Notes under the pieces: model-generated
Databases searched by the model: none
Told to the model about the DNA's origin: nothing
The model's input: the letters and a program-made list of their open reading frames with translations, nothing else
In this document: piece by piece, positions 1-64,000 of the stretch
Numbering within the stretch: the stretch's first letter is position 1
Layout: every line of letters starts with the position of its first letter
NCBI GenBank assembly: GCA_964576795.1
Contig: CAZNWT010000005.1
Coordinates: 17,696 to 81,695 of the forward strand
Source: an uncultured Victivallales bacterium
GTDB taxonomy: Bacteria > Verrucomicrobiota > Kiritimatiellia > UBA8416
Length of the DNA stretch: 64,000 bases
Direction: 5' to 3'
Made by a program: the position numbers and the translations under genes

Positions 1-963
<963 letters not shown>

Positions 964-995
964 TGGTCGCTTGCCATTCGTTGCGTAGGAGCTTT

Positions 996-1080
996 GTAGG
1001 ACGTGCTTCCCGGTATTCCGGGAGCGCGTGTCTCTCTGGCATCACAGCACGGGCTCCCGGATACGGGAAGCCCGTCCTAC
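996..1080. repeat. Long imperfect inverted repeat with nested hairpins in the atpD–gspE intergenic region
   Basis: Left arm gtaggacgtgcttcccggtattccgggagc (996-1025) is the near reverse complement of right arm gctcccggatacgggaagcccgtcctac (1053-1080). Each arm has an internal cccgg..ccggg palindrome. Confidence 0.6.
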
Positions 1081-1190
1081 AAGCACATGATCATGCTTGT
1101 CTGTACACCAAATCCAAGATGCGCCAGTGCAGAGGTGCCGTCAACTTTGCGCTTTGATCTGAATCGGGGGAGGGGTAGACTTTCTTTGTA

Positions 1191-2825
1191 ATGTCTAAGT
1201 TGACTAAGATTCTTATTAGTGAGGGCTTGATTTCTGCCGAACGCTTGGCCGAGGCCGAGGCGCTGGCAGCATCCTCGTATAGTCCATTGGTATCCGTCCT
1301 TGTGCAGCAAGCGTTTGTGGACGAGTCTGAGTTTCTTCGAGTCTATGGACGACTGCACGGCCTTGAGTTTGTTTCCTTGCGTGACATAACGGTTGATGCC
1401 GGTGCGGCTCGAAGCATTAGTGCCAAACTTGCTGCGCATTACCATATTGTTCCCATTCGCCTCACATCGGGAAGCATTACCATTGCGGTGTCTGACCCGC
1501 TTGATTTACGAGCCGCCGAAGATATTGAGACGAATTTGGGGCTACGCGTTGAACGTGTTTTGGCCTGTCGTGCCGACATTGAGGGGGCACTCCAACGGCA
1601 CTACGGTGTGGGTGCAGACACGGTCGAACGCATTTTGGCTCGGGAACCGGAGCGTGACGTTGAGACGCTTGAGTCTGATTCGTTGGACATTGAGCAACAG
1701 GCGTCCGATGCGTCGGTCGTACGGCTGGTAAATCAACTTCTCAAAGAAGCCATCAAGGATCGGGCAACGGACATTCATTTTGAAGTTCACCGTAACGGTG
1801 TGGTTGTACGGCGTCGTATAGATGGGATTCTCTACGATACGAATGTGTCGAGTCGGATGCTTTCGCTCTATCCCTCTATTGTCTCCCGCATCAAGCTGAT
1901 GGCGGGGCTCAATATTGTTGAGCGCCGGTTGCCTCAGGATGGGCGCGCCCGGGTCTCGATTGAGAGCCAGAATTTCGACCTGCGGGTTTCGATTGTGCCC
2001 GCAATGCATGGCGAAGATATTGTGATTCGCATTCTACCCTCTGCAATGATTTTTGATCTTGGCGAACTTGGGTTTAACGAAACGCAACTTTCTATGCTTG
2101 GGGGGTTGATTGAATCGCCCCACGGCATTTTGTTTGTCACTGGTCCCACGGGCAGTGGAAAGAGCACAACCCTGTATGCGTGTATGAGTCGTCTCAATAC
2201 GCGAGAGCGCAAGATTATTACGATTGAGGATCCGGTTGAGTATGAATTGCGCGGCATTACGCAGACGCAAGTCAATGCCAAGATCGGGTTAACCTTTTCG
2301 CATGCACTTCGTAGCATGTTGCGGCACGATCCCGACGTCATGATGGTGGGTGAGGTGCGAGATCGTGAGACCGCAGAAATTGCGGTGCAAACGGCGATGA
2401 CGGGACATCTTGTTTTGAGCACACTGCACACGAATGATGCAGCGGGGGGGGCGGCGCGATTGATCGATATGGGAATTGACCCCTATCTCATTACCTCGAC
2501 CGTGCAGGCGTTCATGGCGCAGCGGCTTGTGCGTACCATTTGCACAGACTGCCGGGAGTCCTATGAGGTCGACGGCCGCACGTTATATCGTGGGAAGGGG
2601 TGCGATCGTTGTAATCACTGTGGGTTCTGGGGGCGTATCGCCATATGCGAGTTCCTGCCGTTGACAGATGAAATTAGCGAATTGATTCTGGCAAAAGCGT
2701 CAGCGCATCAAATTCGTGAGCGTGCCAATGCATTGGGTATGAAAATGTTGATTGATGATGGTTGGGCTAAGGTTGAGCAAGGACTGACGACCGTCGAAGA
2801 GATTATGCGAGTTACAGCGGTCTAA
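1191..2825 (+). CDS. gspE: Type II secretion / type IV pilus assembly ATPase (GspE/PilB family)
   Basis: N-terminal GspE_N-like domain, Walker A GPTGSGKST, Asp and His boxes, and a C-terminal tetracysteine motif CTDC…CDRCNHC. Confidence 0.9.
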   Translation: MSKLTKILISEGLISAERLAEAEALAASSYSPLVSVLVQQAFVDESEFLRVYGRLHGLEFVSLRDITVDAGAARSISAKLAAHYHIVPIRLTSGSITIAVSDPLDLRAAEDIETNLGLRVERVLACRADIEGALQRHYGVGADTVERILAREPERDVETLESDSLDIEQQASDASVVRLVNQLLKEAIKDRATDIHFEVHRNGVVVRRRIDGILYDTNVSSRMLSLYPSIVSRIKLMAGLNIVERRLPQDGRARVSIESQNFDLRVSIVPAMHGEDIVIRILPSAMIFDLGELGFNETQLSMLGGLIESPHGILFVTGPTGSGKSTTLYACMSRLNTRERKIITIEDPVEYELRGITQTQVNAKIGLTFSHALRSMLRHDPDVMMVGEVRDRETAEIAVQTAMTGHLVLSTLHTNDAAGGAARLIDMGIDPYLITSTVQAFMAQRLVRTICTDCRESYEVDGRTLYRGKGCDRCNHCGFWGRIAICEFLPLTDEISELILAKASAHQIRERANALGMKMLIDDGWAKVEQGLTTVEEIMRVTAV

Positions 2826-2837
2826 TCGAGGGCACCG

Positions 2838-4046
2838 ATGCCGAGCTATATCTACAAGGCTAAAGAGGGGCCAAGCAAGACTGTTCAAGGGGAACTGATT
2901 GCAGAGTCCGAGGCGTCCGCGATTGCGCGTATTGAGGCGATGGACTTGATTCCCGTGTGGGTTCGTCCCAAGGGGGCGGGGCATGCGGTGAGCGCACGGC
3001 CTTCGCAACGTGGCATTCGTTCGCGCGACATATCCGTTCTTACTCGCCAGCTTGCAAGTATGTTGCGTTCCGGGGTTCCGATTCTGAGAGCCCTAAACAC
3101 GATTGGGGATCAAACCGAAAACCGGCGGTTGCAGGCTGTTATTAGTGACCTTGAGGCCTCCATTCGCGATGGCAGCATGTTGTCAGAAGGGATGCGGCGT
3201 TACAAAAAGCTGTTTCCAGATCTTTATGTCAACATGGTTGAGTCAGGCGAATCCGGAGGGGTTCTTGATACCATGCTCTTTCGACTTGCTGAAGCGGGGG
3301 AAGTTGAAGAAGAGAATCGCCGAAAAGTACAGGCAGCCATGGCTTATCCGGTGCTGGTTGCGGTTGTCGGTTTTATTACCGTTTTAGTGCTGCTGTCTTT
3401 TTTTATGCCACGTGTGGTCGTGCTGTTTGAGGGATATCAGCAATTGCCTCTCCCCACTCAGATTCTGATTGGGGTTAGCACCTTCTTCTCCAGATATTGG
3501 TATTGGCTTGTTTTTGCAGTGGTTTTGGTTGTTCTCGTCTTCCAACGTCTGGCGGCGTTGGACCGCGGACGCACCTTTGTGGATGGGCTGAAACTCCGGT
3601 TTCCACTGTTGGGTCGATTCTTGCGGGATGTTGATCTGGCACGCTTTGCCCGGACGTTTGCATTGTTGATTGCTTCCGGAGTCTCCATTGATCGTGTATT
3701 GCGGTTGAGTGCAAATTCTATTCATAATGCCGTTTTGCGTAACGAAGTGGAGTCGATCCGAACCCGAACGCTGAAGCATGGCATGACGCTTTCGGCAAGC
3801 ATTAAGGGCTCGGTATTCTTTCCCCCATTTGTTGGCAATATGTTGGCAGTGGGAGAGGAGACAGGGCACATTGATGAATCGTTGAATGAAGTTGCCCGTT
3901 TCTATGAGGGGTGCGTGGATCGACAGAGCCGTATGGCGACCTCTCTTATCGAACCCATACTCCTGCTTGTTGTCGGCCTGCTTGTTGGATTCATTGTGTT
4001 TGCCATGTTGTTGCCCATTTTTGAAATTGGGAGTGGGCTGCGGTAG
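2838..4046 (+). CDS. gspF: Type II secretion / T4P platform protein (GspF/PilC family)
   Basis: About 400 aa with a duplicated T2SSF-type domain architecture and three transmembrane segments. It lies directly after gspE. Confidence 0.85.
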   Translation: MPSYIYKAKEGPSKTVQGELIAESEASAIARIEAMDLIPVWVRPKGAGHAVSARPSQRGIRSRDISVLTRQLASMLRSGVPILRALNTIGDQTENRRLQAVISDLEASIRDGSMLSEGMRRYKKLFPDLYVNMVESGESGGVLDTMLFRLAEAGEVEEENRRKVQAAMAYPVLVAVVGFITVLVLLSFFMPRVVVLFEGYQQLPLPTQILIGVSTFFSRYWYWLVFAVVLVVLVFQRLAALDRGRTFVDGLKLRFPLLGRFLRDVDLARFARTFALLIASGVSIDRVLRLSANSIHNAVLRNEVESIRTRTLKHGMTLSASIKGSVFFPPFVGNMLAVGEETGHIDESLNEVARFYEGCVDRQSRMATSLIEPILLLVVGLLVGFIVFAMLLPIFEIGSGLR

Positions 4047-4055
4047 TCTGAGTAA

Positions 4056-4086
4056 ATCGGAAATTGGAAATTGGAAATTGGGAAAC
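4056..4086. repeat. Tandem GAAATTGG repeats
   Basis: cggaaattggaaattggaaattgggaaa. Related degenerate copies occur at 24948-25022 and reverse-complemented at 11228-11262. Confidence 0.6.
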
Positions 4087-4195
4087 AGAACCTGACATTT
4101 CATGCCAGCCAACCCCCTGTCGTCGTACCTCCGTCGGATTATACAGGGTGGAAACTTACGGGTACTAGGCGTCGTGATGAATTGGTGGTTATTTC

Positions 4196-4288
4196 AACGT
4201 CCAACAACCAACGTCCAACGCCCAACTTCCAAGAGAGGGTTCCTCTTCGTTTGGCGTTGGTTGTTGGACGTTGGTTGTTGGGCGTTCG
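4196..4288. repeat. Palindromic CCAACG-rich dispersed element, copy 1
   Basis: caacgtccaacaaccaacgtccaacgcccaac…gttggcgttggttgttggacgttggttgttgggcg forms a long hairpin. A related copy lies at 16316-16388. Confidence 0.65.
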
Positions 4289-5087
4289 ATTTGAGTTTCA
4301 GGTTTGGCGGGGCTGGGGAGTGGCGTGGTTGCTGATTCTGGTTGCCGCATCGACGCTCGCTGGAGCGACTCCCGATGTGTGGGACACCCTCAAAGGCAAG
4401 CACTTTATCGTTTCCCATCAGGGAAATGCAGCCTTTGCGGCAGAGGTTCTGCACCGGGCAGAGTTGTATTACGATTCAATTGTGCAGCAACTCGGGTTTA
4501 AGCGAGTTGATAACTTCTGGCTTTGGGAGCGTCGCGCCCGGATAAAGCTATATGCGAGTCGTCAGGCGTTTATCGAAAGCACGGGGGCTCCTGATTGGGC
4601 GACGGCCAAGGCCAATGTCCGTGACCGCACAATTGAATCCTTTGGTAACAGTAGGGTGTTTCTCGAATCCAGGCTTCCCCATGAGATGGCTCACCTTTTT
4701 TTTCGCGAATACATTGGATTCACGGGTGCGGTTCCGCTCTGGCTGGATGAAGGAGTTGCTCAGTGGTGTGAGTTTGAGCCTGGGCCATCTACGCCGCCCG
4801 CTTTGCGGAAGTGGATTCCGCTACGGGTGATGACGACCATGACTGTAAATGAAATTATGGATGTTGATCGGGCACAACTTTTCTATCGCGAATCCGCTTC
4901 TGTCGTTGAGTATTTGGTTACGACCTATGGCAAAGGTGCATTCACAAAATTTTGTCGACAGTTGCGGGATGGAAAACGTTTGGATAGGGCTTTGCGGTTT
5001 ACTTATCCAAACACCATCTCTACACTGGAGCTATTAGAACAACAATGGTCTGTGTGGCAGATTGCACGCAGTATTCGCAATCGCTGA
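4275..5087 (+). CDS. Secreted gluzincin-like metallopeptidase (Peptidase_MA-like; HEMAH…E), start uncertain
   Basis: HEMAHLF followed by WLDEGVAQ gives the HExxH + E zinc-binding signature, and there is a hydrophobic signal-like segment WLLILVAASTLAGA. The ORF is open from 4071, but the upstream part is repeat sequence. Alternative starts are TTG 4275/4278 or GTG 4320. Confidence 0.5.
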   Translation: MLGVRFEFQVWRGWGVAWLLILVAASTLAGATPDVWDTLKGKHFIVSHQGNAAFAAEVLHRAELYYDSIVQQLGFKRVDNFWLWERRARIKLYASRQAFIESTGAPDWATAKANVRDRTIESFGNSRVFLESRLPHEMAHLFFREYIGFTGAVPLWLDEGVAQWCEFEPGPSTPPALRKWIPLRVMTTMTVNEIMDVDRAQLFYRESASVVEYLVTTYGKGAFTKFCRQLRDGKRLDRALRFTYPNTISTLELLEQQWSVWQIARSIRNR

Positions 5088-5110
5088 TACGGAATAGGGA
5101 AGGAGATACG

Positions 5111-5506
5111 ATGAATAAGCAGAGAGGATTCACGCTAATTGAGTTAATGATTGTCGTGATCATTATGGCGGCACTGGCTGGGATGGTATTGCCGCGCCTT
5201 CTTGACCGTGCTGATGATGCGAAGATCAATATTTCAAGAGGTGAGATTGCATCCATCACAATGGCGCTGAAGTTCTATAAACTGGACAACGGCTCCTACC
5301 CAGGGAATCTGAGTGCCCTGATGTCGAATGCCGATTCTGCAAACAACTGGAAGGGCCCCTATCTTGAGAAGGCTGCGGTTGACCCCTGGAAGCGAGCTTA
5401 TGAGTATCAGCGGCCGGGGCCCAATAATCCAACGTCCTTCGACTTGTGGTCAAAAGGTCCCGATGAGGCCAATAGTGATGATGATATCTCGAATTGGGAA
5501 GACTAG
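5111..5506 (+). CDS. gspG: Type II secretion major pseudopilin
   Basis: Prepilin leader MNKQRGFTLIELMIVV and GspG signature …W.GPYLE…DPWKRAYEYQRPG…FDLWSKGPDE. An RBS ggaagga lies upstream of the ATG at 5111. Confidence 0.85.
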   Translation: MNKQRGFTLIELMIVVIIMAALAGMVLPRLLDRADDAKINISRGEIASITMALKFYKLDNGSYPGNLSALMSNADSANNWKGPYLEKAAVDPWKRAYEYQRPGPNNPTSFDLWSKGPDEANSDDDISNWED

Positions 5507-5531
5507 GCTTTTGAATCGGTCTTCTTTTTCT

Positions 5532-5978
5532 GTGAGAACAACTTCTCGCGATGGGTTCACTCTTATTGAGGTGCTTATTGCTGTTGTCATCCTTTCGACG
5601 GGAATTGTTGTCGTGTTACAGGGATTGCAATCATCCCTGAGTGCCTTGGATGGTGCGGTGGAAAAGACGCGATCGGCAATGCTGTTGCAGGGGAAACTGG
5701 AAGAAGCCCAAGCGACTGCACTTGTTGGAGCAGACCCGTCAACGCTTGGCACGAGCGGTGGCTTTGCGGATCCTTTCGGTCGGTATCTCTGGCAACTGAA
5801 TTCTGTCTCTGCCCCGCTGTCGAGTATGGGTGGTGGGGTGGAAGGTGGCGGAGTGTTTTACGAAGTGAATGCCACGGTGTGGCGGGAGGGAAGTGTGCGC
5901 ACCTATTCGGCCGCAACACGCGTCTATGTGAGGCCTGAATTGGATGCTTCATTGGGGGATGTGGGAGGTTCTCTGTGA
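5532..5978 (+). CDS. Minor pseudopilin (GspH/I-like), GTG start inferred
   Basis: Prepilin-type N terminus …RDGFTLIEVLIAVVILS. The frame is open from 5328, but the leader length fits GTG 5532. Confidence 0.6.
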   Translation: MRTTSRDGFTLIEVLIAVVILSTGIVVVLQGLQSSLSALDGAVEKTRSAMLLQGKLEEAQATALVGADPSTLGTSGGFADPFGRYLWQLNSVSAPLSSMGGGVEGGGVFYEVNATVWREGSVRTYSAATRVYVRPELDASLGDVGGSL

Positions 5979-6565
5979 ATCGCGTTCGCCAGTCTGCCTT
6001 TACGTTGATCGAGCTGGTGGTGGTCTTGCTGATTATGGGCACTGTGGGCTCGGTTATTGTTGCCTGTTTTATGGGAGGCGTTCGTGCCTATGAACGGGCC
6101 CGTGATTTTGGTCGCGGAGAAACCGATGTTTACATCGCCTTTGAAATGTTGGAACGCGATCTGAAAAATGCGGTTTGGGTTCCCGGATTCCCTTTTATGG
6201 GAGAGCCCTCTTTGATGCAGTTTGCGAGCAAGCGGTCTGAGCCTGTCGAGGATGTAGGGATGGGCCTTGATGTCGTAAAAATTCAGTATCTGGAGCGTGA
6301 TGGGGATGGCGTTTCACGGTCTTCGTCGGGTTTCGGAGAAACGGTTGTGGGCGATTCTGAAGTGTGGGACACCTTGCTGGCCGGAGATGTTGCTATGTGC
6401 TTAGCCTTTAGTGAAGGTGCCGACGCGGGGCATCTTCCGACGTGGGTCGAGACGTGGCAGAGTGAATCAAACCTCCCTCGTCAGGTGCGCGTTCAGTTCA
6501 CAGGTGGGGAATTTGGTGACGCTGGTATTGAGCGCATTATTACAATTCCGGTGGCTGGGGAGTAG
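5975..6565 (+). CDS. Minor pseudopilin (GspJ/H-like)
   Basis: N terminus MNRVRQSAFTLIELVVVLLIMG is a prepilin methylation-type motif. The start overlaps the previous stop. Confidence 0.6.
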   Translation: MNRVRQSAFTLIELVVVLLIMGTVGSVIVACFMGGVRAYERARDFGRGETDVYIAFEMLERDLKNAVWVPGFPFMGEPSLMQFASKRSEPVEDVGMGLDVVKIQYLERDGDGVSRSSSGFGETVVGDSEVWDTLLAGDVAMCLAFSEGADAGHLPTWVETWQSESNLPRQVRVQFTGGEFGDAGIERIITIPVAGE

Positions 6566-6567
6566 GA

Positions 6568-7650
6568 ATGATCATGGGTGCCGCAAATTTTAAGGAGTGT
6601 TGCCCAAATCGAAAGAGCGCCTTCCTCCTTCAGAAATCTCGCTCCGGGGGGAGTGTTCTTATCCTTGTGTTGTGGGTTCTTTTCTTTCTGGTGGCCCTGA
6701 CCGTGGCTGTTGGAACTCACGTTTCAGCCGCTATTACCGCCGCCGAACGGCTGTGGTCGCGTATGGAAGGCCGCTCTCTTGCAGAGGCTGGTGTTCAGCA
6801 GGCGTTCGCGATAGCCATGCAGCAGACCAATGAGTGGGATGGTATCGCCCGTGACGCATGGAATCGTGATCTCTCGGCTTTTACTGATATTTCCATCGGT
6901 GATGGGTTGTGTTCTATCCACTATTGCACGGTTGGGGCCGATGGAAGCGTCGTAACGAACGCCGGTATTGTGGGTGAGGATGGGAAACTCAACCTCAATA
7001 CGATTGTGAAGAGCGATGAGTCGAAACTGGCGTTTGGGGTGCTGATGACAACGGTCGGCGAGCTTGACGCCGAGCGTGCTGATAAGGTCGTGGCAGCAGT
7101 GTCAGATTGGATTGACGAAGACGATGAAATATTGACAGGGGGAGCGGAGAGTGGCTACTATGCGAGTCTGTCACCCTCGTATAAGTGCGCCAACGCTCCG
7201 ATGCGTTGTATGAGTGAATTTAGGCTTGTTAAAGGGGTGAGCAGAGAGCTGTATACACGGCTGGTTTCCTGTTTAACCGTGTATGGGTCTGAGCTAGTGA
7301 ATGTGAACTGTGCACCCGAACCGGTTATAGCGGCTCTGGCACAAGCGCATGCGGAAGGGACGACCGATCTTGATGCCTGTGCGTCATTGGCGGAAAAAAT
7401 AGGGAATTTTCGTAAGGCCGGAGGGGCGTTTCGCGAATCTGATGATATTGGGAGTCCTCCCGAGGATATTGGGCTTACAGGAGATGAGCGCGCCTTGTTT
7501 AGGGGAATGCAGTCGGGACTATATTGGAGTTCAACCGCTTTTCGTGGGGTTTCCGCAGGTGTTTTTGAGGGTGAGGGGCATTCTGGGATGTCGATTGAGT
7601 TTGTTTTGGACACGGTAAGTGGAAGTTTTGTCTACTGGCAAGAACGGTAA
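6568..7650 (+). CDS. gspK: GspK-like minor pseudopilin
   Basis: N terminus …SGGSVLILVLWVLFFLVAL is the GspK-type variant leader. Its ~360 aa size and position after three pseudopilins fit GspK. Confidence 0.55.
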   Translation: MIMGAANFKECCPNRKSAFLLQKSRSGGSVLILVLWVLFFLVALTVAVGTHVSAAITAAERLWSRMEGRSLAEAGVQQAFAIAMQQTNEWDGIARDAWNRDLSAFTDISIGDGLCSIHYCTVGADGSVVTNAGIVGEDGKLNLNTIVKSDESKLAFGVLMTTVGELDAERADKVVAAVSDWIDEDDEILTGGAESGYYASLSPSYKCANAPMRCMSEFRLVKGVSRELYTRLVSCLTVYGSELVNVNCAPEPVIAALAQAHAEGTTDLDACASLAEKIGNFRKAGGAFRESDDIGSPPEDIGLTGDERALFRGMQSGLYWSSTAFRGVSAGVFEGEGHSGMSIEFVLDTVSGSFVYWQER

Positions 7651-7689
7651 GTGGTGTTTGCATTTTCAGTATAGGATGAGGCGGAACTG

Positions 7690-9162
7690 ATGGGAAGCAA
7701 GGGTGCAAAGCTAAAACGTTCGGAGGGGGAGCCCCGCAAGATCGTCGTGCTTGTCGAGATTGGTAACGACTGGATCAAGCTGATCCAAGCCGAATCCAGT
7801 AAACGCGGCGTTACCCTTTCAAAGGTTCACCTTGAGCCGATTGACGTAGACACAAACGTTGTAGATAGCATTGCATCTGCGCTGAAAGCCAAGAAGTTCA
7901 GTATGACTGCGGTATTGACATGCCTTCCACGACAAGCGGTGAATCTGCGATTATTGGAGCTGCCGTCTACGGATAGTGCCGAAATAGCTGACATGGTCGA
8001 GCTTCAAATCGGTCGCCAAACGCCCTATTCCCGGGATGAGATTCTTTCCGACTACAAGCCGTTGGGACGCACACGACAAGGGACGTACACGCGAATTATG
8101 CTGGCAATCGTGCAGCGTAGCGTGGTGCGTGAACGTTTCTATGAAATCGAACAGGCCGGTCTGGATGTTGAACGCATGGGCGTCAGTTCTGAAGGGGTGT
8201 TGAATTGGTTTCTGTACCGAATGAAGGATAAGCCTCAGGATAAGGCTGTGGCCCTTATTGATGTGGATTCCTTTTATACGCAAGTGCTTGTGCTCCAGCA
8301 TGGACGCGTCATTTTCACCAAGAGCATTCTGGTAGGAGCCAAACAGTTGCTGGAGACGAGCGAAGAAAGTCGCGGCCAGCTTACCCAAGAGATTCAGAGT
8401 GCATTTCAGTCTTGCCGCAGTGAGCTTCGTGCTGGCGAGATTGAATCCATTGTTCTGTCGGGTTCAGGTGTTAATATTGAGGGGTTGGCTGAGGAGTTGA
8501 GCAGCGGGCTGTCGCTGCCTTGCGAAGGCCTTGATTCTTTGGCGGACGTCAAATTGGGCAAGGGGGCGGGAGATTTGGGTGATCCTCGTTATACAACAGC
8601 CTCTCTGACGGCCCTCATTGGCATGGCGTTGAATCCTGACGCCCTTGAATTTGATTTAATTCCAGATGTGGTTCGTATGCGCAGGACGCTGCTGCATAGC
8701 GCGTTATCGTCCACGATGTTGGCGGCTCTGGTTATGGCGGCGATGGTGTCCGCCTCGCTGTATGCGATGTTGTCCTATGCGTTCAAAACGCATCGTCTTA
8801 ACGCATTGCGTGAAGCTGTGGCCATAACGCAACCCGCTGTGGTGAAGGTTGAGCGTATGCTTGAGGTCATCCGCGAAACCAACGAACGCCAGGACTCGCG
8901 TTTTTCCATGGTGAATCTGTTACCAGCCATTCACGGTTGCGTCCCCAAAGATGTCTATTTTGAGTCCATTGATGTTGATGTAGAGAAAAAAAATGTCTCT
9001 TTGTCTGGAACAGCACCTGCCCGAAAGGATATTCGGGACCTGCTTAAAATGCTTGTGGATTCACCGTTTTTTGGCGATGTGAGTGAAGATGGACGCGTCA
9101 CCATGGATAAGGATGGACGCTTTAAGTTTCGGGCTGTTGCCAAGTTTGAGGAGGATTCCTGA
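7690..9162 (+). CDS. GspL-like / PilM–PilN-type inner-membrane assembly protein
   Basis: An actin-like cytoplasmic domain of ~330 aa (LSGSGVNIEGLAEEL) is followed by one TM (LAALVMAAMVSASLYAML) and a ~130-aa C-terminal periplasmic region. Confidence 0.55.
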   Translation: MGSKGAKLKRSEGEPRKIVVLVEIGNDWIKLIQAESSKRGVTLSKVHLEPIDVDTNVVDSIASALKAKKFSMTAVLTCLPRQAVNLRLLELPSTDSAEIADMVELQIGRQTPYSRDEILSDYKPLGRTRQGTYTRIMLAIVQRSVVRERFYEIEQAGLDVERMGVSSEGVLNWFLYRMKDKPQDKAVALIDVDSFYTQVLVLQHGRVIFTKSILVGAKQLLETSEESRGQLTQEIQSAFQSCRSELRAGEIESIVLSGSGVNIEGLAEELSSGLSLPCEGLDSLADVKLGKGAGDLGDPRYTTASLTALIGMALNPDALEFDLIPDVVRMRRTLLHSALSSTMLAALVMAAMVSASLYAMLSYAFKTHRLNALREAVAITQPAVVKVERMLEVIRETNERQDSRFSMVNLLPAIHGCVPKDVYFESIDVDVEKKNVSLSGTAPARKDIRDLLKMLVDSPFFGDVSEDGRVTMDKDGRFKFRAVAKFEEDS

Positions 9163-9716
9163 TGCTCGGTCGACTATCGCAACTTCCACCTCGGGAACAG
9201 GTCGGACTTGGCCTCGCCTGTGTTTTTGTGCTCTTGCTTATTTCGGATCAAGTTGTCGTGAAGCCTGTGTCTAAAATTTTAGATCGAATGGGTGTTGAAA
9301 TCGAGGTCGCTGAAAAGCAGGATGATGATAATCGCGAGATGCTTCAGTATGAGACCTCGGTTGAGGTGCGGTATGAACAGGTAAAGAACCTTATTGGGGT
9401 TTCTACGTCCGAGCAGGAGAGTGTTGAGCGTTTCAAGAGCAGTATTGATGAAATGGCGCTGCGCAATGCTATTAGCTTAAAGTCCATGCAGCATCTTACC
9501 CCTGAGCCAACTGACTTTTTGGTGACCTACTTCGTGGAAATTAGTGATTTTGAGGCCGAGACTTTAGCGTTGATCAATTTTCTGCAGGAAATTCAATCGG
9601 CACCGGGCATGCTGCGGGTCAAGAAGATGGCGTTGTCATCGCAGGATGAAACCACGATTGTGAAGGGCTCATTGGTCATCTCCAAAGTCATGACTCTCGC
9701 AGGGGAACAGGAGTAA
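9162..9716 (+). CDS. GspM/PilO-like bitopic membrane protein
   Basis: N-terminal TM (LGLACVFVLLLISDQVVV) followed by a coiled segment and a C-terminal α/β region. The start overlaps the upstream stop (ATGA). Confidence 0.4.
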   Translation: MLGRLSQLPPREQVGLGLACVFVLLLISDQVVVKPVSKILDRMGVEIEVAEKQDDDNREMLQYETSVEVRYEQVKNLIGVSTSEQESVERFKSSIDEMALRNAISLKSMQHLTPEPTDFLVTYFVEISDFEAETLALINFLQEIQSAPGMLRVKKMALSSQDETTIVKGSLVISKVMTLAGEQE

Positions 9717-9719
9717 GGC

Positions 9720-11066
9720 ATGGTCGATGAACTGACTCAAGTTGAAGATAAAAATCTGTCCGAGCTTGATGAGCTACGCGAAGCGATTAGCACTGAACAA
9801 GGGCAGGGCCGTCGGGTCATGCTCTGGTTCATCACGGTATTCCTCTTTATTCTTTTGGTCGTGTTGGCCATGTTCCTTTTTTCTGGAATCTATATCCTGC
9901 GTAACTCCCAGCAAATGGTTAATGCTGTCGAGGATGTTGGTGATATGGCAACCGTCAACACCTTTCATCTCAGTAGTTTTACAAACAGACTTGCGCAGAT
10001 TGAGGGCGTCCAGATGCGCATCTCGGCAAAGCTCAATTCTGCAGACTTCGCCCGGGGGCAGGGATTTGATGCATTGGCATCCGAGCAACGCAAGCATGCA
10101 AAATGGATTGATGCGCGAGATGCTGCCGTTGAGCGCGACAAGCGTAACATCAATGATAGACTGCTTAAGCTTGGTGAACAGAATGCAGTAAACGCCCGTC
10201 AGCTTGCAGAAATTCAGAAGAAATTGGATCAGTTTGTTTCTGCAGGAGGCGTCGTTGTGGTGCCTGGCAATACAACATCGAAAATGTCCACTACGTCAGC
10301 TCCGGGAGAGGGTGATGCCGCCGAGTTGGTGGATTTTGGCATTATATCTCAGGAGTCCCTTGACGAGATGTTTACGGCGGCGTTGGCGTCTGTTGCTGAT
10401 CCCGTTCGTGAGCGGGATACCCCCGAGACCATATCTGTGGTGACATTTCCGAATGAGGATCGCTACGAAGGTGAATTTGTGAACGGGCTGATGCATGGCT
10501 GGGGATCGTACACCTACAAAAACGGCGATTGCTATGAAGGGGAATATGCGAATGATCTTAAGCAGGGGCGTGGGACGCTCACAACTGTTAATGGGGAGCG
10601 CTATGTTGGCGAGTTTGCCAACGACATGAAACAGGGAAAAGGCAGCCTCTCGTGTGCTGATGGGTTGCGATACATTGGCGATTTTCGAGACGACTTGATG
10701 ACGGGGAAAGGTGTGGCCTTTTACGCGAATGGAAACAAGTATGCCGGCGATTTTGTCAACGGGGTCCACCATGGGCGTGGTGCGCTTCGGTTTTTCAATG
10801 GTGACATCTACGATGGCGAATTTCGTAATGGCGTACGTACCGGGCGTGGTGCATATGCGTTTTCCGATGGTGGGCGTTACATGGGGGAATTTGTAAACGG
10901 CGTTCGTCATGGTATGGGCCGCTATATCTACCCCGATGGTGCCGAGTATATTGGCCCCTTCAAAAATGGCAAGAAGCATGGCGAAGGGATTCGTGTTTAC
11001 CCTAATGATGCCCGTCTTAAGGGACTATGGCGCGATGACGAATTCATCCGTGATCTTCAGAAATAA
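9720..11066 (+). CDS. Membrane-anchored protein with 8 tandem MORN repeats
   Basis: Single TM (VMLWFITVFLFILLVVLAMFLF), a coiled-coil region, then eight 23-aa repeats of the YxGEFxNGxxHGxGxxxxxxGxx MORN pattern at 10441-10995. Confidence 0.8.
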   Translation: MVDELTQVEDKNLSELDELREAISTEQGQGRRVMLWFITVFLFILLVVLAMFLFSGIYILRNSQQMVNAVEDVGDMATVNTFHLSSFTNRLAQIEGVQMRISAKLNSADFARGQGFDALASEQRKHAKWIDARDAAVERDKRNINDRLLKLGEQNAVNARQLAEIQKKLDQFVSAGGVVVVPGNTTSKMSTTSAPGEGDAAELVDFGIISQESLDEMFTAALASVADPVRERDTPETISVVTFPNEDRYEGEFVNGLMHGWGSYTYKNGDCYEGEYANDLKQGRGTLTTVNGERYVGEFANDMKQGKGSLSCADGLRYIGDFRDDLMTGKGVAFYANGNKYAGDFVNGVHHGRGALRFFNGDIYDGEFRNGVRTGRGAYAFSDGGRYMGEFVNGVRHGMGRYIYPDGAEYIGPFKNGKKHGEGIRVYPNDARLKGLWRDDEFIRDLQK

Positions 11067-11149
11067 GCGGTTGTTGTAGAGCCTGAGTTCTGCCTTTATA
11101 ACCACGGATGGGCATGGATTGGAGCGTCTCTAGGTGTTCAACACACCTG

Positions 11150-11226
11150 CGGGGCGAGGGCGCCCCACCCCCATTATTGCAAGAATATGTTTGACTGCAG
11201 AAATGGAGGTGGACCGCCCTCGTTCC
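11150..11226. repeat. ~77-bp dispersed element with inverted termini, copy A
   Basis: ggggcgagggcgcccc…ccattattgcaagaa…aatggaggtggaccgccctcgttccg. It is ~85% identical to the copy at 14842-14917. Confidence 0.7.
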
Positions 11227-11276
11227 GAATATCTGTCCATTATTTCCAATTTTGCATTTTCCAATTTCAAATCTAC

Positions 11277-11304
11277 CCTAAGGGAAACCCTTAGGTCTTT
11301 TTTT
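11277..11304 (+). terminator. Rho-independent terminator
   Basis: The perfect hairpin cctaaggg-aaa-cccttagg is followed by tcttttttt. Confidence 0.7.
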
Positions 11305-11305
11305 G

Positions 11306-11334
11306 TTGACTATCGGTGTCGCTTTTGAAATAAT
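11306..11334 (+). promoter_or_regulatory. Putative σ70-type promoter for the secreted-protein cassette
   Basis: TTGACT, a 17-nt spacer, then AATAAT, about 200 nt upstream of the 11536 start codon. Confidence 0.3.
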
Positions 11335-11461
11335 CTAATCAGCTTAAGGAACAGCCTTAGTTGGAGGATGAGCGATGTTAGTTGGAAGATGCCATTTTTG
11401 GATACCGAAAATGAGGCACTTTCTTGTTGCACGAAATCGACGATAGTGCCGCAATTAAACC

Positions 11462-11496
11462 GTACTAAGGGAAACCCCTAGTACTGCTATTTTGAG
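11462..11496 (+). promoter_or_regulatory. Second near-identical hairpin plus U-tract in the 5' leader (attenuator-like)
   Basis: gtactaaggg-aaa-cccctagtac is followed by tgctattttg. It lies ~40 nt upstream of the RBS (gagaggga) and ATG at 11536. Confidence 0.4.
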
Positions 11497-11535
11497 TCTA
11501 GAGGTTAGAAAACAACTAGAAGAGAGGGAGTAATA

Positions 11536-12888
11536 ATGAAACGATTGACTGAGTATTTAGGGGTATTTCTGCTTGGGTTAGTATTGACCACTGCCGTAGC
11601 CCGCGCAGCAGTAAGTTTACCGTTTAGTGATGGTTTTGAGGATCAAGCCATCGGTGCCGCTCCATCGAATGTCTGGGTGATAGGAGCTGCTGATATCTAT
11701 GTTACGAATACCTCCCCGGCCATCGGCACTCAATCTCTCCAAATGGATGAGGGCGATGAGGACCCGGAGCTTACGCTTGCGGTAGGCGGAGGGGAGAGCA
11801 ACGTTTACTGGGTTGGCTCGGCAAAGGTCACGAAGGGTTCATCCGATCCCAGCATCGGCACCTCGGTGGCCGCCTTCTACATCACTACCAACAATGTGGT
11901 TCGGGCGAGTGATGGCGGAGACTGGACAAATTTGTATACACTTTCCAAGGATGCCGAAACTAACTGGATTAGCTATGCCGTGCATTTGGACTATACCAAC
12001 GGGATCGGGATGTGGGATCTCTACTTGGCTGAAACGAATAGTGCCGCAAAACTCACAAAGCGTAACTCGGCCCCGCTGGATTTTGCTGCCCAGGGAGCCG
12101 GTCTTGTAGAATTCGAGGTCACCGGAAATACGTCTCTTGATGCCGTCGCTATGAATATTGGATTCACGGCTGTGGGCGTTGCAACCTCGCCTGATGAACT
12201 TTCGGTAAGAACCGCCTCGCACAACTCAAACATATGGTATTCAGCGCGTGTGGGCGATGTTGGGGCGGCTAAATTTTTGGAGCCGGATGGCGATTACCTG
12301 AAGGAAGGGCTCGCTGTCGGCGATATCATCAAGTTCTACGATACCGATGCCTGGGAGACGTATAAGATTGAAGAACTCGGTGGTGTTCGCGTGTGGAGTG
12401 CGGTGAATTCAGCCGCTACTCCTATACTGTCTACTACTCAGAAGGTTGCAGGTGCTATGCCGATTACCAATGGTATTCCCTACTGGATTGTATATGCCAG
12501 TACAGCGACTGATGTCCCTCTGTTCTTCCCGTATGACCATGATCCGGCAGTGATAGCAGAAGAAACGCTTAGTATGGGCAGTTGCACGATTAATTCAAAC
12601 GGAACCGCCGCTGGTTGGACTACGCTCAGGTGGACATCGGCCAACACGCGGTCCCTGACCGCAGCCGGGTTGACGGATGCTGGTTTTGATCCAGATGTCC
12701 CTGACGGGATGGTGTGCATCTCAATCGAAAGTGGCACATGGAAATTTGTGCGCTCGGTGTGGGATAATGGCCAAGACCGCTGGGAGGTCCGTGGGGGCAA
12801 GGTTTCAACTGATGTATTTCAGCCAGACGAGGAAATCTGGTTATACAATCCAGGTGACGATGATATCACTTGGACAATCATCGATTAG
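11536..12888 (+). CDS. Secreted protein of unknown function
   Basis: Sec signal peptide MKRLTEYLGVFLLGLVLTTAVARA and a G/S/T/W/D-rich mature region. The RBS is gagagggag. Confidence 0.6.
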   Translation: MKRLTEYLGVFLLGLVLTTAVARAAVSLPFSDGFEDQAIGAAPSNVWVIGAADIYVTNTSPAIGTQSLQMDEGDEDPELTLAVGGGESNVYWVGSAKVTKGSSDPSIGTSVAAFYITTNNVVRASDGGDWTNLYTLSKDAETNWISYAVHLDYTNGIGMWDLYLAETNSAAKLTKRNSAPLDFAAQGAGLVEFEVTGNTSLDAVAMNIGFTAVGVATSPDELSVRTASHNSNIWYSARVGDVGAAKFLEPDGDYLKEGLAVGDIIKFYDTDAWETYKIEELGGVRVWSAVNSAATPILSTTQKVAGAMPITNGIPYWIVYASTATDVPLFFPYDHDPAVIAEETLSMGSCTINSNGTAAGWTTLRWTSANTRSLTAAGLTDAGFDPDVPDGMVCISIESGTWKFVRSVWDNGQDRWEVRGGKVSTDVFQPDEEIWLYNPGDDDITWTIID

Positions 12889-12922
12889 AAGCGTGTGAAT
12901 TCCAGCAAAATAAGGAGCAATG

Positions 12923-13916
12923 CATGAAGCCGATAGAAAAAATTAAGACGGTAGTGGGTGTCTTCGTTGCGAGCGCAGTGGTACTCGCAATTATGCTGAG
13001 CGCAGAGCGTTGTCAGGCGCAACCGAGCCCCGGTGTTGAGGGCGAGGATTGGGGGGTGCTTTCTGAAGAAGGGGCGGCAACCGTTTCCTATGGCGTTGAT
13101 GCGGTATCTGTTGATTTCGCCGCACGCAATACGTTAACACAACCGACTGCGAAGTACCGAACGATTTCCGTTTGTGTCGGTACCCAGAGCCCATTGTTCA
13201 CGGGAAATTATACGGATTCTGGGGTAACGGGCGTGGGATTCAGTCTGGCCGGAGTGGGCGAGGCGAAACCGGGCGTGATGGTTACGCTGGTAGGAAAAAA
13301 TGACCTGACATGGTATAATAGTTCAGTTGAGCTGAGCGAAGTGGATGGCGAGTGGCAGCCGAACAACATTTCATTTGAATATGAAGATGGATGGTATCGC
13401 GATGCTTTCAACACGGAAGCCAATTGGAATGCAGCCCTAACGGATGTGAAGTCTATTAGCGTGTATATTATGCAAAGTGGAAACCCTGCGCAGACCGGCT
13501 ATTTAAAGAGCTTCAGACTCCTGAACGCTCAGCAGACCGCCACTACCGCGGGGACACTCACGGCCCGTGTTCTTGCTTGGTTTGGGGTTGAGAATGAGCG
13601 CGATGCCGACAGGGGGCTTGATTCTGACGGCGATGGCATTTCAGACTACCTTGAGATTACAATGACGGAGACGGATCCGGGCGATGCGAATTCTGTTCTG
13701 AAAGTCGATGTGCAGAGGTTAGCGGTGGGGCTGCAATTGAAATGGGTTGTTGCTACCGGCAGATTGTATGATGTGTACCGGTGTGAGAATCTGGGCTCCG
13801 ATTTTACAGTTATCGCGAGTCGCATCGAAGCACTCTCGACTGGTCTTCTTGAGTATAACGATGTGACGGCAACTGGCGAAGGCCCCTATTTCTATCGAGT
13901 TAAACAAGTACAGTAG
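12923..13916 (+). CDS. Secreted protein with a calcium-binding-like DxDxDG motif
   Basis: RBS aaggag then ATG 12923. The signal peptide is MKPIEKIKTVVGVFVASAVVLAIMLSA, and the motif is DSDGDGISDYLE. Confidence 0.55.
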
Positions 13917-13938
13917 AGGACAGAAAGGAATCGCAAAA

Positions 13939-14742
13939 ATGAATATCCATTTCAAATACGTTTTACTTTTGACGGTGGCAGTATCCATGTTTACAGCGGT
14001 GGGCGAGGCTGCGAGCATTGTCGAGGATTGGACGGCCGGTGGTATCCGAGATTGGGATATTGCGAACGCGTTAGGAGGGGCTGCTTATGGTGGGCTTACG
14101 GAAGGTTCTCTTGGTGTTGGTCACGCTAACGCACTGATCATTTCGGGAGGAGCATCGTTAGTCGGACGTAGTGATGCAATCTCAGCCGATGATGCTGGGC
14201 TTTCAACCGACTTCATCGGAAACTACGCCACTGGTGTAGGTCTTGAAGGCGGCACCATCGGTGCTATTGAAGGGCTCTCTTTTGATTTCTATGTGGATTC
14301 GGGACCGGCTTCGGGTGGCCCCAGCGGTATCACCCTGTTTTTTGATACATCGTATGACGTTGGGTCGCCTGGTGGTGGCACTTGGTTTTTGGACATCACC
14401 GGTGTTGCGAACGGATGGGGTTCTTATGGCTCAAATATCGACACGTTAAGCCTCGCTTCTGTCTCCTACGGTGACTGGTATTCTGGTGAGTTTAGCACAG
14501 TTGGCGATTGGAGCGGTTCACTGGCGTTAGTCACGGATATTGGTATTGAGCTTGATTATCTTAGCTCGATAGCTGGACAGATTTACGGTGTCGACAATTT
14601 CACGCTAAGCGAGGGTAACTTCGCGGTTCCAGAGCCTGAGACCTACCTTGTGCTCGGAATGGCGCTGCTGTCTGTTGCCGTTGTCTTCCGCAAGCGGATC
14701 AGCGAGTCTTTGGCTGAAGCTCGTGCAATGTTGATGGTTTAG
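13939..14742 (+). CDS. PEP-CTERM-anchored secreted protein (exosortase substrate)
   Basis: N-terminal signal peptide. The C terminus VPEPETYLVLGMALLSVAVVFRKR matches the PEP-CTERM motif + TM + basic tail. Confidence 0.7.
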   Translation: MNIHFKYVLLLTVAVSMFTAVGEAASIVEDWTAGGIRDWDIANALGGAAYGGLTEGSLGVGHANALIISGGASLVGRSDAISADDAGLSTDFIGNYATGVGLEGGTIGAIEGLSFDFYVDSGPASGGPSGITLFFDTSYDVGSPGGGTWFLDITGVANGWGSYGSNIDTLSLASVSYGDWYSGEFSTVGDWSGSLALVTDIGIELDYLSSIAGQIYGVDNFTLSEGNFAVPEPETYLVLGMALLSVAVVFRKRISESLAEARAMLMV

Positions 14743-14770
14743 TTACAAATATTGCTCTTAATAATTCTGA

Positions 14771-14803
14771 AAAGCCCTACCACATTGTGGTGGGGCTTTT
14801 TCA
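14771..14803 (+). terminator. Rho-independent terminator
   Basis: aaagccctaccaca-ttg-tggtggggcttt followed by ttc. Confidence 0.6.
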
Positions 14804-14841
14804 TGTCGTGGAGGTGGCCCGCTCTTGGGTTGCTTATGTCC

Positions 14842-14917
14842 GGGGCGAGGGCGCCCTAGCTCCATTGTTGCAGGATGAGGGTAGATTGCTGTAATGGAGG
14901 TGGGACGCCCTCGTCCC
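14842..14917. repeat. ~77-bp dispersed element with inverted termini, copy B
   Basis: ggggcgagggcgccctagctccattgttgcagga…taatggaggtgggacgccctcgtcccg. It sits in direct orientation relative to copy A. Confidence 0.7.
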
Positions 14918-14945
14918 GCGAGCGCAGGGAGGGGGGGGAGGGGTT

Positions 14946-15653
14946 CTATTGGTTTGCAGGCTCTACTTTCTCAACAGGTTCATCATCTTTTGAGATTGTG
15001 ATGATGTGTGAGTGATTGATGGTGGCGCGGCCTCGGAGTTGATTGAGGTAGGTATCGAGCGCGGCACGCTCGCGCTCAGCGATAACGCGTTTTTTGAGAA
15101 CATCGTGAGGCACATCTTGGGCATTGATGGCTGTGGCGTAGGCATTCACTTCCTCGTCGGTTACAAGAGGTGAATCTCTCTCGCTACGGATGCGATTGAG
15201 AAGCTTCTGAACGCGGAGCCCTGATACAAGTGTAGTATCAAGTTTGGTTTCATTTTCTTTGACATATTCATCCCATGTCATGCCCTCGGGTAATTTGGCT
15301 CTTATACGATCCAAAGCCTCTTGTTTTTCAGCTTCTGTGACTTCTATTTCCAATCTTTCTGCTTCTGATGCAAGAAGCGACTCTATTACAAAGCCATTGA
15401 TTATCGTCTTCAGCTTGCGATGTTTAATGACCCGCACCCGATCTGATGGAATATTCTGTGGAGGTTGCCCGAGTTCTTTGTTCATCCGGGTTATTGCCTC
15501 TCCCATAAGTAGTTTACGTCCATTTACTTCAACCAGCACCTCATTGGATCTGGCTTCTGCTTCTGCGGCCTTTCTCTCCTCCTGCTGTTTGTTTTGTTTA
15601 GCTGAACATCCTGAAAGTAGGATTGCGGCGAGTAAGAAAGTATATATTTTCAT
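14946..15653 (-). CDS. Periplasmic chaperone-like lipoprotein (SurA N-terminal domain-like)
   Basis: Lipobox LLSGC. The α-helical SurA_N-like region is rich in E/K/R, and no PPIase domain follows. Confidence 0.4.
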   Translation of the reverse strand: MKIYTFLLAAILLSGCSAKQNKQQEERKAAEAEARSNEVLVEVNGRKLLMGEAITRMNKELGQPPQNIPSDRVRVIKHRKLKTIINGFVIESLLASEAERLEIEVTEAEKQEALDRIRAKLPEGMTWDEYVKENETKLDTTLVSGLRVQKLLNRIRSERDSPLVTDEEVNAYATAINAQDVPHDVLKKRVIAERERAALDTYLNQLRGRATINHSHIITISKDDEPVEKVEPANQ

Positions 15654-15900
15654 CTGGGAAGCGATCTCCTTTCAAAATTGATGACGTAGTTCCACTTTGA
15701 TACGAATGCTAGCAAAAATGCGATATGGAGGGACACTCTATTCTGAAATAGGTCTGCATCTCCGAGTTGGGAAACGCCGGTGAGGGATAGTCGGGAGTGC
15801 GCTCCTGTTGTAGTGCGTCATTGCATGACGTATTCCCGACCTTCAGGCGGGCCCAGATACAATCTGGGGCTACACCTCGGAGATGCGTGCCTAAATGGTA

Positions 15901-16812
15901 TTAGAGGCTGGTGTTGATCATTTTGTATGCGATGTGGCAGCACTCGGGAGCCAAGTCGAGGTAGTGGGGCATGAAGGATGCCAGAATGGGCTGGATTTGT
16001 TCCTGTTGCTGTTGGGTGTAGCGTGGGGTTGGAAGTCGTTGGAAGTCGTGCGTGGCTTGCCAACGCCTTAGAATGGCGAGTGCATCACCGGATATGGGTA
16101 ACAGTAGGGTTCTGTTTACTGTGGGTTTGCATGCCTGACAGAGGATGCCCCCATGCGTTGTCGAGAATAGTGTGCTCCCCCCTGTGTTAACGTTTTGTGT
16201 GCAACTTGTACATTGGAGTAGTTGTGGTGGTAGCCCCAGAAGTGTAAGCATCTGAAGTTCGAACCACAAGAGGAGGGCGGGCAGATAGGTGGGAGGTGGG
16301 AGGAGGCAGGTCGATGGAGAGGCTTTCAACGCCCAACATCCAACGCCCAACGCCGAACGTCCAAGTTGGGGATTTTCTTTGCTGGATGTTGGACGTTCAA
16401 AATGAAGTTTCGAATCAGGAGCAATATGGCCAAGGCATGCTGCAAGGAGGCTGTATAGCTCAGGGGCGTGGGCACCATCGGGGGTTGCAACGGCGGCAAG
16501 ATGGCAGAGGTAGCTTATGGCAGCGGTGCGCTGCCAATCGCCGCGGCAGAGGCGCCGGGCATCAAGCGCGGTGCACTCCTTGACAATATGAAGACCGTTG
16601 TGATCACGGCTATAGAATAGGAGTTCGCACCGATAGCCGATGTCATACTGACCGAAAACAGGGCTTTTGGGGCGACAGGCACCCTTGATGGCAGTCGCAA
16701 TTTTGCCATGCTCCGGCGTCAGCCATGTAACCACATGTGAGGTGTTTGAGAAAGGGGCCACCCGTAGTGTTATGGCCTCTGTCTTGATTATTGTGGAAGC
16801 TGGCATAAACAA
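15901..16812 (-). CDS. recO: DNA repair protein RecO with an in-frame insertion
   Basis: RecO N-terminal OB-fold region (ITLRVAPFSNTSHVVTWLTPEHGKIATAIKGA) and a C4 zinc finger CTSC…x19…CQAC. At 303 aa it is ~50 aa longer than usual, and the extra segment coincides with the repeat at 16316-16388. Confidence 0.7.
   Translation of the reverse strand: MFMPASTIIKTEAITLRVAPFSNTSHVVTWLTPEHGKIATAIKGACRPKSPVFGQYDIGYRCELLFYSRDHNGLHIVKECTALDARRLCRGDWQRTAAISYLCHLAAVATPDGAHAPELYSLLAACLGHIAPDSKLHFERPTSSKENPQLGRSALGVGCWALKASPSTCLLPPPTYLPALLLWFELQMLTLLGLPPQLLQCTSCTQNVNTGGSTLFSTTHGGILCQACKPTVNRTLLLPISGDALAILRRWQATHDFQRLPTPRYTQQQQEQIQPILASFMPHYLDLAPECCHIAYKMINTSL
16316..16388. repeat. Palindromic CCAACG-rich dispersed element, copy 2 (inside recO)
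   Basis: caacgcccaacatccaacgcccaacgccgaacgtccaag…ctggatgttggacgttc. It shares ccaacgtccaa / caacgcccaac motifs with 4196-4288. Confidence 0.6.
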
Positions 16813-16958
16813 TCATTCTGCTGTTAATGATTCTGTCAAATCTCTCTTCTCATTTTTCTTTGGTTGCGGCTATGCTGCGTTAAGCCCATCCGCTGTTCAA
16901 TTGTATGTATTCGTATTTTTGTTCTTTTAGGATCGGCGAGGGGGGCACGACGTTGCCG

Positions 16959-18329
16959 TTATCCGAGAGGCAACAGCGAAACGGTGATGCCGAAATAGAT
17001 TAGCAGTGCGGCGATATCGTTGGTAATGGTGACAAAGGGGCCGGATGCAACGGCGGGGTCAACGTTTGCCTTGTTCAATATGATGGGAACCAGTGCGCCG
17101 AAAACGGCGGCAAATGACATCGAACAGAATAGTGCCAGTGCAACAACGGATGCGACAGGAAAAGCTGAGATCGTGGGGTCGGGATCTCGAATAACCCAGA
17201 TGTATGCCCAGCCTCCGATGCTAATCCCGCATATTGTACCCATAATAGCGCCCACAATAATCTCCCGAAGGAGTAGTTTTCTAATGCTCTTACCTTCCAT
17301 GCCACGGAGCGCGATGGTCCGCACAACAAGCGTTGATGCTTGAATGCCGGTATTGCCACCCATTGCGAGTACGGCCGGGACAAAGGCTCCAAGCATGATT
17401 ACTTTCACTATATGGGCGTGAAACTCCTGCAAAATCAGGCTTGTTATCAGACCGCCGAACAGTGTTACCATGAGCCATGGGAGCCGCGCGATACAACTGC
17501 GTATGGCCGAATTTGTTTCCAACTCGCTATCATCTGACCCCGCAAGATGAAAGATGTCTTCTGATGCCTCCTCTTCGATGACGTCAATGACATCGTCAAC
17601 GGTGACTCGACCGACGACGTGGCCATCATCATCAATAACGGGGATTGAGGAGATGTCGTATTGGCTCAGGTGGTGCGCAACATCCTCCTGATCGTCATTG
17701 ACGTTGGCTGCCACAAACTCGGTATGACAGAGTTCACTCAGGGGCCGGTTGCGATTCTTTTCCCTCAGCAGTTCCCATATATCTATATATCCGGTGAGCT
17801 TTCCCTGTTCATTGACAATATAGGCGTATACGAAGGGTTCTCCTTCTTCCAGATAGGCAATGGCGGCGATAGCTTCTGCCACCGTTTGATTGCTGCGCAT
17901 CGTGACGATTTCGGGGGTCATGATGCCGCCGGCAGTATCTTCGTCGTAGGCAAGCAGGCGCCGAACCTCTTCCGAATCCTCGTCATCCATCAGTTTAAGC
18001 ACTGCGGAGGAGCGCTGTTGGGAAAGTTCGCCAATGACGTCTGCGGCGTCATCGGGATCCATTTCTTCCACAATTTCAGAGAGTTCGGCGTTGGAAAGAG
18101 AGTCGATGACCTCAGACTCAGCGGCGTCATCAAGTTCTGACAGAACGTCTGGTTTTACATCATCCTTGAGAAGTGTAAACAGGTGATCCTGCGCATCTTT
18201 TGGGGCTGAATCGATGAGATCAGCGATGTCAGCGTGATGCCAGGACGCGAGCTCTGTTACAATACAATCCCATGCCTCTTCGTGGATGAGGTCAAGTATC
18301 CGGTCAATATCGGGTTGTAGCTTTGGCAT
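16959..18329 (-). CDS. mgtE: Magnesium transporter MgtE
   Basis: MgtE_N domain, two CBS domains, and a C-terminal five-TM MgtE domain (GGNTGIQASTLVVR). Confidence 0.9.
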   Translation of the reverse strand: MPKLQPDIDRILDLIHEEAWDCIVTELASWHHADIADLIDSAPKDAQDHLFTLLKDDVKPDVLSELDDAAESEVIDSLSNAELSEIVEEMDPDDAADVIGELSQQRSSAVLKLMDDEDSEEVRRLLAYDEDTAGGIMTPEIVTMRSNQTVAEAIAAIAYLEEGEPFVYAYIVNEQGKLTGYIDIWELLREKNRNRPLSELCHTEFVAANVNDDQEDVAHHLSQYDISSIPVIDDDGHVVGRVTVDDVIDVIEEEASEDIFHLAGSDDSELETNSAIRSCIARLPWLMVTLFGGLITSLILQEFHAHIVKVIMLGAFVPAVLAMGGNTGIQASTLVVRTIALRGMEGKSIRKLLLREIIVGAIMGTICGISIGGWAYIWVIRDPDPTISAFPVASVVALALFCSMSFAAVFGALVPIILNKANVDPAVASGPFVTITNDIAALLIYFGITVSLLPLG

Positions 18330-18416
18330 GTGAGTTATGTTTACATTTACACACGTAAAGAGCCATCTCGAAAGTGAACATATCGATATATTTTATGTGT
18401 ACCCCCCGTAGCCTCG

Positions 18417-18446
18417 GTCGCCAGACCGTGGATGAGCGTGGGACGA
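18417..18446. repeat. GTAGCCTCG…CGCCAG…GTGGA element, partial copy
   Basis: cgtagcctcggtcgccagaccgtggatgag aligns with 21706-21735. A degenerate partner arm catcaggaggtcatacag lies at 18594-18610. Confidence 0.5.
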
Positions 18447-18979
18447 GGATGTTGTCTTCCAAATACAGCCTGATAGCGTCTAATGTAGGAATTATCTATC
18501 CACTACTATATCCGCCAAAGTGGTATCTGCCAAAGTGGTATCCGCAAAAGAAGGAATCGCGCGTGACCACCTCTGATCTTATCAAACAGGTGCATCAGGA
18601 GGTCATACAGGAAACAACTAGTAATTTCTTGCCGCTCGCATTTAGCGACCTCGCCCGAGCCTGAGCCCCGAGAAATTAAACGTGAAGCCTGCGGCATGAG
18701 TGATTTCGAAAAAATGGCATCACGGGAATGATGGGGCTCTACCAAACTTCAGGAGGCTTCAATCATCTAGCCGTTCCTAATCGTAATCCTACACCTAATC
18801 GTAATCGCGGTATCCTCTACATCCGGTCATCTGCGCCATTCTGATTTCAACCCTTGACCCGTAGGAGGACAATCCCTACTCTTAGCGAGTGAGCGCAGGT
18901 CTAATTTGTTCATGTTCTGGGGTCGTATTAATCTCACACATTTGACCGGAAATCAGAGCGTTCATATACAGGAGTTTCA

Positions 18980-19654
18980 ATGAATTACGGATTGGTTCTG
19001 GCGGCAGGAAAGAGTGGAAAACTGGGTTCTAAGGTTGATCGGGCATTTTTGAGTCTGGGACCTAAACCCGTCTTGGCCTATACGCTTTTGGCATTTGAGA
19101 AGTGTGAGGATATTGAGGGCATCGTACTTGTTGTTCGAAAAGACCGTGTTGATGCAGCACGCAGCTTGCTACAGCTTTTTGGGTGTTCCAAAGTTATCGA
19201 CGTGGTTGCGGGTGGAACGTTGCGAAGCGCGTCTGTTATCAACGGGCTGGCGGCCATGCCAGATGATGTGAAACAGGTTGCCATACACGAGGCATCCCGG
19301 CCGCTTGTGACATCTGAGTTGATTTCAGAGACCCTGAAGGCCTGCAAGCGCACGGGTGCGGCTTCCGTTGGACTGAAAGTGGCAGATGCCGTAATGCACT
19401 CAGAGCGTGGCGTAACGCTTTCGGATGCTGTGGATATTTCAAAGCTATGGATGCTACAGTCTCCCCAAAGTTTCAAGATTGATGTTTTGAGGCGTGCTCT
19501 AGCGAATCTGGACCCAAAGCATCCGCTTTCCGATGAAGCCTCTGCGGTAGAGCGACTCGGGGAATCGGTACGTCTGGTGCCCGGGTCACCGTATAACATT
19601 AAAATACTCACTTCAGATGATCTGCCTCTGGCAGGAATTTTGCTTAAACTTTAG
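18980..19654 (+). CDS. ispD: 2-C-methyl-D-erythritol 4-phosphate cytidylyltransferase
   Basis: LAAGKSGKLG nucleotide-binding loop, IHEASRP, DEASAVE and NIKILTSDDL match IspD conserved blocks. Confidence 0.8.
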   Translation: MNYGLVLAAGKSGKLGSKVDRAFLSLGPKPVLAYTLLAFEKCEDIEGIVLVVRKDRVDAARSLLQLFGCSKVIDVVAGGTLRSASVINGLAAMPDDVKQVAIHEASRPLVTSELISETLKACKRTGAASVGLKVADAVMHSERGVTLSDAVDISKLWMLQSPQSFKIDVLRRALANLDPKHPLSDEASAVERLGESVRLVPGSPYNIKILTSDDLPLAGILLKL

Positions 19655-19669
19655 GGAACCGCCTGATAT

Positions 19670-20401
19670 ATGAAAGGCAATAAATACGCGATACTTGGGG
19701 ATATTCATTCCAATTGGGAGGCCCTGTCTGCCGTTATTGAGGATGCCGAGGCGAATGGGGTCGAGAAGTATGTCTGTGTTGGGGACATCGTTGGATACAA
19801 TGCGAACCCATCGGAGTGCCTTGAGAAGGTCAAGGAGTTGTGCGTTGCTGTTGTGCGTGGAAACCATGACCACTATGTGTCGCACGATGAGTGTCTTGAG
19901 GACTTTCACCCCTTAGCAGCAAACGTTATCGACTGGACACGTCGCCAATTGACGCGTGAGCAGATTCAGTATCTACGCAACCTTCGCCTTTCGCAGATGG
20001 TTGATGGTTTTACGATTGTACACAGTACGCTGGATATGCCCGAGAAGTGGGGGTATGTGCTTGATACGTTGGATGCGGAATCAAACTTTAACTATCAGAC
20101 TTCATCCATTTGCTTCCATGGCCATACCCATGTTCCGGTGGTATTTGAGCGGCAGGGGCGAGTGGTGCGCAGTAGCTTTACAACGTTCGATGTAACCTTG
20201 GGTCGCAAATGTTTCGTCAATACCGGCAGTGTTGGACAGCCGCGAGATGGGGATCCGCGTGCGGCATACGTCATCTATGAACCTGCGGAGCGCCAGATTG
20301 AACTGCGTCGGGTTCCGTATGATATTAAAGCCACGCAACGCAAGATTATGGAGGCAGGTTTGCCGGACCGTTTAGCCAAGCGCCTTGATTACGGGAAGTA
20401 G
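19670..20401 (+). CDS. Calcineurin-like metallophosphoesterase
   Basis: GDIHSN…GDIVGY…GNHD…HGHTH metal-binding motifs. Confidence 0.75.
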   Translation: MKGNKYAILGDIHSNWEALSAVIEDAEANGVEKYVCVGDIVGYNANPSECLEKVKELCVAVVRGNHDHYVSHDECLEDFHPLAANVIDWTRRQLTREQIQYLRNLRLSQMVDGFTIVHSTLDMPEKWGYVLDTLDAESNFNYQTSSICFHGHTHVPVVFERQGRVVRSSFTTFDVTLGRKCFVNTGSVGQPRDGDPRAAYVIYEPAERQIELRRVPYDIKATQRKIMEAGLPDRLAKRLDYGK

Positions 20402-20507
20402 CCTTGACTTTCACAGGCGGGTTGGATAGAAACCACTCCCTGTTGGATTACGGGATAGTCTGACGTTATCAGATTTGCGTGCAAAACATACAACAAGGAG
20501 ATAAACA

Positions 20508-20678
20508 ATGGCCTATGTAATTTCTGACGAATGCACAAAGTGTGGTGCTTGCGAAGCGGTATGTCCCTCCGAGGCGATCACAGAAGGGGATTCCAAGTAC
20601 GAAATCAATGCGGATACCTGCGTGGATTGCGGTTTGTGCGAAGGCGAATGTCCTGTGGGGGCGATTAGCGCGGGCTAG
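20508..20678 (+). CDS. Small 2x[4Fe-4S] ferredoxin (56 aa), absent from the ORF track
   Basis: MAYVISDECTKCGACEAVCPSEAITEG…CVDCGLCEGECPVGAI carries two CxxCxxCxxxCP clusters. The RBS is aaggag. Confidence 0.75.
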   Translation: MAYVISDECTKCGACEAVCPSEAITEGDSKYEINADTCVDCGLCEGECPVGAISAG

Positions 20679-20744
20679 TCTCTGAATTAGGTTAGGGAGA
20701 AGAGGCCGCGTGGTTTTTTTAAGCCGCGTGGCTTTTTTGTTTTC

Positions 20745-21674
20745 ATGGATTACCACACTCTTTTTGGCCCTGTTCCTTCGCGTCGTTTTGGACGGTCTCT
20801 GGGCATTGATTTGTTGCCCTTCAAAACCTGTAGTTTTGACTGCGCGTTCTGTGAGGTGGGGCGTACGACGAACTCTACTTGTGAGCGAGCGGAGTATGTG
20901 CCCACCTCGGTTGTCATTGAGGAGTTTCGGCACTGGTTGCTCAGAGGCGGGGCCGCCGATGTGATTACACTTGCTGGATCTGGAGAGCCAACGCTGCATC
21001 TGCACTTTGGTGAGATTATAGACGCCATCCGTGCGAGCTGTGACATTCCGATTGTGCTGCTGACCAACAGTACACTGTTGCATGTAGATGCGGTGCGAAA
21101 AGCGGCTGCAAAGGCGAATATTGTTAAGGGATCGCTTAGTGCCTGGGATTCCGAATCGTTTCAACGTATGAATCGTCCTGCACAGGGGTTGACGTTTGAT
21201 TCTGTTGTGACGGGCTTACGACTGTTCCGGAAGTGTTTTTCCGGGGCATTGTGGCTTGAAGTGTTTCTTTTGCGTGGTGTTAACGATGCGCCTGATGATG
21301 TTGCTCGGATTGCGGCGTTAGCCGAGAGCATTAGCCCGGACGTGATTCAGCTCAATACCGTGGTTCGTCCACCGGCTGATGCTACAGCAACAGCTCTTTC
21401 TCAGGGTGATCTGGAGCTGCTGGCACCTCTTTTTTCGCCGCCCGCAGAGATTATTGCCCGATTTTGTGCCTCCTCGCCGTCTCCAGCGGGGCTGCCGGTT
21501 ACGCCTCGGCATGTTCTTGCAATGTTGACGCGTCGCCCCTGTACGGAGAAAGACATTGCTGCCGCTTTTGATATCACACTGTCGGTAGCCGAAGCGATGG
21601 TTAACGTTTTGTTGGAGGATGGCGTCATTCGCCCGGTTGAACGGCCTGACGGGGTTTATTACGGGGCTGTGTGA
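20745..21674 (+). CDS. Radical SAM enzyme
   Basis: Its CxxxCxxC motif CSFDCAFC is preceded by GPVPSRRFGRSLGIDL, and there is a G-rich SAM-binding segment LAGSGEPT. Confidence 0.7.
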   Translation: MDYHTLFGPVPSRRFGRSLGIDLLPFKTCSFDCAFCEVGRTTNSTCERAEYVPTSVVIEEFRHWLLRGGAADVITLAGSGEPTLHLHFGEIIDAIRASCDIPIVLLTNSTLLHVDAVRKAAAKANIVKGSLSAWDSESFQRMNRPAQGLTFDSVVTGLRLFRKCFSGALWLEVFLLRGVNDAPDDVARIAALAESISPDVIQLNTVVRPPADATATALSQGDLELLAPLFSPPAEIIARFCASSPSPAGLPVTPRHVLAMLTRRPCTEKDIAAAFDITLSVAEAMVNVLLEDGVIRPVERPDGVYYGAV

Positions 21675-21705
21675 TCATTGCTCAATTTACTGACCTTTTA
21701 GTTCC

Positions 21706-21789
21706 CTGTAGCCTCGTGCGCCAGCGCGTGGACTGAGGACGTCGTGTCATCTGCGGCGGAGATCCTCCTGCTGGCGCAGGAGGCTACAG
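21706..21789. repeat. GTAGCCTCG…CGCCAG element, full hairpin copy
   Basis: Left arm ctgtagcctcgtgcgccagc and right arm gctggcgcaggaggctacag form a 20-bp stem with one mismatch and a ~45-nt loop, located in the secA leader. Confidence 0.65.
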
Positions 21790-21916
21790 AGACGATTCTT
21801 CTGTGCAAAGGTCTTGTAGGCAAATGACGCGTTTTGCATCCCTTTTGATCTGGCTATTGCGCCATGCCTGACGTAGTCTTTCATGCCAATTACACCCTTT
21901 TCTCGGAGACTATTTT

Positions 21917-24900
21917 ATGCAGTGGATTCTCAAAAAGTTTGTGGGTACGAAGAATCAGCGTGATGTGAAGAAACTTCGTCCGTTGGTAGATCGTATTAAT
22001 GTTTTGGAAGAGGAGTATCAGGCGCTTTCAGATGACCAGCTCAAGGGCAAAACGCAGGAATTTCGGGATCGTCTTGCTAAGGGTGAGACGGTAGACGATA
22101 TCATGTGTGAAGCCTTTGCGACTGTCAAAAACGCCTGTCGTCGTCTTCTTGGAACAACGGTTGATGTTTGTGGTCATGACCTTCTTTGGGAAATGGTCCC
22201 CTTTGATGTTCAACTTATCGGCGGTATTGTGCTGCATCAGGGTAAGATTGCCGAGATGCAGACGGGAGAAGGCAAAACGCTGGTAGCTACAATGCCGCTC
22301 TACCTCAACGCGTTGCCCGGCAAGAATGTCCATCTTGTGACAACGAATGATTATCTTTCTCGCCGTGATTCTCAGTGGATGGGTCATGTCTACACCTATC
22401 TTGGGCTGACGGTGGGGTGCATTCAGAACCAAATGAGCCCGGCGGAGCGGCGTGAGCAGTACGCCAAAGATATTACCTACGGCATGAATAGCGAATTTGG
22501 TTTTGACTATCTGCGTGACAACGGGATGGCGTATCGCCCTGAGGATCAGGTTCAGAATGGTTATCACTTTTCAATTATTGATGAGGTGGACAATATTCTG
22601 ATTGATGAGGCACGTACGCCGCTCATTATTTCAGGTCCTGCCCCAACCTCGTCCCATCAGTATTTTGAACTGAAACCGAAGGTGGAGAGGCTCGTGCGGC
22701 TTCAGCGCGATTTGTGCAACAAGATGGTGAGTGATGCGCAATCGCTGCTCAAGAAAGGGGATACCGAATCGGCTCAACTACTGATGTATCAAATTGGGCA
22801 CGGTATGCCGAAGCATACGCAATTCATGCATATGATGGAGGAGCCTTCGACTCGGAAACTGCGTGAGCAGATTGAGAATGCGATGCTAACGGATGTGCGC
22901 AAAGAGGAAGCCCGAGCATTGCGTGAAGAGCTTCACTTTAACATTGATGAACGAGGGCGTGACGCCAGTCTCACCGAGATGGGGTGTGGGACGTTGAACC
23001 CCAGTGATCCCGATATGTATGAGTTGCCCGATATGGTGTCGGCCATGGCGGAACTGGATGGTCAGGAGGATCTGGATGAAGAGGCTAAGACCCTTAAACG
23101 TCAGGAAATCCAGGCCCTTTTTGCAGATCGCAGTGAACGCATCCACAATGTTGACCAATTGATTCGTGCTTACTGTCTCTACGAGAAGGATGTCGAGTAC
23201 GTTGTCCAAGAGAATCAGGTGATGATTGTTGATGAGTACACCGGACGGTTAATGCCCGGTCGCCGTTGGAGTGACGGTTTGCACCAGGCCGTTGAAGCCA
23301 AAGAGGGTGTGAAGATTGAGCGTGAGACTCAAACGCTGGCAACCATCACGATTCAAAACTATTTCCGCATGTATGACAAGTTGGCGGGAATGACGGGAAC
23401 GGCTGAAACCGAAGCGGATGAGTTCCACCAAATCTATAAGCTGGATGTCGTCGTTATTCCGACAAATCGTCCGGTCCGACGGATGGATAGCAATGACGTC
23501 ATTTACAAAACCCAGCGTGAAAAATACAACGCATTGATTAAGGATATTTCCGATCGCCATCAGCGTGGTCAGCCAGTGCTGGTGGGCACGGTTACGGTTG
23601 ACTCTTCGGAACTCATTAGCCGAATGCTTCGGCGGGCCAATATTCCTCACAGTGTGCTGAATGCGAAGAATCATGAACGCGAGGCCGAGATTGTGACGCG
23701 TGCCGGACAGCCGGGTTCTGTCACGATTGCTACCAATATGGCCGGACGTGGTACGGATATTAAACTGGGCCTCGGTGTTGTCACGGTGCCACGCGATATT
23801 ATCATGTCTCAGACGGCGCTCAGCAGCAAGTATAAGGATACGACTTTAGGGGATTACCTCGAGGAGAATCCCTGTGGTTTGCATGTTGTGGGTTCAGAAC
23901 GTCACGAGGCTCGGCGTATTGACCGGCAGCTTCGTGGGCGTTGTGCGCGTCAGGGTGATCCCGGATCTTCCCGCTTCTACATTTCGCTTGAGGATGACTT
24001 GATGCGTTTGTTTGGGTCGGATCGTATTGCCAACATTATGAGTCGACTTGGGTTGGAAGAGGGACAGGAGCTTGAACATAGCTGGTTGAACCGTTCGATT
24101 GAGACGGCCCAGCGCCGAGTTGAGCAGCAGAACTTCTCGATTCGAAAACGTACGCTTGAGTATGACGATGTGATGAACATGCAGCGGGAAATCGTTTATG
24201 GATTCCGGGGTGATGTGGTGCGTTCCGATGCCGTTCGTGAGATCATTTTTGATATTATGAACGATGTCATTTTCAGCACGACTGAGGTCATGCTGGAGCA
24301 CATTTCTGATGCCACACTGCATGACTATGTTGAATGGGTGCAGCTCACCTTTCCTGTGCCGCTGCGCATCGATGAAATCAAGCGCAAAGGCGACGATGCC
24401 GAGTCCATCGCCGAAGAGGTATTCAAGCGTGTTGAGCGTGCTTATGGATTGAAGGTTTCGTTGGAGAATCCGGAATCGGTTCCCTATATGGAGCGGCAGG
24501 TGGTTCTTCAGGCGATTGATAACCATTGGCAGGAGTACCTGCGAGCTATGGATGGGCTTCGCCAGGGGGTGGGGCTCCGCGCCTATGGCCAACGCGATCC
24601 CCTAGTTGAGTACAAACGCGAAGCCTATACGATGTTTGAGCATCTCATGAGTGACATCAAGACCGAGATCGTGAATACCGTGTTTCGTACGACGACAGCG
24701 GTGGATACATTTGAGCAATTTCTGGAGTCCTTGCCCCAGACACTGATTCACGATGAGGTATCTATGCTGGGTGGCGGGAGTTCGCTATCACAGCCGGGGC
24801 AGCCACCCCAGCCATCGGAACCCTCTGCGAGTTCGAGAATGTCTCTACCGTCTCTACAGGATGACAAGGTGGGTCGCAATGATCCGTGTCCTTGCGGCAG

Positions 24901-24934
24901 TGGAAAAAAGTACAAGAAGTGCTGTGGGCAATGA
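21917..24934 (+). CDS. secA: Preprotein translocase ATPase SecA
   Basis: 1005 aa with DEAD-like motor domains and a C-terminal zinc-binding tail CPCGSGKKYKKCCG. Confidence 0.95.
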   Translation: MQWILKKFVGTKNQRDVKKLRPLVDRINVLEEEYQALSDDQLKGKTQEFRDRLAKGETVDDIMCEAFATVKNACRRLLGTTVDVCGHDLLWEMVPFDVQLIGGIVLHQGKIAEMQTGEGKTLVATMPLYLNALPGKNVHLVTTNDYLSRRDSQWMGHVYTYLGLTVGCIQNQMSPAERREQYAKDITYGMNSEFGFDYLRDNGMAYRPEDQVQNGYHFSIIDEVDNILIDEARTPLIISGPAPTSSHQYFELKPKVERLVRLQRDLCNKMVSDAQSLLKKGDTESAQLLMYQIGHGMPKHTQFMHMMEEPSTRKLREQIENAMLTDVRKEEARALREELHFNIDERGRDASLTEMGCGTLNPSDPDMYELPDMVSAMAELDGQEDLDEEAKTLKRQEIQALFADRSERIHNVDQLIRAYCLYEKDVEYVVQENQVMIVDEYTGRLMPGRRWSDGLHQAVEAKEGVKIERETQTLATITIQNYFRMYDKLAGMTGTAETEADEFHQIYKLDVVVIPTNRPVRRMDSNDVIYKTQREKYNALIKDISDRHQRGQPVLVGTVTVDSSELISRMLRRANIPHSVLNAKNHEREAEIVTRAGQPGSVTIATNMAGRGTDIKLGLGVVTVPRDIIMSQTALSSKYKDTTLGDYLEENPCGLHVVGSERHEARRIDRQLRGRCARQGDPGSSRFYISLEDDLMRLFGSDRIANIMSRLGLEEGQELEHSWLNRSIETAQRRVEQQNFSIRKRTLEYDDVMNMQREIVYGFRGDVVRSDAVREIIFDIMNDVIFSTTEVMLEHISDATLHDYVEWVQLTFPVPLRIDEIKRKGDDAESIAEEVFKRVERAYGLKVSLENPESVPYMERQVVLQAIDNHWQEYLRAMDGLRQGVGLRAYGQRDPLVEYKREAYTMFEHLMSDIKTEIVNTVFRTTTAVDTFEQFLESLPQTLIHDEVSMLGGGSSLSQPGQPPQPSEPSASSRMSLPSLQDDKVGRNDPCPCGSGKKYKKCCGQ

Positions 24935-24936
24935 GG

Positions 24937-25022
24937 CGGGGGGGGGGTAAATTGGGAAATTTGAAATTGGAGAATTTGAAATTTGGAAATCTCAAATTGG
25001 CAAACCTGAAACCTGAAAGCTG
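24937..25022. repeat. G10 homopolymer followed by degenerate GAAATTGG-type tandem repeats
   Basis: cggggggggggtaaattgggaaatttgaaattggagaatttgaaatttggaaatctcaaattggcaaacctgaaacctgaaagctgaaatgg. Confidence 0.7.
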
Positions 25023-25024
25023 AA

Positions 25025-26725
25025 ATGGGGAGTGGAATGCTGGGCCTCTTTTCTGTTCCAATGCTGCTTAGGACCTTTGCGGTTCTCCTTTCGAGTTTTC
25101 TGTTGGCATGTGCGTTTCCGCTACCACCGGTGTTGACATCCATGGAGGGGGCATCCGCCGCTTGGCTGGGACTGATTCCGCTGATATTGGTGTCCCGACT
25201 GACGCGCCCGAAGCTGGCCTTCTGGTGGGGATGGGTGTGTGGTTTTCTGTTTTGGCTGGTTTCGGCTGCTTGGGTGCTGGAACTTCGTAATTCCTGGGGA
25301 TGTTTGCCGGTCGTCATTTTGGCGTGGGTTGCCCTAGCTGCCTATTGTGCTCTCTACATGGGGGTCTTTGCCTATTTGCTCGCAAGCGTCTGGCCACTAC
25401 GTTCTGAAGGAAATGAGAGTGCTCGATCGATCGGGTCTCTTCGTCGCGTAGCACTTGTTCTGCTGACGCCCGTAATTTGGGTAGGTTGTGAATATCTCCG
25501 TGCGGTGCTGTTTACAGGGTTTCCGTGGAATGCTCTGGGGGTCAGTCAGTACCGCAATATTGCGATTATTCAGACCTCAGGCTGGGGCGGTGTCTATGCT
25601 GTCTCTGGACTCATTGTCCTCTTGAATGCCGCTATTGCGATGACGGTGTTGCGCATCGCTGTTGAGTTGCGTTGTAGGGAACGTCGACGCCGTCGGGTTC
25701 ACTTTGAACTGATGATAGGGCTGATTGCGGTTGCGATGAGTTGGTCGTGGGGGGTGCGCACTGTGCGGCGTTCGGATCGTATCTCTGCCGAAGATGCGCA
25801 TATTAGGGTTACAGCGATACAGCCTCAGACGCGTCAGATTCAGAAATGGTCTGAGGCGCATTGCGCGTCTATTTATCGCGTGCTTCAGGAGCAGACGGAG
25901 CTTGCGGTAATGGGGCGACCGGATCTTGTGATTTGGCCGGAAACGGCCATTCCTGATTTGCTGAGAACAGCACCAACCGTTCAGGAGATGGTGTCTGCTT
26001 TGGTGATGCCCGGCACGATGTTGTTGGTCGGGGCTATGGATTTTGAGCAATCTGATATGGATACAGTCTATTACAATGCAAGCTTCCTTGTTGACGCAGA
26101 CGAAGGCATTGTGGGGTCTTATCGTAAGCGTCATCTTGTTCCCTTCGGGGAGTACATTCCCTTCGAAAATCAGATTGGGTTGATCAAACGTCTGGCGCCG
26201 TTGGGATTCAGTTGTATGCCGGGAGGGAAGAGTGGCCTAATGGAGCTTCCTGTTGGAAGTGGCTCCCCAAATCAAACTGCGTTGTTCGGTGTTTTGATCT
26301 GTTTTGAGGATGTGTTCCCCTATTTGGCGCGCCGGGATGTCAAGACGGGTGCCCGTTTTCTTGTCAACCAGACAAATGATGCCTGGTTTGAAGACTCTGC
26401 CGCGTCCCGTCAGCACATGGCCAATGCTGTTTTTCGGGCGGTTGAAAATCGTGTGCCACTGGTGCGTTGTGCAAATACTGGTGTTACCTGCTATGTGGAC
26501 AGTTTTGGGAGAATCATGGAGATGCTTGAGGGGGACGAGGGTTGCACCAACCTCAGGGGATTTTCGGTTTCTGAGATGCGTTTGGCTGCGGCGGGGATGC
26601 CGATGACACCCTATACGCGATTTGGCGATTGGCTGTTTGCACGGCCTTGCGCTATGATAACCTTGGTTTTGTTAATGATGGCGTGGTTGAAATCCTCGAG
26701 ATGGAGAGCAAAGCGTCGCGTTTGA
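25025..26725 (+). CDS. lnt: Apolipoprotein N-acyltransferase
   Basis: N-terminal multi-TM region plus a CN-hydrolase domain (LICFEDVFP, CANTGVT). Confidence 0.8.
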   Translation: MGSGMLGLFSVPMLLRTFAVLLSSFLLACAFPLPPVLTSMEGASAAWLGLIPLILVSRLTRPKLAFWWGWVCGFLFWLVSAAWVLELRNSWGCLPVVILAWVALAAYCALYMGVFAYLLASVWPLRSEGNESARSIGSLRRVALVLLTPVIWVGCEYLRAVLFTGFPWNALGVSQYRNIAIIQTSGWGGVYAVSGLIVLLNAAIAMTVLRIAVELRCRERRRRRVHFELMIGLIAVAMSWSWGVRTVRRSDRISAEDAHIRVTAIQPQTRQIQKWSEAHCASIYRVLQEQTELAVMGRPDLVIWPETAIPDLLRTAPTVQEMVSALVMPGTMLLVGAMDFEQSDMDTVYYNASFLVDADEGIVGSYRKRHLVPFGEYIPFENQIGLIKRLAPLGFSCMPGGKSGLMELPVGSGSPNQTALFGVLICFEDVFPYLARRDVKTGARFLVNQTNDAWFEDSAASRQHMANAVFRAVENRVPLVRCANTGVTCYVDSFGRIMEMLEGDEGCTNLRGFSVSEMRLAAAGMPMTPYTRFGDWLFARPCAMITLVLLMMAWLKSSRWRAKRRV

Positions 26726-26766
26726 CTGATCGAATGACGATGTACATCTGGACAAGGAGAGGGACA

Positions 26767-27898
26767 ATGATTGACGATATTAAACAACGTTTAGATAAGT
26801 TGAACGCGCGCATGGCGGAGATGCGAGGTTATCTTTGACATCCCAGCACGTGAGAAACGATTTTCTGAATTAGAAGCCGAGAGTAATGGCGTTGAATTCT
26901 GGAATGATCCAGGACATGCCCGGGAGATCATTGAGAAGACAAATCAGCAGCGTACCATTCTTAAGCCTTTTGGAGATATTGAGTCGGCGCTAGAGGAAGC
27001 TATGGTGATGCTTAATTTGGCGGAGCTCGAAGAGGATGACGCTCAGCGCAACCAGGCGGTTGAATACATTGACGAATCTATTCGAGATGTTGACTCCTCC
27101 TTTGAAAAGCTTGAGATACAATCGCTGCTTAGTGCTGAGATTGATTCAAGCAATGCCTATCTAACACTACATGCGGGGGCTGGAGGAACAGAGTCCTGCG
27201 ACTGGGCAGATATGTTGTTTCGGATGTATGGTCGGTACAGCGAAATGCAGGGCTTTCAGTTTGATCTTCTTGAGTTTCAGCCAGGGGATGAGGCAGGCAT
27301 CAAGCGGGCTACGGTCCAGATTTCGGGAGCTTACGCCTATGGATATCTGAAGGCGGAACGCGGGGTCCATCGTTTGGTTCGAATCAGTCCGTTTGATTCA
27401 AACAAACGTCGGCATACATCCTTTGCAGCCGTTGATGTTGTGGCTGAAATCCCTGATGATATTGAGGTCGAGATTTCCGATTCTGACATTCGGGTTGATA
27501 CGTATCGCGCCAGTGGGGCTGGAGGGCAGCATGTCAATACGACGGACTCCGCAGTACGGATTACGCATCTTTCAACTGGGCTTGTTAGTGCGTGCCAAGC
27601 GGAGCGATCGCAGCACATGAACCGCGCGAAAGCGATGAAGATGTTGCGCGCCAAGGTGTATGAGAGGATCCTTGCCGAAAAGCGCAAGGATATGGAGAAA
27701 TTCTATGGGGCGAAGGGCGAGATTGCCTGGGGTAGTCAGATTCGCTCCTATGTGTTGCAGCCCTATACCATGGTCAAAGATCACCGCTGTGGGGTTGAGA
27801 CCTCAAATGTTCAAAAAGTTCTGGATGGCGACATTCAGATGTTCATCGAGGGCTGGTTGAAGAGTAAAGCCGAGAACAAAAAAGCCGTTTTCGACTAA
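26767..27898 (+). CDS. prfB: Peptide chain release factor 2 with a programmed +1 frameshift at CTT TGA C (26833-26839)
   Basis: Frame 0 reads MIDDIKQRLDKLNARMAEMRGYL then TGA. The +1 frame continues DIPAREKRFSELEAE… through SPFDSNKRRHTSFA and the GGQ motif. An SD-like gaggt lies just upstream of the CTT TGA C shift site. Confidence 0.9.
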
Positions 27899-28156
27899 GG
27901 TTCATTTTTCGGCGCGTTAGGATTGTTTAGGGGTGAGACTTGGGGTGATATGGAGTGCCGTGACGGAGTCACCGCTTTGGATTCGAGCAAAGTGTGACAC
28001 GGATAAGAGTCGTAGACGGAACCGATCACGTTGGATGCATTCACGCGCTCCGCGCTCACGGAAAGCGGCGATTCCATCGCCGCACTCCAAAAAGGGTGCC
28101 CAAATGATGGTGAGGCGCTTGGGTGTGGTTTGAAGTGTTGAAAGAGGAAGACGCTA

Positions 28157-29041
28157 ATGGCAATTTCGAGTATGACTGGATATGGACGGGGAGAGGCCGC
28201 TTCCGGTGGGGTTACGGTGACCGTTGAGCTGAGTTCTGTGAACCGCAAGCAATTTGATATGCGTGTGAATCTGCCGCGGTCGCTTGTGGCATTGGAATCG
28301 CAGGCATCCAAGGTGGTGCATGCCTATGTGTCCCGGGGATGTGTGACGGGTAGTGTTTGCATCTCAGTGGAAAACTCAACGCGAAGCGGCGGCATTCAGG
28401 TTGATATGGCTGCGGCTTCGGCTTATGTGAAAGCGTTACGGGGGGCGGGAAAGCAACTTGGGTTAGTTGATGATTTATCAATAGGGTCATTGGCTCGGCT
28501 GCCCGATATCATTCGGTTTGAAAATGCGGCTGAGAATTCTGAGAAGGTTTGGCCGGTACTGAAACGCGCTTTGCGGAGCGCTCTTGTGAAGTTGGTCGAA
28601 ATGCGTGCTCAGGAGGGAGCATCCCTTGAGAAGGATCTCACAAAACGATTTTCAAAACTAGAGCGCCGCGTGGGGCAGATACAACGTTTAGCGCCCAGTG
28701 TTCCGCGTCACTATCGAAAGGCGCTTTTGGCGCGCATCGAAAAGGCGAATCTATCGGTGGGTCTCAGTGATGAGCAATTGGCCAAGGAAGTGGCTATGTT
28801 TGCCGATCGTTGTGATGTCACAGAGGAGATTGTGCGTTTAGGGAGTCACTTTGAGCAGGTTCAGAAACTGATGCAGAGTGAGATTCCTTCCGGTCGCGCC
28901 TTTGATTTCCTGTGTCAGGAATTTTTGCGAGAGATCAATACAATTGGTTCAAAGGCAAATGATTCTCGACTTTCGCAGCATGTGATTGCATTCAAGACGG
29001 AGCTGGAGTGTATTCGGGAGCAGATTCAGAACGTTGAATAG
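28157..29041 (+). CDS. yicC: YicC-family stress-induced protein
   Basis: N terminus MAISSMTGYGRG with the YicC_N + DUF1732 architecture. Confidence 0.75.
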   Translation: MAISSMTGYGRGEAASGGVTVTVELSSVNRKQFDMRVNLPRSLVALESQASKVVHAYVSRGCVTGSVCISVENSTRSGGIQVDMAAASAYVKALRGAGKQLGLVDDLSIGSLARLPDIIRFENAAENSEKVWPVLKRALRSALVKLVEMRAQEGASLEKDLTKRFSKLERRVGQIQRLAPSVPRHYRKALLARIEKANLSVGLSDEQLAKEVAMFADRCDVTEEIVRLGSHFEQVQKLMQSEIPSGRAFDFLCQEFLREINTIGSKANDSRLSQHVIAFKTELECIREQIQNVE

Positions 29042-29042
29042 T

Positions 29043-29636
29043 ATGACGAAACCGTTGCTAATTGTAGTGTCGGCTCCTTCTGGGGCCGGAAAGAGTACGC
29101 TCTGTGATCGTTTGCTTGCGGAGGACTCAAGTATTGTGTATTCCGTTTCTTGTACAACGCGCCTTCCGCGCGGAGAGGAAGTCGATGGTGTTGCTTACTA
29201 TTTTCTTTCGCCAGAGCAATTTGAGTCGCGCGTCTGCGCCGGGAACTTTCTTGAGCATGCGACGGTGCATGGGTATCGTTATGGAACACTGAAGGAGACG
29301 GTTCGTTCTGCCATGACTATGGGTAAGAGCGTCATGATGGATATTGATGTTCAAGGGGCTTTTCAGGTGCGGGAGACGTTAGCCACGCTTCGTGAAGATG
29401 ATTCTATGGTGCGTGGTTTTGTGGATCTATTTATTCAACCGCCTTCTATGGATGCCTTGCGGTTTCGCCTTGAGGGGCGGGGAGAGGATGCCACGGATGT
29501 GATTGAGCATCGTTTGAAGAATGCCACCCAGGAAATGGCGTGTGCGGATGCCTATCGTTATACGGTTGTAAACGATAAGCTTGATATTGCGCTCACCGAG
29601 ATTCGTAATATCATAGCGAGGGAGGTCACGAAATGA
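29043..29636 (+). CDS. gmk: Guanylate kinase
   Basis: MTKPLLIVVSAPSGAGKSTL P-loop and YYFLSPEQFE. The ATG at 29043 abuts the yicC stop. Confidence 0.85.
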   Translation: MTKPLLIVVSAPSGAGKSTLCDRLLAEDSSIVYSVSCTTRLPRGEEVDGVAYYFLSPEQFESRVCAGNFLEHATVHGYRYGTLKETVRSAMTMGKSVMMDIDVQGAFQVRETLATLREDDSMVRGFVDLFIQPPSMDALRFRLEGRGEDATDVIEHRLKNATQEMACADAYRYTVVNDKLDIALTEIRNIIAREVTK

Positions 29637-30175
29637 ATGTATTGCTAGGGGTTACTGGGTCGATTGCGGCATACAAGGCGGCTGCATTAGTTCGACTATT
29701 TCAGAAGCGAAATTGTGATGTACAGGTTGTGATGACTCCGTCTGCAACTGAGTTCGTTGGTGAGCTGACGTTCCGTTCGCTTTCGCAACATCCCGTCCAT
29801 GTTGAGATGTTTCCGAAGACGGAGTCTTGGCGGCCGGATCATATTTCTCTGGGGGAGTGGGCTGACGTGTTTCTGATTGCGCCCTGCACTGCAAATGTGA
29901 TCGCTAAGCTTGCACATGGCATTACTGACAACCTGCTTCCCTGTACCGCTCTGGCGATGAAGGCCCCCTTGGTTGTGGCCCCGGCGATGAACGATCGTAT
30001 GTGGCTGCATCCGGCGACCCAGGAGAATGTGGTATGTCTGAAGGGGCGAGGCGTAACGATTGTAGACGTGGGTTCAGGGGATCTTGCCTGCGGTTATCAG
30101 GCGCAAGGTCGTATGGCCAATCTTGATGCTATTGTTGATGTTGCACTGTTGCGAGGAAAGGAGTTCAGAGCATGA
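29633..30175 (+). CDS. coaC: Phosphopantothenoylcysteine decarboxylase (stand-alone HFCD flavoprotein, CoaC half of Dfp)
   Basis: GVTGSIAAYKA, PAMNDRMWLHPATQEN and DLACGYQAQGRM align with the Dfp N-terminal domain. There is no CoaB domain. Confidence 0.7.
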   Translation: MNVLLGVTGSIAAYKAAALVRLFQKRNCDVQVVMTPSATEFVGELTFRSLSQHPVHVEMFPKTESWRPDHISLGEWADVFLIAPCTANVIAKLAHGITDNLLPCTALAMKAPLVVAPAMNDRMWLHPATQENVVCLKGRGVTIVDVGSGDLACGYQAQGRMANLDAIVDVALLRGKEFRA

Positions 30176-30351
30176 GTAGGCGATTTGTTGCAGGACTGGT
30201 TTTGATCGGTGTTGCGGTTTTAATTCTTCTTCTGAATACGAATGGTGAAGTTAAAATCAACTTTTTCTTGTTTAAGATCGAAATGCTCACGTCGCTGGCT
30301 TTCTTCTTCTTTTTAGCAGTTGGCGTGTTTATCGGGGCCCTGTTGCGATGA
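30172..30351 (+). CDS. Small membrane protein (59 aa, LapA-like), absent from the ORF track
   Basis: MSRRFVAGLVLIGVAVLILLLNTNG…LTSLAFFFFLAVGVFIGALLR has two predicted TMs. Its start and stop overlap coaC and the DUF192 gene as ATGA. Confidence 0.4.
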   Translation: MSRRFVAGLVLIGVAVLILLLNTNGEVKINFFLFKIEMLTSLAFFFFLAVGVFIGALLR

Positions 30352-30710
30352 GGAGGGCGCGGCTTGTTGCTGCTGGTGAGGTCATTGTTCCTCGCCTTCT
30401 GATTGCGACCCGAATGCTGGATCGAATGCGAGGTCTGTTGGGACGTGCGAGTCTTCCAGAGGGAACCGGAATGTTTCTGAAACCGTGTGGTTCTATCCAC
30501 ACGGTGGGAATGCATTTTTCACTGGATGTTATTTTTCTGGATCGTCAGCAACGAGTTGTTCGTACGGCACAGAGGTTACACCCAAATTGGTTTGCGCTTG
30601 GCGGGCACAGCGCACATGCGGTTGTGGAGTGTGCGACCGGGTGGTTGGATGTTTCATCACTTACGCGAGGGGATCGCCTAGAGATCCTCTTCGATACTGT
30701 CGGTGCGTAA
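30348..30710 (+). CDS. DUF192 (COG1430) protein
   Basis: RMRGLLGR…GMFLKPCGSIHTVGMHFSLDVIFLD matches the DUF192 pattern. Confidence 0.6.
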   Translation: MRRARLVAAGEVIVPRLLIATRMLDRMRGLLGRASLPEGTGMFLKPCGSIHTVGMHFSLDVIFLDRQQRVVRTAQRLHPNWFALGGHSAHAVVECATGWLDVSSLTRGDRLEILFDTVGA

Positions 30711-32042
30711 CGGCTTTGCGGATAGAATTTCGTTATGTGGTATCGTTTTGAAGATGCCGGGATGTGTTTCCAGTTTTACGTTTTTCTGTGCGTCGACCTC
30801 AATCAGAAGCCCCGTGTAGACTTCTGTGCTGGTTTTGATTTCGTAGTTCGGAATGAAACGGCGTTTTAATTTGAAATGACGCGTTAGAATTTGGTCTCGT
30901 ACGATATCAATGCCTGCCTTACTTTCGTAGTAACCGACCTTTGTGAGGGTGATCACATGGCCCCCCGGGGGCAGCAGGTCGATTGATAACTCCTGTGAGA
31001 TTCGATCCGTAGCGTTGGTTCCTGTTTCTGTGCTTCCCACGCTCTTGCCATCGAGTACTACATCAACCTCGGCGGGTTCCGTCGTGATTCTGAGTTCTCC
31101 CGCATTTCGCTGGAGGCGAAACTCTTCAACAATATGCTGGTCGCGGCCAACGTCTATGTTGCGCAGTAGTATGTCGTGTGCTGCCATTTCTGCCCGGACA
31201 CGATAGGTGTTTGGAAGCAGAGTTTCCAGTTTGACAGGGGATTTTCCGCGGAATTGATTATCAACATAGATACGGGCACCAACAGGGATAGATACAATCG
31301 TGAGATCTGATGGAATGGGCTTGAGGATTGCCGTGATGGTTTGCGTTTCGCCGGCGGCGAGTTTGAACGATTCGTTGTAGAGTTCGTAACCCTCGAGAGT
31401 AAGTTCAAGTCTGAGGTCTCCAGACGGGATGCGATCAACAGAGCACGGCGTTGTTCCTCGCGCGATTCCGCTAAGGGTTACAGTGGCGCCAGTGGGTTCC
31501 GAGTCGAGCTTTAGCGTGGCTGAGTCGGAGGTTAGCGTTATGTCGTGTTTTGTGGGGCAACGTCCCTCAATGGTGAGTTCAATCTCTTTGGATATGTAAC
31601 CGGGTTTGTGTAGGCGGGCTCGGTAGTGCCCCAGTGGGAGATCCGCAATGAGAAGCGGGGTTGCGCCTCGATGTGCTCCGTCGATCTCCACCTCAGCACC
31701 GACGGGTATAGAGTGAATGAGAATAAGCCCACGTGTGGCGCTCAGGCGAAATTCGCGTGATAGCTTCTCCATCGAATCCAAGGTGACCGTTTCGCGAATG
31801 GGGTCATAATCGCGTTTCTCGACGAGCATCAGATGTTTTCCAGGGGCGAGGTCTGTCAGGGTTAAGGGGGTGACGCCGCGTGGGGTTTCGTCAATGGTTA
31901 CTGTTGCCCCGAGGGGATCGGATTCGATATGAAGCTGCGCGGGTGCCGCTAGAGCGGCGGACCGTGCGAACGTTGCGAGGAGTATTCCACAGATGAGACG
32001 CGTAAGGGTGCTGCGGGTGCATTTGTATCGGAGTGCTGTCAT
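30678..32042 (-). CDS. PEGA-domain repeat protein (secreted or envelope)
   Basis: Signal peptide. Roughly five consecutive PEGA-type domains, each about 70 aa with a PxGAxV… core (e.g. SDPLGATVTIDETPRGVTP, SIPVGAEVEIDGAHRGATP, SIPVGARIYVDNQFRGKSP). Confidence 0.7.
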   Translation of the reverse strand: MTALRYKCTRSTLTRLICGILLATFARSAALAAPAQLHIESDPLGATVTIDETPRGVTPLTLTDLAPGKHLMLVEKRDYDPIRETVTLDSMEKLSREFRLSATRGLILIHSIPVGAEVEIDGAHRGATPLLIADLPLGHYRARLHKPGYISKEIELTIEGRCPTKHDITLTSDSATLKLDSEPTGATVTLSGIARGTTPCSVDRIPSGDLRLELTLEGYELYNESFKLAAGETQTITAILKPIPSDLTIVSIPVGARIYVDNQFRGKSPVKLETLLPNTYRVRAEMAAHDILLRNIDVGRDQHIVEEFRLQRNAGELRITTEPAEVDVVLDGKSVGSTETGTNATDRISQELSIDLLPPGGHVITLTKVGYYESKAGIDIVRDQILTRHFKLKRRFIPNYEIKTSTEVYTGLLIEVDAQKNVKLETHPGIFKTIPHNEILSAKPLRTDSIEEDL

Positions 32043-33331
32043 TTCAGAGATTCCAGTTGTGCGTCTACTTCGATGAGCTTGTTACGTGCTTCTGCATGTC
32101 TTGAATCCTCTCGGTTAGGAATCAATTCCAGCAGAGTTCGTAGCTCTTCAGCGGCGGTTTCCCACTCGCGGAGGCGAATAGCGCGTTCGGCTTGGAAGTT
32201 CTGTTCTTCGTATCGTTGTATAAGGTCTTCCTCGCACTGACGTTGGGATACGAGAATATCGCCATAAAACGGCGGCTTTTCTTCGACGGTTTCGAGATAC
32301 CATGCGGCTTCCTTGAAACTCTTGATTGCAGCGGCGAGGTTGCCGAGAGCAATAAGGCGCTCTGCGTATAACTTCTTTCCGAGAAGGTAGGTGTCATTTG
32401 CCATTGTGATCAGCTTCTCCGTGGAAAACTGAATGGCCCAAAATCCAAGTTCAACGTGTCCGAAATCCTCAAGCTTATCTCGGACCATGGTGAATATATC
32501 GGGTTCGATGCAGTTGGTGACACGCACCTGATGGGTGTCTTTTCCAATGGTGATTGATATTGTGGATTGCTCAAGCGCATTTGGATTGACGCCGGGGTAG
32601 GTCTCTTTGAGATCAAGAAATCCAGATTGACTTAATGTTTCGGCGAGGCCTTCAAGGAGATCGGGTTGAACCTGTTTAGATTCGCGAACGGTACGGTTGT
32701 TCTCCAGATCGTCTATGTCGATGGAGAGAATTCCTTCAGGAGTGATGGTTAGGCGGTAGTAAAAAATATTGCCGTTTGAGGCTTCGATTTTTTCGTAATG
32801 CACGGCCAGCGTCATATCGACTTCTACCACAGATATGGCAATTGGTGCTGGGGTGGGTGCTGGGCGATTCAGAACTTTCAACATATAGGCAGTTGCAGCG
32901 ACTGCAATGACGATGCAGAGAGCGGTGAGGAGTGTTCCAATGCCGAATTGTTTAGAGGGTTTCTGGGGCGTCGCGTTTCCGGAGAGTCCAAGGTTGACCG
33001 GATGATCTGAGGGTGTACTTGGAATGGTGATACGTCCATCGTTAACGACGCATAGGACGGAGTCTCCAATGTGAATGTGATTGCCACTGTAGATGGGAGC
33101 CTCGACGATGGGTTTATTGTTGAGGAGTGTCTCGTTGGCACTTCCCAAGTCTGCAACCCAGAGCCCGTCATCTTTAAAGAAAATGCGGCAGTGGTGGCGG
33201 GAGAGCAATGGGTCAACTAGGACGATATCGTTCTTTGATGAACGCCCCACGCGCGCACCCTCGGGGGGGATTGTGAACTGCTTCCCCGCATCCTCGCCAT
33301 GTTCTACTCGAATGTGCTCAATACTTTTCAT
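32039..33331 (-). CDS. FHA-domain membrane protein with a TPR-like C terminus
   Basis: N-terminal FHA (GARVGRSSKNDIVLVDPLLSRHHCRIF…NGT-like), one TM (IGTLLTALCIVIAVAATAYML), and a C-terminal helical region. Confidence 0.65.
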   Translation of the reverse strand: MKSIEHIRVEHGEDAGKQFTIPPEGARVGRSSKNDIVLVDPLLSRHHCRIFFKDDGLWVADLGSANETLLNNKPIVEAPIYSGNHIHIGDSVLCVVNDGRITIPSTPSDHPVNLGLSGNATPQKPSKQFGIGTLLTALCIVIAVAATAYMLKVLNRPAPTPAPIAISVVEVDMTLAVHYEKIEASNGNIFYYRLTITPEGILSIDIDDLENNRTVRESKQVQPDLLEGLAETLSQSGFLDLKETYPGVNPNALEQSTISITIGKDTHQVRVTNCIEPDIFTMVRDKLEDFGHVELGFWAIQFSTEKLITMANDTYLLGKKLYAERLIALGNLAAAIKSFKEAAWYLETVEEKPPFYGDILVSQRQCEEDLIQRYEEQNFQAERAIRLREWETAAEELRTLLELIPNREDSRHAEARNKLIEVDAQLESLK

Positions 33332-33415
33332 AGTACCTCTCTCGAAACTGTAGCAGATGGTGTATAGAGCGACAAGCCTTCTGCGACGGGATTAGGGTTA
33401 TGGAGCTTCGTATAA

Positions 33416-34984
33416 TTAAGCGTCGGGTTGTCGGTAGCGAGAACGCTCGATTCCAAGGTGTTTGATTCGATAGTTGAGAATGCGGGGGGTTGTCTGCAGG
33501 TGACGTGCTGCTGCTGCGGCGCTGCCACGATATTTTTTGAGTGCGTCTACCAGTAACTCACGTTCATAGGCGTTGACCATGTCTTTTAGGCTGGCCCCTT
33601 CGGTCGGAATCAGTCCTGTTTTGGTTTGCTCTTCGGTCTGTAGAGAGGGGGGCAAACTGTAGGCGTGAATGACATTATCCGCGCTGGTTAGCACGGCGCG
33701 TTCAATACAGTTTTCAAGCTCCCTGACATTGCCTGGCCAATAGTAGGCCATCATCATATTGATAGCGGCAGAGGAGATGCGCTTTATGTTCTTGCCGTAG
33801 GCTGCATTGTATTTCTGGACGAAATGATCCGCCAACAGAATGATGTCGGATCGCCGATCCCGTAGGCGGGGAAGCATGATTGGAAAAACGTTCAGTCGGT
33901 AGTAGAGGTCCTCGCGGAATCGGTTTTCACTGATTGCTTTTTCTAGATCAATGCTGGTTGCTGTAATGACGCGAACATTGACGTTATGGGTTGTCGTTCC
34001 GCCCACGCGCTCAAAGCAACGTTCTTGAAGCACGCGCAAGAGTCGCACTTGGATCGCGGTGCTGATGTCTCCAATCTCATCGAGAAAGAGTGTGCCTCCG
34101 TTGGCGAGTTCAAAGCGTCCTTGTCGCTGTTGCATGGCTCCAGTGAAAGCCCCTTTCTCATGTCCAAACAGTTCGCTTTCAATAAGATTTTTGGGAAGTG
34201 CTGCGCAGTTCACGCAGACAAAAGCATTGTTGCGCCGTGGACTGCTGAAGTGGATAGCGCGAGCCACAAGTTCCTTGCCGGTTCCCGATGCCCCCCGAAT
34301 CAGAACGGTTGCGGTGCTGTCGGCCACCTGCGCAATTTGGTCGTAGATCGCACGCATGCCGTGGCAGTTTCCGATGATGTTGGATGGACGGTAGCGGTCT
34401 CCCAGTTCTTGCTTTAGTTTGCGGTTCTCTGCCAGAAGGCTGTCGTGCTTTTCCATTTGCTGGCGAATGCGAGAGACGGCTTCGGCGAGCAAGTCGGCAA
34501 CAAGTTTCAGAAAGTTCAGATCCTGCTGTAGTTCTTCTTCGGTGGCGAGGGGGCGGTCAATGCTGATTGTGCCCACGACTGCGTTTTGATGTGAGATGGG
34601 GACACAGATAAAGGCGAGCTTGTTGGCTTTTCGGGTCTGAGTTCTGTCCAAAAAGTTTGGATTTGTTGATACATCAGGAATAAGAGCGGGTTGTCCCGTT
34701 AGTGCCACCGTCCCGGTAATTCCCTCTCCCAGTCTGTAGGAGCCCAGTTGGCGCTCTTTGGCAGAGAGACCGCGAGAGGCTTCAATATCAAAAATGTCTG
34801 AGTCCAAACGGCGAAGTGTAAGTGTTGCCCGCGCGAGCCCCATTTGGGTATCCAGAATATCCAGAACTTTATCGAGTAGATCTGCAATGCCATGTTGGTG
34901 TGCCATGGCTTGTGAGATGCGATATAGGGTTTCAAGCTCTTGTTCAGCTCGACTTCTGTTTCGTGTTGGTGATTCTATATTCAT
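33416..34984 (-). CDS. σ54-dependent transcriptional activator (GAF–AAA+–HTH; NifA/FhlA-like)
   Basis: GAF domain. The σ54-interaction module carries GASGTGKE, ESELFGHEKGAFTGA and RVITATS, and a C-terminal Fis-type HTH follows. Confidence 0.85.
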   Translation of the reverse strand: MNIESPTRNRSRAEQELETLYRISQAMAHQHGIADLLDKVLDILDTQMGLARATLTLRRLDSDIFDIEASRGLSAKERQLGSYRLGEGITGTVALTGQPALIPDVSTNPNFLDRTQTRKANKLAFICVPISHQNAVVGTISIDRPLATEEELQQDLNFLKLVADLLAEAVSRIRQQMEKHDSLLAENRKLKQELGDRYRPSNIIGNCHGMRAIYDQIAQVADSTATVLIRGASGTGKELVARAIHFSSPRRNNAFVCVNCAALPKNLIESELFGHEKGAFTGAMQQRQGRFELANGGTLFLDEIGDISTAIQVRLLRVLQERCFERVGGTTTHNVNVRVITATSIDLEKAISENRFREDLYYRLNVFPIMLPRLRDRRSDIILLADHFVQKYNAAYGKNIKRISSAAINMMMAYYWPGNVRELENCIERAVLTSADNVIHAYSLPPSLQTEEQTKTGLIPTEGASLKDMVNAYERELLVDALKKYRGSAAAAARHLQTTPRILNYRIKHLGIERSRYRQPDA

Positions 34985-35419
34985 ATATATGCTCCTCTAA
35001 GGAAAACTGGGTTCTTCCTCGTTTTCACGCTTAGTTGCCACTCCTAGTTGACGCGTTTAGTCGCAATTGACTTACCGATAATGAAGCGGTTCGGCTAAGT
35101 GTACCCGACTAGGAGTATGGACTAAGAGTATCGGCTAAGAACTTTTTACATTAAGTATTACATATTTGTATCAAATATAAAAGTTGTCAACATAAATGTA
35201 TTGTTTGTTTATGGTGATTTGGTTTGTGTTGTTCGAGATGACATTCATAAGGCGTTTATTATAAAATAGATGCGACTAATGTTTGCGTCCGGTTTGAGAT
35301 GTTGACACGTCATTTGCGATATAGCATCGCAGTTCGAACGATTGGGTTATTTCAAGTTGGTCAAAGCGTGAGATTAGCGTGTTTGTATACGCTGGCAAGA
35401 AAAGGGGAGGGTGAAGAGT

Positions 35420-36169
35420 CATGAGAGTGATGAAATGCATGTTGATGGGGACGATTATTACGGGAGCACTTGTGTGTGGTAGTGCAGTGTGGGCGTAGGA
35501 TGCTGCGACTACAGATGCTATTGCTGCAGCCAAAGATGAGGTGACGCTGAACTTAGATATTGTATGGACGTGTATAGCGGCATTTCTCGTGTTTTTTATG
35601 CAGGCAGGGTTTGCCATGGTTGAGACGGGATTTACCCGTGCAAAGAATGCAATCAACATCATGATGAAGAACCTGATGGACTTCTCCATTGGCACCCTTG
35701 CCTTTTATCTGGTTAGTTTTGGGCTCATGTTTGATGTCACAAAGGGGGTTATTTTTTGGCTTTTCGGGGGGTGGACCCTGCTGGCAGCGGTTGGGAATGG
35801 ACGTTTTTGATTTTTCAGACGGTGTTTGCTGGCACGGCCGCAACCATCGTGTCTGATGCGATGGCTGAGCGTACAAAGTTCAGTGGCTATGGAAGTAAGA
35901 TTTACAAGATGTCTGTGACCAATGCCTTGGGGTGTGGCCAGCAGATGGGATATCACGAGTCCTATCGAGGTGTGGATGTTGAGGTCAACCTTCTCAAGAA
36001 ACTGCGCCTCGAGATTGCGGTGAATGCGGATTATGTTAAAGAGACGGTGGATGCCATTATAGAGGGTGCTCGCACGGGGGAGATTGGCGATGGAAAGATC
36101 TTTGTCTTGGACCTGCTGGAGTGCATCCGAATCAGAACCGAGGAAAAAGGGAAGGCGGTGGTTGGGTAG
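35420..36169 (+). pseudogene. Decayed ammonium transporter (amt) fused by deletion to a P-II (glnK/glnB) C-terminal remnant
   Basis: Signal peptide MRVMKCMLMGTIITGALVCGSAVWA then TAG. The Amt N-terminal core continues in another frame (LDIVWTCIAAFLVFFMQAGFAMVETGFTRAKNAINIMMKN). After a third frameshift comes …AERTKFSGY, joined directly to P-II residues ~20-112 ([22 protein letters not shown]…[21 protein letters not shown]). Confidence 0.7.
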
Positions 36170-36316
36170 GCACGTTAACCTAAAAAGAGCAGTTGAAATG
36201 CTCTTGCTGGGGTCAAGCCGTATGTTGAGTAGAGTGCTGAGAATGAATAAATGTTAAGAAAATAATTGTTGCGCCTTTCAGAGTGGGCGCGACAGCAAAA
36301 TAAGGTAGGAATCAAA

Positions 36317-36643
36317 ATGAACAGAACATTGAACGTTGTGGGAATGGTGGCGGTGATGTTGGTGGCTGGATCTGGGCTTTACGCTACAGAAGCCAGTCTT
36401 TCTTTGGACTTCGCAAGTGCGTATGTGTTACGTGGGGTCATATTCAATGATGGGGCTGTAACCCAGCTTGGTCTTGAGGTCAGTGATTTAGGCGGATTGA
36501 CCGTGGGTGCCTGGGGTAATGTTGATATTGACGACTACGACGGTGCGCTTGAGGGAGGTCAGATGAGTGAGATCGACGTGTATGCTTCGTACGATCTTCC
36601 TTTGGAAGACCCCGTGGCTGTTAGTGTTGGCATTGACTTTTAA
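36317..36643 (+). CDS. Short secreted Gcw_chp (TIGR02001)-like protein
   Basis: Signal peptide MNRTLNVVGMVAVMLVAGSGLYA, then SLDFASAYVLRGVIFNDGAVTQ…TVGAWGNVD…EIDVYASYD, ending in a C-terminal Phe. At 108 aa it is much shorter than typical family members. Confidence 0.4.
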   Translation: MNRTLNVVGMVAVMLVAGSGLYATEASLSLDFASAYVLRGVIFNDGAVTQLGLEVSDLGGLTVGAWGNVDIDDYDGALEGGQMSEIDVYASYDLPLEDPVAVSVGIDF

Positions 36644-36677
36644 AATCTTTAGCCGAAAGCTACAGAAATGAGTGAAT

Positions 36678-36718
36678 GCTCACTGCGGATTTCGCTGGGT
36701 TCCGCAGTGAGCTTTTTG
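36678..36718 (+). terminator. Rho-independent terminator
   Basis: gctcactgcgga-(loop)-tccgcagtgagc followed by ttttt. Confidence 0.75.
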
Positions 36719-36937
36719 GAGTGCAAATATTGCCTTTTCAAAAAAGATTAAAAAAATGGTAATAATTGTTGACAGAGACTGATGGAATGATAGTCTTGCG
36801 CTCGTTTTTTTTTGGGATATTAGGGCAGTAAACAGGCGGAATAACGTATCTGAGACAACAGGAATTTGAACCTTAGCCAAATGGTTAAGGCCGTATTTCT
36901 GTTGTTTTTCTGTCATGATGGGGAGTTTGGGATCGTA

Positions 36938-37013
36938 GCCCATGTAGCTCAGTCGGCAGAGCACGTCCTTGGTAAGGACGAGGTCAGCGGTTCGATCCCG
37001 CTCATGGGCTCCA
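36938..37013 (+). tRNA. tRNA-Thr (anticodon GGT)
   Basis: The 76-nt cloverleaf folds by hand with acceptor gcccatg/catgggc, anticodon loop ttGGTaa, T-loop ttcgatc and a 3' CCA. Confidence 0.85.
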
Positions 37014-37083
37014 GTTTTTGAGATAGCGTACATAGACAACGAATAGTAACTGAATCAGCAACAAGGACAACGGAGGAAACATC

Positions 37084-38292
37084 ATGGCGAAGGAAAAGTT
37101 CGAAAGAACGAAGCCGCACGTGAACGTCGGAACGATTGGGCACGTGGATCATGGCAAGACGACACTGACAGCGGCGATCACCAAGGTTCAGGCTCTTAAG
37201 GGGCTGAGTGAATTCATCGCCTACGACGAAGTTGCCAAGGCATCTGAATCTCAGGGTCGTCGTGACGCGACAAAGATTCTGACGATTGCAACGTCACATG
37301 TTGAGTACAGCACGGTCGCACGTCATTATGCGCACGTTGACTGTCCGGGACATGCTGACTACGTGAAGAACATGATCACGGGTGCTGCTCAAATGGATGG
37401 TGCGATTGTGGTATGTAGTGCTGCAGATGGTCCGATGCCTCAGACGCGTGAGCACATCTTACTGGCTCGTCAGGTGGGTGTTCCTGCGATCGTCGTTTTC
37501 CTTAATAAGGTTGATTTGGTTGATGACGAAGAGTTGCTTGAGCTGGTTGAGCTTGAGGTCCGTGAGTTGCTTTCCAAGTATGACTTCCCAGGCGACGACA
37601 TTCCGATCATTCGTGGCGATGCTCTTTCGGCAACGCATGCCAACTCGGCTGATGATCCTGCCTGTGAGTGCATCACGAACCTGATGGATGCTCTTGATTC
37701 CTACATTCCAGAGCCCGTTCGTGTGACAGATCAGGCATTCCTGATGCCGATTGAGGATGTGTTCTCGATTGAAGGACGTGGAACCGTGGTTACGGGTCGT
37801 ATCGAGCGTGGAATCATCAAAGTGGGTGAATCCGTCGAAATCGTGGGTATCCATGATACCGCCACGACGACAGCAACGGGCGTGGAAATGTTCCGTAAGT
37901 TGCTTGATCAGGGTGAAGCGGGTGATAATGTTGGTGTTCTGCTTCGTGGAACAAAGAAAGACGACGTGGAGCGTGGTCAAGTTTTGGCCAAGCCCGGTTC
38001 GATTACACCGCATACGGAGTTTGATTGCGAAGTCTACATTCTCAGCAAAGATGAGGGTGGCCGTCACACACCATTTTTCAAGGGCTACCGTCCTCAGTTC
38101 TACATTCGCACAACGGATGTAACGGGCGACATCACGCTTCCTGAAGGTGTTGAGATGGTGATGCCGGGTGACAGTGTCAGCATGTTTGTCAAATTGATCC
38201 AGCCCGTTGCGTTGGAAGACAAGATGCGTTTTGCTATCCGCGAAGGTGGCCGCACGGTGGGTGCTGGCACGGTAACGAAGATTCTTAAGTAG
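37084..38292 (+). CDS. tuf: Elongation factor Tu
   Basis: [18 protein letters not shown] and NKVD motifs with full-length identity to EF-Tu. The switch I region is unusual, reading [17 protein letters not shown]. Confidence 0.95.
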
Positions 38293-38378
38293 TCGAGAAT
38301 TGACACCATAAACCGTTGATTTCGACTTTATCGCGCAAACATGCGCGGCGAAGTTGATTCGCGTGAGTCAGGGGAAAG

Positions 38379-38531
38379 ATGGCACGAGAACTTGTCACAT
38401 TGGCGTGCACTGAGTGCAAACGCAAAAATTACATGACGAAGAAGAACAAGACCAATACGCCTGGGCGTTTGGAAATGAAGAAGTTCTGTCCGTTTGAGCG
38501 TAAGCGCACTATACACCGCGAGACGAAGTAG
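38379..38531 (+). CDS. rpmG: 50S ribosomal protein L33 (50 aa), absent from the ORF track
   Basis: [50 protein letters not shown]. Confidence 0.8.
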
Positions 38532-38556
38532 AACTCATTTGAACGATTTGTAGTAT

Positions 38557-38633
38557 AGGCCAGTAGCTCAATTTGGCAGAGCACCGGTCTCCAAAACCGG
38601 GGGTTGGGGGTTCGATTCCCTCCTGGCCTGCCA
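38557..38633 (+). tRNA. tRNA-Trp (anticodon CCA)
   Basis: The 77-nt cloverleaf has acceptor aggccag/ctggcct, anticodon loop ctCCAaa, T-loop ttcgatt and a 3' CCA. Confidence 0.8.
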
Positions 38634-38715
38634 CGGAAACCGGGAGTATTTACCACCGAGTGTGTGGGCCCATCCGGTACGTTTTGTTTAGAGGATAAGA
38701 AAAAGGTCCGCTGGC

Positions 38716-38928
38716 ATGAAGCAGAAGACGGATTCAACAATCACACGACTCAAGACGTTCCTCAATGAGGTGGTGCTTGAGATGAAACGTTCTTCCTGGC
38801 CGGAGCGAAAGACGCTTGTGTCACACACGGTAATCGTGATTGTGTCCGTTTGCATGCTGGGTGTTTTTGTAGGTATTAGCGATAAAATTCTGGCCACCTT
38901 GCTCCGGTGGCTGGTTCCGCAGGGGTGA
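38716..38928 (+). CDS. secE: Preprotein translocase SecE
   Basis: A 70-aa single-TM protein in the conserved position before nusG. Confidence 0.8.
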   Translation: MKQKTDSTITRLKTFLNEVVLEMKRSSWPERKTLVSHTVIVIVSVCMLGVFVGISDKILATLLRWLVPQG

Positions 38929-38936
38929 GGCATACA

Positions 38937-39485
38937 ATGGACAAGCAATGGTTTGTGATTCACACGCTGACGGGACAGGAAGGCAAGGTCCAGGAAAGCA
39001 TTAACAAGCGCCTCAAGATTGAGGAGATGGAAGATCTTCTTGATGAGGTGATCATTCCCACCGAGAAGGTGTCGGAAGTGAAGCGTGGTGTACGTTCCAC
39101 GACAACCCGAAAGTTTTTTCCTGGATATGTGCTTGTGCATATTGCCCTTTATGGCCCTGAGCGTGAGATGATTGAGCGTTCCTGGCACTTCATAAAGGAG
39201 ACCGGTGGGGTGATTGGCTTTGTTGGTGGTGAACGGCCGGTTCCGCTACTGCCTGAGGAAGTTGACTCTGTTCTGAATCAAGTTGAGGAGAAGCAGGAGA
39301 AGGTAGCGCCCAAGGTGGCCTTCGAGCCTGGAGAAACCATCAAGATCAACGATGGACCGTTCCTCAACTTCAATGGTTGTGTTGAAGAAATTGACCCCGA
39401 TCGTGGAAAACTTAAGGTTTCGGTTGCTATTTTTGGTCGAACGGCTCCAGTTGAGCTTGAGTACTGGCAAGTGGAACGCGTCTAG
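38937..39485 (+). CDS. nusG: Transcription antiterminator NusG
   Basis: NGN domain (WFVIHTLTGQEGKV) and a C-terminal KOW. Confidence 0.9.
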   Translation: MDKQWFVIHTLTGQEGKVQESINKRLKIEEMEDLLDEVIIPTEKVSEVKRGVRSTTTRKFFPGYVLVHIALYGPEREMIERSWHFIKETGGVIGFVGGERPVPLLPEEVDSVLNQVEEKQEKVAPKVAFEPGETIKINDGPFLNFNGCVEEIDPDRGKLKVSVAIFGRTAPVELEYWQVERV

Positions 39486-39545
39486 ATGGGGATAATAGTC
39501 CCCCCGCCCGAACGTCATTAAACGCATATAGAGAGTGAGGACAAG

Positions 39546-39977
39546 ATGGCCAAGAAAGTCATCGGTGAAATTAAGCTGCAGATTCCTGCAGGTAAGGCGA
39601 ATCCTGCACCACCGGTTGGTCCGGCGCTTGGACAGCATGGTGTCAACATCATGGAGTTCTGCAAGGCGTTCAACGCACAGACTCAGGATGCGGATAAGGC
39701 AGGGTTGGTTATTCCGGTAGTCATCAGTGTCTACGCAGATCGTTCATTTAGCTTTATAACAAAAAGTCCACCCGCTGCGTCGCTGCTTAAACGTGCCGTG
39801 GGGTTGGCAAAAGGATCTGGCGTGCCCAACTTGGAAAAGGTGGGGACTGTGACGCGGGATCAGCTGCTTGAAATCGTACGGCTCAAGATGGCAGACATCA
39901 ATGCCAACGACGAAGAAGCGGGAATCAAAATCATTGCCGGAACCGCCCGTAGTATGGGCATCGACGTTGTAGATTAA
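39546..39977 (+). CDS. rplK: 50S ribosomal protein L11
   Basis: [30 protein letters not shown]. Confidence 0.95.
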
Positions 39978-40095
39978 AGGATCTGTTAAACGGGAGCTTT
40001 TGAGCCGTCTCCGTGAGTGCGGATGATAGGGAGAGAGCGAAGACCGAGTTGCTTGCGAATGCGGGCAGGTCATCACAGAGGGGAACCAATACCAT

Positions 40096-40791
40096 ATGCC
40101 GAAACACGGAAAGACATACGCGGGCATCAAGGCGCAAGCACCGACTGAGGTGCTGTCAATTGAGGCCGCAGTGGATTTTCTTAAGGCTAACCCGGTGGCA
40201 AAGTTTGACGAGACCGTCGAACTTTCCATGAAGATGGGGTTGGACGCAGGAAAGTCTGATAATTCAGTTCGCGGAACGTGCGGGTTACCGCATGGCTCGG
40301 GGCGAGCGGTGCGGGTACTTGTATTTGCTTCGGGTGCAGCTGCAGATGCGGCTCTGGAAGCGGGGGCCGATTTTGTTGGCAACGAGGACATGATTGAGAA
40401 GGTCAAAGGCGGTTTTACCGATTTTGACGTTGCGATATCAACGCCGGAAGCGATGAAAGAGGTGCGCAAACTGGGTCGTGTTCTAGGGCCGCGAGGGCTG
40501 ATGCCGAATCCCAAAACGGGAACGGTAACAGATGATACGGTACAGGCGGTTAAGGCAGCCAAGGCCGGGCGGGTTGAATTCCGCATGGATCGCAATGGCA
40601 ACATTAACACACCCGCAGGTAAGCTCTCCTTCGAGGCAGCTCATCTTGTGGAGAATCTCAATACGATCATTGATGCCATCAAGGCGGCAAAGCCGGCTGG
40701 GGCCAAGGGTACGTATATCAAGAATTGCAGCCTGACATCCACGATGGGGGTTGGACTTCGGGTAAATGTCAGGGATCAGCTTGCGGGGTAG
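40096..40791 (+). CDS. rplA: 50S ribosomal protein L1
   Basis: L1 family. The ~118-bp leader is plausibly an L1 autoregulatory site. Confidence 0.95.
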   Translation: MPKHGKTYAGIKAQAPTEVLSIEAAVDFLKANPVAKFDETVELSMKMGLDAGKSDNSVRGTCGLPHGSGRAVRVLVFASGAAADAALEAGADFVGNEDMIEKVKGGFTDFDVAISTPEAMKEVRKLGRVLGPRGLMPNPKTGTVTDDTVQAVKAAKAGRVEFRMDRNGNINTPAGKLSFEAAHLVENLNTIIDAIKAAKPAGAKGTYIKNCSLTSTMGVGLRVNVRDQLAG

Positions 40792-40797
40792 AATACG

Positions 40798-41319
40798 ATG
40801 AGACTGGAAAAAGAATCTATTGTGCGTGAGGCAAAGGCTGCACTTGATGCCGCGGAGTACGCATTTCTTGCGGACTATCGAGGGATGAATGTTAAGCAGT
40901 TTGCCGAGATTCGGCAGGCGCTCGCGGAGACTGACTCCGAGATGCACGTGCTGAAGAACAGCTTCATTGGAATCGCTATGGGTGATGATCGCCGCAAGGC
41001 GCTTGCCAACGACCTTCAAGGACCGACCGGCCTGATTACAGGAAAAGGCGATCCCTCTGCGACGGCCAAAGTTCTCACAAAATATGCGAAAATTAATGGG
41101 CTTCCTGTCCTGAAGGGCGGAATCCTAAATGAACAGACTCTGTCGGCAAACGACGTTGAGGCGATGGCAAAGATTCCACCGCGCGACGTATTGCTGAGTC
41201 AGTTTGTTGGTACGGTTCAGGCACCAATGACGTCACTGGTTGGCGTTATGAATGCGAAGGTGTTGAGCGTGTTGTATGTATTGAAATCAATTGAAGAAAA
41301 GAAGAATAGCGCTGCGTAA
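40798..41319 (+). CDS. rplJ: 50S ribosomal protein L10
   Basis: L10 family, located between rplA and rplL. Confidence 0.9.
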   Translation: MRLEKESIVREAKAALDAAEYAFLADYRGMNVKQFAEIRQALAETDSEMHVLKNSFIGIAMGDDRRKALANDLQGPTGLITGKGDPSATAKVLTKYAKINGLPVLKGGILNEQTLSANDVEAMAKIPPRDVLLSQFVGTVQAPMTSLVGVMNAKVLSVLYVLKSIEEKKNSAA

Positions 41320-41348
41320 CGGACTGCGTGAAAAAGGAGAAATGAGTT

Positions 41349-41756
41349 ATGACTGAAGAGGTCAAAGAAGCACAAGTTGTTGAAGGTAAGATGGCCGAAT
41401 TCATTGATTGGATCGAGGGCATCAGCGTTCTGGAACTCTCACAGCTCGTCAAGGCGCTTGAAGATCGTCTGGGCGTGACGGCTGCTGCACCAATGGCAGC
41501 TGCTGCGGCTGCCCCCGTCGATGGTGGTGGTGCTGTTGAAGAGAAAACTGAGTTTGACGTAATCCTCACAGAGATGGGTGCTAAGAAGATCGGAGTCATC
41601 AAGGAAGTGCGAGCGATCACCGGTTTGGGTTTGAAGGACTCGAAGGACTTGGTTGAAGCTGCTCCGAAGGCTGTTAAAGAGGGCGTTTCCAAGGACGAAG
41701 CTGAAGAGATCAAGGGCAAACTTGAAGCGGCCGGTGCTACGGTCGAAGTGAAGTAG
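41349..41756 (+). CDS. rplL: 50S ribosomal protein L7/L12
   Basis: Ala-rich hinge plus [21 protein letters not shown]. There is a ~14-aa N-terminal extension if ATG 41349 is used. Confidence 0.9.
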
Positions 41757-41815
41757 CAACGGTTTTGCTATTCACCGTTTTCTTCAAGTCGTTTTTGATC
41801 TAACAGCGAGGTGCC

Positions 41816-44800
41816 TTGGTGGTCGAAAGAATAAATTTCGGAAAACTGCGGGAAATCATTGATCCGCCAGATTTGATTGACGTGCAGACACGGTCGTATT
41901 GCGACTTTTTGCAGCGCGATCTATTATCGGACAAACGTAAGGCTCAGGGATTAGAGAGCGTCTTTCGCGAGGTATTTCCTATCGAAAGTTACGATGGTCG
42001 TTACATCCTGGACTTTGTAAAGTATGAGCTCTCGGATCCGAAGTTGGACCCAGTAGAGAGTGTCTATGAGGGGCAGACTTTTGCTGCTCCGTTGCATGTA
42101 ACCTTCCGTCTTAAAGATGGAGATCACGTCACAGAAGATGTGGTTTATATGGGTGAAGTGCCATTGATGACCGATACGGGTGCATTTGTGGTGAATGGGG
42201 CTGAGCGCGTTGTCGTGAGTCAGCTACATCGTTCGCCTGGAATTTGTTCAGAGAAATCAACCCATGCCAATGGGGCTACGCTGTACTCCATGCGTATCAT
42301 CCCGGATCGGGGTTCGTGGATTGAAATCCAGTTCGACACCTCGGACTTGATCTGGATCTATATGGATCGCAAACGCCGTCGTCGTAAGTTTCTGGCGACG
42401 ACGTTCCTGCGCGCTCTTGGATACGGATCCGACGAGGAAGTGTTAGGTCTCTATTATGACTTTGCTGAGCTGAAGCTCACGGCGTCGTTGGACGAGTCCG
42501 ATTACATTTCCAAAGTCTTCAAAGACGACATCATTGATCTCGACTCGAAAACGATTCTTGCCCGCAAATATGAGCCGGTTACGGATGCTGCCGTGACACA
42601 GATCAAGGCGGCTGGGGTCAAGAGTGTTAACATTGTTGATGTTTCTTGGGATGAGGGTGTTCTTCTCCAGAGCCTTAAGGCGGATCCGACCCGGTCTTCT
42701 GATGACGCTCTGAAGGATATTTATCACAAACTGCGTCCTGGTGATCCTGCGACGCCATCCAATGCTCGTCAACTGCTCCGCCGTTTGTTCTTTGATCCGC
42801 GCCGTTACGATCTCGGTCGTGTGGGCCGTTACAAGATCAACCAGAAGCTGGGATTGGACGGAGAGATTGACAATGAGATGCGTGTTCTAGACGAGCGGGA
42901 TGTGATTGAAGCCTTACGGCATTTGATCAATGTCCGTCGTGGTGCCGAGAATGTTGATGATATTGACCATCTCGGAAGCCGCCGTGTTCGTACCGTTGGG
43001 GAGCTGATGGAGAATCAGTGTCGTGTTGGGCTGGCGCGTACTGAGCGTCTTATCCGCGAACGTATGACACTGTTTGATCCCTCAACGGGTGTTTTGACGC
43101 CACAGCGTTTGGTCAATTCCAAATCGCTATCGGCTGTTGTTCAGGATTTCTTTGGGCGCAGTCAGTTGAGCCAATTCATGGATCAGACGAACCCTCTGTC
43201 TGAGCTGGCGCATAAGCGTCGTCTCAGCGCGTTAGGACCAGGTGGTTTGAGTCGTGAGCGTGCCGGGTTCGAGGTACGAGACGTGCACAGCAGTCACTAT
43301 GGTCGCATCTGTCCGATCGAGACTCCTGAAGGACCAAACATTGGTTTGATCTCATCGTTGAGTATCTATGCCCGTGTTAATGATTTTGGTTTCATTGAAA
43401 GTCCTTACCGCAAGGTGAAGAACGGCCGAGTCACCGATGAGGTCGAGTTCCTATCTGCAGATAAAGAAGAGCGGTACGTGATTGCTCAGGCAAATGCGCC
43501 TTTGGCGGATAATGGTGATTTTGTAAATCCTCTGGTATCTGTGCGGCATCGTGGCGATTTTCTGGAAGTCCCGGGGACAGAGATTAACTACATGGATGTT
43601 TCTCCGAAGCAGGTGATTAGTATCGCTGCCGGAATGATTCCATTCTTGGAGCATGATGATGCTAACCGTGCTTTGATGGGTGCGAACATGATGCGCCAGG
43701 GGGTGCCTCTGCTACGTTCCGAGCGTCCATTTGTTGCTACGGGCCTCGAAGGACGTGCTGCACGCGATTCGCGTGTCATGGTGGTTTCTAAGAGCGATGG
43801 TGTTGTGGCGTATGTTACGGCCAAAAAGATCGTTGTCTCAAAAGATGGAAAGATGCCAACCAAGCGGTCCGGTGCTGACACGTATTGCGAGTATGTTCTG
43901 GAAAAATTTCGTCGATCAAATGCAGGAACCTGCATTAACCAGAAGCCTATTGTTCGCGTTGGACAAAAGGTGAAGATTGGGGAGACTCTTGCGGATGGAC
44001 CTGCTACGGATCAGGGCGAGATCGCGCTTGGTAAGAATCTGCAGGTTGCGTTTATGCCGTGGGCTGGCTACAACTTCGAGGATGCTATTATTATCAGCGA
44101 ACGCTTAGTGCGTGCTGATACGTTCACGAGCATCCAGATCTCGGAATTTGAAGTGGGTGCCCGTGATACAAAACTTGGCCCGGAAGAGATCACGCGTGAC
44201 ATTCCGAATGTGGGAGAGGAAGCCCTTCGCAACCTTGGACCGGATGGTGTGATTCGTCCAGGAGCGGAAGTCCGTCCTGGTGACATTCTGGTTGGCAAGA
44301 TTACGCCGAAGAGTGAGACGGAGCTGGCGCCGGAAGAGCGCCTGTTGCGAGCGATCTTCGGAGAGAAGGCTGCGGAAGTCCGTGATACGTCGCTGACAGT
44401 TCCAAGTGGTACCTACGGAATCGTGATGGACGTGAAAGTCACGGCGCACAAAGAGGCGAAGCGGGCCGAAGCTACCCCGACAGAGCGTAAGCGACAGCGG
44501 AAAGCTATAGAAGAGGAGCATAAGACGAATCGGCAGGAACTCCACGAGGATCTGACCGAAGCGCTGAGCAACATTCTATTGGGAGAAAAAATCCCATTGG
44601 ATGTACGTGATGCGGAAGCGGGGGAAGTTATTATCCCGGCAAATCGCAAGATCACTAAAACGCTCCTTCGAAAATTGGCAGCTGCAAGCGATCATATTCA
44701 GATTGAGAGCAGTCCGATTCAGATCAAGATTGATGAGATTATTGGCGAGTATAAACCTAAACTTGTCGATCTTGATGAAGAGCGTCAGCGAGCCCTTGAG

Positions 44801-45583
44801 CGTTTGGAAAGTGGAGATGACCTTGATGCCGGCATTATCAAGCAGGTAAGGGTTTATGTTGCAGCCAAAAAGAAGCTCTCGGTAGGGGATAAGCTTGCCG
44901 GTCGCCACGGAAATAAGGGTGTTGTTTCTCGACTCGTTCCGGATGGTGATATGCCATTCTTGCCGGATGGTTCGACGGTTGACATTCTTTTGAATCCGCT
45001 GGGTGTTCCTTCACGAATGAATCTGGGTCAAGTGTTTGAAACGCATCTTGGCGCCGCCTGTAAGATTCTTGGAATTCATGCAGCAACACCTGTGTTCGAC
45101 GGTATTGCGGAGCGCGATATTGAAGACATGATGGAGCAGGCCGGAATGGAGCGCGATGGAAAGACCGTCCTTTATGATGGTCGAACGGGAGAACCGTTTG
45201 ATCAGCGCATTGTGGTGGGGCAGATCTACATTCTGAAGTTGCACCATCTCGTCACAGACAAGATTCATGCTCGTGCTGTTGGCCCTTACTCTCTTGTGAC
45301 TCAGCAACCGCTCGGAGGCAAAGCTCAGTATGGTGGGCAGCGTCTCGGAGAGATGGAAGTGTGGGCGCTTGAAGCGTATGGTGTCGCCTATGCCTTGCAG
45401 GAATTATTGACAGTCAAGAGTGATGATGTTGCGGGTCGCACGAAGATTTATGAGTCCATCGTTAAGGGGACAAACACGCTTGAGGCTGGAATGCCGGAAT
45501 CCTTTAGCGTGCTTATCAACGAATTGCGTGGACTGTGTCTTGATGTTCTGATTGAAGGCGATAAAAAAGACCGATTGCTTTAA
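41816..45583 (+). CDS. rpoB: DNA-directed RNA polymerase beta subunit (TTG start)
   Basis: 1255 aa with full-length β-subunit similarity. The RBS gaggtg precedes the TTG start. Confidence 0.95.
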   Translation: MVVERINFGKLREIIDPPDLIDVQTRSYCDFLQRDLLSDKRKAQGLESVFREVFPIESYDGRYILDFVKYELSDPKLDPVESVYEGQTFAAPLHVTFRLKDGDHVTEDVVYMGEVPLMTDTGAFVVNGAERVVVSQLHRSPGICSEKSTHANGATLYSMRIIPDRGSWIEIQFDTSDLIWIYMDRKRRRRKFLATTFLRALGYGSDEEVLGLYYDFAELKLTASLDESDYISKVFKDDIIDLDSKTILARKYEPVTDAAVTQIKAAGVKSVNIVDVSWDEGVLLQSLKADPTRSSDDALKDIYHKLRPGDPATPSNARQLLRRLFFDPRRYDLGRVGRYKINQKLGLDGEIDNEMRVLDERDVIEALRHLINVRRGAENVDDIDHLGSRRVRTVGELMENQCRVGLARTERLIRERMTLFDPSTGVLTPQRLVNSKSLSAVVQDFFGRSQLSQFMDQTNPLSELAHKRRLSALGPGGLSRERAGFEVRDVHSSHYGRICPIETPEGPNIGLISSLSIYARVNDFGFIESPYRKVKNGRVTDEVEFLSADKEERYVIAQANAPLADNGDFVNPLVSVRHRGDFLEVPGTEINYMDVSPKQVISIAAGMIPFLEHDDANRALMGANMMRQGVPLLRSERPFVATGLEGRAARDSRVMVVSKSDGVVAYVTAKKIVVSKDGKMPTKRSGADTYCEYVLEKFRRSNAGTCINQKPIVRVGQKVKIGETLADGPATDQGEIALGKNLQVAFMPWAGYNFEDAIIISERLVRADTFTSIQISEFEVGARDTKLGPEEITRDIPNVGEEALRNLGPDGVIRPGAEVRPGDILVGKITPKSETELAPEERLLRAIFGEKAAEVRDTSLTVPSGTYGIVMDVKVTAHKEAKRAEATPTERKRQRKAIEEEHKTNRQELHEDLTEALSNILLGEKIPLDVRDAEAGEVIIPANRKITKTLLRKLAAASDHIQIESSPIQIKIDEIIGEYKPKLVDLDEERQRALERLESGDDLDAGIIKQVRVYVAAKKKLSVGDKLAGRHGNKGVVSRLVPDGDMPFLPDGSTVDILLNPLGVPSRMNLGQVFETHLGAACKILGIHAATPVFDGIAERDIEDMMEQAGMERDGKTVLYDGRTGEPFDQRIVVGQIYILKLHHLVTDKIHARAVGPYSLVTQQPLGGKAQYGGQRLGEMEVWALEAYGVAYALQELLTVKSDDVAGRTKIYESIVKGTNTLEAGMPESFSVLINELRGLCLDVLIEGDKKDRLL

Positions 45584-45609
45584 CCTATTAGAAGCCGGGA
45601 GGCTATACT

Positions 45610-48600
45610 TTGAATCCAATCCTAGGCAAAGAAACAAGTGGCTTGAGCGAGGTCGGCACATTCAACTCTGTTGGCATCACGCTGGCGGCGCCGGAAACGA
45701 TCCGCTCCTGGAGCCGTGGTGAAGTTAAGAACCCTGAGACGATCAACTATCGAACCTATAAGCCTGAGCGCGGTGGATTGTTCTGCGAGCGCATTTTTGG
45801 CCCGACACGGGACTGGGAATGTAGCTGTGGAAAGTACAAGCGCATCAAGCACAAGGGTGTGATTTGTGATCGTTGTGGTGTTGAGGTTACGGTATCCCGC
45901 GTGCGTCGCGAACGCATGGGGCATATTGAATTGGCCGTACCGGTCTCTCACATATGGTTCTTCAAGTGTACCCCGAGTCGCATTGGATTGATGCTGGATA
46001 TCACGGCAAGCAGTCTTGAACGGGTGTTGTACTATGAAGATTATATTGTTACGGATGCTGGTGATACACCCCTTAAAGCGAAGCAACTTCTGAACGAACT
46101 TGAGTATCGTGAAGCGCGGGAGAAGTACGGAGATTCATTCTCTGCCAAGATGGGAGCGGAAGGCATTCGCGATCTGCTCACGGCCGTTAAACTTGAAGAG
46201 TTGATGATTGAGCTCGAAGCGGCGATGGAGAAGACGCGCAGCAAGCAGACTCGTAAGAAGCTTTCGAAGCGAATGAAAGTTACTGAGGGGTTTCGCACGA
46301 GCGTAACGCGGCCGGAGTGGATGATTCTGGACGTGCTTCCTGTGATTCCGCCGGACTTGCGTCCGTTGGTGCCTCTAGAGGGTGGTCGCTTTGCTACATC
46401 GGATCTAAACGATCTGTATCGTCGCGTCATCAATCGTAATAATCGTTTGAAGAACCTTCAGCAGCTTAAAACGCCAGATGTCATCATTCGCAATGAGAAG
46501 CGCATGCTACAGGAAGCCGTTGACGCTGTCTTTGACAACGGGCGTCATGGACGGCCTGTGACCGGCGCCGGAAATCGTCCCCTGAAGTCCTTGAGCGATA
46601 TGCTTCGCGGTAAGGGTGGCCGTTTCCGTCAGAATCTACTCGGAAAGCGAGTGGATTACTCCGGTCGTTCCGTCATTGTTGTGGGGCCAGAGTTGAAGTT
46701 GAACCAGTGTGGATTGCCCAAGAAGATGGCATTGACGCTGTTTGAGCCGTTCATCATTCGTCGTCTTAAGGAGATGGGTGTTGTGCATACGGTGCGCAGC
46801 GCCAAAAAATTGATTGAGCGTCAGTCTGACGAAGTCTGGGATATTCTCGAGGAGATTACGCAAGACAAGACGGTTATGCTTAACCGTGCTCCGACCTTGC
46901 ATCGCTTGAGTGTTCAATCGTTTGAGCCGAAATTGGTTGAGGGAGAAGCCATTCATCTGCATCCGCTGGTGTGTACAGCCTTTAACGCTGACTTCGATGG
47001 TGACCAGATGGCAGTTCATGTTCCGCTTTCAATTGAAGCGCAGCTTGAGTCGCGTTTGTTGATGATGTCAACCAACAGTATCTTCTCACCCTCAAGTGGA
47101 AAGTCGGTAATGACACCGACGCAGGATATTGCGTTAGGCATTTATTATATGACGACGCTGTCGCAAGCGGACAAGATGCGTAAATTCCGCCCCGGACATG
47201 ATCCTGATGCGCTTGAGCATCTTCCGATTTTCGTGAATAACAACGAAGTGCTATTGGCACATGTTGAGGGTGCGGTCACCGTTCATGACCGGATTCGCCT
47301 GCGGAACCCGGATTTTGGTAAAGATACGGCCTTTGGTGATTCCGAAACACGTGTTATTGAGACTACTGTGGGTCGTGTGTTCTTCAATGAGGTCTGGCCT
47401 GAGGAAATTGGCTTTGTAAATAAGCCCGTTGACAAGGGTGTTCTGGGTTCGTTGATTTGGCATTGCCATAAGCGTGCTGGACATGCAGCAACTGTAATAG
47501 CGCTAGATGCATTGAAGGAAACGGGGTTCGAGCACGCAACACTGGCGGGAGTCTCAATTGGTATGGTTGACATGATCATTCCACCGGAGAAACCAGAAAT
47601 TCTTGCTGGTTCCCGTAAGCAGGTTGCCGAGGTAGATGCCCAGTACCGCAAGGGTGTGATTACGGATGGCGAGCGCTACAACAAGATCGTCGATATCTGG
47701 ACGCATGCTACGGAAGAGATTTCGAACGCAATGTATACGGCCATTGAGGAAAATAAGGGTAGTGATGAGACCAACCCTGTCTTCATGATGGTTGATTCTA
47801 AGGCGCGTGGTAGTCGTCAACAGATTCGTCAGCTTGCCGGCATGCGTGGTTTGATGGCGAAGCCGTCTGGTGAGATTATTGAACGTCCGATTACGTCCAA
47901 TTTCCGTGAAGGCCTGAGTGTTCTTGAATATTTTATTAGTACACACGGTGCCCGTAAGGGATTGGCAGATACGGCGTTGAAAACCGCTGATGCGGGTTAC
48001 CTGACGCGAAAGCTTGTTGATGTGGCACAGGATGTCATCGTTGTTGAGCAGGATTGCAATACGGTTAACGGTATTGAGATCAAAGCGATTACAGAAGGTG
48101 ATGAAGAACTCGTTGGTTTGGATACTCGAGTTTTGGGGCGTACAGCTCTGACCGATATCATAGATCCCACTACTGGAAAAGTGATCTGTAAGATGAACGA
48201 TGAGATCGACGAGGAGAAGGCCGCTCTAATTATGTCTTCTGGTGTTGAGCGCGTTCGTATTCGCAGCGTGCTGACCTGTGAGAGCCGTCGTGGTCTTTGT
48301 GCACGCTGCTATGGGCGTGATTTGGCCACGGGCAATGCGGCCGAGGTGGGGACGGCAGTGGGCATTATTGCGGCACAGTCGATTGGCGAACCTGGAACCC
48401 AGCTCACCATGCGTACGTTCCATATTGGTGGCACTGCGAGTTCTGTGTTCAAGCAGCCTGAGATTATCGTGAAGCACAAGGGGTCGGTGCGTTATCATGA
48501 ATTGCGCGTGGTGCAGAACACCGAGGGTGATAATGTTGTGCTGAACAAGAATGGTGTGATTAGCGTACACAATGCATCAGGGCATGAAGTTGAACGCTAT

Positions 48601-49779
48601 ACGCTTGCCATGGGTGCTGTTGTCTTGGTTGAGGATGGTGGCTCACTCAAGAAGGGAACCTGTCTGGCCAAGTGGGATCCGTACAGTGTGCCGGTATTGG
48701 CCGAACAGGCTGGTAAGGTTCGCTTTCATGACTTTGTCGAGAATGTCTCGGTGAAGATGGAATTGGATGAAGCCACGGGCATGAGTGGAACGGTTATTCT
48801 GGACAGCAAAGAGAATCTGCATCCTCAGATCATTATTGAGCATGAGAGTGGCGAGGTTCTTGGGTTCTACAGTATTCCGGCGGGTGCTCACGTGGTTGTG
48901 AAAGCGGGTGATTCCGTTACAGCGGGTGAGCTTTTGGCTAAGACGCCGCGCAAAGAGTCCAAGACTAAGGACATCACGGGTGGTTTGCCGCGTGTTGCAG
49001 AGCTATTTGAAGCACGTCAACCGAAGGATGCTGCAGAAATTGCGAAGATCGAAGGCCTCGTCGATTTTGGAGAGAATCAACGTGGCCGTCGCTGTCTGAT
49101 TATTAGTGATGAGATTACGGGAGACACCGAAGAGCATCTCATACCGATGGGTAAGCACATTGTGGTCTTCAAGGGGGATCGTGTCAAGAAGGGGCAGCAG
49201 CTTACGGAAGGTCCGATCGTACCTCAGGAGATTCTTGAAGTCTGCGGACCGCAGGAGCTTCAGGAGTACCTCGTGAACGAAGTACAGCAGGTCTATCGTC
49301 TACAGGGCGTGGAGATTAACGATAAGCACATCGAGTGTATTGTACGCCAGATGTTGCGTAAGGTTAAGATCACGAATCCGGGCGACACTGAATTGCTTTG
49401 GGGTGAACAAGTCTCACGTCAGCGTTTTCTTGAGATCAATGAAGCCGCCATTGAAGAAGGAAAACGGCCGGCTGAAGCGTCGCCATCATTGCTTGGCATC
49501 ACGAAGGCATCTTTGGAAACAGAGAGTTTCATTTCGGCAGCTTCCTTCCAGGACACAACTCGTGTACTGACGGATGCCGCCACGCTAGGCCGAATCGACA
49601 AGCTTCGTGGGTTCAAAGAGAATGTTATAATGGGCCACCTGATTCCTGGCGGTACCGGTTTCCATCTGCATCACAACATCAAGCTTGTGCCGCTGGTAGA
49701 TCCCATTGCCGAAGAGGATTTGGTTGACATTGAAGAGGCAGAAAGAAAGTTTGAACAATTATGGGATAAAGGCTTGTAA
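45610..49779 (+). CDS. rpoC: DNA-directed RNA polymerase beta' subunit (TTG start)
   Basis: 1389 aa with the Zn motif [20 protein letters not shown] and the catalytic NADFDGD. Confidence 0.95.
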
Positions 49780-49837
49780 CTAGGGTTATAGCTTTGGTAC
49801 ATTCCGAGCTTCGTTTGCCAAAACAAGGACAGGTAGA

Positions 49838-50215
49838 ATGCCTACAATTAATCAGTTGGTCAGAAAAGGCCGCAAGCAGATCAAGAAGAAGAGCAAAGCA
49901 CCTGCGCTTGTGGGTTGCCCTCAAAAACGTGGTGTTTGTCTTCAAGTAAAGACTCAGACACCGAAGAAGCCGAACTCAGCGTTACGTAAAGTTGCACGTG
50001 TTCGTCTGACATCCGGTTTTGAGGTTAGCGCCTATATTGGTGGCGAAGGTCACAATCTCCAAGAGCACAGTGTGGTTTTGGTGCGTGGTGGGCGAGTTAA
50101 GGATTTGCCTGGTGTTCGGTACCATGTTGTACGCGGAGCACTTGACAGTCTCGGGGTGGACGGACGCAATCGCGGTCGTTCGAAGTATGGTGTAAAGAAG
50201 AAAGCGAAGTCTTAG
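49838..50215 (+). CDS. rpsL: 30S ribosomal protein S12
   Basis: [10 protein letters not shown]…[14 protein letters not shown]. Confidence 0.95.
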
Positions 50216-50240
50216 ACTCCGCTGAGCAAGGAATTACTTT

Positions 50241-50711
50241 ATGGCACGCAGACGCAAAGCTGAGCGGCGGACGGTATTACCGGATCCGAAGTATAACAGT
50301 GAGTTGGTTGCGCGGGTGATCAACTACGTCATGCGCGCTGGGAAAAAGTCCACTGCTGAAAAGATCATTTATGGAGCGATGAACAAGATTCAGGAGAAGT
50401 CCGAACAGGATCCTCTGGGAGTGTTGATTCGCGCCGTTGATAATATTAAACCACGGGTTGAGGTTAAGTCTCGCCGCGTTGGTGGTGCCACTTACCAGGT
50501 ACCCGTGGAAATCAGTACGCGTCGTCAGCTTGCGCTGGCATTGCGTTGGCTGGTGCAGTATTCCTCTGCCCGTCGTGGTATGGCTATGGAGCAGGCCATT
50601 GCGGTAGAGTTGCTAGACGCCTATAATAATCAGGGTGCCTGCATTAAGAAGCGAGAAGATACGCATAAGATGGCTCAGGCCAATAAGGCTTTTGCCCACT
50701 ATGCGTGGTAG
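50241..50711 (+). CDS. rpsG: 30S ribosomal protein S7
   Basis: S7 family. Confidence 0.95.
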   Translation: MARRRKAERRTVLPDPKYNSELVARVINYVMRAGKKSTAEKIIYGAMNKIQEKSEQDPLGVLIRAVDNIKPRVEVKSRRVGGATYQVPVEISTRRQLALALRWLVQYSSARRGMAMEQAIAVELLDAYNNQGACIKKREDTHKMAQANKAFAHYAW

Positions 50712-50743
50712 TAGTTTGTGTTCTTTGACATCGAGAAACAAGT

Positions 50744-52876
50744 GTGGGTGCCGTCTTGGGCAGTAACGCAAAAACCAAGGGGTCTGGAAACAAATGCCGG
50801 GAGGCTCCAGATCGTGGTCATGCGTTATCTCAAGTACGGAACATTGGGATTATAGCTCACATAGACGCCGGAAAGACGACAACAACAGAGCGAATGCTCT
50901 TCTATGCCGGTCGCGTTCATAAGATTGGAGAGGTCCACGAAGGCAACACGGTAATGGACTGGATGGCGCAGGAGAAGGAGAGGGGCATCACTATAACAAG
51001 TGCTGCAACCACCTGCTTCTGGGATGACCACCAGATCAACATTATCGACACGCCTGGCCATGTGGACTTTACGGTCGAAGTGGAGCGGTCGCTACGTGTG
51101 TTGGATGCAGCGGTTGGCGTCTTTTGTGGAGTAGGTGGGGTGCAACCCCAGTCGGAAACGGTCTGGCATCAAGCAGATCGTTACCATGTTCCCCGGTTAG
51201 CCTTTGTGAATAAGATGGATCGCATGGGTGCAAGTTTCGACACAGTAGTGTTGGAAATGCGCGAGCGCCTTGGCGCAAATGCGGTTCCGATTCAAATTCC
51301 AATTGGTGCCGAGGAAACCTATGTGGGCCTAGTTGACCTGATTGAGATGAAATCAATCCTGTTTGACGAAGAAGGCTATGGTGCAAAGCTAACCCATGGT
51401 GATATACCCGAATCCGTGTCCATTGCAGCTGAGTCTGCGAGGGCAGAACTTGTTGAAAAGGTTGCTGAGAGGGACGAAATCGTCCTTGAAGCCTTTCTCG
51501 AACAGGGCGACGTGTCTGTAGATGTCCTTAAAGCAGGCATCAGGCGTGTCGTCGCTGCTAACGAGATGACCCCTGTTTTGTGTGGCTCCTCGCTAAAAAA
51601 CAAAGGGGTGCAGCCGCTTCTAGACGCCATTGTGGCGTACCTTCCATCCCCATTAGATGTGCCTCCAATTGAGGGTGTTAACCCCAAGACGGAAGAGGCC
51701 GTTATCCGTGAACCGGATGATTTTGGACCCGCCAGTGCGCTGGCCTTCAAACTGATGACAGATCCTTACCTTGGACGTATCGCGTTTGTTCGTGTTTACT
51801 CTGGGCAGATCAAGAAGGGACAGAACATTTTCAATCCGCGAACCCGGAAGCGTGAGCGGATCATGAGTCTGATGCAGTTGCATGCTGACGAGCGCGTAGA
51901 GATTGATGTGCTTTATTCCGGAGAGATTGGTGCGGTTTCAGGACTGAGGGAGGCAACAACAGGCGATACGTTGTGCGTAGAGAATGCGCCCGTGTTGCTG
52001 GCGGGAATTCGATTCCCTGAACCGGTAATGTTCATGGCGATTGAGCCAAGGACGCGTGCAGATCGGGATAAGCTAGTGGATGCACTGGCCACACTCGCTG
52101 GGGAAGACCCCTCCTGTGTGATTCGAAGCAACCCTGAGACGGGACAGACCGTTATGAGTGGAATGGGGGAGCTTCACTTAGAGATTTTGAAAGATAGGAT
52201 ATTGCGGGAGTTCAAGGTTGCCGCAAACACGGGTAAGCCAATGGTGGCCTACCACGAGACGGTGACGCGAGCGGGAAAAGCTTCCCATGAGTTTGATCGT
52301 GATTTAGGCGGTCAACGGCATTATGCAAATTTGGTTCTTGAAGTTGAACCTCGGGATCGAGGTTCTGGAAATGAAATAACGTTTGAGCTTTCCAAAAGCA
52401 CGTTACCTGAAAAATTCAGGGAGAGTGTTGAGGACGGTCTGAGAGATGGAGCGACGACGGGAGTTTTAAGTCGCTACGCGGTAACGGATATAGCCGTGCG
52501 GGTAGTCGATGCGAGGGTAGCCCCTGAGTACTCAACGGAAGTCGCATTTAGGACAGCGGCAACATTGGCGTTTCGAGAGGCGGTATCAAAGGCTTGCCCG
52601 GAATTCCTTGAGCCGATTATGGCGTTGGAGATAGTGACTCCGGCCGAACATATGGGTGATGTCCTCAGGGACATTAACAGTCGACGTGGTAAGGTACGGA
52701 ATATGACAAATCGTGGAGTCTTACAAGTTGTGCATGCGGCGGTTCCGCTTGCCGAGATGTTTGGCTATTCAACTGCGATCCGGTCATTGACGCGTGGACG
52801 GGCCAATTACACGATGGAGCCGGAGCAGTTTGAAATTGCCCCGGCGCAATTAAAGAACGAGCTACTTAACAGGTGA
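50744..52876 (+). CDS. fusA: Elongation factor G (start uncertain; GTG 50744 or TTG 50756)
   Basis: The G domain [12 protein letters not shown] is preceded by a ~25-aa extension with no in-frame ATG. Confidence 0.9.
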
Positions 52877-52883
52877 TACTCGA

Positions 52884-53192
52884 ATGGATGGTCAGCGCAT
52901 AAGAATTCGTTTGCAGGCTTATGATCATAGTGTTTTGGATCAAGCAGTCCTTGACATTATAGACACAGCACGCGGGACAGGGGCGCAAGTCGCTGGCCCG
53001 ACGCCGTTACCGACGCGAATTGAGCGGTTCACGGTAAACCGGAGTCCTTTTGTTGATAAGAAGTCGATGGAGCAGTTTGAGATGCGTACGCATAAGCGAC
53101 TCCTCGATATTATAGAGCCGACGGCAAAGACGGTGGATGAACTGAAGAAGTTAAACCTGCCGGCGGGTGTGGACATAACGATCAAGATCTGA
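52884..53192 (+). CDS. rpsJ: 30S ribosomal protein S10
   Basis: S10 family. Confidence 0.95.
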
Positions 53193-53203
53193 GTGAAGGT
53201 ACC

Positions 53204-53845
53204 ATGAACGGACTGATTGGAAAAAAGCTAGGAATGACGCAGGTCTTTGATGCAGACGGTCGCCGGGTAGCGGTGACGGTTATTGCAGCAGGCCCGTGCG
53301 TTGTTGTACAGCGTAAGACAACGGCTGCGGATGGATATGAGGCTCTCAAATTGGCCTTTGATCCACAGCGTGAGTCCCGTCTTCGGAAATCCGAAGTGGG
53401 TGTATTCAAGAAAGCGGGTGTAGATACATACCGCATTCAGCGCGAGTTCTTGTGTGAGGCAAGCGACGCGACTGCCGTTGGGGAGACGGTTACGGCAGCG
53501 ATGTTTGAAGGTGCCTCTTATGTGGACGTAGTGGGTAACTCTAAAGGCCGCGGTTTTCAGGGCGTCGTGAAGCGTTACAATATGGGTGGTGGCCGCATGA
53601 CGCATGGTGGACATTCGCGTCGTCGTCCAGGATCCATCGGCCAGTGTGCCTATCCAGGGCGCGTTGCCAAAGGGCAGCGGATGCCGGGTCACATGGGCAA
53701 TACGCGTGTCACGCAGCAGAATTTGAAGCTTCTGGATGTTCGCGGAGACGATAACTTATTGATTGTTCAAGGCGCGGTTCCAGGCCCGAATGGTGGTCTG
53801 GTTCTGGTGAAGAAAGCGTTGAAGAAGACGGAGCGCTCCTCATGA
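53204..53845 (+). CDS. rplC: 50S ribosomal protein L3
   Basis: L3 family. Confidence 0.95.
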
Positions 53846-54468
53846 GTAATGTGAAGATATTTGATATGAGTGGTGGTGAGGTTGGTGACTATGCGTTGCC
53901 AATGGAGCTGCTGGAGCTTGAGAAGGGTACGCAGGCCGTTCACGATGTTGTCGTGGCGATGCAAAATGCCCGTCGTGCAGGCACGGCATGTACACTCACG
54001 AAGGGGGAAGTTGCTGGCACGGGAGCCAAGCCATGGAAGCAGAAGGGAACAGGCCGTGCACGTGCCGGTTACCGTCAGTCTCCCGTGTGGCGTGGTGGTG
54101 CAACGGCATTCGGCCCACGTCCTCGCTACTACGGTTCCAAGATAAACAAAAAAGTGGCGAAATTAGCTTTTCGTCGTGCGTTGAGTGAGAAACTCAACGA
54201 TGGTGAGATCCGGGTGGTAGAGCAGATTGCTCTGGAAGCCGCCAAGACAAAGGTGTTTGCATCAATGATTGAAGCGATGGGTGTGAAAGCTCCGCTGCTT
54301 TTGATTGTTGATCAGATCGACTCGAATTTGGCTTTGGCCTCGCGTAATTTTCCTCGTATTGAGGTCGTGCGGGCCGCAGATGTCAACGTATACCAATTGT
54401 TGCGGTATCCAACCGTTGTTGTTAATAGCGCCGGTATGGACCAACTCAAGACGCGTTTGGAGAAGTGA
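53842..54468 (+). CDS. rplD: 50S ribosomal protein L4
   Basis: L4 family. Confidence 0.9.
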   Translation: MSNVKIFDMSGGEVGDYALPMELLELEKGTQAVHDVVVAMQNARRAGTACTLTKGEVAGTGAKPWKQKGTGRARAGYRQSPVWRGGATAFGPRPRYYGSKINKKVAKLAFRRALSEKLNDGEIRVVEQIALEAAKTKVFASMIEAMGVKAPLLLIVDQIDSNLALASRNFPRIEVVRAADVNVYQLLRYPTVVVNSAGMDQLKTRLEK

Positions 54469-54749
54469 TGAAAGATTCCCGTTCGATCATCAAGAAGATT
54501 CAAGTTACCGAGAAGGGTACTTTGCTCGCTGAGGCGAACAAGTACATCTTCGAAGTGACCCCCAGCTCGAACAAGGTAGAGATCAAGCGTGCTGTGGAGT
54601 CGCTATTTGACGTGAAAGTGACGCAAGTCAACACGATGAACTATATAGGCAAGAAGAAGCGCCAGCGTACGGCAAAGTATGGCAAGCGCTCTGATTGGAA
54701 GCGTGCAGTGGTGACGCTTGCTGATGGCAATCGCATTGATATGACGTAA
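54465..54749 (+). CDS. rplW: 50S ribosomal protein L23
   Basis: L23 family. Confidence 0.9.
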   Translation: MMKDSRSIIKKIQVTEKGTLLAEANKYIFEVTPSSNKVEIKRAVESLFDVKVTQVNTMNYIGKKKRQRTAKYGKRSDWKRAVVTLADGNRIDMT

Positions 54750-54781
54750 CGCGTGCTACGCGCTGATAGGGAAGAAGAACG

Positions 54782-55606
54782 ATGGCACTGAAAAAATACA
54801 ATCCGACGACTCCGAGCATGCGGTTTACAACCGTCTCGGCGTTCGACGAGATTACCGAAACGAAGCCTGAGCGTTCGTTGACGAAGGCGACCAAGAAACG
54901 GGCCGGACGCAACTCAGCGGGACGCATCACTGTTCGCCACCATGGTGGCGGTCACAAACGGAAATATCGTCAGATCGACTTTAGACGCGACAAGGTAGGT
55001 ATTCCTGCTAAAGTGGCGACGATTGAGTACGATCCGAATCGCTCTGCGAACATTGCCTTATTGCATTATGTGGATGGCGAGAAGCGATACATTCTAGCTC
55101 CTTCGAAATTGAAGGTGGGCTCTGAGGTGGTATCGGGATCCGATGCTGAGGCGATTGTGGGAAATGCCTTGCCGCTGGCAAACATTCCTCTAGGCATGTA
55201 TATCCATAACATTGAGCTTGAACCTGGGCGTGGTGGTAAAGTGTGCCGCTCGGCAGGGGGTAGTGCTCAGCTCATGGCACGCGAGGGCAAGTATGCCCAG
55301 CTGAAGTTGCCATCTGGTGAGATCCGCCTGTTTCATGTGCGTTGCATGGCCTCGGTGGGGCAGATGGGTAATGCAGAGCATTCGAAAGTTAAAGATGGTA
55401 AGGCGGGTCGCAAACGCTGGCGTGGAGTTCGCCCAACGGTGCGTGGTGTTGCCATGAATCCAGTGGATCATCCAATGGGTGGTGGTGAGGGCCGTACGTC
55501 CGGTGGTGGACATCCGACCTCGCCTTGGGGTCAATTGGCCAAGGGCGGTAAGACGCGCGGAAAACGCAAGCCTTCAAACAAGTTCATTGTTAAGCGGAGA
55601 AAGTAA
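54782..55606 (+). CDS. rplB: 50S ribosomal protein L2
   Basis: L2 family (…GGGHKRKYR…). Confidence 0.95.
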
Positions 55607-55609
55607 TCT

Positions 55610-55894
55610 ATGTCACGCTCCATTAAAAAGGGACCTTACGTTGAACCGAGTTTGCTCAGGAAGATTGAGCGGATGAATCGTTCAGGAGACCGTCGTCCGA
55701 TCAAAACTTGGTCGCGTCGCTCAATGATTATGCCTGAATTTGTTGGGCACACGATGGGCATACACAACGGAAAACAGCACATTCCTGTATTTATTACCGA
55801 GAATATGGTGGGGCATCGTTTGGGGGAGTTTGCACCAACGCGTACATTCCGTCGTCATGGCTCACATACCGATAAGACTATTGCCCTGAAGTAA
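55610..55894 (+). CDS. rpsS: 30S ribosomal protein S19
   Basis: S19 family. Confidence 0.95.
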
Positions 55895-55922
55895 ATTTCG
55901 GGTTGAGGTGGGAGAATTTGAA

Positions 55923-56258
55923 ATGGAAGTTCAGGCGATAGCGAAGCGAGTGCGGATGTCCCCGACAAAGGCGCGTGATTTGGCGCGTGAGATACAGGGG
56001 AAGTCGGTGGCAGATGCGTTGCGCATTACAACGATTAGTGAGCGAAAAGCGGCATTTCAGCTTGGCAAGACGTTAAAGTCTGCAATAGCGAATGCAGAGA
56101 GTAATGCAGATCTTGCAGTTGATGATTTGCGGGTGAAGAGTGCTGTTATTGACGAGGGACAGCGAATGAAGCGCTACTGGCCTCGGGCCCGTGGTATGGT
56201 GAGACATATCGTAAAAAAGACATGTCACATCAAGATTGTTTTGACGGACGCGAAGTAA
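55923..56258 (+). CDS. rplV: 50S ribosomal protein L22
   Basis: L22 family. The ATG at 55923 is preceded by gaggtggga, while the ORF track begins at GTG 55908. Confidence 0.9.
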   Translation: MEVQAIAKRVRMSPTKARDLAREIQGKSVADALRITTISERKAAFQLGKTLKSAIANAESNADLAVDDLRVKSAVIDEGQRMKRYWPRARGMVRHIVKKTCHIKIVLTDAK

Positions 56259-56311
56259 ACATGTACATAAGCAGGCTTTTCACGCTGCTAGGCTTTTAGG
56301 AGGATCCAGCT

Positions 56312-56983
56312 TTGGGACAAAAAGTAAATCCAATTGGACTGAGAGTAGCTGTCAATAAAGATTGGCGGTCACGATGGTTCTCAGGCAAGAAGAATTTCGG
56401 CACGATGCTGAATGAAGACCTTGATATTCGTGATCTTATCAAGACACGACTCGAGAGTGCTGCAGTGGCGCGGGTGGATATCGAGCGCTATGCGAATCGG
56501 GTGCGTATCAGCATTCACACGGCGCGTCCTGGGATTGTCATTGGACGAAAGGGCCAGGACATTGAGCGGATTCGTGCGCAGATTGCAAAGAAAACGGGCA
56601 AGGAAATTTATATCGAGATTAAGGAAATCCGAGACCCTGATGCCAATGCACAACTTGTTGCCGAGAACATCGCCATGCAGATGGTGCGACGTGTGTCGTT
56701 CCGGCGTGCGATGAAGCGTGCAATGAAGATGGCTATGGATTTGGGGGTTGAGGGAATCAAGATTCGTGCTGCTGGTCGTTTGGGAGGCTCTGAACTTGCC
56801 CGTACGGAGTGGTACAAAGAGGGCCGGATTCCGTTGCATACGCTACGCGCAAACATTGAATACGGATTTACAGAAGCCAAGACGACTGCAGGGTTGATTG
56901 GCATCAAGGTATGGGTGTGTAAGAAGGACGAGGATCCAGAAGCGGGTCAGAGGGGAGCGAAACGCAATGCCACTCATGCCTAA
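56312..56983 (+). CDS. rpsC: 30S ribosomal protein S3 (TTG start)
   Basis: [12 protein letters not shown] terminus and a KH domain. Confidence 0.95.
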
Positions 56984-57383
56984 GAGAGTCAAGCACCGCA
57001 AGGTGATGAAGGGTAAGCGCAAGGGCTCTGCCAAGAGTGGAACCGTGGTTTCATTTGGGGAGTTCGGCTTGAAGAGCATGGGGCGTGGCTGGATTAAGGC
57101 TACGCAGATTGAGTCCTGTCGTGTGGCGATTAATCGTCATATGAAACGTAAGGGCAAGCTCTGGATTCGCATTTTCCCTGACAAACCCATTACGCAGAAA
57201 CCCATTGAAGTTCGTATGGGTAAGGGCAAGGGAAACCCAGAGTATTGGGTAGCTGTTGTCAAGCCGGGGCGTGTGCTTTTTGAGGTGGCTGGTGTCCCTG
57301 AGGATGTGGCTCGTTCAGCGCTACGTTTGGCAGATGCCAAGCTGGGTGTTCGAACCCGCCTTGTGAAGCGGGGCGAGGGCTAA
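56967..57383 (+). CDS. rplP: 50S ribosomal protein L16
   Basis: [12 protein letters not shown]… The start overlaps the rpsC stop. A second ATG at 56976 is an alternative. Confidence 0.9.
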
Positions 57384-57416
57384 AAGCAGTAGCTTAGGAA
57401 TAGACGGGATAAGACG

Positions 57417-57629
57417 ATGAAAGCAACGCAGTTAAGAGAAAAGACCGCCGACGAGTTACGCGAGACTTACGATGAGACGCGTCAGGCGCTATTCAACCTG
57501 CAGGTTCGTGTGGATACGGGAGATGGCGCGGAGCAACCGCTGAAAGCGCGTTCGCTTCGGCGTGATGTGGCACGGATCAAGACGGTACTAAGAGAACTTG
57601 AACGGGAAGGCGCGAAGAACCATGGTTGA
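57417..57629 (+). CDS. rpmC: 50S ribosomal protein L29
   Basis: L29 family. Confidence 0.9.
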   Translation: MKATQLREKTADELRETYDETRQALFNLQVRVDTGDGAEQPLKARSLRRDVARIKTVLRELEREGAKNHG

Positions 57630-57894
57630 ACTCGGTACAAAGAAGCGCGGGAATCGCAAGACACGAAGCGGCTCTGTTGTGAGCCGTAGCGGAGACAAGT
57701 CGATCATCGTCCAGGTGGAAACGCGCAAGCCGCATCCACGTTATGGAAAGATCGTACGTCAAGTGAATAAGTTTCATGCGCATGATGAGGAAAATCAGGC
57801 GACTGTAGGGGACAACGTCGTGATAAGTGAGGCTCGTCCAATGAGCAAGCTGAAGCGGTGGCGCCTTGTAAAAATTGAGGAAAAGCGCGCTTAG
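57622..57894 (+). CDS. rpsQ: 30S ribosomal protein S17
   Basis: …SVVSRSGDKSIIVQVETRKPHPRYGK… The ATG at 57622 overlaps the rpmC stop. Confidence 0.9.
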   Translation: MVELGTKKRGNRKTRSGSVVSRSGDKSIIVQVETRKPHPRYGKIVRQVNKFHAHDEENQATVGDNVVISEARPMSKLKRWRLVKIEEKRA

Positions 57895-57915
57895 GCGTGT
57901 GATAGAGGGTATGAG

Positions 57916-58281
57916 ATGATAGCCGAAGAAGCGGTATTAATGGTCGCAGACAATACAGGCGCAAAGCGTGTGAAATGTTTTCGGGTTCTGGGGCAGCGCA
58001 AGCGCTATGCCTATGTCGGCGATCTCATCAAGGTCGCGATCCAAGAAGCGCAGCCTAACTGCGCCGTCAAGAAGGGGCAGGTTCACACAGCACTGATTGT
58101 TCGAACCAAGCATCCGCTTCAGCGACCCGATGGATCAACTTTACGTTTTGACAATAATGCAGTGGTTTTGATTGATGCTAATCAAAATCCAATGGGCTCA
58201 CGCATTTTTGGGCCGGTGGCGCGGGAATTGCGTGAGAAGAACTATATGAAGATTGTGTCCTTGGCACCAGAGGTGTTGTAG
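57916..58281 (+). CDS. rplN: 50S ribosomal protein L14
   Basis: L14 family. Confidence 0.95.
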
Positions 58282-58305
58282 GCATTCAACGGGTGAGGGT
58301 TCTAG

Positions 58306-58626
58306 GTGAGTATCAAAAGAATCAAAAAGGGCGATAATGTCGTCGCAATCTCCGGGGTGAATGCCGGAAAAACAGGCAAGGTGCTTTTCGTGGATGGCGA
58401 AAAGAGCCGTGCCATCGTCGAGGGCATAAATCTGAAGAAGAAAACGGTGCGTCGCTCCCAGGACAATCCGCAGGGCGGTATCATTGATCGGGAGGCGCCG
58501 ATTGCGCTGTCGAATTTGATGCCATATGATCCTGAAGCCAAGAAGGGCGTTCGGATCAGTCGCGCCAAAGATGGCGATAAACCGCTTCGCAAGAGCAAGG
58601 CGTCCAGTCACGTCTTTGACCGATAA
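58306..58626 (+). CDS. rplX: 50S ribosomal protein L24
   Basis: KOW-containing L24. Confidence 0.9.
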   Translation: MSIKRIKKGDNVVAISGVNAGKTGKVLFVDGEKSRAIVEGINLKKKTVRRSQDNPQGGIIDREAPIALSNLMPYDPEAKKGVRISRAKDGDKPLRKSKASSHVFDR

Positions 58627-58638
58627 CTGAGGGCTGCA

Positions 58639-59175
58639 ATGTCGACGATGATAGAGAAATATAGAGATGAAGTCGTACCAGCGCTGAAGGAGAAACTGGC
58701 GCTTACGAATGGTTTGACAGTACCCCGCGTGACGAAAGTTGTCGTGAATATGGGTATGGGTTGTGCGGATAAGGACACCTTGAAGCAGGTGACAGAGGAG
58801 TTGGCCGCGATTACGGGACAGCTGGCGTTAGTGACTAAAGCGCGTAAGAGTATCTCCAACTTCAAGTTGCGTGAGGGCATGAGTATTGGGGCAAAGGTGA
58901 CCTTACGGCACAAGCGTATGTATGACTTTTTGGATCGGCTGATCAATGCGGCTCTGCCGCGTATTCGCGACTTCCGGGGGGTTTCTGCTACGGGGTTTGA
59001 TGGTCAGGGGAATTATACGCTGGGTCTTAAAGAGCAGATGATTTTTCCTGAGATTGACCCGAACCACACGGGTGCGGTACAGGGCATGAATATCACGATC
59101 GTAACGACGGCAAAGAATGCCAACGACTCCCGGGAGCTTTTGAGCTTAATGGGCATGCCGTTCGCAAATAATTAA
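58639..59175 (+). CDS. rplE: 50S ribosomal protein L5
   Basis: L5 family. Confidence 0.95.
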
Positions 59176-59188
59176 CGGAGGAAAGTCA

Positions 59189-59374
59189 TTGGCTAAGACA
59201 TCACTTATTGCGAAGGCGGCTCGGGCCCCGAAGTTTCAGGTCCGTGCGTATCACCGTTGCCGGCGTTGTGGACGACCGCGAGCATTTATGCGGCGATTCC
59301 AACTTTGTCGCATCTGTTTCAGAGAATTGGCATCATCGGGACAGATCCCGGGTGTCACAAAGGCCAGTTGGTAA
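59189..59374 (+). CDS. rpsN: 30S ribosomal protein S14 type Z (zinc-ribbon, 61 aa)
   Basis: [23 protein letters not shown]. Confidence 0.9.
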
Positions 59375-59386
59375 CGAGGAGCTGAG

Positions 59387-59779
59387 ATGAGTTTGGCGGA
59401 TCCTTTGGCGGATATGTTGACCTGCATTCGGAATGCGGTAGCGGTAGGACACAAGACGGTGTCGATGCCTCATTCCCGAATGAAAGGTGAGATTGCACGC
59501 GTGATGAAATCGGAAGGTTTTGTTCGTGACTTTGTTGTAGAGGGCGGTCTGAAGAAGACGCTTACGGTTTATTTGAAGTATATGGGCAGTGAGCCTTCTA
59601 TCCGGGGGTTGCAGCGCTATAGCAAGTCTGGGTTGCGCAAGTATTGTGGAGCTGCGGATGTGCCGCGTGTCCTCGGGGGACTGGGGGTTGCCATTTTGAG
59701 TACCTCCTCGGGAATTCTGTCCGGCAAAGAGGCTAGAGAAAAGCACGTCGGTGGTGAAGTGCTTTGCACCATCTGGTGA
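59387..59779 (+). CDS. rpsH: 30S ribosomal protein S8
   Basis: S8 family. Confidence 0.95.
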   Translation: MSLADPLADMLTCIRNAVAVGHKTVSMPHSRMKGEIARVMKSEGFVRDFVVEGGLKKTLTVYLKYMGSEPSIRGLQRYSKSGLRKYCGAADVPRVLGGLGVAILSTSSGILSGKEAREKHVGGEVLCTIW

Positions 59780-59795
59780 TTGGAGAAATTGAGTC

Positions 59796-60326
59796 ATGTC
59801 GAGAATTGGAGAAATGCCCATTGACGTGCCCGCAGGGGTAACGGTTTCCGTTGAGGGTTCCCATGTTACCACCAAGGGTGGAAAAGGGGAGCTCGCATTG
59901 GATTTGCCTGAGGGAATCAGTGCTGCTGTTGAAGGAAGTCAGATTTCCGTAGCCCGTTGTGATGATAGTCGTAAGGCTTTCCACGGTTTGGCCCGTAGTC
60001 TGATATCCAATATGATTGAGGGTGTCAGTAATGGCTATTCGAAGGAGTTGGAGATTCAAGGTGTTGGTTTCAAAGCAGCCCTATCGGGTAAGACTTTGAG
60101 TCTCTCTCTTGGTTTTGCTTCTCCAATTGAATATACAGTTCCAGACACCGTTGACGTTGTTGTGAACAACAATACGGCGGTTGTGGTTTCAAGTGTTGAT
60201 AAGCAGCAGGTGGGCGAGGTCGCCTCGCGCATTCGTTCCTTCTTCCCGGCCGAACCCTATAAGGGCAAGGGTGTTCGGTACAAGGGCGAGAAAGTCCGGC
60301 GTAAAGAGGGTAAGACCGTCGCCTAG
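59796..60326 (+). CDS. rplF: 50S ribosomal protein L6
   Basis: L6 family. Confidence 0.95.
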   Translation: MSRIGEMPIDVPAGVTVSVEGSHVTTKGGKGELALDLPEGISAAVEGSQISVARCDDSRKAFHGLARSLISNMIEGVSNGYSKELEIQGVGFKAALSGKTLSLSLGFASPIEYTVPDTVDVVVNNNTAVVVSSVDKQQVGEVASRIRSFFPAEPYKGKGVRYKGEKVRRKEGKTVA

Positions 60327-60370
60327 TAGGGTGTTTTGATTTTGGAGAATGGGACGAGCAAGGACGAAGC

Positions 60371-60730
60371 ATGAAAGCGAAGACACGAAAAGATTACCGT
60401 GCCAGTCGGCACCAGCGCATTCGCAAGAAGATTAGCGGCACGGCCGCTTGTCCGCGCATGGCGGTTATGGTTTCCAATAAGCACATGTATGTGCAACTCA
60501 TAGATGATGACGCGGGATGCACACTGGTTTCAGCGAGCTCTGTGAAAGCGTCAGGCAATAATCTTGCTACGGCTGTAGAGATTGGCAAGCGCGCTGGAGA
60601 AGCGGCAAAGGAGAAGGGACTTTCTCAGTTTGTTGTAGACCGGGGTGGGTTCCGTTTTCACGGCCGTGTAAAGGCGATTGTTGATGCTGCTATAGAAGCT
60701 GGGCTTAGGAATACGAAGGAGGAGAAGTGA
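60371..60730 (+). CDS. rplR: 50S ribosomal protein L18
   Basis: L18 family. Confidence 0.9.
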
Positions 60731-61221
60731 GTTTTAGAGACCAGAATTCGGGACCTAAGTCCGATATTGAAGAGCGGGTTGTCTTTGTAAATCGCTGCTC
60801 AAAGGTGGTTAAGGGTGGACGTCGATTCAGCTTTAGCGCCATTGTGGTAGTTGGCAATCACGAAGGCCTCATGGGCTATGGCTTTGGTAAAGCAAACGAA
60901 GTTGCAGATGCCATCAAAAAGGGCGGAGAGATTGCTCGTAAGAGTATGTTTCCTGTGACGATGCGCGAACGTACAATCCCGCACGAAGCGATGGGCGAAT
61001 TTAGTGGCGGGAAAGTCCTGCTTCGGCCAGCGGCACCCGGTACTGGCGTTATTGCTGGCGGTGGTGTGCGTGCTGTGCTTGAGGTCGCGGGATATCGTGA
61101 CGTCTTGGCGAAGTCGCTGGGAAGCAACAATAAGGTGAACGTGGTTAAGGCTACCATTGATGCGCTGAACCAACTGCGTTCCAAAGAAGAAATTGCAAAA
61201 GTGCGCCATACGGCGCTTTAG
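60727..61221 (+). CDS. rpsE: 30S ribosomal protein S5
   Basis: S5 family. rplO follows directly with no L30 gene between them. Confidence 0.95.
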
Positions 61222-61254
61222 AAAACGCAAAAATTGCGATAGAAGGTCTGGATT

Positions 61255-61695
61255 ATGAACCTGCACTCGTTGACGAATACAGAGGGAGCCCGCCACCGCC
61301 GCAAGCGTGTTGGACGTGGCATGGCATCGGGCCTGGGCAAGACCAGTGGCAAGGGCCACAAGGGGCAGATGGCACGTAAGGGAAACAAGCACAAACTTGC
61401 CTTTGAGGGTGGTCAAATGCCCTTGATCCGCCGGATTCCGAAGCGTGGCTTCAAAAATCCTTGTCGGACGGAGTATGTCGGCGTCAATTTGTGCAATCTC
61501 GATTGTTTCGAGGATGGTGCCGAGGTGACGATTGAGATGCTGAAGCGTGCGGGTTTGGCGAATGGACAGTATGACGGCGTGAAGGTCCTTGGCCGCGGTG
61601 AAATTAGCAAGAAACTCACGGTGAAAGTTAACGCTTTCAGTGCCAGCGCTCGTGAAAAGATCGAAGCGGTCGGCGGCGTTTGTGAGGTGGTTTAA
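61255..61695 (+). CDS. rplO: 50S ribosomal protein L15
   Basis: L15 family. Confidence 0.95.
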   Translation: MNLHSLTNTEGARHRRKRVGRGMASGLGKTSGKGHKGQMARKGNKHKLAFEGGQMPLIRRIPKRGFKNPCRTEYVGVNLCNLDCFEDGAEVTIEMLKRAGLANGQYDGVKVLGRGEISKKLTVKVNAFSASAREKIEAVGGVCEVV

Positions 61696-61700
61696 GCACG

Positions 61701-63056
61701 ATGTTTTCAGCCTTTGCAAATGCCTTTAAGATTCCCGAGCTGCGGCAGCGTATTCTGTTCACGCTTGGGCTAATCTTTATATGCCGACTTATCTCTAAAG
61801 TGCCATCACCGGGCGTCGATGCGCATGCGCTTCAGATGGTTATGGACAGCATTGCGAAGAATGCTGGTGGCGGTGTGATGGGATTTCTGGATATGTTCAG
61901 CGGTGGCGCTCTTGGGCGCTGTGCCGTGGGTGCGCTGGGTATCATGCCCTATATTAGTGCTTCTATCATTATCCAGCTGATGACGGCGGTGATTCCCCAG
62001 CTCGAGCGTTTGGCTCGTGAAGGTGACACGGGGCGTGTAACAATCACCCAATATACACGTTATTTGACGCTGGTGATTTGCGTGGTGCAAGGATTGGTCT
62101 TGGCGCTTACCCTAGAACGTGGCTTCGGAGGAATGCCGGGAGGAGACCAGATTGTTCCACCAGAGTTCCGGGGGTGGGGATTCCGAATACTGATTATGCT
62201 TACGACGACCACAGGCACAATGTTGTTGATGTGGCTTGGTGAGCAGATTACTGAACGTGGCATCGGCAATGGCATCTCAGTCATTATCACGATTAACATT
62301 GTGAGTCGGTTGCCCGCAGCGATCCAGCAGGGCGTAGGTCTTTTCGTGAGCACTGGAGATGTTCCTGCCCAATTTGGCATCTTCGAGTTGGTAGGTCTTG
62401 TTTCCATGGTCTTCCTGGTGACGGCGGGGACGGTCGCGCTCACGCAGGCACAACGTAAGATCCCGATTCACACGACAAAGCGTGTTGTGGGGCAGAAGGT
62501 CTATGGTGGACAGAATACATTTATGCCGCTTCGTATTAACTATTCTGGGGTGATGCCGATTATTTTTGCTTCCGCGATGTTGATGTTTCCAGCCGCTATT
62601 TTACTCAAGATTCCGGCAACCCGAACCCTTGGGACGATGTTGCAAATGGGGCAACCGCTTTATTTGCTTCTGTATGGACTTACAATCTTGTTCTTTTCCT
62701 ACTTCTGGGTTGCCACACAGTTTAACCCGTTACAGATTGCGGATGATCTAAAGCGCAATGGGGGTTATGTTCCTGGGATTCGACCAGGGCGTCCAACGGC
62801 TGATTTTCTTGACAACACCATGACGCGTCTTACGCTGGTGGGAGCCCTATTTCTGACGGCCATTGCTGTGCTTCCCAGTTTACTTTCTCGCTATTTTGAT
62901 GTTCCTAACCTAGTTGCTGGGTTTATGGGAGGGACGAGTCTTTTGATTATTGTTGGGGTAACGCTGGATACCATGCGCCAGATTGAGTCGCACCTTGTGA
63001 TGCGTCATTATGACGGTTTTTTGAAGAAGGGAAGAATTCGTGGCAGTCGAGCTTAG
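61701..63056 (+). CDS. secY: Preprotein translocase SecY
   Basis: 451 aa and 10 TMs with SecY signature segments. Confidence 0.95.
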   Translation: MFSAFANAFKIPELRQRILFTLGLIFICRLISKVPSPGVDAHALQMVMDSIAKNAGGGVMGFLDMFSGGALGRCAVGALGIMPYISASIIIQLMTAVIPQLERLAREGDTGRVTITQYTRYLTLVICVVQGLVLALTLERGFGGMPGGDQIVPPEFRGWGFRILIMLTTTTGTMLLMWLGEQITERGIGNGISVIITINIVSRLPAAIQQGVGLFVSTGDVPAQFGIFELVGLVSMVFLVTAGTVALTQAQRKIPIHTTKRVVGQKVYGGQNTFMPLRINYSGVMPIIFASAMLMFPAAILLKIPATRTLGTMLQMGQPLYLLLYGLTILFFSYFWVATQFNPLQIADDLKRNGGYVPGIRPGRPTADFLDNTMTRLTLVGALFLTAIAVLPSLLSRYFDVPNLVAGFMGGTSLLIIVGVTLDTMRQIESHLVMRHYDGFLKKGRIRGSRA

Positions 63057-63103
63057 GATTCAACAGCTTCTTTTGTTGCTTAACGTGTTACAAGTGGACG
63101 GAT

Positions 63104-63847
63104 ATGATCGTCATTAAGTCAAAGCAGGATCTTGAGCGCATGCGGGTCAGCAATGGAATTGCTGCTCGGGTTCGAGATGAGGTGGCATCACGGGTAAGCC
63201 CGGGGGTGACAACGTCTGAGCTTGGCGATTATGCGGATGAACTTATCCGGAAGGCGGGCGGAAAAAGCGCGTTTTTGGGGTATAAAGGGTTTCCTGGACA
63301 AATTTGTGTTTCTGTTAATGATGTGGTTGTACATGGCATCCCAGGGAATCGTCGGATTGAGATTGGCGACATCGTGAGTCTTGATGTTGGTGTCTTAATT
63401 GATGGTTTTTTTGGGGATACTGCAAAAACGGTAATGGTTGGAGTAACAGACCCATCGCTTATAAAGTTGGTCCGGACTACTGAAAGGGCACTTGAGGTTG
63501 GGTTGGCTGAAGCCCGTGTGGGACGCCGGTTGTCGGATGTTTCACATGCGATTCAGAGAGTGGCAGAAGGTGCTGGTTTTACGATAGTCCGGGACTTTGT
63601 TGGGCATGGTATAGGACGGGATTTGCATGAAGATCCGCAGATTCCAAACTTTGGAAAGCCAGGTCGTGGTCCCCTTTTGCGGGACGGTATGACGCTATCA
63701 ATTGAGCCGATGGTGAATATGGGTTGCGCGGATGTTCAGGTGCAGACGGATGGATGGACGGTGTTGACGAAGGATCGCCGCCCGTCGGCGCATTTTGAGC
63801 ACACGGTGGCCATTCGAGATGGTGAGGTTGAGATTCTTACGAAGTAG
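63104..63847 (+). CDS. map: Methionine aminopeptidase type I
   Basis: Metal ligands D, D, H, E and E sit in the conserved pita-bread fold positions. Confidence 0.9.
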   Translation: MIVIKSKQDLERMRVSNGIAARVRDEVASRVSPGVTTSELGDYADELIRKAGGKSAFLGYKGFPGQICVSVNDVVVHGIPGNRRIEIGDIVSLDVGVLIDGFFGDTAKTVMVGVTDPSLIKLVRTTERALEVGLAEARVGRRLSDVSHAIQRVAEGAGFTIVRDFVGHGIGRDLHEDPQIPNFGKPGRGPLLRDGMTLSIEPMVNMGCADVQVQTDGWTVLTKDRRPSAHFEHTVAIRDGEVEILTK

Positions 63848-63920
63848 CGGATTTTGTTGTGGACTTGTGGTTCTCAGGTGGCTACTCTAAGCAGCTTTTT
63901 GTGATGTTTAAGGTGAAGAT

Positions 63921-64000
63921 ATGAAAGTACGAAGTTCTGTTAGAAGAATGTGTGAGCATTGCCGGGTGATTCGGCGCAAGGGTGTAGTACGCATCATTTG
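63921..64000 (+). CDS. rpmJ: 50S ribosomal protein L36, 3'-truncated by the window edge
   Basis: MKVRSSVRRMCEHCRVIRRKGVVRII…. Confidence 0.8.
   Translation, partial: MKVRSSVRRMCEHCRVIRRKGVVRII

Follow-up and report, generated by a model that had tools for sequence, protein, structure and literature searches.

The repeat block at the 3' end of gspF is best read as two independent heptamer arrays that occupy a lineage-specific spacer of a type II secretion system (T2SS) operon in which the genes are otherwise closely spaced. We consider it reasonably likely that the block consists of heptanucleotide simple-sequence repeats, of the Mrazek-type long SSR class and STRR-like, which have grown by slippage and probably act on the operon mRNA. 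The block, first described in an earlier note, is real, and every part of it was found in the sequence in excess of chance.

The window, by which we mean the whole stretch of 64,000 nucleotides that was analysed, comes from an uncultured Kiritimatiellia-like (PVC) bacterium. The upstream cistron, gspF (T2SS protein F; Pfam T2SSF, E = 2.7e-61), occupies positions 2838–4046 of the + strand and ends with a TAG stop codon at 4044–4046. The first array is found at 4052–4083 in the sense orientation (+ strand) and consists of GTAAATCG, three GAAATTG units and GG, with the three units and the following G at 4060–4081, and it trails into the degenerate units GAAACAG AACCTGA, to about 4095. TRF assigned a period of 7 to 4054–4081 (4.0 copies, 95% matches), and the pattern GAAATTGGAAATTGG was matched three times against 0.02 expected. 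The array had been described as three perfect GAAATTGG repeats; three GAAATTG units are indeed present, but the octamers overlap by one G and the period is 7, not 8. A further GAAATTGG is already present in the last gspF codons (FEIG), at 4023–4030. The remainder of the spacer up to the second array, 4084–4193 on the + strand, is non-repetitive; by DNA alignment with the closest relative, L127, and from the L129 spacer, its 5' half (about 4084–4150) is kept in L127 and faintly in L129. No Rfam 15 match at the gathering score was obtained at the gspF spacer, the whole window giving two tRNAs only, and a permissive Rfam search returned only sub-threshold eukaryotic miRNA-precursor hairpins (37.6 bits, with 100 needed). 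A scan of 3800–4600 for sigma-70-like promoters found none. We rejected a small ORF at 4102–4335 (77 aa), whose ATG is kept in L127, yet the ORF there ends after 25 codons, and also CsrA sites as a general explanation, because the GGA of the 4060–4083 array is missing from most other GAAATNN arrays.

The second array forms a long hairpin at 4194–4289, in which six CCAACNN units face their complements, as seen from the minimum free energy (MFE) structure, its pair table and the inverted repeats. The left arm (4194–4235) and the right arm (4248–4289) enclose an apical loop at about 4240–4243, and the 96 nt form 42 pairs, of which 5 are G-U. The folding that had been expected of this palindrome is predicted to be very stable, with an RNA MFE of −66.8 kcal/mol against −32.0 ± 3.8 for shuffled sequences (z = −9.06; 0 of 200 shuffles as good). 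The palindrome had been reported as built from CCAACG; the palindrome itself stands, but its unit is 7 nt and not 6, the left arm reading TCAACGT, CCAACAA, CCAACGT, CCAACGC, CCAACTT and CCAAGAG. TRF gave a period of 7 in both arms, at 4195–4232 (5.4 copies) and 4256–4281 (3.7 copies), and because the arms consist of 7-nt repeat units they can pair in three alternative registers. Apart from a single stop codon at its extreme edge, the hairpin is open in all six frames. A G-quadruplex reading, as in Xanthomonas, was rejected, since CCAACNN and GAAATNN units lack G-runs of three or more.

We compared the junction between gspF and the downstream peptidase gene in L127, L129, L130 and L131, together with the gene table of the P0109 contig; a metagenome scan for such junctions with the peptidase as query gave one 3' fragment only (L128). 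The spacer measures about 250–280 nt in the window, about 270 nt in L127, 155 nt in L129 and 14 nt in L131, and on the P0109 contig the two genes overlap and there is no spacer. In L127 the orthologous array is (GAAATTC)x2-3, with an identical G-to-C change in two units out of three, and the position of the CCAACNN hairpin is taken by one of 88 nt with unrelated sequence (−48.5 kcal/mol, z = −4.7). The shared G-to-C change fits in situ evolution of a tandem repeat better than transposition.

Seven period-7 arrays were found in the window against 0.3 in shuffled sequences. The 82.7-kb stitched contig holds 12, compared with 0, 0, 4, 0, 5, 1, 0 and 5 arrays for periods of 4, 5, 6, 8, 9, 10, 11 and 12, and all arrays in the window and contig are intergenic except an in-frame insert in recO. 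No more than one weak period-7 array was found in about 51 kb of sequence from the relatives L006, L129, L130 and L131, and three successive GAAATNN units were found only in the window contig and L127 among 133 loci. Judged by these sequences, the excess of 7-nt tandem repeats is lineage-specific.

Both motifs also occur beyond the window, elsewhere on its contig and in relatives, contrary to the confinement to the window that the earlier note had named as a refutation. The recurrence of the GAAAT-type motif after secA was borne out: the secA-lnt spacer carries GTAAATTGG, GAAATTT/GAAATTG-type units and then AAACCTG x3.4 at 24947–25027 (+ strand; TRF period 7 at 24956–24998 and 25002–25025), and these arrays fill the spacer, stopping some 10 nt short of the lnt ATG (25037). 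The reverse-complemented copy reported after the MORN-repeat gene was also recovered, as degenerate GAAATTG-like heptamers in a long spacer at 11228–11272 on the − strand (TRF period 7, 4.3 copies, 72% matches), with one exact GAAATTGG on that strand at 11261–11268. Most arrays start 0–12 nt after a stop codon, in six spacers, and the host spacers belong to type II secretion, pseudopilin and secA-lnt operons; a GTAAAT 5' boundary is common to 5–6 of the loci. One array directly touches an ATG (TAGggtggatcagtaaatttgaaatttgaaATG), and at window-equivalent positions 69059, 25037 and 72826 the arrays end 0–45 nt before the ATG, whereas the gspF-locus array lies about 200 nt or more before the downstream start. 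In the pseudopilin operon the arrays adjoin unrelated strong hairpins (−42 and −52 kcal/mol). The contig also carries ATP-synthase, ribosomal-protein and rpoBC operons, and no GAAATNN array was found in these. Over 83 kb of contig, GAAATNNGAAAT occurs 10 times on the + (sense) strand and never on the − strand (0.13 expected) and the boundary motif GTAAAT-N1-2-GAAAT 5 times and never, respectively (0.04 expected), a bias that cannot be separated from replication-strand bias; the GC skew stays between +0.09 and +0.23 over the whole length, and almost every flanking gene lies on the + strand.

The location of the GAAAT arrays after a stop and before the next start is compatible with a site acting at the mRNA level, in line with the earlier suggestion of a shared regulatory site. 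A more specific proposal is a dedicated cis-regulatory RNA site, in which one specific RNA-binding protein binds the GAAAUNN arrays, with or without the hairpin, and co-regulates secretion/pilus operons post-transcriptionally; it overlaps the functional half of the SSR explanation but asserts specific recognition. The sense orientation of the arrays, five of them with the GTAAAT boundary, and their concentration in T2SS, pseudopilin and secA-lnt spacers argue for such a site, and precedents are known in the Beggiatoaceae TAACTGA repeats (PMC4679880) and the Nostoc heptamers (10.1101/2022.06.06.494920). However, the unit sequence is variable beyond GAAA(T), one copy is inverted (11228–11272), relatives do without any spacer, and the pseudopilin copies could stem from tandem gene duplication, and we regard specific recognition as unlikely, though by no means far-fetched.

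The CCAACNN palindrome family recurs, as had been reported, 12 kb away within recO (15901–16806, minus strand), where about 117 nt (39 codons) are inserted in frame at 16285–16404 on the − strand. In + strand order the insert comprises AGGTGGG x3.6 (16287–16310), CAACGCC x5.4 (16327–16359), a loop and a short complementary arm (16382–16398); TRF gave a period of 7 at 16287–16311 and 16327–16364, and the hairpin of the recO sense RNA has a predicted energy of −38.3 kcal/mol (z = −3.55). The copies at 4194 and in recO are 85% identical over a 41-nt left arm, including TTTCAACG and TCCAAG. The insert divides the RecO_C Pfam match in two, is missing from P0003/L006 and most homologues, and its position corresponds to a variable, disordered loop; in the AlphaFold2 model of RecO, residues ~131–171 have pLDDT values of 49–64 and no secondary structure, against a mean of 87.6. 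An assembly artefact was rejected as unlikely because independent assemblies match: the recO block has an identical length in four of them (L001-L004), from different samples, and a further assembly, from JGI, contains the 338-aa ORF that spans the gspF-locus block with 100% identity (P0107). As CCAAC/GTTGG arms are stop-free in every frame, such hairpins can survive in-frame in permissive protein loops, which is partly shown by recO. The gspK gene of L005 also carries an in-frame insert.

Arrays of at least 4 CCAACNN units were found in at least 120 genomes from at least ten phyla, among them Cyanobacteria, Acidobacteriota, PVC phyla, Bacteroidota and Chloroflexota, against about 1 match expected by chance for CCAACNN x4 (20 specified bases, 596 Gb). 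The 120 scan loci listed contain 330 period-7 arrays compared with 18–78 for other periods. Arrays arranged as hairpin pairs occur in L031, L032, L037, L053, L056 and L081, and the build GAACRYCCAAC...GTTGGRYGTTC recurs in distant PVC genomes. The distribution of the heptamer class over at least ten phyla points to a mutational or biophysical cause and not to one element family. In the Verrucomicrobiota MAG L018 a CCAAC array is contained in a dispersed repeat longer than 150 nt, of which we observed two nearly identical copies, so some members of the CCAAC family can spread. The genome of the window also holds a clearly REP-like 78-nt hairpin family.

The block had been described as two co-travelling repeat families consistent with a REP/MITE-like element, and neither part of this interpretation was supported. 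The two families occur together only at 4052–4289; CCAACNN is accompanied by AGGTGGG in recO, and GAAATNN by AAACCTG after secA and by unrelated hairpins in the pseudopilin operon. Hallmarks of such an element, namely a conserved non-repeat core, a consistent target-site duplication or a GTAG head, were not seen. The structure differs from a REP/REPIN in its length (96 nt vs 20–40 nt), the missing GTAG head and arms that are heptamer arrays, and from a MITE in that the entire element is an inverted repeat, with no core between terminal inverted repeats. No transposase is present among the called genes of 83 kb of contig, and inspection by eye of six hairpins (the window copies, L032, L053, L056 and L081) revealed no consistent target-site duplication. 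A REP/REPIN- or MITE-like mobile element, with a composite palindrome copied to intergenic sites and occasionally to genes by an in-trans transposase, would nevertheless account for the similarity of the two CCAACNN copies 12 kb apart, the patchy presence in close relatives, the in-frame inserts in recO and L005 gspK and the paired copies in L018, and the 78-nt family in the same genome is in keeping with it. Set against these points, fixed termini were not found and the boundaries of the recO insert stay ambiguous when genes that have it are aligned with genes that lack it, arm lengths are unequal between copies (5 vs 2 units), copy number and unit sequence vary, the families share one locus only, and the GAAATTG array is orthologous and changed in place in L127. 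Mobility is therefore, in our view, a rather unlikely origin of the block.

We also considered intrinsic termination or attenuation at the hairpin, which would divide gspEF from the downstream genes. Its very stable stem is followed by a T-rich stretch (CGATTTGAGTTTCAGGTTT), a consensus scan gave 3 terminator-like sites (1.3 expected), of which 2 fall within the right arm, and the corresponding position in L127 is occupied by another hairpin. Conversely, the T-tract is interrupted (TTTGAGTTTCAGGTTT), the L127 and L053 hairpins lack a U-tract, the 42-bp stem far exceeds the length of a typical terminator stem, and the same family also lies within the coding region of recO, a place where ending transcription would do harm, so that termination appears improbable.

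The gene downstream of the block encodes a Peptidase_MA_2 protein (4251–5087, + strand; Pfam E = 2.2e-10), with candidate starts at TTG 4251, 4257, 4275 and 4278, inside the right arm, GTG 4320 and TTG 4329. Homologues of 250–290 aa align with it from the signal peptide onward only, and by this sequence comparison the ORF as called, from 4071 (338 aa), is an over-extension. It is very improbable that the repeats are translated, i.e. that the 338-aa ORF from TTG 4071 is the true peptidase precursor, carrying QRPTPN in an N-terminal extension. The start at 4071 is the choice of gene callers, and the frame is open from there in the window, as is the equivalent frame in L127 (P0107, 338 aa; P0108, 333 aa), but repeats that are stop-free by composition explain the open frame. 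In addition, more than 100 homologues begin at the signal peptide, 3' of the hairpin, the window and L127 extensions are unrelated across the hairpin part, and a signal peptide lying 85 residues into the protein would not function as one. The sequence VWRGWGV is common to the window and L127, with synonymous changes. The peptide QRPTPN is, as the earlier note stated, encoded on the + strand in both copies, but it is not a product, recO lying on the opposite strand and the peptidase homologues beginning 3' of the hairpin; its presence in both is a mere consequence of DNA similarity.

A contingency locus, in which the gain or loss of one 7-nt unit toggles expression of recO or of the downstream gene, is hardly credible: heptanucleotide repeats in or before coding regions are described as driving phase variation of neuO and HMW1A, and the recO arrays sit within the reading frame, but the recO length is the same in four assemblies from different samples and the imperfection of the units (77–83% matches) would suppress slippage.

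Returning to the slippage-grown repeats that we favour, the arrays would expand and homogenise via slipped-strand mispairing, as proposed for the general bacterial excess of 7-nt repeats, and the inverted CCAACNN pair may have formed by inverted duplication or template switching. No copy-number polymorphism was seen, the recO block having one length in four assemblies, and this counts against slippage, although a frameshift there would be counter-selected. Both parts are probably transcribed within the gspE-gspF-peptidase-gspG... mRNA, where an A/U-rich unstructured array and a very stable adjoining stem-loop would make up an intercistronic module. The hairpin could buffer mRNA decay, or attenuate read-through or ribosome access to the peptidase start, and the single-stranded array could serve as a landing site for S1 or some other RNA-binding protein, or as a target of RNase E-type cleavage; these possible roles are suggested by position and predicted folding. 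The recurrent GTAAAT boundary and the shared GAACRYCCAAC...GTTGGRYGTTC build would be unexpected from slippage alone and hint at targeting, dispersal or selection. A bolder combination, which we find quite doubtful, would have the GTAAAT/GAAAUNN sense array and a hairpin of any sequence form a module recognised by a specific RNA-binding protein or RNase, setting the expression of secretion, pseudopilin and envelope genes, with the CCAACNN hairpins as a dispersing element colonising coding loops.

The 2007 survey of Mrazek, to which PMC4679880 and PMC4692102 refer, found heptamers to be the commonest of the long SSRs in many bacteria and attributed them to polymerase slippage. The block resembles this SSR class (Mrazek et al. 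2007), which includes the cyanobacterial STRR heptamers, in its head-to-tail 7-nt units, period-7 excess, mostly intergenic location, lineage-patchy occurrence and several unit families per genome, and CCAACNN-type units are likewise present in many cyanobacteria among the matches listed. It differs in that a Kiritimatiellia-like MAG has its own units (GAAATNN, CCAACNN, AGGTGGG and AAACCTG), a conserved GTAAAT 5' boundary, a 10:0 sense-strand distribution of GAAATNNGAAAT and one degenerate inverted copy. The Xanthomonas GGGAATC repeats (Rehm et al. 2015, PMC4692102) similarly form heterogeneous arrays with some 4 units each, most of which lie between genes and few inside them, vary in length and sequence between close relatives at one intergenic site, and are arranged in some cases as convergent inverted heptamer pairs that can form stem-loops; those repeats, however, are G-rich and form G-quadruplexes, unlike CCAACNN/GAAATNN without G-runs, and the inverted pair here is one continuous 42-bp hairpin.

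A role in regulating translation has been proposed for heptamer arrays that adjoin start codons (PMC4679880; bioRxiv 10.1101/2022.06.06.494920). As with the Beggiatoaceae TAACTGA repeats (MacGregor 2015, PMC4679880) and the TTTTGAA and GACYAAT repeats of Nostoc PCC 7120 (bioRxiv 10.1101/2022.06.06.494920), the arrays are sense-oriented between stop and start, sometimes touching the ATG, some with a weak or absent Shine-Dalgarno sequence, and with occasional permissive intra-ORF copies; for those repeats a translational/post-transcriptional role is proposed but not proven, with no binding factor known (PMC4679880). The present arrays have another unit sequence, start at the stop-codon side and have long hairpins alongside. 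Like REP/BIME (REPIN) sequences, the hairpins are extragenic palindromes within operons. As with the malE-malF REP, a stable intercistronic stem-loop could shield the upstream mRNA from 3' exonucleases. Unlike REP/BIME, the hairpin has no GTAG head, is 96 nt long rather than 20–40 nt and has tandem-heptamer arms, no RAYT was seen, and only two copies, of unequal arm lengths, occur in 83 kb. The recO copy is reminiscent of the Rickettsia palindromic elements (RPE), in that some 120 nt of palindromic sequence are kept in frame within a surface loop of a conserved protein, but it has no sequence relation to them, is built of heptamers and comes from another phylum, and its mobility is only hypothetical.

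For annotation, repeat blocks of this kind make gene callers over-extend downstream ORFs, here to 338 aa vs ~255–280 aa. More broadly, the finding bears on why bacteria amass 7-nt tandem repeats and whether these act, a question that dates from the description of STRR (1990) and the 2007 SSR survey. The analysis also traces a CCAAC-type heptamer over at least ten phyla and shows its hairpins to be stop-free in all frames, so that they can sit inside genes such as recO. The gspF block offers a compact case, with sense-strand arrays that have a defined 5' boundary after stop codons and interchangeable hairpins in secretion operons, and since close relatives without the spacer and natural variants exist, the regulatory hypothesis is testable by comparison of expression.

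The TAG stop codon of gspF (4044-4046) is followed by tctga and by a heptamer array at 4052-4083, in which GTAAATCG leads into three GAAATTG units and a final GG. The three GAAATTGG units described in the earlier note are present, but they overlap by one G and the period is 7 by Tandem Repeats Finder. About 110 nt of unique sequence separate the array from a hairpin at 4194-4289, whose left arm consists of the units TCAACGT, CCAACAA, CCAACGT, CCAACGC, CCAACTT and CCAAGAG and is followed by a short loop and complementary units to 4289. The palindrome does fold, with an RNA stem of 42 pairs (5 G-U) at -66.8 kcal/mol against -32.0 +/- 3.8 kcal/mol for dinucleotide shuffles (z = -9.06), and since the arms are built of 7-nt units they are able to pair in three registers. 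The recurrences named for recO (16327-16398), downstream of secA (24947-25027) and, as a degenerate reverse copy, at 11228-11272 were all found; GAAATTGGAAATTGG has three matches against 0.02 expected, and CCAACGTCCAACG with two mismatches has 14 against 2.0. An assembly artefact is unlikely, the recO copy having the same length in four independent assemblies and the read-through ORF at the gspF locus being 100% identical in a JGI assembly (homologue P0107). The final codons of gspF (FEIGSG, 4020-4037) already hold TTTGAAATTGGG, the same unit as the array downstream, and related gspF genes use other codons for this peptide; TTTGAAATTGGG may have seeded the array, or the match may be coincidental.

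Pfam identified gspE (1191-2825) and gspF (2838-4046), together with a Peptidase_MA_2 gene, pseudopilins, gspK, PilM/N-like and MORN genes, recO, secA and lnt. The window sits within a 102-kb metagenomic contig, and RecO homologues assign the organism to the uncultured Kiritimatiellia/Verrucomicrobiota-like PVC bacteria. A 338-aa gene in the pipeline calls, ORF 4071-5087, runs across the two repeat blocks. Homologues of the peptidase (>100) are 250-290 aa long and alignable only from the signal peptide (VAWLLILVAAS...) on, so both blocks lie in a spacer of ~250-280 nt, or extend no further than the first codons of the gene. Ahead of the conserved VWRGWGV, in-frame starts are limited to TTG codons inside the right arm of the hairpin; alternative starts are GTG 4320 or TTG 4329. 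In relatives the gspF and peptidase genes overlap (contig of homologue P0109), lie 14 nt apart (L131) or are separated by 155 nt without heptamers (L129), and the repeat-bearing spacer is lineage-specific.

Heptamer arrays are a habit of this genome, not one single element. A lag-7 self-match scan of the window gave seven period-7 arrays against 0.3 in shuffles, and zero arrays for periods 4, 5, 8 and 11. Stitching the window to the neighbouring parts of its contig, L132 and L133 (82.7 kb in all), yielded 12 period-7 arrays and 0, 0, 4, 0, 5, 1, 0 and 5 arrays for periods 4, 5, 6, 8, 9, 10, 11 and 12, respectively; relatives L006, L129, L130 and L131 (~51 kb) hold at most one weak heptamer array. 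The arrays gained by stitching belong to a second T2SS-F/pseudopilin operon, in which sense-strand GAAATNN units occupy six of the nine intercistronic spacers (for example TAGggtggatcaGTAAATTTGAAATTTGAAATG and TAGttagtaaGTAAATCTGAAATCCGAAATTTGAAATCC...), and in six spacers the array starts 0-12 nt past the stop codon. Five copies of the 5' boundary GTAAAT-N1-2-GAAAT were counted against 0.04 expected, and the secA copy is a sixth, with N3. Among the other loci fetched, GAAATNN x3 was found in none except the closest relative, L127. GAAATNNGAAAT occurs ten times on the + strand, here the sense strand, and zero times on the - strand (0.13 expected), beside one degenerate inverted copy, a bias not separable from replication bias; GC skew is strongly positive over the whole window. 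This skew, +0.09 to +0.23 per 4 kb over 1-64000, is uniform and unusually strong, also at minus-strand genes; the whole window is probably on one replichore, with the + strand leading. Potential slippage tracts are a G10 homopolymer at 24938-24947, directly past the secA stop codon and ahead of the heptamer array, and a G-rich run, gggaggggggggagggg, in the convergent spacer 14920-14940.

The earlier note had described two co-travelling repeat families, compatible with a REP/MITE-like mobile element or with a shared regulatory site. Co-travel was not borne out, as CCAACNN occurs only twice in 83 kb, once beside GAAATTG and once beside AGGTGGG units. GAAATNN lies beside AAACCTG units in the secA-lnt spacer, and its arrays also adjoin strong hairpins of unrelated sequence in pseudopilin-operon spacers; long hairpins are located at 15053-15118 of L133 (-42 kcal/mol, z = -2.6) and at 19546-19625 of L133 (window-equivalent ~72649-72728; -52 kcal/mol, z = -4.8). 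One of these two has the form GTCATTCCGAGCGAAGTCGAGGAATCTC..., and GTCATTCCGAGCGAAG... is a motif of intergenic hairpins in other bacteria. In L127, with flanks of ~80% nucleotide identity to the window, the orthologous array reads GAAATTC, GAAATTC, GAAATGG, and where the window has its CCAACNN hairpin, L127 has an 88-nt hairpin of non-homologous sequence (-48.5 kcal/mol, z = -4.7). Given the unrelated hairpins beside GAAATNN arrays and the other hairpin in L127, the recurring thing is a layout within operon spacers, an array plus some stable hairpin, rather than a single composite element. It is unlikely that the block is a mobile element: the hallmarks of one were not found in the 83 kb covered, neither REP or MITE criteria nor Rfam gave the block a family, and the same G-to-C change in two L127 units points to an array that evolved in place at the orthologous site. 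A consensus scan for intrinsic terminators gave three sites against 1.3 expected, two of them in the right arm of the hairpin; the T-tract is interrupted, and the analogous hairpins of L127 and L053 have no U-tract.

A second, non-heptamer family looks REP-like: a 78-nt element at 11150-11227 and 14841-14918, whose two copies share orientation and 79% identity, lie downstream of gene ends and form long hairpins (-48 and -54 kcal/mol, z ~ -6.5) closed by GGGGCGAGGGCG/CGCCCTCG(T/C)YCC, with no Rfam match above threshold. After the MORN gene, CCTAAGGGAAACCCTTAGG with a T7 run behind it (11277-11305) looks like an intrinsic terminator, and 190 nt further on comes a comparable ACTAAGGGAAACCCCTAGT (11465-11483).

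CCAAC-type repeats also occur in coding regions. In recO, where the RecO_C Pfam match comes in two pieces, a 117-nt in-frame insert (sense-RNA hairpin -38.3 kcal/mol, z = -3.55) adds 39-40 residues between two helices in the homologue alignment, modelled by AlphaFold2 as an unstructured loop (residues ~131-171, pLDDT 49-64; mean pLDDT 87.6, pTM 0.85). The insert is missing from P0003/L006 (82% identical) and most other homologues; P0002/L005 has 35 residues at the same site, with just the CCCACCTCCC end plus some GGCGTT/GGACG remnants in common, and P0010 and P0008 carry other inserts. This loop (alignment columns ~135-178) is a hot spot, with different inserts of 12-35 residues in P0002, P0008 and P0010. 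The CCAAC/GTTGG arms are stop-free in all frames, one stop at the edge excepted, which accounts for the long spurious ORF from 4071 as well as for the insert that recO tolerates. The gspK gene of L005, a close relative, has an in-frame N-terminal insert of 48 residues that includes the CCAAC-type array GAAAACATCCAACAGCCAACAAGG. This second coding-region case (L005 2520-2640, minus strand) encodes NIQQPTRNFQ and lacks a hairpin partner. In relatives L005 and L006 recO directly adjoins gspK convergently; in the window they (15901-16812 and 6568-7650) are ~8 kb apart, a local rearrangement between close lineages.

An exact scan for CCAACNN x4 (20 specified bases) on both strands of 185,579 species genomes (596 Gb) returned at least 120 matches against ~1 calculated by chance. 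Those listed include Cyanobacteria, Acidobacteriota, Verrucomicrobiota, Planctomycetota, Lentisphaerota, Kiritimatiellia, Bacteroidota, Chloroflexota, Proteobacteria, Actinomycetota and others; among the matches listed, loci are generally heptamer-rich (330 period-7 arrays versus 18-78 for other periods) and arrays of other units often adjoin CCAACNN. Window-like hairpin pairs occur in Acidobacteriota (L031, L037, L049, L075, L101), and PVC pairs (L032, L053, L056, L081) have the same GAACRYCCAAC...GTTGGRYGTTC build, often at a stop codon, the L053 hairpin being 79% identical to that of the window. In L018, a Verrucomicrobiota MAG locus, a near-identical composite repeat of >150 nt has two copies (1544-1769 and 7602-7827), each including a CCAACRY array with CTGTAGCCGCGGGCGCTGACCGCGGGG hairpin sequence behind it; because the array lies inside the repeated unit, some family members are possibly dispersed as larger units, and this repeat is a possible true dispersed element using the same heptamer.

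The gspF-locus block fits the heptamer-repeat class on every structural criterion tested. According to PMC4679880 and PMC4692102, both citing Mrazek 2007, heptamers outnumber every other class of long SSR in many bacteria, with polymerase slippage as the proposed cause, and the latter cites Calothrix STRR heptamers on record since 1990. Xanthomonas GGGAATC arrays are mostly intergenic, variable among close relatives and at times convergent inverted pairs (PMC4692102), Beggiatoaceae TAACTGA repeats lie directly 5' of start codons and occasionally inside ORFs, with S1, Csp or CsrA as suggested binders (PMC4679880), and Nostoc heptamers by the recF and recO start codons alter reporter expression (bioRxiv 10.1101/2022.06.06.494920).

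The block is a real feature and belongs to a known heptamer-repeat class of putative function. Its arrays would arise and homogenise by slippage, and the CCAACNN hairpin may have been made by inverted duplication. RNase E-like cleavage has a loose RN|WUU preference, which GAAAU fits; the A/U-rich GAAAU array may therefore be a single-stranded platform for such cleavage, or for S1 or another RNA-binding protein. At the mRNA level the hairpin would be a stability or attenuation element, possibly occluding the peptidase start region.

Follow-up and report, generated by a model that had tools for sequence, protein, structure and literature searches.

In classical T2SS gene clusters such as pul and eps, which run C-D-E-F-G-H-I-J-K-L-M-N, gspM is followed by gspN. 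The 64-kb stretch of DNA analyzed here (the window) carries a gsp series in which the gene directly after gspM encodes a 448-amino-acid (aa) membrane protein with MORN repeats, and this raises the question of what such a protein could do at the end of a secretion operon. Kiritimatiellota and their relatives are polysaccharide degraders that rely on exported enzymes. For the first of the Kiritimatiellota to be cultured, a T2SS is listed as one of the export routes (Spring et al. 2016, PMC5148204). An earlier note on this DNA had placed the protein in the slot of GspC or PilP and held MORN repeats in a T2SS context to be undescribed; in agreement with the latter, our literature search combining MORN repeats with T2SS terms found no paper linking the two.

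The MORN gene closes a gsp operon

As summarized in Table 1, a gspE-F-(metallopeptidase)-G-I/J-K-L-M operon ends with the MORN gene, and no intergenic gap from gspE to this gene exceeds 39 nt. Only 3 nt separate the gspM stop codon from the MORN start, an AGGAG lies upstream of the ATG, and the 469-nt gap 3′ of the MORN gene holds a terminator-like hairpin and a promoter-like site. Beyond this gap, the trio of secreted-protein genes occupies 11536-14742. The gspE-F-G-(H/I/J)-K-L-M series read previously was borne out by Pfam, save that the Peptidase_MA_2 gene between gspF and gspG had been missed; this gene occupies the identical operon position in several related loci. Clusters with the 485-aa GspL-like type number about 100. 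The gspM and MORN ORFs lie in one frame, with a stop codon between them.

Table 1. Features of the operon, of the MORN-repeat protein, and of the downstream gap (window positions)
Feature	Position	Strand	Basis
gspE, secretion ATPase	1191..2825	+	Pfam T2SSE E = 4.8e-130, plus MshEN domain
gspF, polytopic platform protein	2838..4046	+	Pfam T2SSF E = 2.7e-61
Peptidase_MA_2 metallopeptidase gene, start codon uncertain	4071..5087	+	Pfam PF13485 E = 2.2e-10; HEMAH and DEGVAQW motifs
gspG, major pseudopilin	5111..5506	+	Pfam T2SSG and N_methyl; start from L087 gene call
Minor pseudopilin, weakly GspI-like	5478..5978	+	Pfam N_methyl; NCBIfam gspI E = 2e-6, under family cut-off
Minor pseudopilin, weakly GspJ/H-like	5975..6565	+	Pfam N_methyl, weak T2SSJ match
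gspK	6574..7650	+	Pfam T2SSK_1st E = 3.9e-22; NCBIfam T2SS_GspK E = 5e-31
gspL-like gene, PilM_2 and PilN fusion	7690..9162	+	Pfam PilM_2 E = 1.7e-19, PilN E = 1e-7
gspM	9162..9716	+	Pfam T2SSM E = 1e-6; NCBIfam GspM E = 1e-4, under family cut-off
MORN-repeat bitopic protein, 448 aa, last operon gene	9720..11066	+	ORF, Pfam, AlphaFold2 model, hydropathy
Residues 1-33, predicted cytoplasmic N terminus; conserved ER.R.RR motif at its end, R31 invariant	9720..9818	+	Alignment, positive-inside count
Residues 34-58, sole transmembrane (TM) helix	9819..9893	+	Hydropathy, conservation, model pLDDT about 90
Residues 59-169, long helix, predicted periplasmic coiled-coil stalk; W129 nearly invariant	9894..10226	+	AlphaFold2, weak coiled-coil matches
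Residues 171-207, disordered linker, length-variable, poorly conserved	10230..10340	+	pLDDT below 50; alignment gappy, variable
Residues 249-432, eight tandem 23-residue MORN repeats	10464..11015	+	Regex, Pfam, Foldseek vs MORN1 structures
Residues 433-448, C-terminal pseudo-MORN hairpin; W437 invariant	11016..11063	+	Model strands 432-438 and 441-445; alignment
Terminator-like hairpin and T-run, 210 nt past MORN stop codon (prediction)	11277..11305	+	Consensus scan: 8-bp stem, 5 GC pairs, then TCTTTTTTTG
Promoter-like site before downstream trio of secreted-protein genes (prediction)	11306..11334	+	TTGACT-17-AATAAT, TG preceding

A secretin and a prepilin peptidase had been reported absent from the 64 kb, and our searches confirmed this. 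Pfam models of the two gave no match among nearly all window ORFs of at least 150 aa, and phmmer queries with E. coli GspA, GspB, GspC, GspD, and GspO gave none among all ORFs of at least 60 aa in the window and in 2.1 Mb of related loci, while E. coli GspE, GspF, GspG, and GspK, used as positive controls, matched window ORFs. Since the E. coli GspL and GspM queries also missed, the GspC negative, obtained with a single E. coli query, is weak. Pfam matches in the contig flanks beyond the window on both sides included no secretin, GspC, or prepilin peptidase, and no secretin or prepilin peptidase was found near any related cluster. GspC and GspD may be encoded elsewhere in the genomes.

A bitopic protein with eight MORN repeats

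ORF analysis, hydropathy, Pfam, and a regular-expression scan agreed on a 448-aa protein with one TM segment and eight consecutive 23-aa MORN repeats, as the earlier note had described it. Pfam MORN (PF02493) scored 154.7 bits in 7 stretches (gathering cut-off 22.5; E = 8.4e-47), and all eight units carry the signature YxGx(W/F)xxGxxxGxG, starting at residues 249, 272, 295, 318, 341, 364, 387, and 410 with a period of exactly 23. A degenerate ninth hairpin follows the eighth repeat. The protein has a single hydrophobic segment, with its Kyte-Doolittle maximum at residues 35-53. NCBIfam holds no model for the family.

In the AlphaFold2 model (mean pLDDT 81, above 90 in the MORN array), a continuous helix spans residues 13-169 and is followed by disorder at 171-207 and a MORN beta-array at 239-445, the MORN region being predicted as one elongated antiparallel beta-hairpin sheet. 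The top PDB matches of this model in Foldseek were MORN1 dimerization modules and junctophilins (E 1e-23 to 1e-13). With respect to the coiled coil claimed previously, the long helix of the single-chain model and weak profile matches solely to coiled-coil proteins suggest that residues 59-169 form one, so this claim stands as a prediction.

Regarding the orientation in the membrane, K and R were counted in the 15 residues on either side of the TM helix; the counts were 4.6 on the N-side versus 1.8 on the C-side, and the N-side count was the higher one in 45/46 homologues. With the positive-inside rule as the one guide, we infer that the protein is bitopic, with a cytoplasmic N terminus and a periplasmic MORN array.

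MORN repeats had been introduced as otherwise eukaryotic modules that bind lipids or membranes, and of this description the first part did not hold and the second is disputed. Our homologue search found them in dozens of bacterial phyla, as also stated by Sajko et al. 2020 (PMC7725318), and their lipid-binding role has been questioned (PMC7725318, PMC8916002). MORN repeats are described as protein-protein interaction and dimerization modules (PMC7725318), and a MORN groove binds peptide (PMC8916002).

Comparison with known T2SS components

The identity of the N-terminal half was examined with profiles and structures. Pfam detected no GspC, PilP, FimV, GspB, or GspN in 21 N-terminal halves at E ≤ 1 and no GspC, GspN, or PilP family in the full 448-aa protein at E ≤ 0.01. 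In hhalign, the N-terminal half gave a probability of 1.9% against E. coli GspC, covering the TM segment only, and 1% against E. coli GspB; a PDB profile search with the same half matched coiled coils alone. No T2SS or T4P chain was present among the best 50 of 87 PDB fold matches (Foldseek, E ≤ 0.001), and the AlphaFold2 model consists of helix, linker, and MORN sheet only, with no HR beta-sandwich, PDZ, or 2P domain. Distant N-terminal-half relatives lacking MORN repeats were recovered as weak matches (250-350 aa, with 'SFPVLKAFQDYLEAER', a TM segment, a coiled-coil, and a Pro/Ala-rich part, ending in 'IPWRV.IP'); they were dropped as evidence because two of their contexts (L090 and L091) are non-T2SS.

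We compared the protein with each known component that might occupy its place. Like GspC, it is encoded in a T2SS operon and is, by its sequence, a probable bitopic inner-membrane protein with a short cytoplasmic N terminus, in which TM helix, helix, disordered linker, and beta-rich periplasmic domain follow one another in the order known for GspC (PMC11981180). Unlike GspC, it lacks HR and PDZ/2P domains as well as any sequence or profile similarity, its gene lies after gspM and not before gspD, and it is not universal in its own T2SS subtype. With GspN it shares a gene position directly 3′ of gspM, which is conserved, a bitopic build with a large periplasmic part, a patchy distribution, and accessory status; it differs in having no Pfam T2SSN match and in its periplasmic domain, where a long helix bears a MORN array in place of the GspN fold. 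GspB/OutB is likewise an accessory, lineage-variable bitopic inner-membrane protein, and the periplasmic part of OutB reaches the secretin and peptidoglycan (PMC9239104), yet GspB works via an HR domain, which the window protein does not have. The position of pilP is equivalent if GspL equals PilM plus PilN and GspM equals PilO, but PilP is a lipoprotein with an HR-type beta-sandwich, while the N terminus of the window protein is hydrophilic for 33 residues and leads into a TM anchor, with no lipobox.

In the classical order gspM is followed by gspN; therefore, the position after gspM corresponds to GspN, or to PilP in the type IV pilus order only, and the assignment to a GspC slot was not upheld.

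The MORN gene is a clade-specific addition

Conservation of the gene beside gspL and gspM in related genomes, which the earlier note had proposed as a check, was found throughout: gspL and/or gspM lies directly 5′ of the MORN gene in 26/26 evaluable GTDB species-representative loci with a full-length homologue, and likewise in L001-L003 and L005-L006. In L021 and L027, tblastn detected gspL and not gspM, and an unassigned gap there fits a gspM gene. The MORN gene overlaps gspM in L005 and lies 47 nt from it in L001, and the block from gspG through gspM to the MORN gene is intact in L005 and L010-L012 despite changes in gspE/F and in both flanks. A short MORN variant with fewer repeats (3 Pfam stretches) also lies 3′ of a GspM homologue. 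MORN-positive assemblies include GCA_028716365.1 and the MAG to which JABGOW010000164.1 belongs. At 52 loci of other phyla that matched the MORN half only, no T2SS gene was found within 10 kb. Taken with the profile and fold searches, these data mean that neither of the outcomes the earlier note had named as fatal to its proposal, a canonical N-terminal domain or a MORN gene unconserved beside gspLM, was observed.

We also analyzed loci selected by GspL, a sample unbiased with respect to the MORN gene. There, the MORN gene follows gspM in 17/21 loci with a GspL at least 36% identical and in 0/28 loci at 34% or less. In a GspL tree (n = 106; neighbor-joining with midpoint rooting, drawn without support values), the 45 MORN-positive loci all grouped in a single clade, and none of the 32 evaluable MORN-negative loci fell inside it. 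Adjacency to gspM was kept in 45/45 evaluable loci of the clade, and one locus nested within it (L115) has a different gene after gspM. Like L115, the loci L120/L121 and L125 are MORN-negative members close to the clade. Because MORN-positive loci share a single GspL clade and MORN-negative loci lie outside, the MORN gene is a clade-specific addition that was later retained, not a core T2SS part. The tree fits one gain of the gene, which was then retained as GspL diverged to about 33% identity.

In sister clusters that share the atp-gspE...gspM layout, the MORN gene is missing, and so are gspC and gspD. Since these clusters work without it, the MORN gene is not essential to this T2SS type, and the absence of gspC from the cluster predates its gain. 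The sister clusters likewise leave unsupported the part of the earlier claim by which the protein stands instead of GspC; its other part, that the protein is no recognizable GspC or PilP partner, was confirmed above.

A single conserved substitute in MORN-less clusters was considered and rejected, as the gene after gspM is heterogeneous there: unrelated genes, a d1-like secreted protein, an OEP protein, an ABC transporter, DnaX, an SLT protein, and a TM-coiled-coil-beta protein were found. In L136 and L161, this gene encodes a TM segment, a coiled coil of about 330 aa, and a small beta domain, and in L095 it encodes an SLT lytic transglycosylase.

A putative accessory arm of the assembly platform

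The T2SS subtype described here has no secretin, GspC, or prepilin peptidase gene close to its clusters, and in one of its clades a MORN-repeat membrane protein was gained and has been strictly retained. Membership of the MORN gene in the gsp operon is conserved across diverged genomes, as would be expected of a T2SS component; such conserved synteny indicates a functional link, not structural membership. We favor, with a probability of roughly 0.55, the reading of the 448-aa protein as an accessory subunit of the Kiritimatiellota-type T2SS that is specific to this clade. The clade is one of Kiritimatiellota-like (PVC) bacteria, and the protein is probably a previously undescribed accessory part; most likely, it serves the assembly platform as an arm that is anchored in the inner membrane and binds a putative partner.

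As we picture it, the gene would be co-transcribed with the operon as its final gene and translationally coupled to gspM, as predicted from the sequence. The product would insert into the inner membrane through its one N-terminal helix in an N-in/C-out orientation, according to the positive-inside rule. By analogy with the trimer that GspC, GspL, and GspM form (PMC11981180), its TM segment and the helix of about 110 residues may then lie beside the bitopic GspL and GspM and form a stalk. A flexible linker of about 40 residues would bear the elongated eight-repeat MORN beta-sheet, a predicted fold, in the periplasm, where it could serve as a protein-binding and possibly dimerizing arm. Candidate partners include the periplasmic domains of the secretin, the cell wall or outer membrane, and secreted cargo. 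Should the protein belong to the machine, it would show that an unrelated repeat fold can serve to rebuild the connector or accessory layer of a T2SS in the periplasm; MORN repeats would have a first defined bacterial, extracytoplasmic setting, and the MORN domain would offer a handle for finding the missing outer-membrane partner.

One further possibility, which we entertain tentatively, is a periplasmic tether of the junctophilin type, anchored in the inner membrane beside GspL/M and reaching across the periplasm with its helix and linker. Its eight-repeat MORN sheet would hold on to the secretin or to a partner in the outer membrane and thereby provide GspC-like coupling of the two membranes by an unrelated fold. 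With such a tether, a MORN-based part would be known from a bacterial trans-envelope machine for the first time.

Alternative explanations

The protein might functionally replace GspC by connecting the secretin in the outer membrane with the GspL/M platform, the MORN array standing in for the secretin-N0-binding HR domain and perhaps also for the cargo-binding PDZ/2P domain. Neither the window nor 2.1 Mb of related loci contained a recognizable GspC, the gene lies within the operon, and the protein has a GspC-like build, being bitopic N-in with TM helix, helix, disordered linker, and beta-rich domain. However, that GspC search was weak, as noted above, and no HR-like fold appeared in the model or among its fold matches. 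Given the sister clusters that lack both the MORN gene and gspC (as well as gspD), we consider GspC replacement possible but rather unlikely.

We doubt still another reading, in which the accessory subunit we favor would give way to a junctophilin-like tether of two membranes. Here, the protein would be anchored in the inner membrane and cross the periplasm with its helix and linker, and the MORN array would dock on the inner leaflet of the outer membrane, a lipoprotein, or peptidoglycan, fixing the position of the machine or the envelope spacing in the manner of GspB/OutB or FimV-type anchors. Comparison with MORN1 and junctophilin structures (PDB 7RW4, 7RXE, 6T4D, 6T4R, and 6T6Q) showed that the array shares the MORN fold with MORN1 at a TM-score of 0.83-0.92 and 35-40% identity, and fold matches to junctophilin-1 and -2 were strong (E 1e-15 to 1e-13). 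Junctophilins carry eight MORN repeats and a pseudo-MORN, followed by an alpha-helical part, a disordered region of divergent sequence, and one TM segment (PMC8916002), and all four modules recur in the window protein in mirrored order. The genes after gspM in the MORN-less L136, L161, and L095 have envelope-related functions, which would accord with a tether. But the likeness is architectural only: in contrast to junctophilins and MORN1, the window protein has its TM segment first, is bacterial, is predicted to be periplasmic, and is genetically tied to a secretion machine. Moreover, membrane binding by MORN repeats is disputed (PMC7725318; PMC8916002), and no peptidoglycan- or lipid-binding motif was detected in the protein.

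It is improbable that the gene is an operon passenger riding on the T2SS transcript and encoding a bitopic coiled-coil protein of a general envelope or division type. A JGI label of 'cell division protein FtsL' on the homologue P0020, the non-T2SS contexts of the distant MORN-less relatives in L090 and L091, and the dispensability of the MORN gene in sister clades would accord with a passenger. Against this, adjacency to gspM in all 45 evaluable clade loci survives rearrangement of the flanks, the gene lies close to gspM (at 3 nt in the window, with the overlap in L005 and the 47 nt in L001 given above), and the cluster holds no division or cell-wall genes.

Finally, a reversed topology, with a cytoplasmic MORN array that regulates or scaffolds GspE or the cytoplasmic domain of GspL, would accord with the structurally characterized MORN proteins matched here, which are all cytoplasmic and eukaryotic, but it is very improbable given the basic ER.R.RR cluster N-terminal of the helix in 45/46 homologues, the short N terminus that carries no signal for its export, and the N-terminus-inside orientation of GspL, GspM, and GspC (PMC11981180). 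In the source annotations, members of the family are labeled only 'hypothetical', 'MORN repeat-containing', or 'FtsL'.

The MORN gene is predicted to end a T2SS operon

The open reading frame of the MORN protein is intact and is preceded on the same strand by gspE, gspF, Peptidase_MA_2, gspG, two minor pseudopilin genes, gspK, a PilM_2+PilN fusion as the GspL counterpart, and gspM. No intergenic gap from gspE to the MORN gene exceeds 39 nt, and the MORN ATG lies 3 nt past the gspM stop, with an AGGAG ahead. Because a 469-nt gap with a terminator-like hairpin and a promoter-like site follows, the MORN gene is predicted to be the last of the operon.

This gap holds two hairpins with a nearly identical core (CTAAGGGAAACCC..TAG), perhaps copies of a palindromic repeat or a bidirectional pair of terminators. 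Beyond it, under its own promoter-like site, lies a trio of genes for signal-peptide proteins, candidates for cargo or for surface proteins of the system. The trio is kept after the MORN gene in related loci L003, L007, L008, L016, L021-L023, L026, L029, L030, and L064, and a relative of its first protein is encoded directly after gspM in the MORN-less loci L094, L115, and L169-L171. Directly 5' of gspE ends an ATP synthase operon, unusual in its three alpha/beta-type subunit genes, and this junction is common to clusters with and without a MORN gene (e.g., L001, L003, L007, L013, L022, L036, L093, and L094).

The Peptidase_MA_2 gene between gspF and gspG, absent from the earlier note, encodes a zinc metallopeptidase whose HEMAH and DEGVAQW motifs fit the gluzincin HExxH and ExxA pattern. 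It occupies the same position in L001/L002, L007/L008, L025, L027, L029, L030, and L093, though not in every cluster. Its architecture is unlike that of Gcp16 (Horvathova et al.), and because its sole hydrophobic segment precedes the peptidase domain, the sequence suggests a periplasmic enzyme.

Positions of the features described (window positions unless a locus or residues are named)
Feature	Position	Strand	Remarks
ATP synthase operon, window part	22-963	+	
ATP synthase operon, part in flanking stretch L087	L087:3024-9773		
Peptidase_MA_2 gene	4071-5087	+	
MORN gene	9720-11066	+	448 codons
Hairpin, terminator-like	11277-11295	+	With T-run; just 5' of promoter-like site
Promoter-like site	11306-11334		
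Hairpin	11462-11484	-	~130 nt past promoter-like site; directly ahead of next ORF
450-aa signal-peptide protein	11536-12888	+	Nothing matched in Pfam
348-aa signal-peptide protein	12870-13916	+	Weak TSP3_bac match
267-aa signal-peptide protein	13939-14742	+	PEP-CTERM anchor
Three adjoining genes	30678-34984	-	Five-PEGA-domain protein, FHA/YscD-like protein, GAF-sigma54 activator
~450-aa protein after gspM, MORN-less loci	L136:9240-10637; L161:9169-10518; L138:8546-9643		
SLT lytic transglycosylase after gspM	L095:8189-9352		
Filament-like cluster in flanking stretch L088	L088:13662-20744		~3.7 kb past window 3' end
Continuous helix with membrane segment	Residues 13-169		AlphaFold2
Disordered stretch	Residues 171-207		AlphaFold2
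Short helix	Residues 211-224		AlphaFold2
Flanking strand ahead of beta-hairpins	Residues 239-242		AlphaFold2
Nine beta-hairpins (eight MORN repeats, one pseudo-repeat)	Residues 248-445		AlphaFold2, pLDDT >90

A membrane-anchored MORN array predicted to face the periplasm

MORN (PF02493) was the sole Pfam assignment for the protein (154.7 bits, cut-off 22.5; E = 8e-47), and no NCBIfam model matched it. A pattern search placed eight repeats, with an exact period of 23 residues, from residues 249, 272, 295, 318, 341, 364, 387, and 410, and the only hydrophobic segment spans approximately residues 34-58. In the AlphaFold2 model, built on 46 homologues (mean pLDDT, 81), the repeats form beta-hairpins. 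The top solved-structure matches were MORN1 of Toxoplasma, Trypanosoma, and Plasmodium (E ~1e-23, TM-score 0.83-0.92, 35-40% identity), followed by axonemal MORN proteins and junctophilins, and no secretion or pilus protein was among the 50 matches listed. All three defining features tested were found, and the protein carries a genuine MORN array as its C-terminal half. Pfam, pattern search, hydropathy, model, and fold matches all agree with the description of the protein in the earlier note, which had further regarded MORN repeats as eukaryotic lipid/membrane-binding modules; in fact, they are widespread in bacteria (homologue searches; PMC7725318), and the lipid-binding role is disputed. MORN repeats are described as modules of protein-protein interaction and tail-to-tail dimerization whose membrane binding is doubtful (PMC7725318), and a channel peptide has been found bound in their concave groove (PMC8916002).

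Lys and Arg within 15 residues of the membrane helix were more numerous before than after it in 45 of the 46 homologues (means of 4.6 and 1.8), and an ER.R.RR motif with an invariant R31 is conserved on the N-terminal side. Because of this excess and this motif, the sequence predicts a cytoplasmic N-terminus and a periplasmic C-terminus, as in GspC, GspL, and GspM (PMC11981180).

The N-terminal half matches none of GspC, GspB, GspN, PilP, and FimV

The earlier note had left room for a canonical GspC, PilP, or FimV domain in the N-terminal half, and none was found: for 21 diverse members, a Pfam search of this half gave no T2SSC, T2SSN, PilP, or FimV match at E<=1 and only scattered matches to TM-rich and to coiled-coil families. 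Aligned by hhalign with GspC and GspB of E. coli and with the GspM of the window, the N-half profile reached a probability of at most 2%, and against all PDB sequences it found only coiled-coil proteins with E >= 0.001. Among 1.84 billion representative proteins, it matched only 135 at E<=1e-3; these were the members of the MORN family, shorter variants bearing MORN repeats, and proteins of a MORN-less family with weak similarity.

This MORN-less family (P0186, P0189, P0196, P0197, and others) comprises proteins of 250-350 aa and unknown function in which a conserved 'SFPVLKAFQDYLEAER..R.RR' motif, a TM helix, and a coiled coil are combined with a long region rich in Pro and Ala and an 'IPWRV.IP' motif at the C-terminus. 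It resembles the membrane anchor of the MORN protein weakly (E 1e-8 to 1e-4), and at the two loci checked (L090 and L091) it has no T2SS context.

In the loci sampled, the MORN gene falls in one clade of T2SS clusters

Full-length homologues (~80; identity 29-100%) came from sources labeled Kiritimatiellae, Verrucomicrobia, Lentisphaerae, 'Victivallales', and PVC-group metagenome bins. The neighborhood that the earlier note had seen in one genome recurred throughout: in each of the 26 species-representative loci with upstream DNA, gspL and/or gspM immediately preceded the MORN gene. These include L021 and L027, where tblastn found gspL and missed gspM, with a gap that fits a gspM gene. The same held for three more contigs inspected singly, and a shorter variant (347 aa, fewer MORN repeats) likewise follows a GspM homologue. 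In L005/L006 and L010-L012, gspE, gspF, and both flanks differ, and the block from gspG to gspM plus the MORN gene is intact. None of 52 control loci from other phyla, matching the MORN half only, had a T2SS gene within 10 kb.

In a second sample, picked via GspL instead of the MORN protein, the MORN gene followed gspM in 17 of 21 evaluable loci with a GspL at least 36% identical to that of the window and in 0 of 28 at 34% or below. A rough neighbor-joining GspL tree (106 sequences, midpoint-rooted, without support values) placed all 45 MORN-positive loci in one clade and all 32 evaluable MORN-negative loci outside. Within the clade, L115, too short to count as evaluable, has a different secreted protein after gspM, probably through secondary loss or relocation. 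The simplest reading would be that the gene was gained once at the 3' end of the operon and then strictly kept.

MORN-negative clusters have an unchanged atp-operon and gspE-gspM layout, followed by varied, mostly unrelated genes. In the ~450-aa protein found in three of them, a short N-terminus precedes a TM helix, a coiled coil of ~330 residues with a Pro/Ala stretch, and a small beta domain at the C-terminus with a weak FlgT_C match; its architectural logic is that of the MORN protein, to which it shows no sequence similarity.

A candidate accessory subunit

Our literature search found no paper combining MORN with T2SS or pilus terms, and the MORN gene, real and conserved, is an undescribed accessory gene in one T2SS subtype. 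At a probability of roughly 0.55, its product is an accessory, periplasm-facing T2SS subunit, comparable in its accessory, lineage-variable status to GspB (PMC9239104). The gene appears to be translationally coupled within the operon, and the protein is predicted to have one TM helix and a long helix, joined through a variable disordered linker to the MORN sheet. The TM and juxtamembrane helices would lie next to GspL and GspM within the assembly platform, the ~110-residue helix would act as a stalk, and the sheet could serve as a protein-binding or dimerizing arm in the periplasm.

Replacement of GspC is an unlikely alternative. In GspC, a TM helix and a second helix are joined through a disordered linker to a beta-rich HR domain that reaches the secretin (PMC11981180), and the modeled MORN protein would share this order of elements as well as general build and orientation. 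Since the profile and fold features tested for GspC, GspN, GspB, and PilP were not found, it belongs to none of these families. The earlier note had put it in the GspC/PilP slot; by T2SS gene order, the position after gspM is that of GspN. The claim of the earlier note that the protein stands instead of GspC is unproven, because the MORN protein is clade-specific and sister clusters without it also lack gspC.

An inter-membrane tether is less probable still. In junctophilins, eight MORN repeats with a pseudo-MORN precede a helical region, then a divergent disordered region and, last, a TM anchor (PMC8916002); the MORN protein has these four modules in the opposite order. That the gene is a mere operon passenger is slightly less probable again.

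Secretin and prepilin peptidase

The earlier note had seen no secretin or prepilin peptidase in the window; neither Pfam nor phmmer searches with GspD and GspO of E. coli detected one there, and none was called in the 10-kb flanks on the same 102-kb contig. Nor were secretin, GspC, or GspO found near MORN-negative clusters, and GspO was absent near every cluster examined.

Immediately beyond rpoA and rplQ, the same contig carries another type IV filament-like cluster, in whose retrieved part no ATPase, secretin, or peptidase was seen; it comprises a T2SSF gene, five N_methyl pilin-like genes, two interspersed ORFs, and a 714-aa ORF, the ORFs being without Pfam matches. The three adjoining genes on the reverse strand of the window (table) are unrelated to the MORN/T2SS finding.

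Follow-up and report, generated by a model that had tools for sequence, protein, structure and literature searches.

Two REPIN-like repeat doublets, probably independent insertions, flank a conserved operon of secreted proteins in an uncultured Kiritimatiellia bacterium

Here, we show for a 64,000-nt stretch of DNA from an uncultured Victivallales bacterium (the window) that two 78-nt elements on either side of a three-gene operon are members of a dispersed family of short palindromic repeats. They are probably REP/REPIN/BIME-type doublets that were inserted independently around an old operon, and not the ends of a mobile unit. The elements, the genes between them (c1, c2 and c3) and the adjoining terminator-like hairpins are arranged as follows:

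11150-11227, plus strand: REP doublet 1 (REPIN-like), with inverted units at 11151-11175 (minus strand) and 11202-11226 (plus strand) and a spacer of 26 nt
11276-11303, plus strand: terminator-like palindrome CCCTAAGGGAAACCCTTAGG with a T-run, at the end of the T2SS/MORN operon, kept in the relatives L146 and L147
11536-12888, plus strand: c1, a 450-aa secreted protein with an N-terminal concanavalin-A-like lectin/glucanase sandwich
12924-13916, plus strand: c2, a 330-aa secreted protein with an ATG start, an AAGGAG Shine-Dalgarno sequence and one TSP3-type calcium-binding repeat
13939-14742, plus strand: c3, a 267-aa secreted protein with a PEP-CTERM sorting signal
14769-14801, no assigned strand: bidirectional terminator-like hairpin AAAAGCCCTACCAC-ATT-GTGGTGGGGCTTTTT with T-runs, foldable on both strands
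14806-14830, plus strand: possible decayed third REP unit CGTGGAGGTGGCCCGCTCTTGGGTT, a weak match (6 mismatches to the unit; nhmmer E = 0.34)
14841-14918, plus strand: REP doublet 2, with inverted units at 14842-14866 (minus strand) and 14893-14917 (plus strand) and a spacer of 26 nt

Doublet 1 lies 84 nt past the stop of the MORN gene, upstream of the operon terminator, and doublet 2 occupies a convergent spacer, past the c3 terminator, with the stop of a SurA-like gene 28 nt away. The initial annotation had described direct copies of about 85% identity with complementary termini, enclosing exactly three genes and with terminators on both sides. The copies are indeed direct, at an ungapped identity of 79% and not 85%; the complementary termini, the gene count and the two terminator-like hairpins with T-runs all stand. 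Each copy is predicted to fold into a long hairpin (-47.8 and -54.0 kcal/mol; z-scores of -6.7 and -6.4, respectively). Within the 64-kb window, both the 15-mer GGGGCGAGGGCGCCC and the 22-mer AATGGAGGTGGRMCGCCCTCGT are confined to the two elements (0.08 and 0.00 matches expected from shuffles), and the 84 kb of the source contig contain no third copy of the element.

The repeating entity is a REP-like unit of 25 nt, AATGGAG-GTGG-NNCG-CCCT-CGNN-CC, two inverted copies of which make up each element. A conserved 5' leader ending in the GTGG tag is followed by the unit's own 6-bp hairpin, closed by a 4-nt loop (CCCT). The tag is nearly invariant and sits just 5' of the stem while overlapping it, so that its last two G residues are paired. 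In the arm hairpin, 95% of the cells are paired and exchanges among GC, CG and AU compensate one another at two pairs (20 cells), a level reached by 0 of 500 shuffles. Within doublets, pairing reaches 91% in the local hairpins, where 10 cells are compensated, and 80% in the long stem, where none is. This pattern of substitutions argues for selection on the small hairpin within each arm and not on the long stem. The unit is therefore a short imperfect palindrome forming a stem-loop, within the 20-40 nt of a REP, and both window elements have the REPIN arrangement of two inverted REPs and a spacer with a predicted hairpin.

Could the element instead be a functional RNA or DNA motif of the host that is selected in place, serving for example as a terminator, as a protein-binding site or as a hairpin that stabilises mRNA? 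Its hairpins are very stable, it lies in 3' regions and convergent spacers, and the 11-nt leader AATGGAGGTGG, which resembles a Shine-Dalgarno sequence, is strongly conserved. We nonetheless judge such a motif unlikely. Relative to its neighbouring genes the element can point either way, some copies lie inside long ORFs, and no strand preference is visible in the unit because its G-U and C-A exceptions are about balanced. The Rfam scan proposed in the initial annotation gave no match at gathering thresholds, and permissive E-values returned spurious miRNA-hairpin matches only. Moreover, the orthologous spacers of relatives carry other hairpins in place of the element.

The distribution of the unit beyond the window supports a dispersed repeat family. 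A 19-base unit pattern, used to scan metagenome loci, matched 17 of them, including 10 on separate contigs of the metagenome Ga0307929. One sample accounts for about 30 units at about 17 sites on 11 contigs (10 beyond the window's own); the sites are mostly intergenic, often in convergent spacers, and the adjoining genes are unrelated housekeeping genes. This scatter contradicts the earlier reading of the elements as ends specific to one cassette. The unit is also present in two other metagenomes, and the pattern scan of viral contigs gave no match. In a scan of a genome collection with GGGCGAGGGCGCC..CGCCCTCG, a GC-rich pattern, most of the matches listed were chance matches in actinobacteria, but two REPtrons of Acidobacteria (see below) came to light among them. 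Ga0307929, ERZ27316330 (the source of the window) and SRR8526173 are assemblies of one sample, and the tetranucleotide correlation of the Ga0307929 loci with the window is 0.85-0.96 (0.935 when pooled), compared with 0.90-0.94 for the window against itself and 0.72-0.77 for other Kiritimatiellia. The Ga0307929 repeat contigs thus most likely belong to the genome of the window, an assignment made from shared sample and composition and not from a bin. On that same assignment, the family has the many dispersed, mainly extragenic copies per genome that are expected of REPs.

Within the family, the unit occurs both as doublets and as singletons, and the singletons are not clearly more decayed than the doublets. 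One spacer is common to three doublets at different loci (L123, L131 and L138), which may mean that the doublet is copied as a whole, and window copy 2 likewise shares its spacer with a doublet at another locus, L134. Some doublets with shared spacers are embedded in longer repeats of 150-220 nt. Copies 1 and 2 of the window are 83% and 85% identical to L134, respectively, but only 79% identical to each other. By these identities the window copies are not a pair, each being nearer to copies elsewhere than to its partner.

These comparisons bear directly on the main reading of the initial annotation, in which the three genes were exchangeable cargo of an integron attC-like or MITE-bounded type, with the elements as recombination sites. 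Exactly one operon is enclosed by two direct copies, and the imperfect inverted repeats bordering promoter-proximal genes do recall integron gene cassettes. However, the block differs from such cassettes in having no R''/R' core, integrase or cassette variability, and in possessing its own promoter and being syntenic in relatives. Paired attC core sites (RYYYAAC ... GTTRRRY) are absent at the elements, integrase, recombinase and transposase domains are absent among the genes of the 84 kb, and each of the two copies is more similar to copies at unrelated loci than to its partner. Excision by recombination between the two copies was considered as well and was rejected because they share no identical run longer than 16 nt. 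A cassette of the integron type, or one exchangeable in some other way, has, in our estimate, next to no chance of being correct, and we regard it as refuted because the REP-like element recurs at many unrelated intergenic sites and the position of the block is kept in four relatives. Against two independent insertions, the placement of the copies in consecutive spacers has a chance of roughly 10%, given only two copies in 84 kb and about 21 usable spacers. Paired inverted-repeat elements around an operon can mimic the ends of a cassette, and caution is warranted; here they represent a genome-wide REP-type family in the only free spacers.

The comparison of presence and absence across relatives points the same way. 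The same three-gene block lies between T2SS genes and SurA-like/RecO/MgtE in four relatives (PilM/N identity 45-77%), as confirmed by tblastn in three and read from the gene table only in the fourth. None of the three relatives with readable DNA has such an element at the block locus. In a fifth relative (L149/L150; PilM/N identity 50%), unrelated genes follow the MORN gene with no sign of site-specific exchange; the block is therefore not universal, and the comparison suggested earlier did yield one absence next to four cases of retention. In the relative P0004, the contig ends inside the MORN gene. Judged from this comparison, the three-gene operon is most probably old, fast-diverging and vertically inherited together with the T2SS cluster.

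A second way in which the elements could have been mobilised is as MITEs, deletion derivatives of an IS with a DDE transposase, whose terminal inverted repeats would be the two arms. The compact inverted-repeat structure and the many dispersed copies are compatible with this, and one family member (L137) adjoins an IS1595-type transposase gene. That IS, though, ends in its own, unrelated 54-nt inverted repeats. A target-site duplication is absent at 9 doublets (0-2 nt of chance identity), single arms are found alone, and each arm forms a palindrome of its own, preserved by compensatory changes, while the two arms differ from each other. We therefore hold a MITE to be very unlikely. Correia/NEMIS-type MITEs of Neisseria are similar as intergenic inverted-repeat elements of about 100 nt that are co-transcribed with neighbouring genes, but they have 26-bp terminal inverted repeats and a TA duplication, whereas the window elements have self-palindromic arms and no duplication.

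The REP/REPIN/BIME-type reading, by contrast, finds close parallels in known systems. REPINs are inverted REP doublets that form hairpins (PMC3337134). As in the REPINs of Pseudomonas fluorescens SBW25 and other bacteria (PMC3337134, PMC3116915), the window elements consist of two inverted, short imperfect palindromes and a spacer. They also share with the SBW25 REPINs an overall size of about 80-90 nt, a long hairpin, a mostly extragenic location, doublets with the same spacer at different loci and coexisting singletons, and the GI REP of P. fluorescens starts with GTGG, the tag sequence of the unit described here. The two differ in copy number (hundreds in SBW25, tens seen so far in the window family), in the unrelated unit sequence, in the host, which is here a member of the Kiritimatiellia, and in the cognate RAYT, which was not found within 84 kb of the source contig and about 100 kb of loci from the same sample.

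Similarly, the GTAG REP superfamily and its BIMEs (Di Nocera et al, 2013; PMC3733652) have a 6-bp stem with a short loop, carry a GT(A/G)G-type tag at one end, form dimers with the tags inside (TT) or outside (HH) and spacers of 20-100 nt, and include heterodimers with different stems; they are mostly located downstream of genes, a few copies being intragenic, and are found in the PVC superphylum, with the tag GTGG in Opitutus terrae (PMC3733652). In the window family, however, the tag overlaps the first two stem pairs, while classical GTAG tags are unpaired, there is an extra conserved 7-nt leader (AATGGAG), and no REPtron was found in the loci searched. Two REPtrons are present in Acidobacteria MAGs (L050 and L035), where hairpins with a GT(G/A)G tag and the same CCCT loop stand on both sides of Y1_Tnp genes. 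Their REPs, GTGG-GGCGGGCG-CCCT-CGCCCGCC and GTAG-CGCGGGCG-CCCT-CGCCCGCG, resemble the window unit in tag, GC-rich stem and loop, but their stems are longer, the AATGGAG leader is missing and the host phylum is a different one, and the likeness may be convergent. In the library of papers searched, REP, REPIN or MITE repeats are never mentioned in connection with Kiritimatiellia. The family described here extends REP/REPIN-like repeats to this group, and its 25-nt unit could help to bin or type these uncultured genomes.

How might the elements have reached their present positions? In the scenario that we favour, the two window copies would have been inserted independently into the spacers on either side of the three-gene operon, one at the 3' end of the T2SS operon and the other in the convergent spacer. 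A RAYT-type HUH tyrosine transposase would have spread them by working on the single-stranded hairpin, a route that leaves no target-site duplication. Once in place, the very stable 3'-UTR hairpins may incidentally have a buffering effect on mRNA decay or on read-through from one operon into the next. A RAYT-type enzyme is a candidate only: no RAYT (Y1_Tnp) gene was found in 84 kb of the source contig, in about 100 kb of loci from the same sample or among ORFs beside the elements, using tblastn with E. coli YafM (an approximate query sequence) and two Acidobacteria Y1_Tnp proteins, and Pfam on 10 ORFs beside elements. A more speculative reading, which we think rather unlikely, treats the repeats as a new REP/REPIN lineage of Kiritimatiellia, in which an unusual or absent RAYT would recognise a site that includes the invariant leader, or the leader would have been recruited for doublets that act as insulators; separately, it takes c1-c2-c3 as a dedicated surface complex or as substrates of the secretin-less T2SS cluster.

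As described in the initial annotation, the block lies just downstream of the pseudopilus cluster, following the T2SS genes (GspE, F, G, H/I, J, K, a PilM/N fusion and GspM) and the MORN protein gene. This T2SS cluster has no secretin gene of its own. The trio remains linked to the cluster down to a PilM/N identity of 45%, together with its own conserved promoter region, and because this linkage is conserved c1-c3 stay viable as candidate T2SS substrates; the data are compatible with c1-c3 being substrates or partners of the adjacent secretion system. The best explanation for the block itself is a separately promoted operon of predicted secreted beta-sandwich proteins, of which c1 would have a lectin-like fold and c3 a PEP-CTERM anchor. 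The signal peptides and the PEP-CTERM anchor noted earlier were both recovered. By inspection, all three N-termini are Sec-like, with a basic N-terminus, a hydrophobic core and ARA/CQA/GEA cleavage motifs. In c3, a C-terminal PEP motif, a transmembrane helix and a basic tail score above the curated cut-offs (22.1 against 20.7 bits for PF07589, PEP-CTERM, and 17.3 against 16 for TIGR02595), and its orthologues pass the PEP-CTERM cut-off as well. The TSP3-type repeat of c2 is below the Pfam cut-off and is present in orthologues. Sequence searches of the PDB with c2 and c3 returned nothing useful.

The family of c1 has no name and counts at least 305 cluster representatives; its members are proteins of about 430 aa with a lectin fold. 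Word-indexed searches returned 2 proteins each, whereas 61 sequences were taken from an exhaustive HMM search; the AlphaFold model of c1 had a pLDDT of 35 with 3 sequences and was usable only with these 61. The locus offers a testable set of candidate T2SS-linked secreted proteins that includes this family.

Upstream of c1, the following conserved features were found:

11306-11334, plus strand: sigma-70-like promoter TTGACT-17-(TG)AAATAAT of the three-gene operon, kept in L146 and L147
11462-11484, plus strand: conserved palindrome GTACTAAGGGAAACCCCTAGTAC, some 50 nt ahead of the start of c1

A second conserved promoter-like box, TTTCTTGTTGC, precedes the palindrome, which could be an operator or a 5'-UTR hairpin, and this module of promoter and palindrome is perhaps worth study as a regulatory site.

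The two elements on either side of the secreted-protein genes c1, c2 and c3 (the trio) form a 78-nt direct pair in a repeat search of the window, and their ungapped identity over the 78 nt is 79% rather than the ~85% of the initial annotation. The complementary termini described for each copy are borne out; both elements, here REP doublets 1 and 2, fold as long hairpins (-47.8 and -54.0 kcal/mol; z near -6.5 on either strand). Exactly three genes lie between them, as had been described, with terminator-like hairpins on both sides.

Features of the locus (window positions)
11150-11227, REP doublet 1, between the MORN stop codon and the terminator
11277-11303, terminator-like hairpin with T-run
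11536-12888, c1, ORF
12924-13916, c2, ORF
13939-14742, c3, ORF
14769-14801, terminator-like hairpin with T-run
14841-14918, REP doublet 2, 28 nt after the SurA-like stop codon

Within the 64-kb window the conserved arm 15-mer and 22-mer do not occur again (shuffles expect 0.08 and 0.00), and only two family copies are present in 84 kb of the source contig, comprising the window and both flanks (ENA ERZ27316330 k141_228472, 102 kb). The contig is assigned to Kiritimatiellia by the source names that go with PilM/N homologues. The window has about 21 spacers that reach 120 nt or more; by a crude estimate, two insertions at random would hit consecutive ones in roughly 1 case in 10. A possible decayed third unit, CGTGGAGGTGGCCCGCTCTTGGGTT, lies at 14806-14830 just upstream of doublet 2 and would turn that site into a small BIME-like cluster.

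Further copies do exist elsewhere. A scan of JGI metagenomes with 19 bases of the 3' arm as the pattern identified 17 loci, 10 of them on separate contigs of a single metagenome, Ga0307929; two other metagenomes also hold family members (L130, L137). Complete 70-85-nt doublets are found at L123, L124, L125, L127, L131, L132, L134 and L138, and single arms at L124, L126, L129, L132 and L134. The sites are intergenic almost throughout, convergent spacers are common, and the neighbors are unrelated housekeeping genes (ABC ATPase, ArsP, ExbD, peroxiredoxin, rhomboid, M48 peptidase, GDPD, RibF), with no synteny to the window beyond the repeats themselves. Look-up of an L131 protein traced three assemblies, JGI 3300031697 (Ga0307929), ENA ERZ27316330 and Logan SRR8526173, to a single sample. 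Tetranucleotide correlation with the window is 0.85-0.96 for the Ga0307929 loci (pooled 0.935), compared with 0.90-0.94 for window chunks against the remainder of the window and 0.72-0.77 for other Kiritimatiellia. Because of the shared sample and these correlations, the dispersed Ga0307929 copies are most likely part of the genome that the window comes from. The L134 copy is 83% identical to doublet 1 and 85% identical to doublet 2, against only 79% between the two doublets; judged by sequence, these are family members rather than partners.

The repeated unit spans 25 nt, AATGGAG-GTGG-NNCG-CCCT-CGNN-CC, often followed by GCAG. Every arm forms its own hairpin with a 6-bp stem and a 4-nt loop, and across 28 units 95% of the cells in this hairpin are paired; two pairs alternate between GC, CG and AU, giving 20 compensated cells, matched by none of 500 shuffles. 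Within doublets, pairing reaches 91% in the local arm hairpins, where 10 cells are compensated; in the 25-bp long stem it is 80%, without any compensation, and breaks down exactly at the variable positions. Since compensation occurs in the arm hairpins and not in the long stem, the small palindrome is the conserved object, and the long hairpin is a by-product of two inverted units.

The elements represent a REP/REPIN/BIME-like family, known in type and new in sequence, in an uncultured Kiritimatiellia genome. REPINs are defined as two inverted REPs with a spacer, able to form a hairpin and thought to be mobilized in trans by a RAYT (PMC3337134), and the doublet anatomy agrees with this definition. 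It also agrees with the GTAG-type REP superfamily, in which stems of 5-13 bp carry short loops, dimers have their tags inside or outside, and heterodimers combine different stems; these REPs are biased toward positions downstream of genes, with occasional intragenic copies, and are present in the PVC superphylum, where the tag of Opitutus terrae is mutated to GTGG (PMC3733652). Among the matches listed in a genome pattern scan, two Acidobacteria MAG loci (L050 1350-2110, L035 6159-7914) have Y1_Tnp (RAYT-like) genes with GTGG- or GTAG-tagged hairpins, GTGGGGCGGGCGCCCTCGCCCGCC or GTAGCGCGGGCGCCCTCGCCCGCG, on either side, and these hairpins share the CCCT loop and GC stem with the window's unit; true REPtrons therefore use this design. 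A RAYT was not found in the available Kiritimatiellia DNA. The family may have been spread by a RAYT acting in trans. Given that doublet 1 precedes a terminator and doublet 2 closely follows a stop codon, the hairpins could stabilize 3' ends or insulate neighboring genes.

Relatives of the locus, located via the PilM/N protein
P0005 contig (known from its gene table only), PilM/N 77%: MORN, three genes of ~440, 330 and 250-270 aa, then SurA-like/RecO/MgtE on the opposite strand
L146, PilM/N 69%: gene order as in the P0005 contig
L147/L148, PilM/N 66%: MORN and the same trio; L147 runs on into the SurA-like gene and RecO-like sequence (tblastn), L148 stops after c3
L151, PilM/N 45%: GspM, trio, SurA/RecO/MgtE/YbeY, without a MORN gene
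L149/L150, PilM/N 50%: unrelated genes after MORN

Four relatives keep the trio in place; L149/L150 have unrelated genes there. The proposed exchangeable cargo cassette is refuted by this shared position, by the dispersal of the repeat, and by the lack of family units, even single ones, in the relatives with DNA (fuzzy matching, nhmmer). Integron attC-like ends are likewise refuted: attC core sites are missing from the elements, and the window and flanks contain no integrase gene. A MITE reading is rejected as very unlikely, as the elements have no target-site duplications and the same DNA no transposase gene. The equivalent spacers of relatives hold other hairpins and repeats, some CTAC-tagged, and the c3/SurA spacer gathers different repeats in different lineages. 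In L146 this spacer (7600-7940) contains a ~200-nt tandem duplication dense in hairpins, for example GCATCCCTCCGGGATGC and a CTAC-tagged palindrome.

The trio forms a conserved operon with a promoter of its own; it is linked to the T2SS genes and codes for beta-sandwich proteins that are secreted or at the surface. Its proteins are homologous yet fast-diverging (c1 27-36%, c2 28%, c3 40-44% identity); for the neighboring GspM and MORN proteins, identity to those of relatives is 68-82%. By eye, each of the three N-termini resembles a signal peptide, and c3 scores above curated PEP-CTERM cut-offs, both as annotated; c3 orthologues keep this signal in 3/3 relatives with DNA. The c2 orthologues of L146 and L147 keep a TSP3 repeat, and that of L151 has no Pfam match. 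For c1 there are no Pfam or NCBIfam matches; an exhaustive HMM search collected 305 cluster representatives (E <= 1e-3), most of them 420-450 aa long, and none of 61 members tested matched Pfam. An AlphaFold model from the family alignment (pLDDT 87.6, pTM 0.86) confidently predicts an N-terminal ConA-like lectin fold. This secreted, ~430-aa family is unnamed, and its N-terminal domain recurs as repeats in giant proteins of 1000-3500 aa.

The c1-proximal part of the MORN-c1 spacer is conserved (window 11276-11484, L146 4026-4250, L147 13981-14206): the terminator palindrome CCCTAAGGGAAACCCTTAGG with its T-run, a TTGACT-17-TGAAATAAT promoter, a second promoter-like box, and palindrome GTACTAAGGGAAACCCCTAGTAC, nearly identical to the first and 187-193 nt further on. 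Occurring twice, this palindrome could serve as an operator or form an RNA hairpin. Doublet 1 lies upstream of the module, in the variable part of the spacer.

The block does sit just downstream of the pseudopilus cluster, which comprises GspE, F, G, H/I, J, K, a PilM/N fusion, GspM and a MORN-repeat protein, and export of the trio through this T2SS, as candidate substrates, is plausible. The cluster (1191-11066) lacks secretin, GspC and prepilin peptidase genes; a Peptidase_MA_2 gene sits between GspF and GspG, and the final MORN-repeat protein has 448 aa and an N-terminal membrane segment. Downstream of the window on the source contig (L140 13662-19516), right after rplQ, a second T2SSF gene is followed by six small genes, 5/6 with prepilin-type N-methylation signals. 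L147 and L148 have identical PilM/N proteins, yet they differ at the T2SSF gene: L148 has it intact (5243-6451), and L147 has short ORFs in its place (5206-6513), which may reflect a disruption or an assembly difference.

Single units also lie inside unbroken reading frames at L124 8125-8155 (1919-aa ORF) and L134 5056-5093 (1477-aa ORF), similar to intragenic REPs reported for Opitutus terrae. At L131 10148-10366, L138 1895-2113 and L123 4746-4893 a longer repeat, 150-220 nt in length and 78-89% identical, surrounds the doublet. Several other families of intergenic repeats occur in the same genome (among them L123 12542-12708, L131 7686-7839, L134 523-682, L127 3142-3231). A different dispersed repeat of ~55 nt occupies the SurA-like/RecO spacer (window 15783-15837; + strand fold -35.8 kcal/mol, z = -3.7); it has no Rfam match and is 89% identical to the non-syntenic L127 4992-5046, after a ProRS-like ORF. 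Finally, in another metagenome, a four-unit cluster (L137 346-566) whose last unit ends abruptly after GGAGGTGG directly adjoins an IS1595-type element with its own 54-nt inverted repeats (513-566 and 1512-1565), and the REP cluster may have been an IS target.

Follow-up and report, generated by a model that had tools for sequence, protein, structure and literature searches.

A conserved control region with a terminator, promoter-like boxes and a repeated hairpin box ahead of a secreted-protein cassette in uncultured Victivallales-like bacteria

Surface-layer genes carry structured leaders, and dimeric helix-turn-helix regulators of the lambda type use 17-bp operators. For the Lentisphaerota/Victivallales-like PVC bacteria, most of which are uncultured, almost nothing is to our knowledge known about transcription signals. 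Elsewhere, tandem promoters have been described ahead of surface-protein genes with high expression, Lactobacillus slpA among them (PMC3666127), and a review of mRNA decay (PMC3997798) lists the primary papers on 5′-terminal stem-loops that act as stabilisers, such as the ompA and papA leaders. The control region described here lies within a 64,000-nt (64 kb) stretch of a metagenome-assembled contig (ENA ERZ27316330, k141_228472), which we call the window, and whose closest relatives in genome collections are labelled Verrucomicrobia or uncultured Victivallales MAGs.

Upstream of the leader is a type II secretion-like operon (T2SS E, F, G, K, a PilM/N fusion and M) whose last gene encodes a 448-aa MORN-repeat protein (9720-11066; this and all features below are on the + strand), and downstream is the three-gene cassette that the leader would control (11536-14742). 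The first cassette gene encodes a 450-aa secreted protein (11536-12888) whose N-terminus resembles a signal peptide in sequence, the second a 330-aa protein (12924-13916) with a sub-threshold match to TSP3 repeats, and the third a 267-aa PEP-CTERM protein (13939-14742). The 450-aa protein is an orphan: profile searches of Pfam, NCBIfam and PDB returned no match, a direct protein search recovered the protein itself and a single match at 28% identity, a profile search added only three more, and an AlphaFold model built from five sequences was unusable (pLDDT 37). The 3′ end of the leader (element 11497-11538) contains a weak stem, H3 (TCTAG...CTAGA, 11497-11520), a conserved CAACTAG (11513-11519), the Shine-Dalgarno sequence GGGAG of the 450-aa gene (11526-11530) and its ATG at 11536; CAACTAGAG and the Shine-Dalgarno sequence are kept in seven of the eight species in the leader alignment.

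Because the 450-aa protein is a near-orphan in direct searches, relatives were reached through the neighbouring PilM/N and MORN genes. This route led to nine distinct Victivallales/Lentisphaerota-like metagenomic genomes (L003, L004, L005, L018, L020/21/22, L023, L024 and L033, plus one record without DNA) in which the MORN protein is at least 67% identical and is followed by the intergenic region and the cassette. The full three-gene order was seen directly in L003, L004 and L005, and the first two cassette genes in L018, L020/L022, L023, L024 and L033. Genomes with a MORN protein of at most 65% identity (L026-L032) have ruvA or other genes right after MORN, with neither hairpin nor cassette. 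More distant members of the cassette family were found in JGI metagenomes, and an exact-pattern scan of JGI metagenome contigs for GTACTAAGGGAANNCCCTAGTAC gave 0 matches.

In an alignment of eight leaders, the invariant or near-invariant positions are a first hairpin (H1) with its T-run, the TGTTGAC and TG/−10 elements of a promoter (P1), the block TTCTTGTTGC, a TG-N-NATAAT box, a second hairpin (H2), and CAACTAGAG with the Shine-Dalgarno sequence. The block from H1 to the −35 box is 86-97% identical to the window in the seven relatives scored and the H2 block 69-92%, compared with 40-45% (about 42%) at MORN third codon positions, 13-50% in the promoter spacers and 20-28% amino-acid identity among orthologues of the 450-aa protein, so that these short non-coding elements are far more constrained than anything around them. 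The original prediction had proposed conservation of the leader and its hairpins in relatives as a check, and the very strong conservation found here marks the leader as a real control region.

H1 (11277-11295) consists of CCTAAGGG-AAA-CCCTTAGG, a perfect 8-bp stem with five GC pairs and a 3-nt loop (−11.9 kcal/mol), and is followed by T, C and T7 at 11296-11304, which makes a UCU7 run in RNA and gives the whole element a span of 11277-11304. It lies 210 nt past the MORN stop codon on the same strand, the consensus scan calls it a terminator with the tail TCTTTTTTT, and the full U-run is kept in all nine MORN-linked relatives. H1 therefore has a GC-rich stem of at least 5 bp, a short loop, a 3′ U-tract and a same-strand gene upstream, the defining features of an intrinsic terminator, and the textbook terminator of the original prediction stands. 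Its T-run abuts the −35 box of P1, and the junction of H1, T-run and −35 box is fixed to within 1 bp. In two genomes, L011 and L014, it is a CHASE2-cyclase gene that precedes the cassette, and there an H1-like box, CCCCTAATGGAAACCCTTAGG, is found 9-10 nt from the −35 box TGTTGACT. This box carries an internal mismatch and is followed by A7, and termination is impossible on either strand. Its persistence beside the −35 box at these two loci indicates that H1 travels with the promoter, and is a point against the reading that we prefer below.

P1 (11306-11334) is a sigma-70-type promoter composed of TTGACT (11306-11311), a 17-nt spacer and AATAAT (11329-11334), with a TG at 11326-11327. It scores 10/12 plus the TG of an extended −10, with a predicted start at about 11341, and is the sole TTGnnn plus extended −10 NATAAT site in the 64 kb. 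TGTTGAC, the TG and the A-T-.-A-T of the −10 box are invariant in all eight aligned species around a spacer of variable sequence (13-50% identity), the arrangement of a sigma-70 extended −10 promoter as far as prediction can tell. This element had been called correctly at the outset, and every relative keeps it. The palindrome has a third, degenerate copy, Hm (CTTAAGG-AACAG-CCTTAG, 11343-11360; fold of −8.2 kcal/mol), which begins 8-10 nt after the P1 −10 box, just past the predicted start, and would occupy about +3 to +20 of the P1 transcript. In relatives Hm reads CTAGGGG-N3-(T)CCCTAG, and in L005 the pairing is retained through two G·U pairs. It is weak or absent in L018, L023, L024 and L033, four of nine species, which counts against the reading that we prefer below.

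A second promoter-like box, P2, is predicted at 11421-11455, with TTCTTGTTGC at 11421-11430, a −35 box TTGCAC at 11427-11432, a 17-nt spacer, a TG at 11447-11448 and a −10 box at 11450-11455. The invariant positions are TTGC (11427-11430), the TG and AAT (11453-11455). The −10 box has degenerated to CGCAAT in the window and reads CATAAT, AATAAT (as in L004) or GATAAT in all eight relatives, and the spacer has a fixed length in eight of nine species with a sequence that is 31-44% identical. The TTCTTGTTGC block is a near copy of the P1 junction between T-run and −35 box, and the pattern common to both promoters is a T-rich run, TTGTTG(A/C), 17 nt and TGn-NATAAT, with an A-rich tract before P2 in most species. 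When the P1 and P2 units are laid over each other without gaps, 36/73 positions are identical in the window and 38/73 in L003, the matches clustering on the T-run/−35 junction, the TG, the −10 box and the hairpin; H2 begins 7-9 nt after the P2 −10 box. These comparisons suggest that a second promoter explains the conserved stretches separating the hairpins better than an antiterminator does. P1 is probably the dominant promoter in the window genome because the P2 −10 box has decayed there. We infer P2 activity, the positions of the transcription starts and any stabilisation of the mRNA.

The −35 box of P2 fits TTGACA at only 3/6 positions, a point against P2 as a promoter, and P2 would have to rely on its extended −10. 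A further point against it is that its −35 and −10 blocks are partly complementary as RNA (UUGUUGC/GCAAUAA), and RNAalifold draws a hairpin between them. We rejected this hairpin: the partners of the blocks vary by species, and a loop of fixed length and variable sequence fits a promoter spacer better. Two other readings of these blocks were likewise set aside. A long-range pairing of UUCUUGUUG (11422-11430) with CAACUAGAA (11513-11521) forms eight of nine pairs in the window and, as judged by eye, is broken without compensation in L018 and L023; for a sigma-54 promoter (GGCAC-N-TTGC) the spacing is 14 and not 12, and GGCAC is not conserved.

H2 (11462-11484) is a 10-bp hairpin, GTACTAAGGG-AAA-CCCCTAGTAC (−11.3 kcal/mol), whose first position coincides with the predicted P2 start (+1) and which falls near +122 of the P1 transcript. 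The prediction of a duplicated perfect hairpin was right about the existence and position of both copies and wrong about the perfection of the second, in which A11468 lies opposite C11478 and is either mismatched (A·C) or bulged. The 64 kb contain exactly two copies of the 17-nt core CTAAGGGAAACCCYTAG, against an expectation of 0.00 from shuffles, and looser palindrome searches of the 64 kb found nothing outside this intergenic region.

Between Hm and H2 lie short open reading frames. A Shine-Dalgarno-like GGAGG (11363-11367) directly abuts the ATG at 11368 of a 37-codon ORF (11368-11481), which thus has no usable Shine-Dalgarno spacing and whose stop codon, TAG at 11479-11481, falls inside the 3′ arm of H2; an ATG at 11375, with good Shine-Dalgarno spacing, opens a 23-codon ORF in a different frame (11375-11446). 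The peptide originally assigned to a 26-codon uORF at about 11375-11455 in fact belongs to the 37-codon frame. In seven of nine species Hm is followed by a Shine-Dalgarno sequence with a uORF some 28 codons long, and L023 has a 28-codon ORF without the Shine-Dalgarno sequence. Across species the invariant TTCTTGTTGC block is crossed in three reading frames (SCC, FLVA and FLL) by unrelated peptides, so the uORF peptide, whose conservation had been put forward as a check, is not kept, and the block is not conserved for coding. The uORF stop lies in or past H2 in two cases, the window and L024; in L004, L005, L018, L020 and L033 it comes 2-10 nt ahead of the hairpin. The uORF region is T-poor in several species, and T-poverty alone keeps frames open; in three species with normal T content, the ATG-bearing frame is the open one. 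From these patterns, translation of a short ORF is possible, but it does not look like an attenuation signal. A reading of the uORF as the remnant of a duplicated gene start found support only in L004 (z = 4) and weakly in L020, and was dropped.

These features bear directly on the mechanism first suggested for the leader, attenuation, in which H2 would be a leader terminator controlled by uORF translation or by an antiterminator. The window taken alone offers several points for it: H2 is followed there by UGCUAUUUUG, a weak U-tract with 5 U in the first 8 positions, the P2 −10 box is degenerate, the 37-codon ORF stops inside H2, and, as read from the sequence, 7 nt of the Hm 3′ arm could pair with the H2 5′ arm, although this last match arises because both belong to the same palindrome family. 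The U-tract, however, is present in the window genome only, and is absent in all eight relatives even though H2 is kept; the sequences that follow H2 there are CAAACUAG, CGUGUCUC, UGUUGUCU, UGUGGGUU, GCUGCGUC, CAAACUAGUUCG, CGUGUCUCGAAU, UGUUGUCUGUGU, UGUGGGUUGUGU, GCUGCGUCUGAU and similar. The + strand terminator scan does not call H2, which lacks a conserved U-tract. Nor does an alternative structure emerge, as the original prediction would have it: in all species H2 pairs with a probability of 0.7-1.0 when the predicted P1 transcript is folded, constrained folds that keep its 5′ arm open come at a cost of 8-17 kcal/mol and yield species-specific partners, none of them conserved, and in the RNAalifold consensus H2 stands alone. 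Rfam searches gave no match in 11300-11535 at E ≤10 and none at the gathering score in the window or in six related loci. With neither the frame nor the peptide of the uORF conserved, no usable Shine-Dalgarno spacing for the 37-codon ORF and blocks that resemble a promoter, we regard attenuation as very unlikely; the comparative data disfavour it, and it would be possible only as a peculiarity of the window genome. An attenuator that was plausible on a single sequence thus dissolved once relatives were compared.

The reading that we prefer, and to which we give about an even chance, is that H1 terminates upstream transcription and insulates the cassette from it, that P1 and, in most relatives, P2 drive the cassette, and that Hm and H2, as stem-loops close to the starts, protect the 5′ ends of the transcripts. 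It builds on the anatomy of the leader, its conservation and its lack of attenuator features, all of which the analysis shows. In this model, H1 with its U-run would end transcription of the upstream operon, its T-run leading straight into the −35 box of P1, an extended −10 promoter close to consensus. The P1 transcript would start with the Hm stem-loop, followed by the Shine-Dalgarno sequence and a short uORF encoding a non-conserved peptide. About 90 nt further on would come P2, which closely repeats the P1 unit with a T-rich block, TTGnnn, 17 nt and TGn-NATAAT. Since H2 starts just past the P2 −10 box, it would form the 5′-terminal stem-loop of P2 transcripts and be internal in P1 transcripts, rather than serving as a leader terminator. 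Tandem duplication of a promoter-plus-hairpin unit would account for the duplicated hairpin and is, going by the similarity of the two units, the simplest reading. The likely role of H1 would then be insulation from upstream transcription, and Hm and H2 would be likely to protect or stabilise a strongly expressed mRNA at its 5′ end, possibly with help from ribosome loading on the uORF. Shine-Dalgarno-type 5′ stabilisers offer a comparison for the Shine-Dalgarno sequence and short ORF that follow Hm.

Whether selection acts on the sequence of the hairpins or on their structure can be approached through their variation. The box reads CTARGGG-N3-CCCYTAG; over 25 sites its half-site is (C/A)CTARGGG and its total length 17-19 nt. 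The named helices are 91% paired and their covariation equals that of shuffles, in a set of nine leaders whose helices hardly vary and which gives the test no power; H1 and H2 are conserved as sequence with no covariation beyond shuffles, which a purely structural role would not predict. The 221/231 pair of H2 is the only one that occurs as A-U, as G-C and as A·C. Mismatched A·C is the commonest form of H2 (five of eight species); H2 is fully paired in L018 and L023 and has U·G pairs in L018 and L024. The changes in H1 are all disruptive: L020 has A·C, L023, L011 and L014 have U·C, L033 has UA swapped to AU, and L024 has two changes. Overall, changes of the G·U type outnumber those of the A·C type by about 7 to 2 (binomial p ~0.09, weak evidence). 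The uncompensated conservation of sequence and the retained box of L011 and L014 favour recognition of the sequence by some factor, the G·U pairings and the full U-run after H1 point to selection at the RNA level, and the two may act together. We tentatively put forward, as a possibility with the odds against it, that the box is the recognition element of a trans-acting factor (a regulator that binds DNA or a protein that binds the hairpin), one that couples the end of the T2SS-like operon to expression of the cassette. If this is true, the box would be a new lineage-specific cis-regulatory motif of uncultured Victivallales-like bacteria, present three times in one control region and carried along with the promoter where the cassette sits elsewhere, as in L011 and L014.

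The DNA-level version of this proposal would make the three palindromes operators of one dimeric DNA-binding regulator, with a fixed total length of 17-19 bp. Counted from P1 they would lie near −55, +12 and +132, and counted from P2 near +12. Such a regulator would act as an activator at H1, as a repressor at the start-proximal sites, or in both ways, and H1 would double as a terminator wherever its U-run is present. Conservation of sequence without compensatory change is what operators would show, and position 5 of the half-site varies between A and G independently in each arm, which makes the mismatched H2 the commonest form; every H2 copy except one has the fixed length of 17 nt, and the box beside the −35 of L011 and L014 persists in a non-terminating form with its A7. 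We nevertheless consider this reading rather unlikely. The neighbourhood gene list contains no regulator gene within about 10 kb on either side of the leader, the box has no further copy in the 64 kb, and the H1-to-H2 spacings of 187, 190, 196 and 193 bp show no helical phasing. The + strand bias of non-Watson-Crick changes towards G·U and the full U-run on H1 in every MORN-linked genome also argue for selection on the RNA.

At the RNA level, H2, and with it Hm, could be the site of an RNA-binding protein or of processing, for example a target of a translational repressor or of RNase III-type cleavage, and ribosomes that terminate on the uORF just upstream might modulate it. The hairpin is predicted to form robustly in all transcripts, its mismatched or bulged A is kept in the same five of eight species, and a ribosome terminating near or in H2, where the uORF stops, would open the 5′ arm. 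Yet H1, which has the same sequence, lies upstream of the promoter and outside the cassette mRNA, H2 is fully paired in L018 and L023, the openness of the uORF is partly a by-product of T-poor composition, and the reading comes without a candidate protein; we judge it improbable.

The way in which H1 and H2, two near-identical palindromes of 17-19 bp, bracket the promoters also raises the idea that they are recombination sites flanking a 187-bp promoter segment that is inverted or excised for phase variation, H1 and H2 being both direct and inverted repeats of each other because each is palindromic. We find this scarcely credible, since all independent assemblies (the window, L002, L003-L005, L018, L020-L022, L023, L024 and L033) have the segment in one orientation, the neighbourhood gene list contains no recombinase gene or domain within about 10 kb on either side of the leader, and the junction of H1, T-run and −35 box hardly moves. 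The single orientation led us to reject an inverton.

For these bacteria, the region offers a conserved near-consensus extended −10 promoter, a terminator, and a repeated hairpin box that is under very strong purifying selection. It fronts a fast-evolving secreted cassette beside secretion machinery that may export the cassette proteins, and it is a concrete target for metatranscriptome mapping, reporter design in the small number of cultured relatives and a search for a factor that reads the box.

The leader resembles several described systems in part. With leader-peptide attenuators of the trp/his type it shares a promoter, a short ORF and a hairpin within a leader of about 195 nt, and it differs from them in having no conserved U-tract, no antiterminator/anti-antiterminator pairing, and no regulatory codons or peptide. 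H1, with its GC-rich 8-bp stem, 3-nt loop, U7-8 and a T-run that leads into the −35 box, resembles a terminator set back to back with a promoter; unlike ordinary terminators, its sequence is near-invariant across genomes whose neutral sites are saturated, and a mismatched copy without the U-run is retained at the same promoter elsewhere, in L011 and L014. Three inverted repeats of 17 bp, all with one half-site, surround the promoters in the manner of lambda-type operators, whereas here there is no cognate regulator near the leader, no helical phasing, and one site is terminator-like. As at Lactobacillus slpA (PMC3666127), two promoter-like boxes about 120 nt apart and a long untranslated leader precede a secreted-protein gene, but in this leader one palindromic hairpin box comes after both promoters, P2 is no more than a prediction, and the cassette protein belongs to an orphan family and is not a known S-layer protein. 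The likeness to the ompA and papA stabilisers is one of geometry only, Hm and H2 starting 0-4 nt from the predicted transcription starts; known stabilisers are constrained in structure and position and not in sequence, whereas in this leader the sequence is conserved and mismatches are tolerated. The element types are thus all known, and what is new is a lineage-specific, very strongly conserved box that is present three times in one control region, in a phylum that has hardly been studied.

The terminator hairpin H1 (11277-11304) lies between a 448-aa MORN-repeat protein gene (9720-11066), the conserved final gene of a T2SS-like operon, and a three-gene secreted/PEP-CTERM cassette. Searches with the MORN protein returned 81 matches at E <= 1e-60, the window's own protein included, and in genomes whose MORN protein is at most 65% identical (loci L026-L032), ruvA/ruvB sits 14-55 nt downstream, in place of terminator and cassette. 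Because ruvA/ruvB replaces both, we conclude that H1 and the cassette occur jointly as a single unit.

A more distant genome bears on the age of this arrangement. At positions 2900-3000 of its locus (L013), the MORN gene is followed by a hairpin and T8 that run directly into TTGACT; CATAAT comes next, and after it the cassette. The hairpin differs in sequence from the CTAAGGG box of H1, the leader is very short, and H2, the near copy of H1 found in the window's leader, is absent from it. The presence of the fusion with a different hairpin and without H2 indicates that the terminator-promoter fusion predates the CTAAGGG box. In the window, the promoter directly after H1 (11306-11334) is the sole match in the whole 64 kb to the pattern TTGnnn, 14-16 nt, TGn-NATAAT. 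The window also holds large ORFs of rpoB/rpoC size and two tRNA genes. In the L005 lineage, H1 lies 400 nt beyond the MORN stop codon, and the spacer separating them includes 43-nt tandem repeats rich in GCAACGTTCAACG (L005 13868-13953), as does the homologous spacer in L019. Different long GC-rich hairpins occupy this position in L024 and L033.

The first cassette protein (11536-12888) is a member of a fast-evolving orphan family: its orthologues with conserved synteny, in L003-L005, L018, L020, L023, L024 and L033, show just 20-28% identity, and no sequence matches were found in Pfam, NCBIfam or the PDB. An AlphaFold model built from 5 sequences had a pLDDT of 37, too low to be of use. The cassette is closed by a separate element, a strong terminator-like hairpin (AAAAGCCCTACCAC-ATT-GTGGTGGGGCTTTTT, 14772-14803) unrelated in sequence to the H1/H2 box.

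The entire module, comprising H1, the leader, the three genes and the cassette terminator, is flanked by two direct copies of a 78-nt GC-rich element (11150-11227 and 14841-14918; 79% identical), which are the only copies in the 64 kb; each is predicted to form a long hairpin with imperfect pairing (z near -5.7 and -5.9). The element is absent from the corresponding sites of L003, L004 and L005, and it may be REP- or MITE-like.
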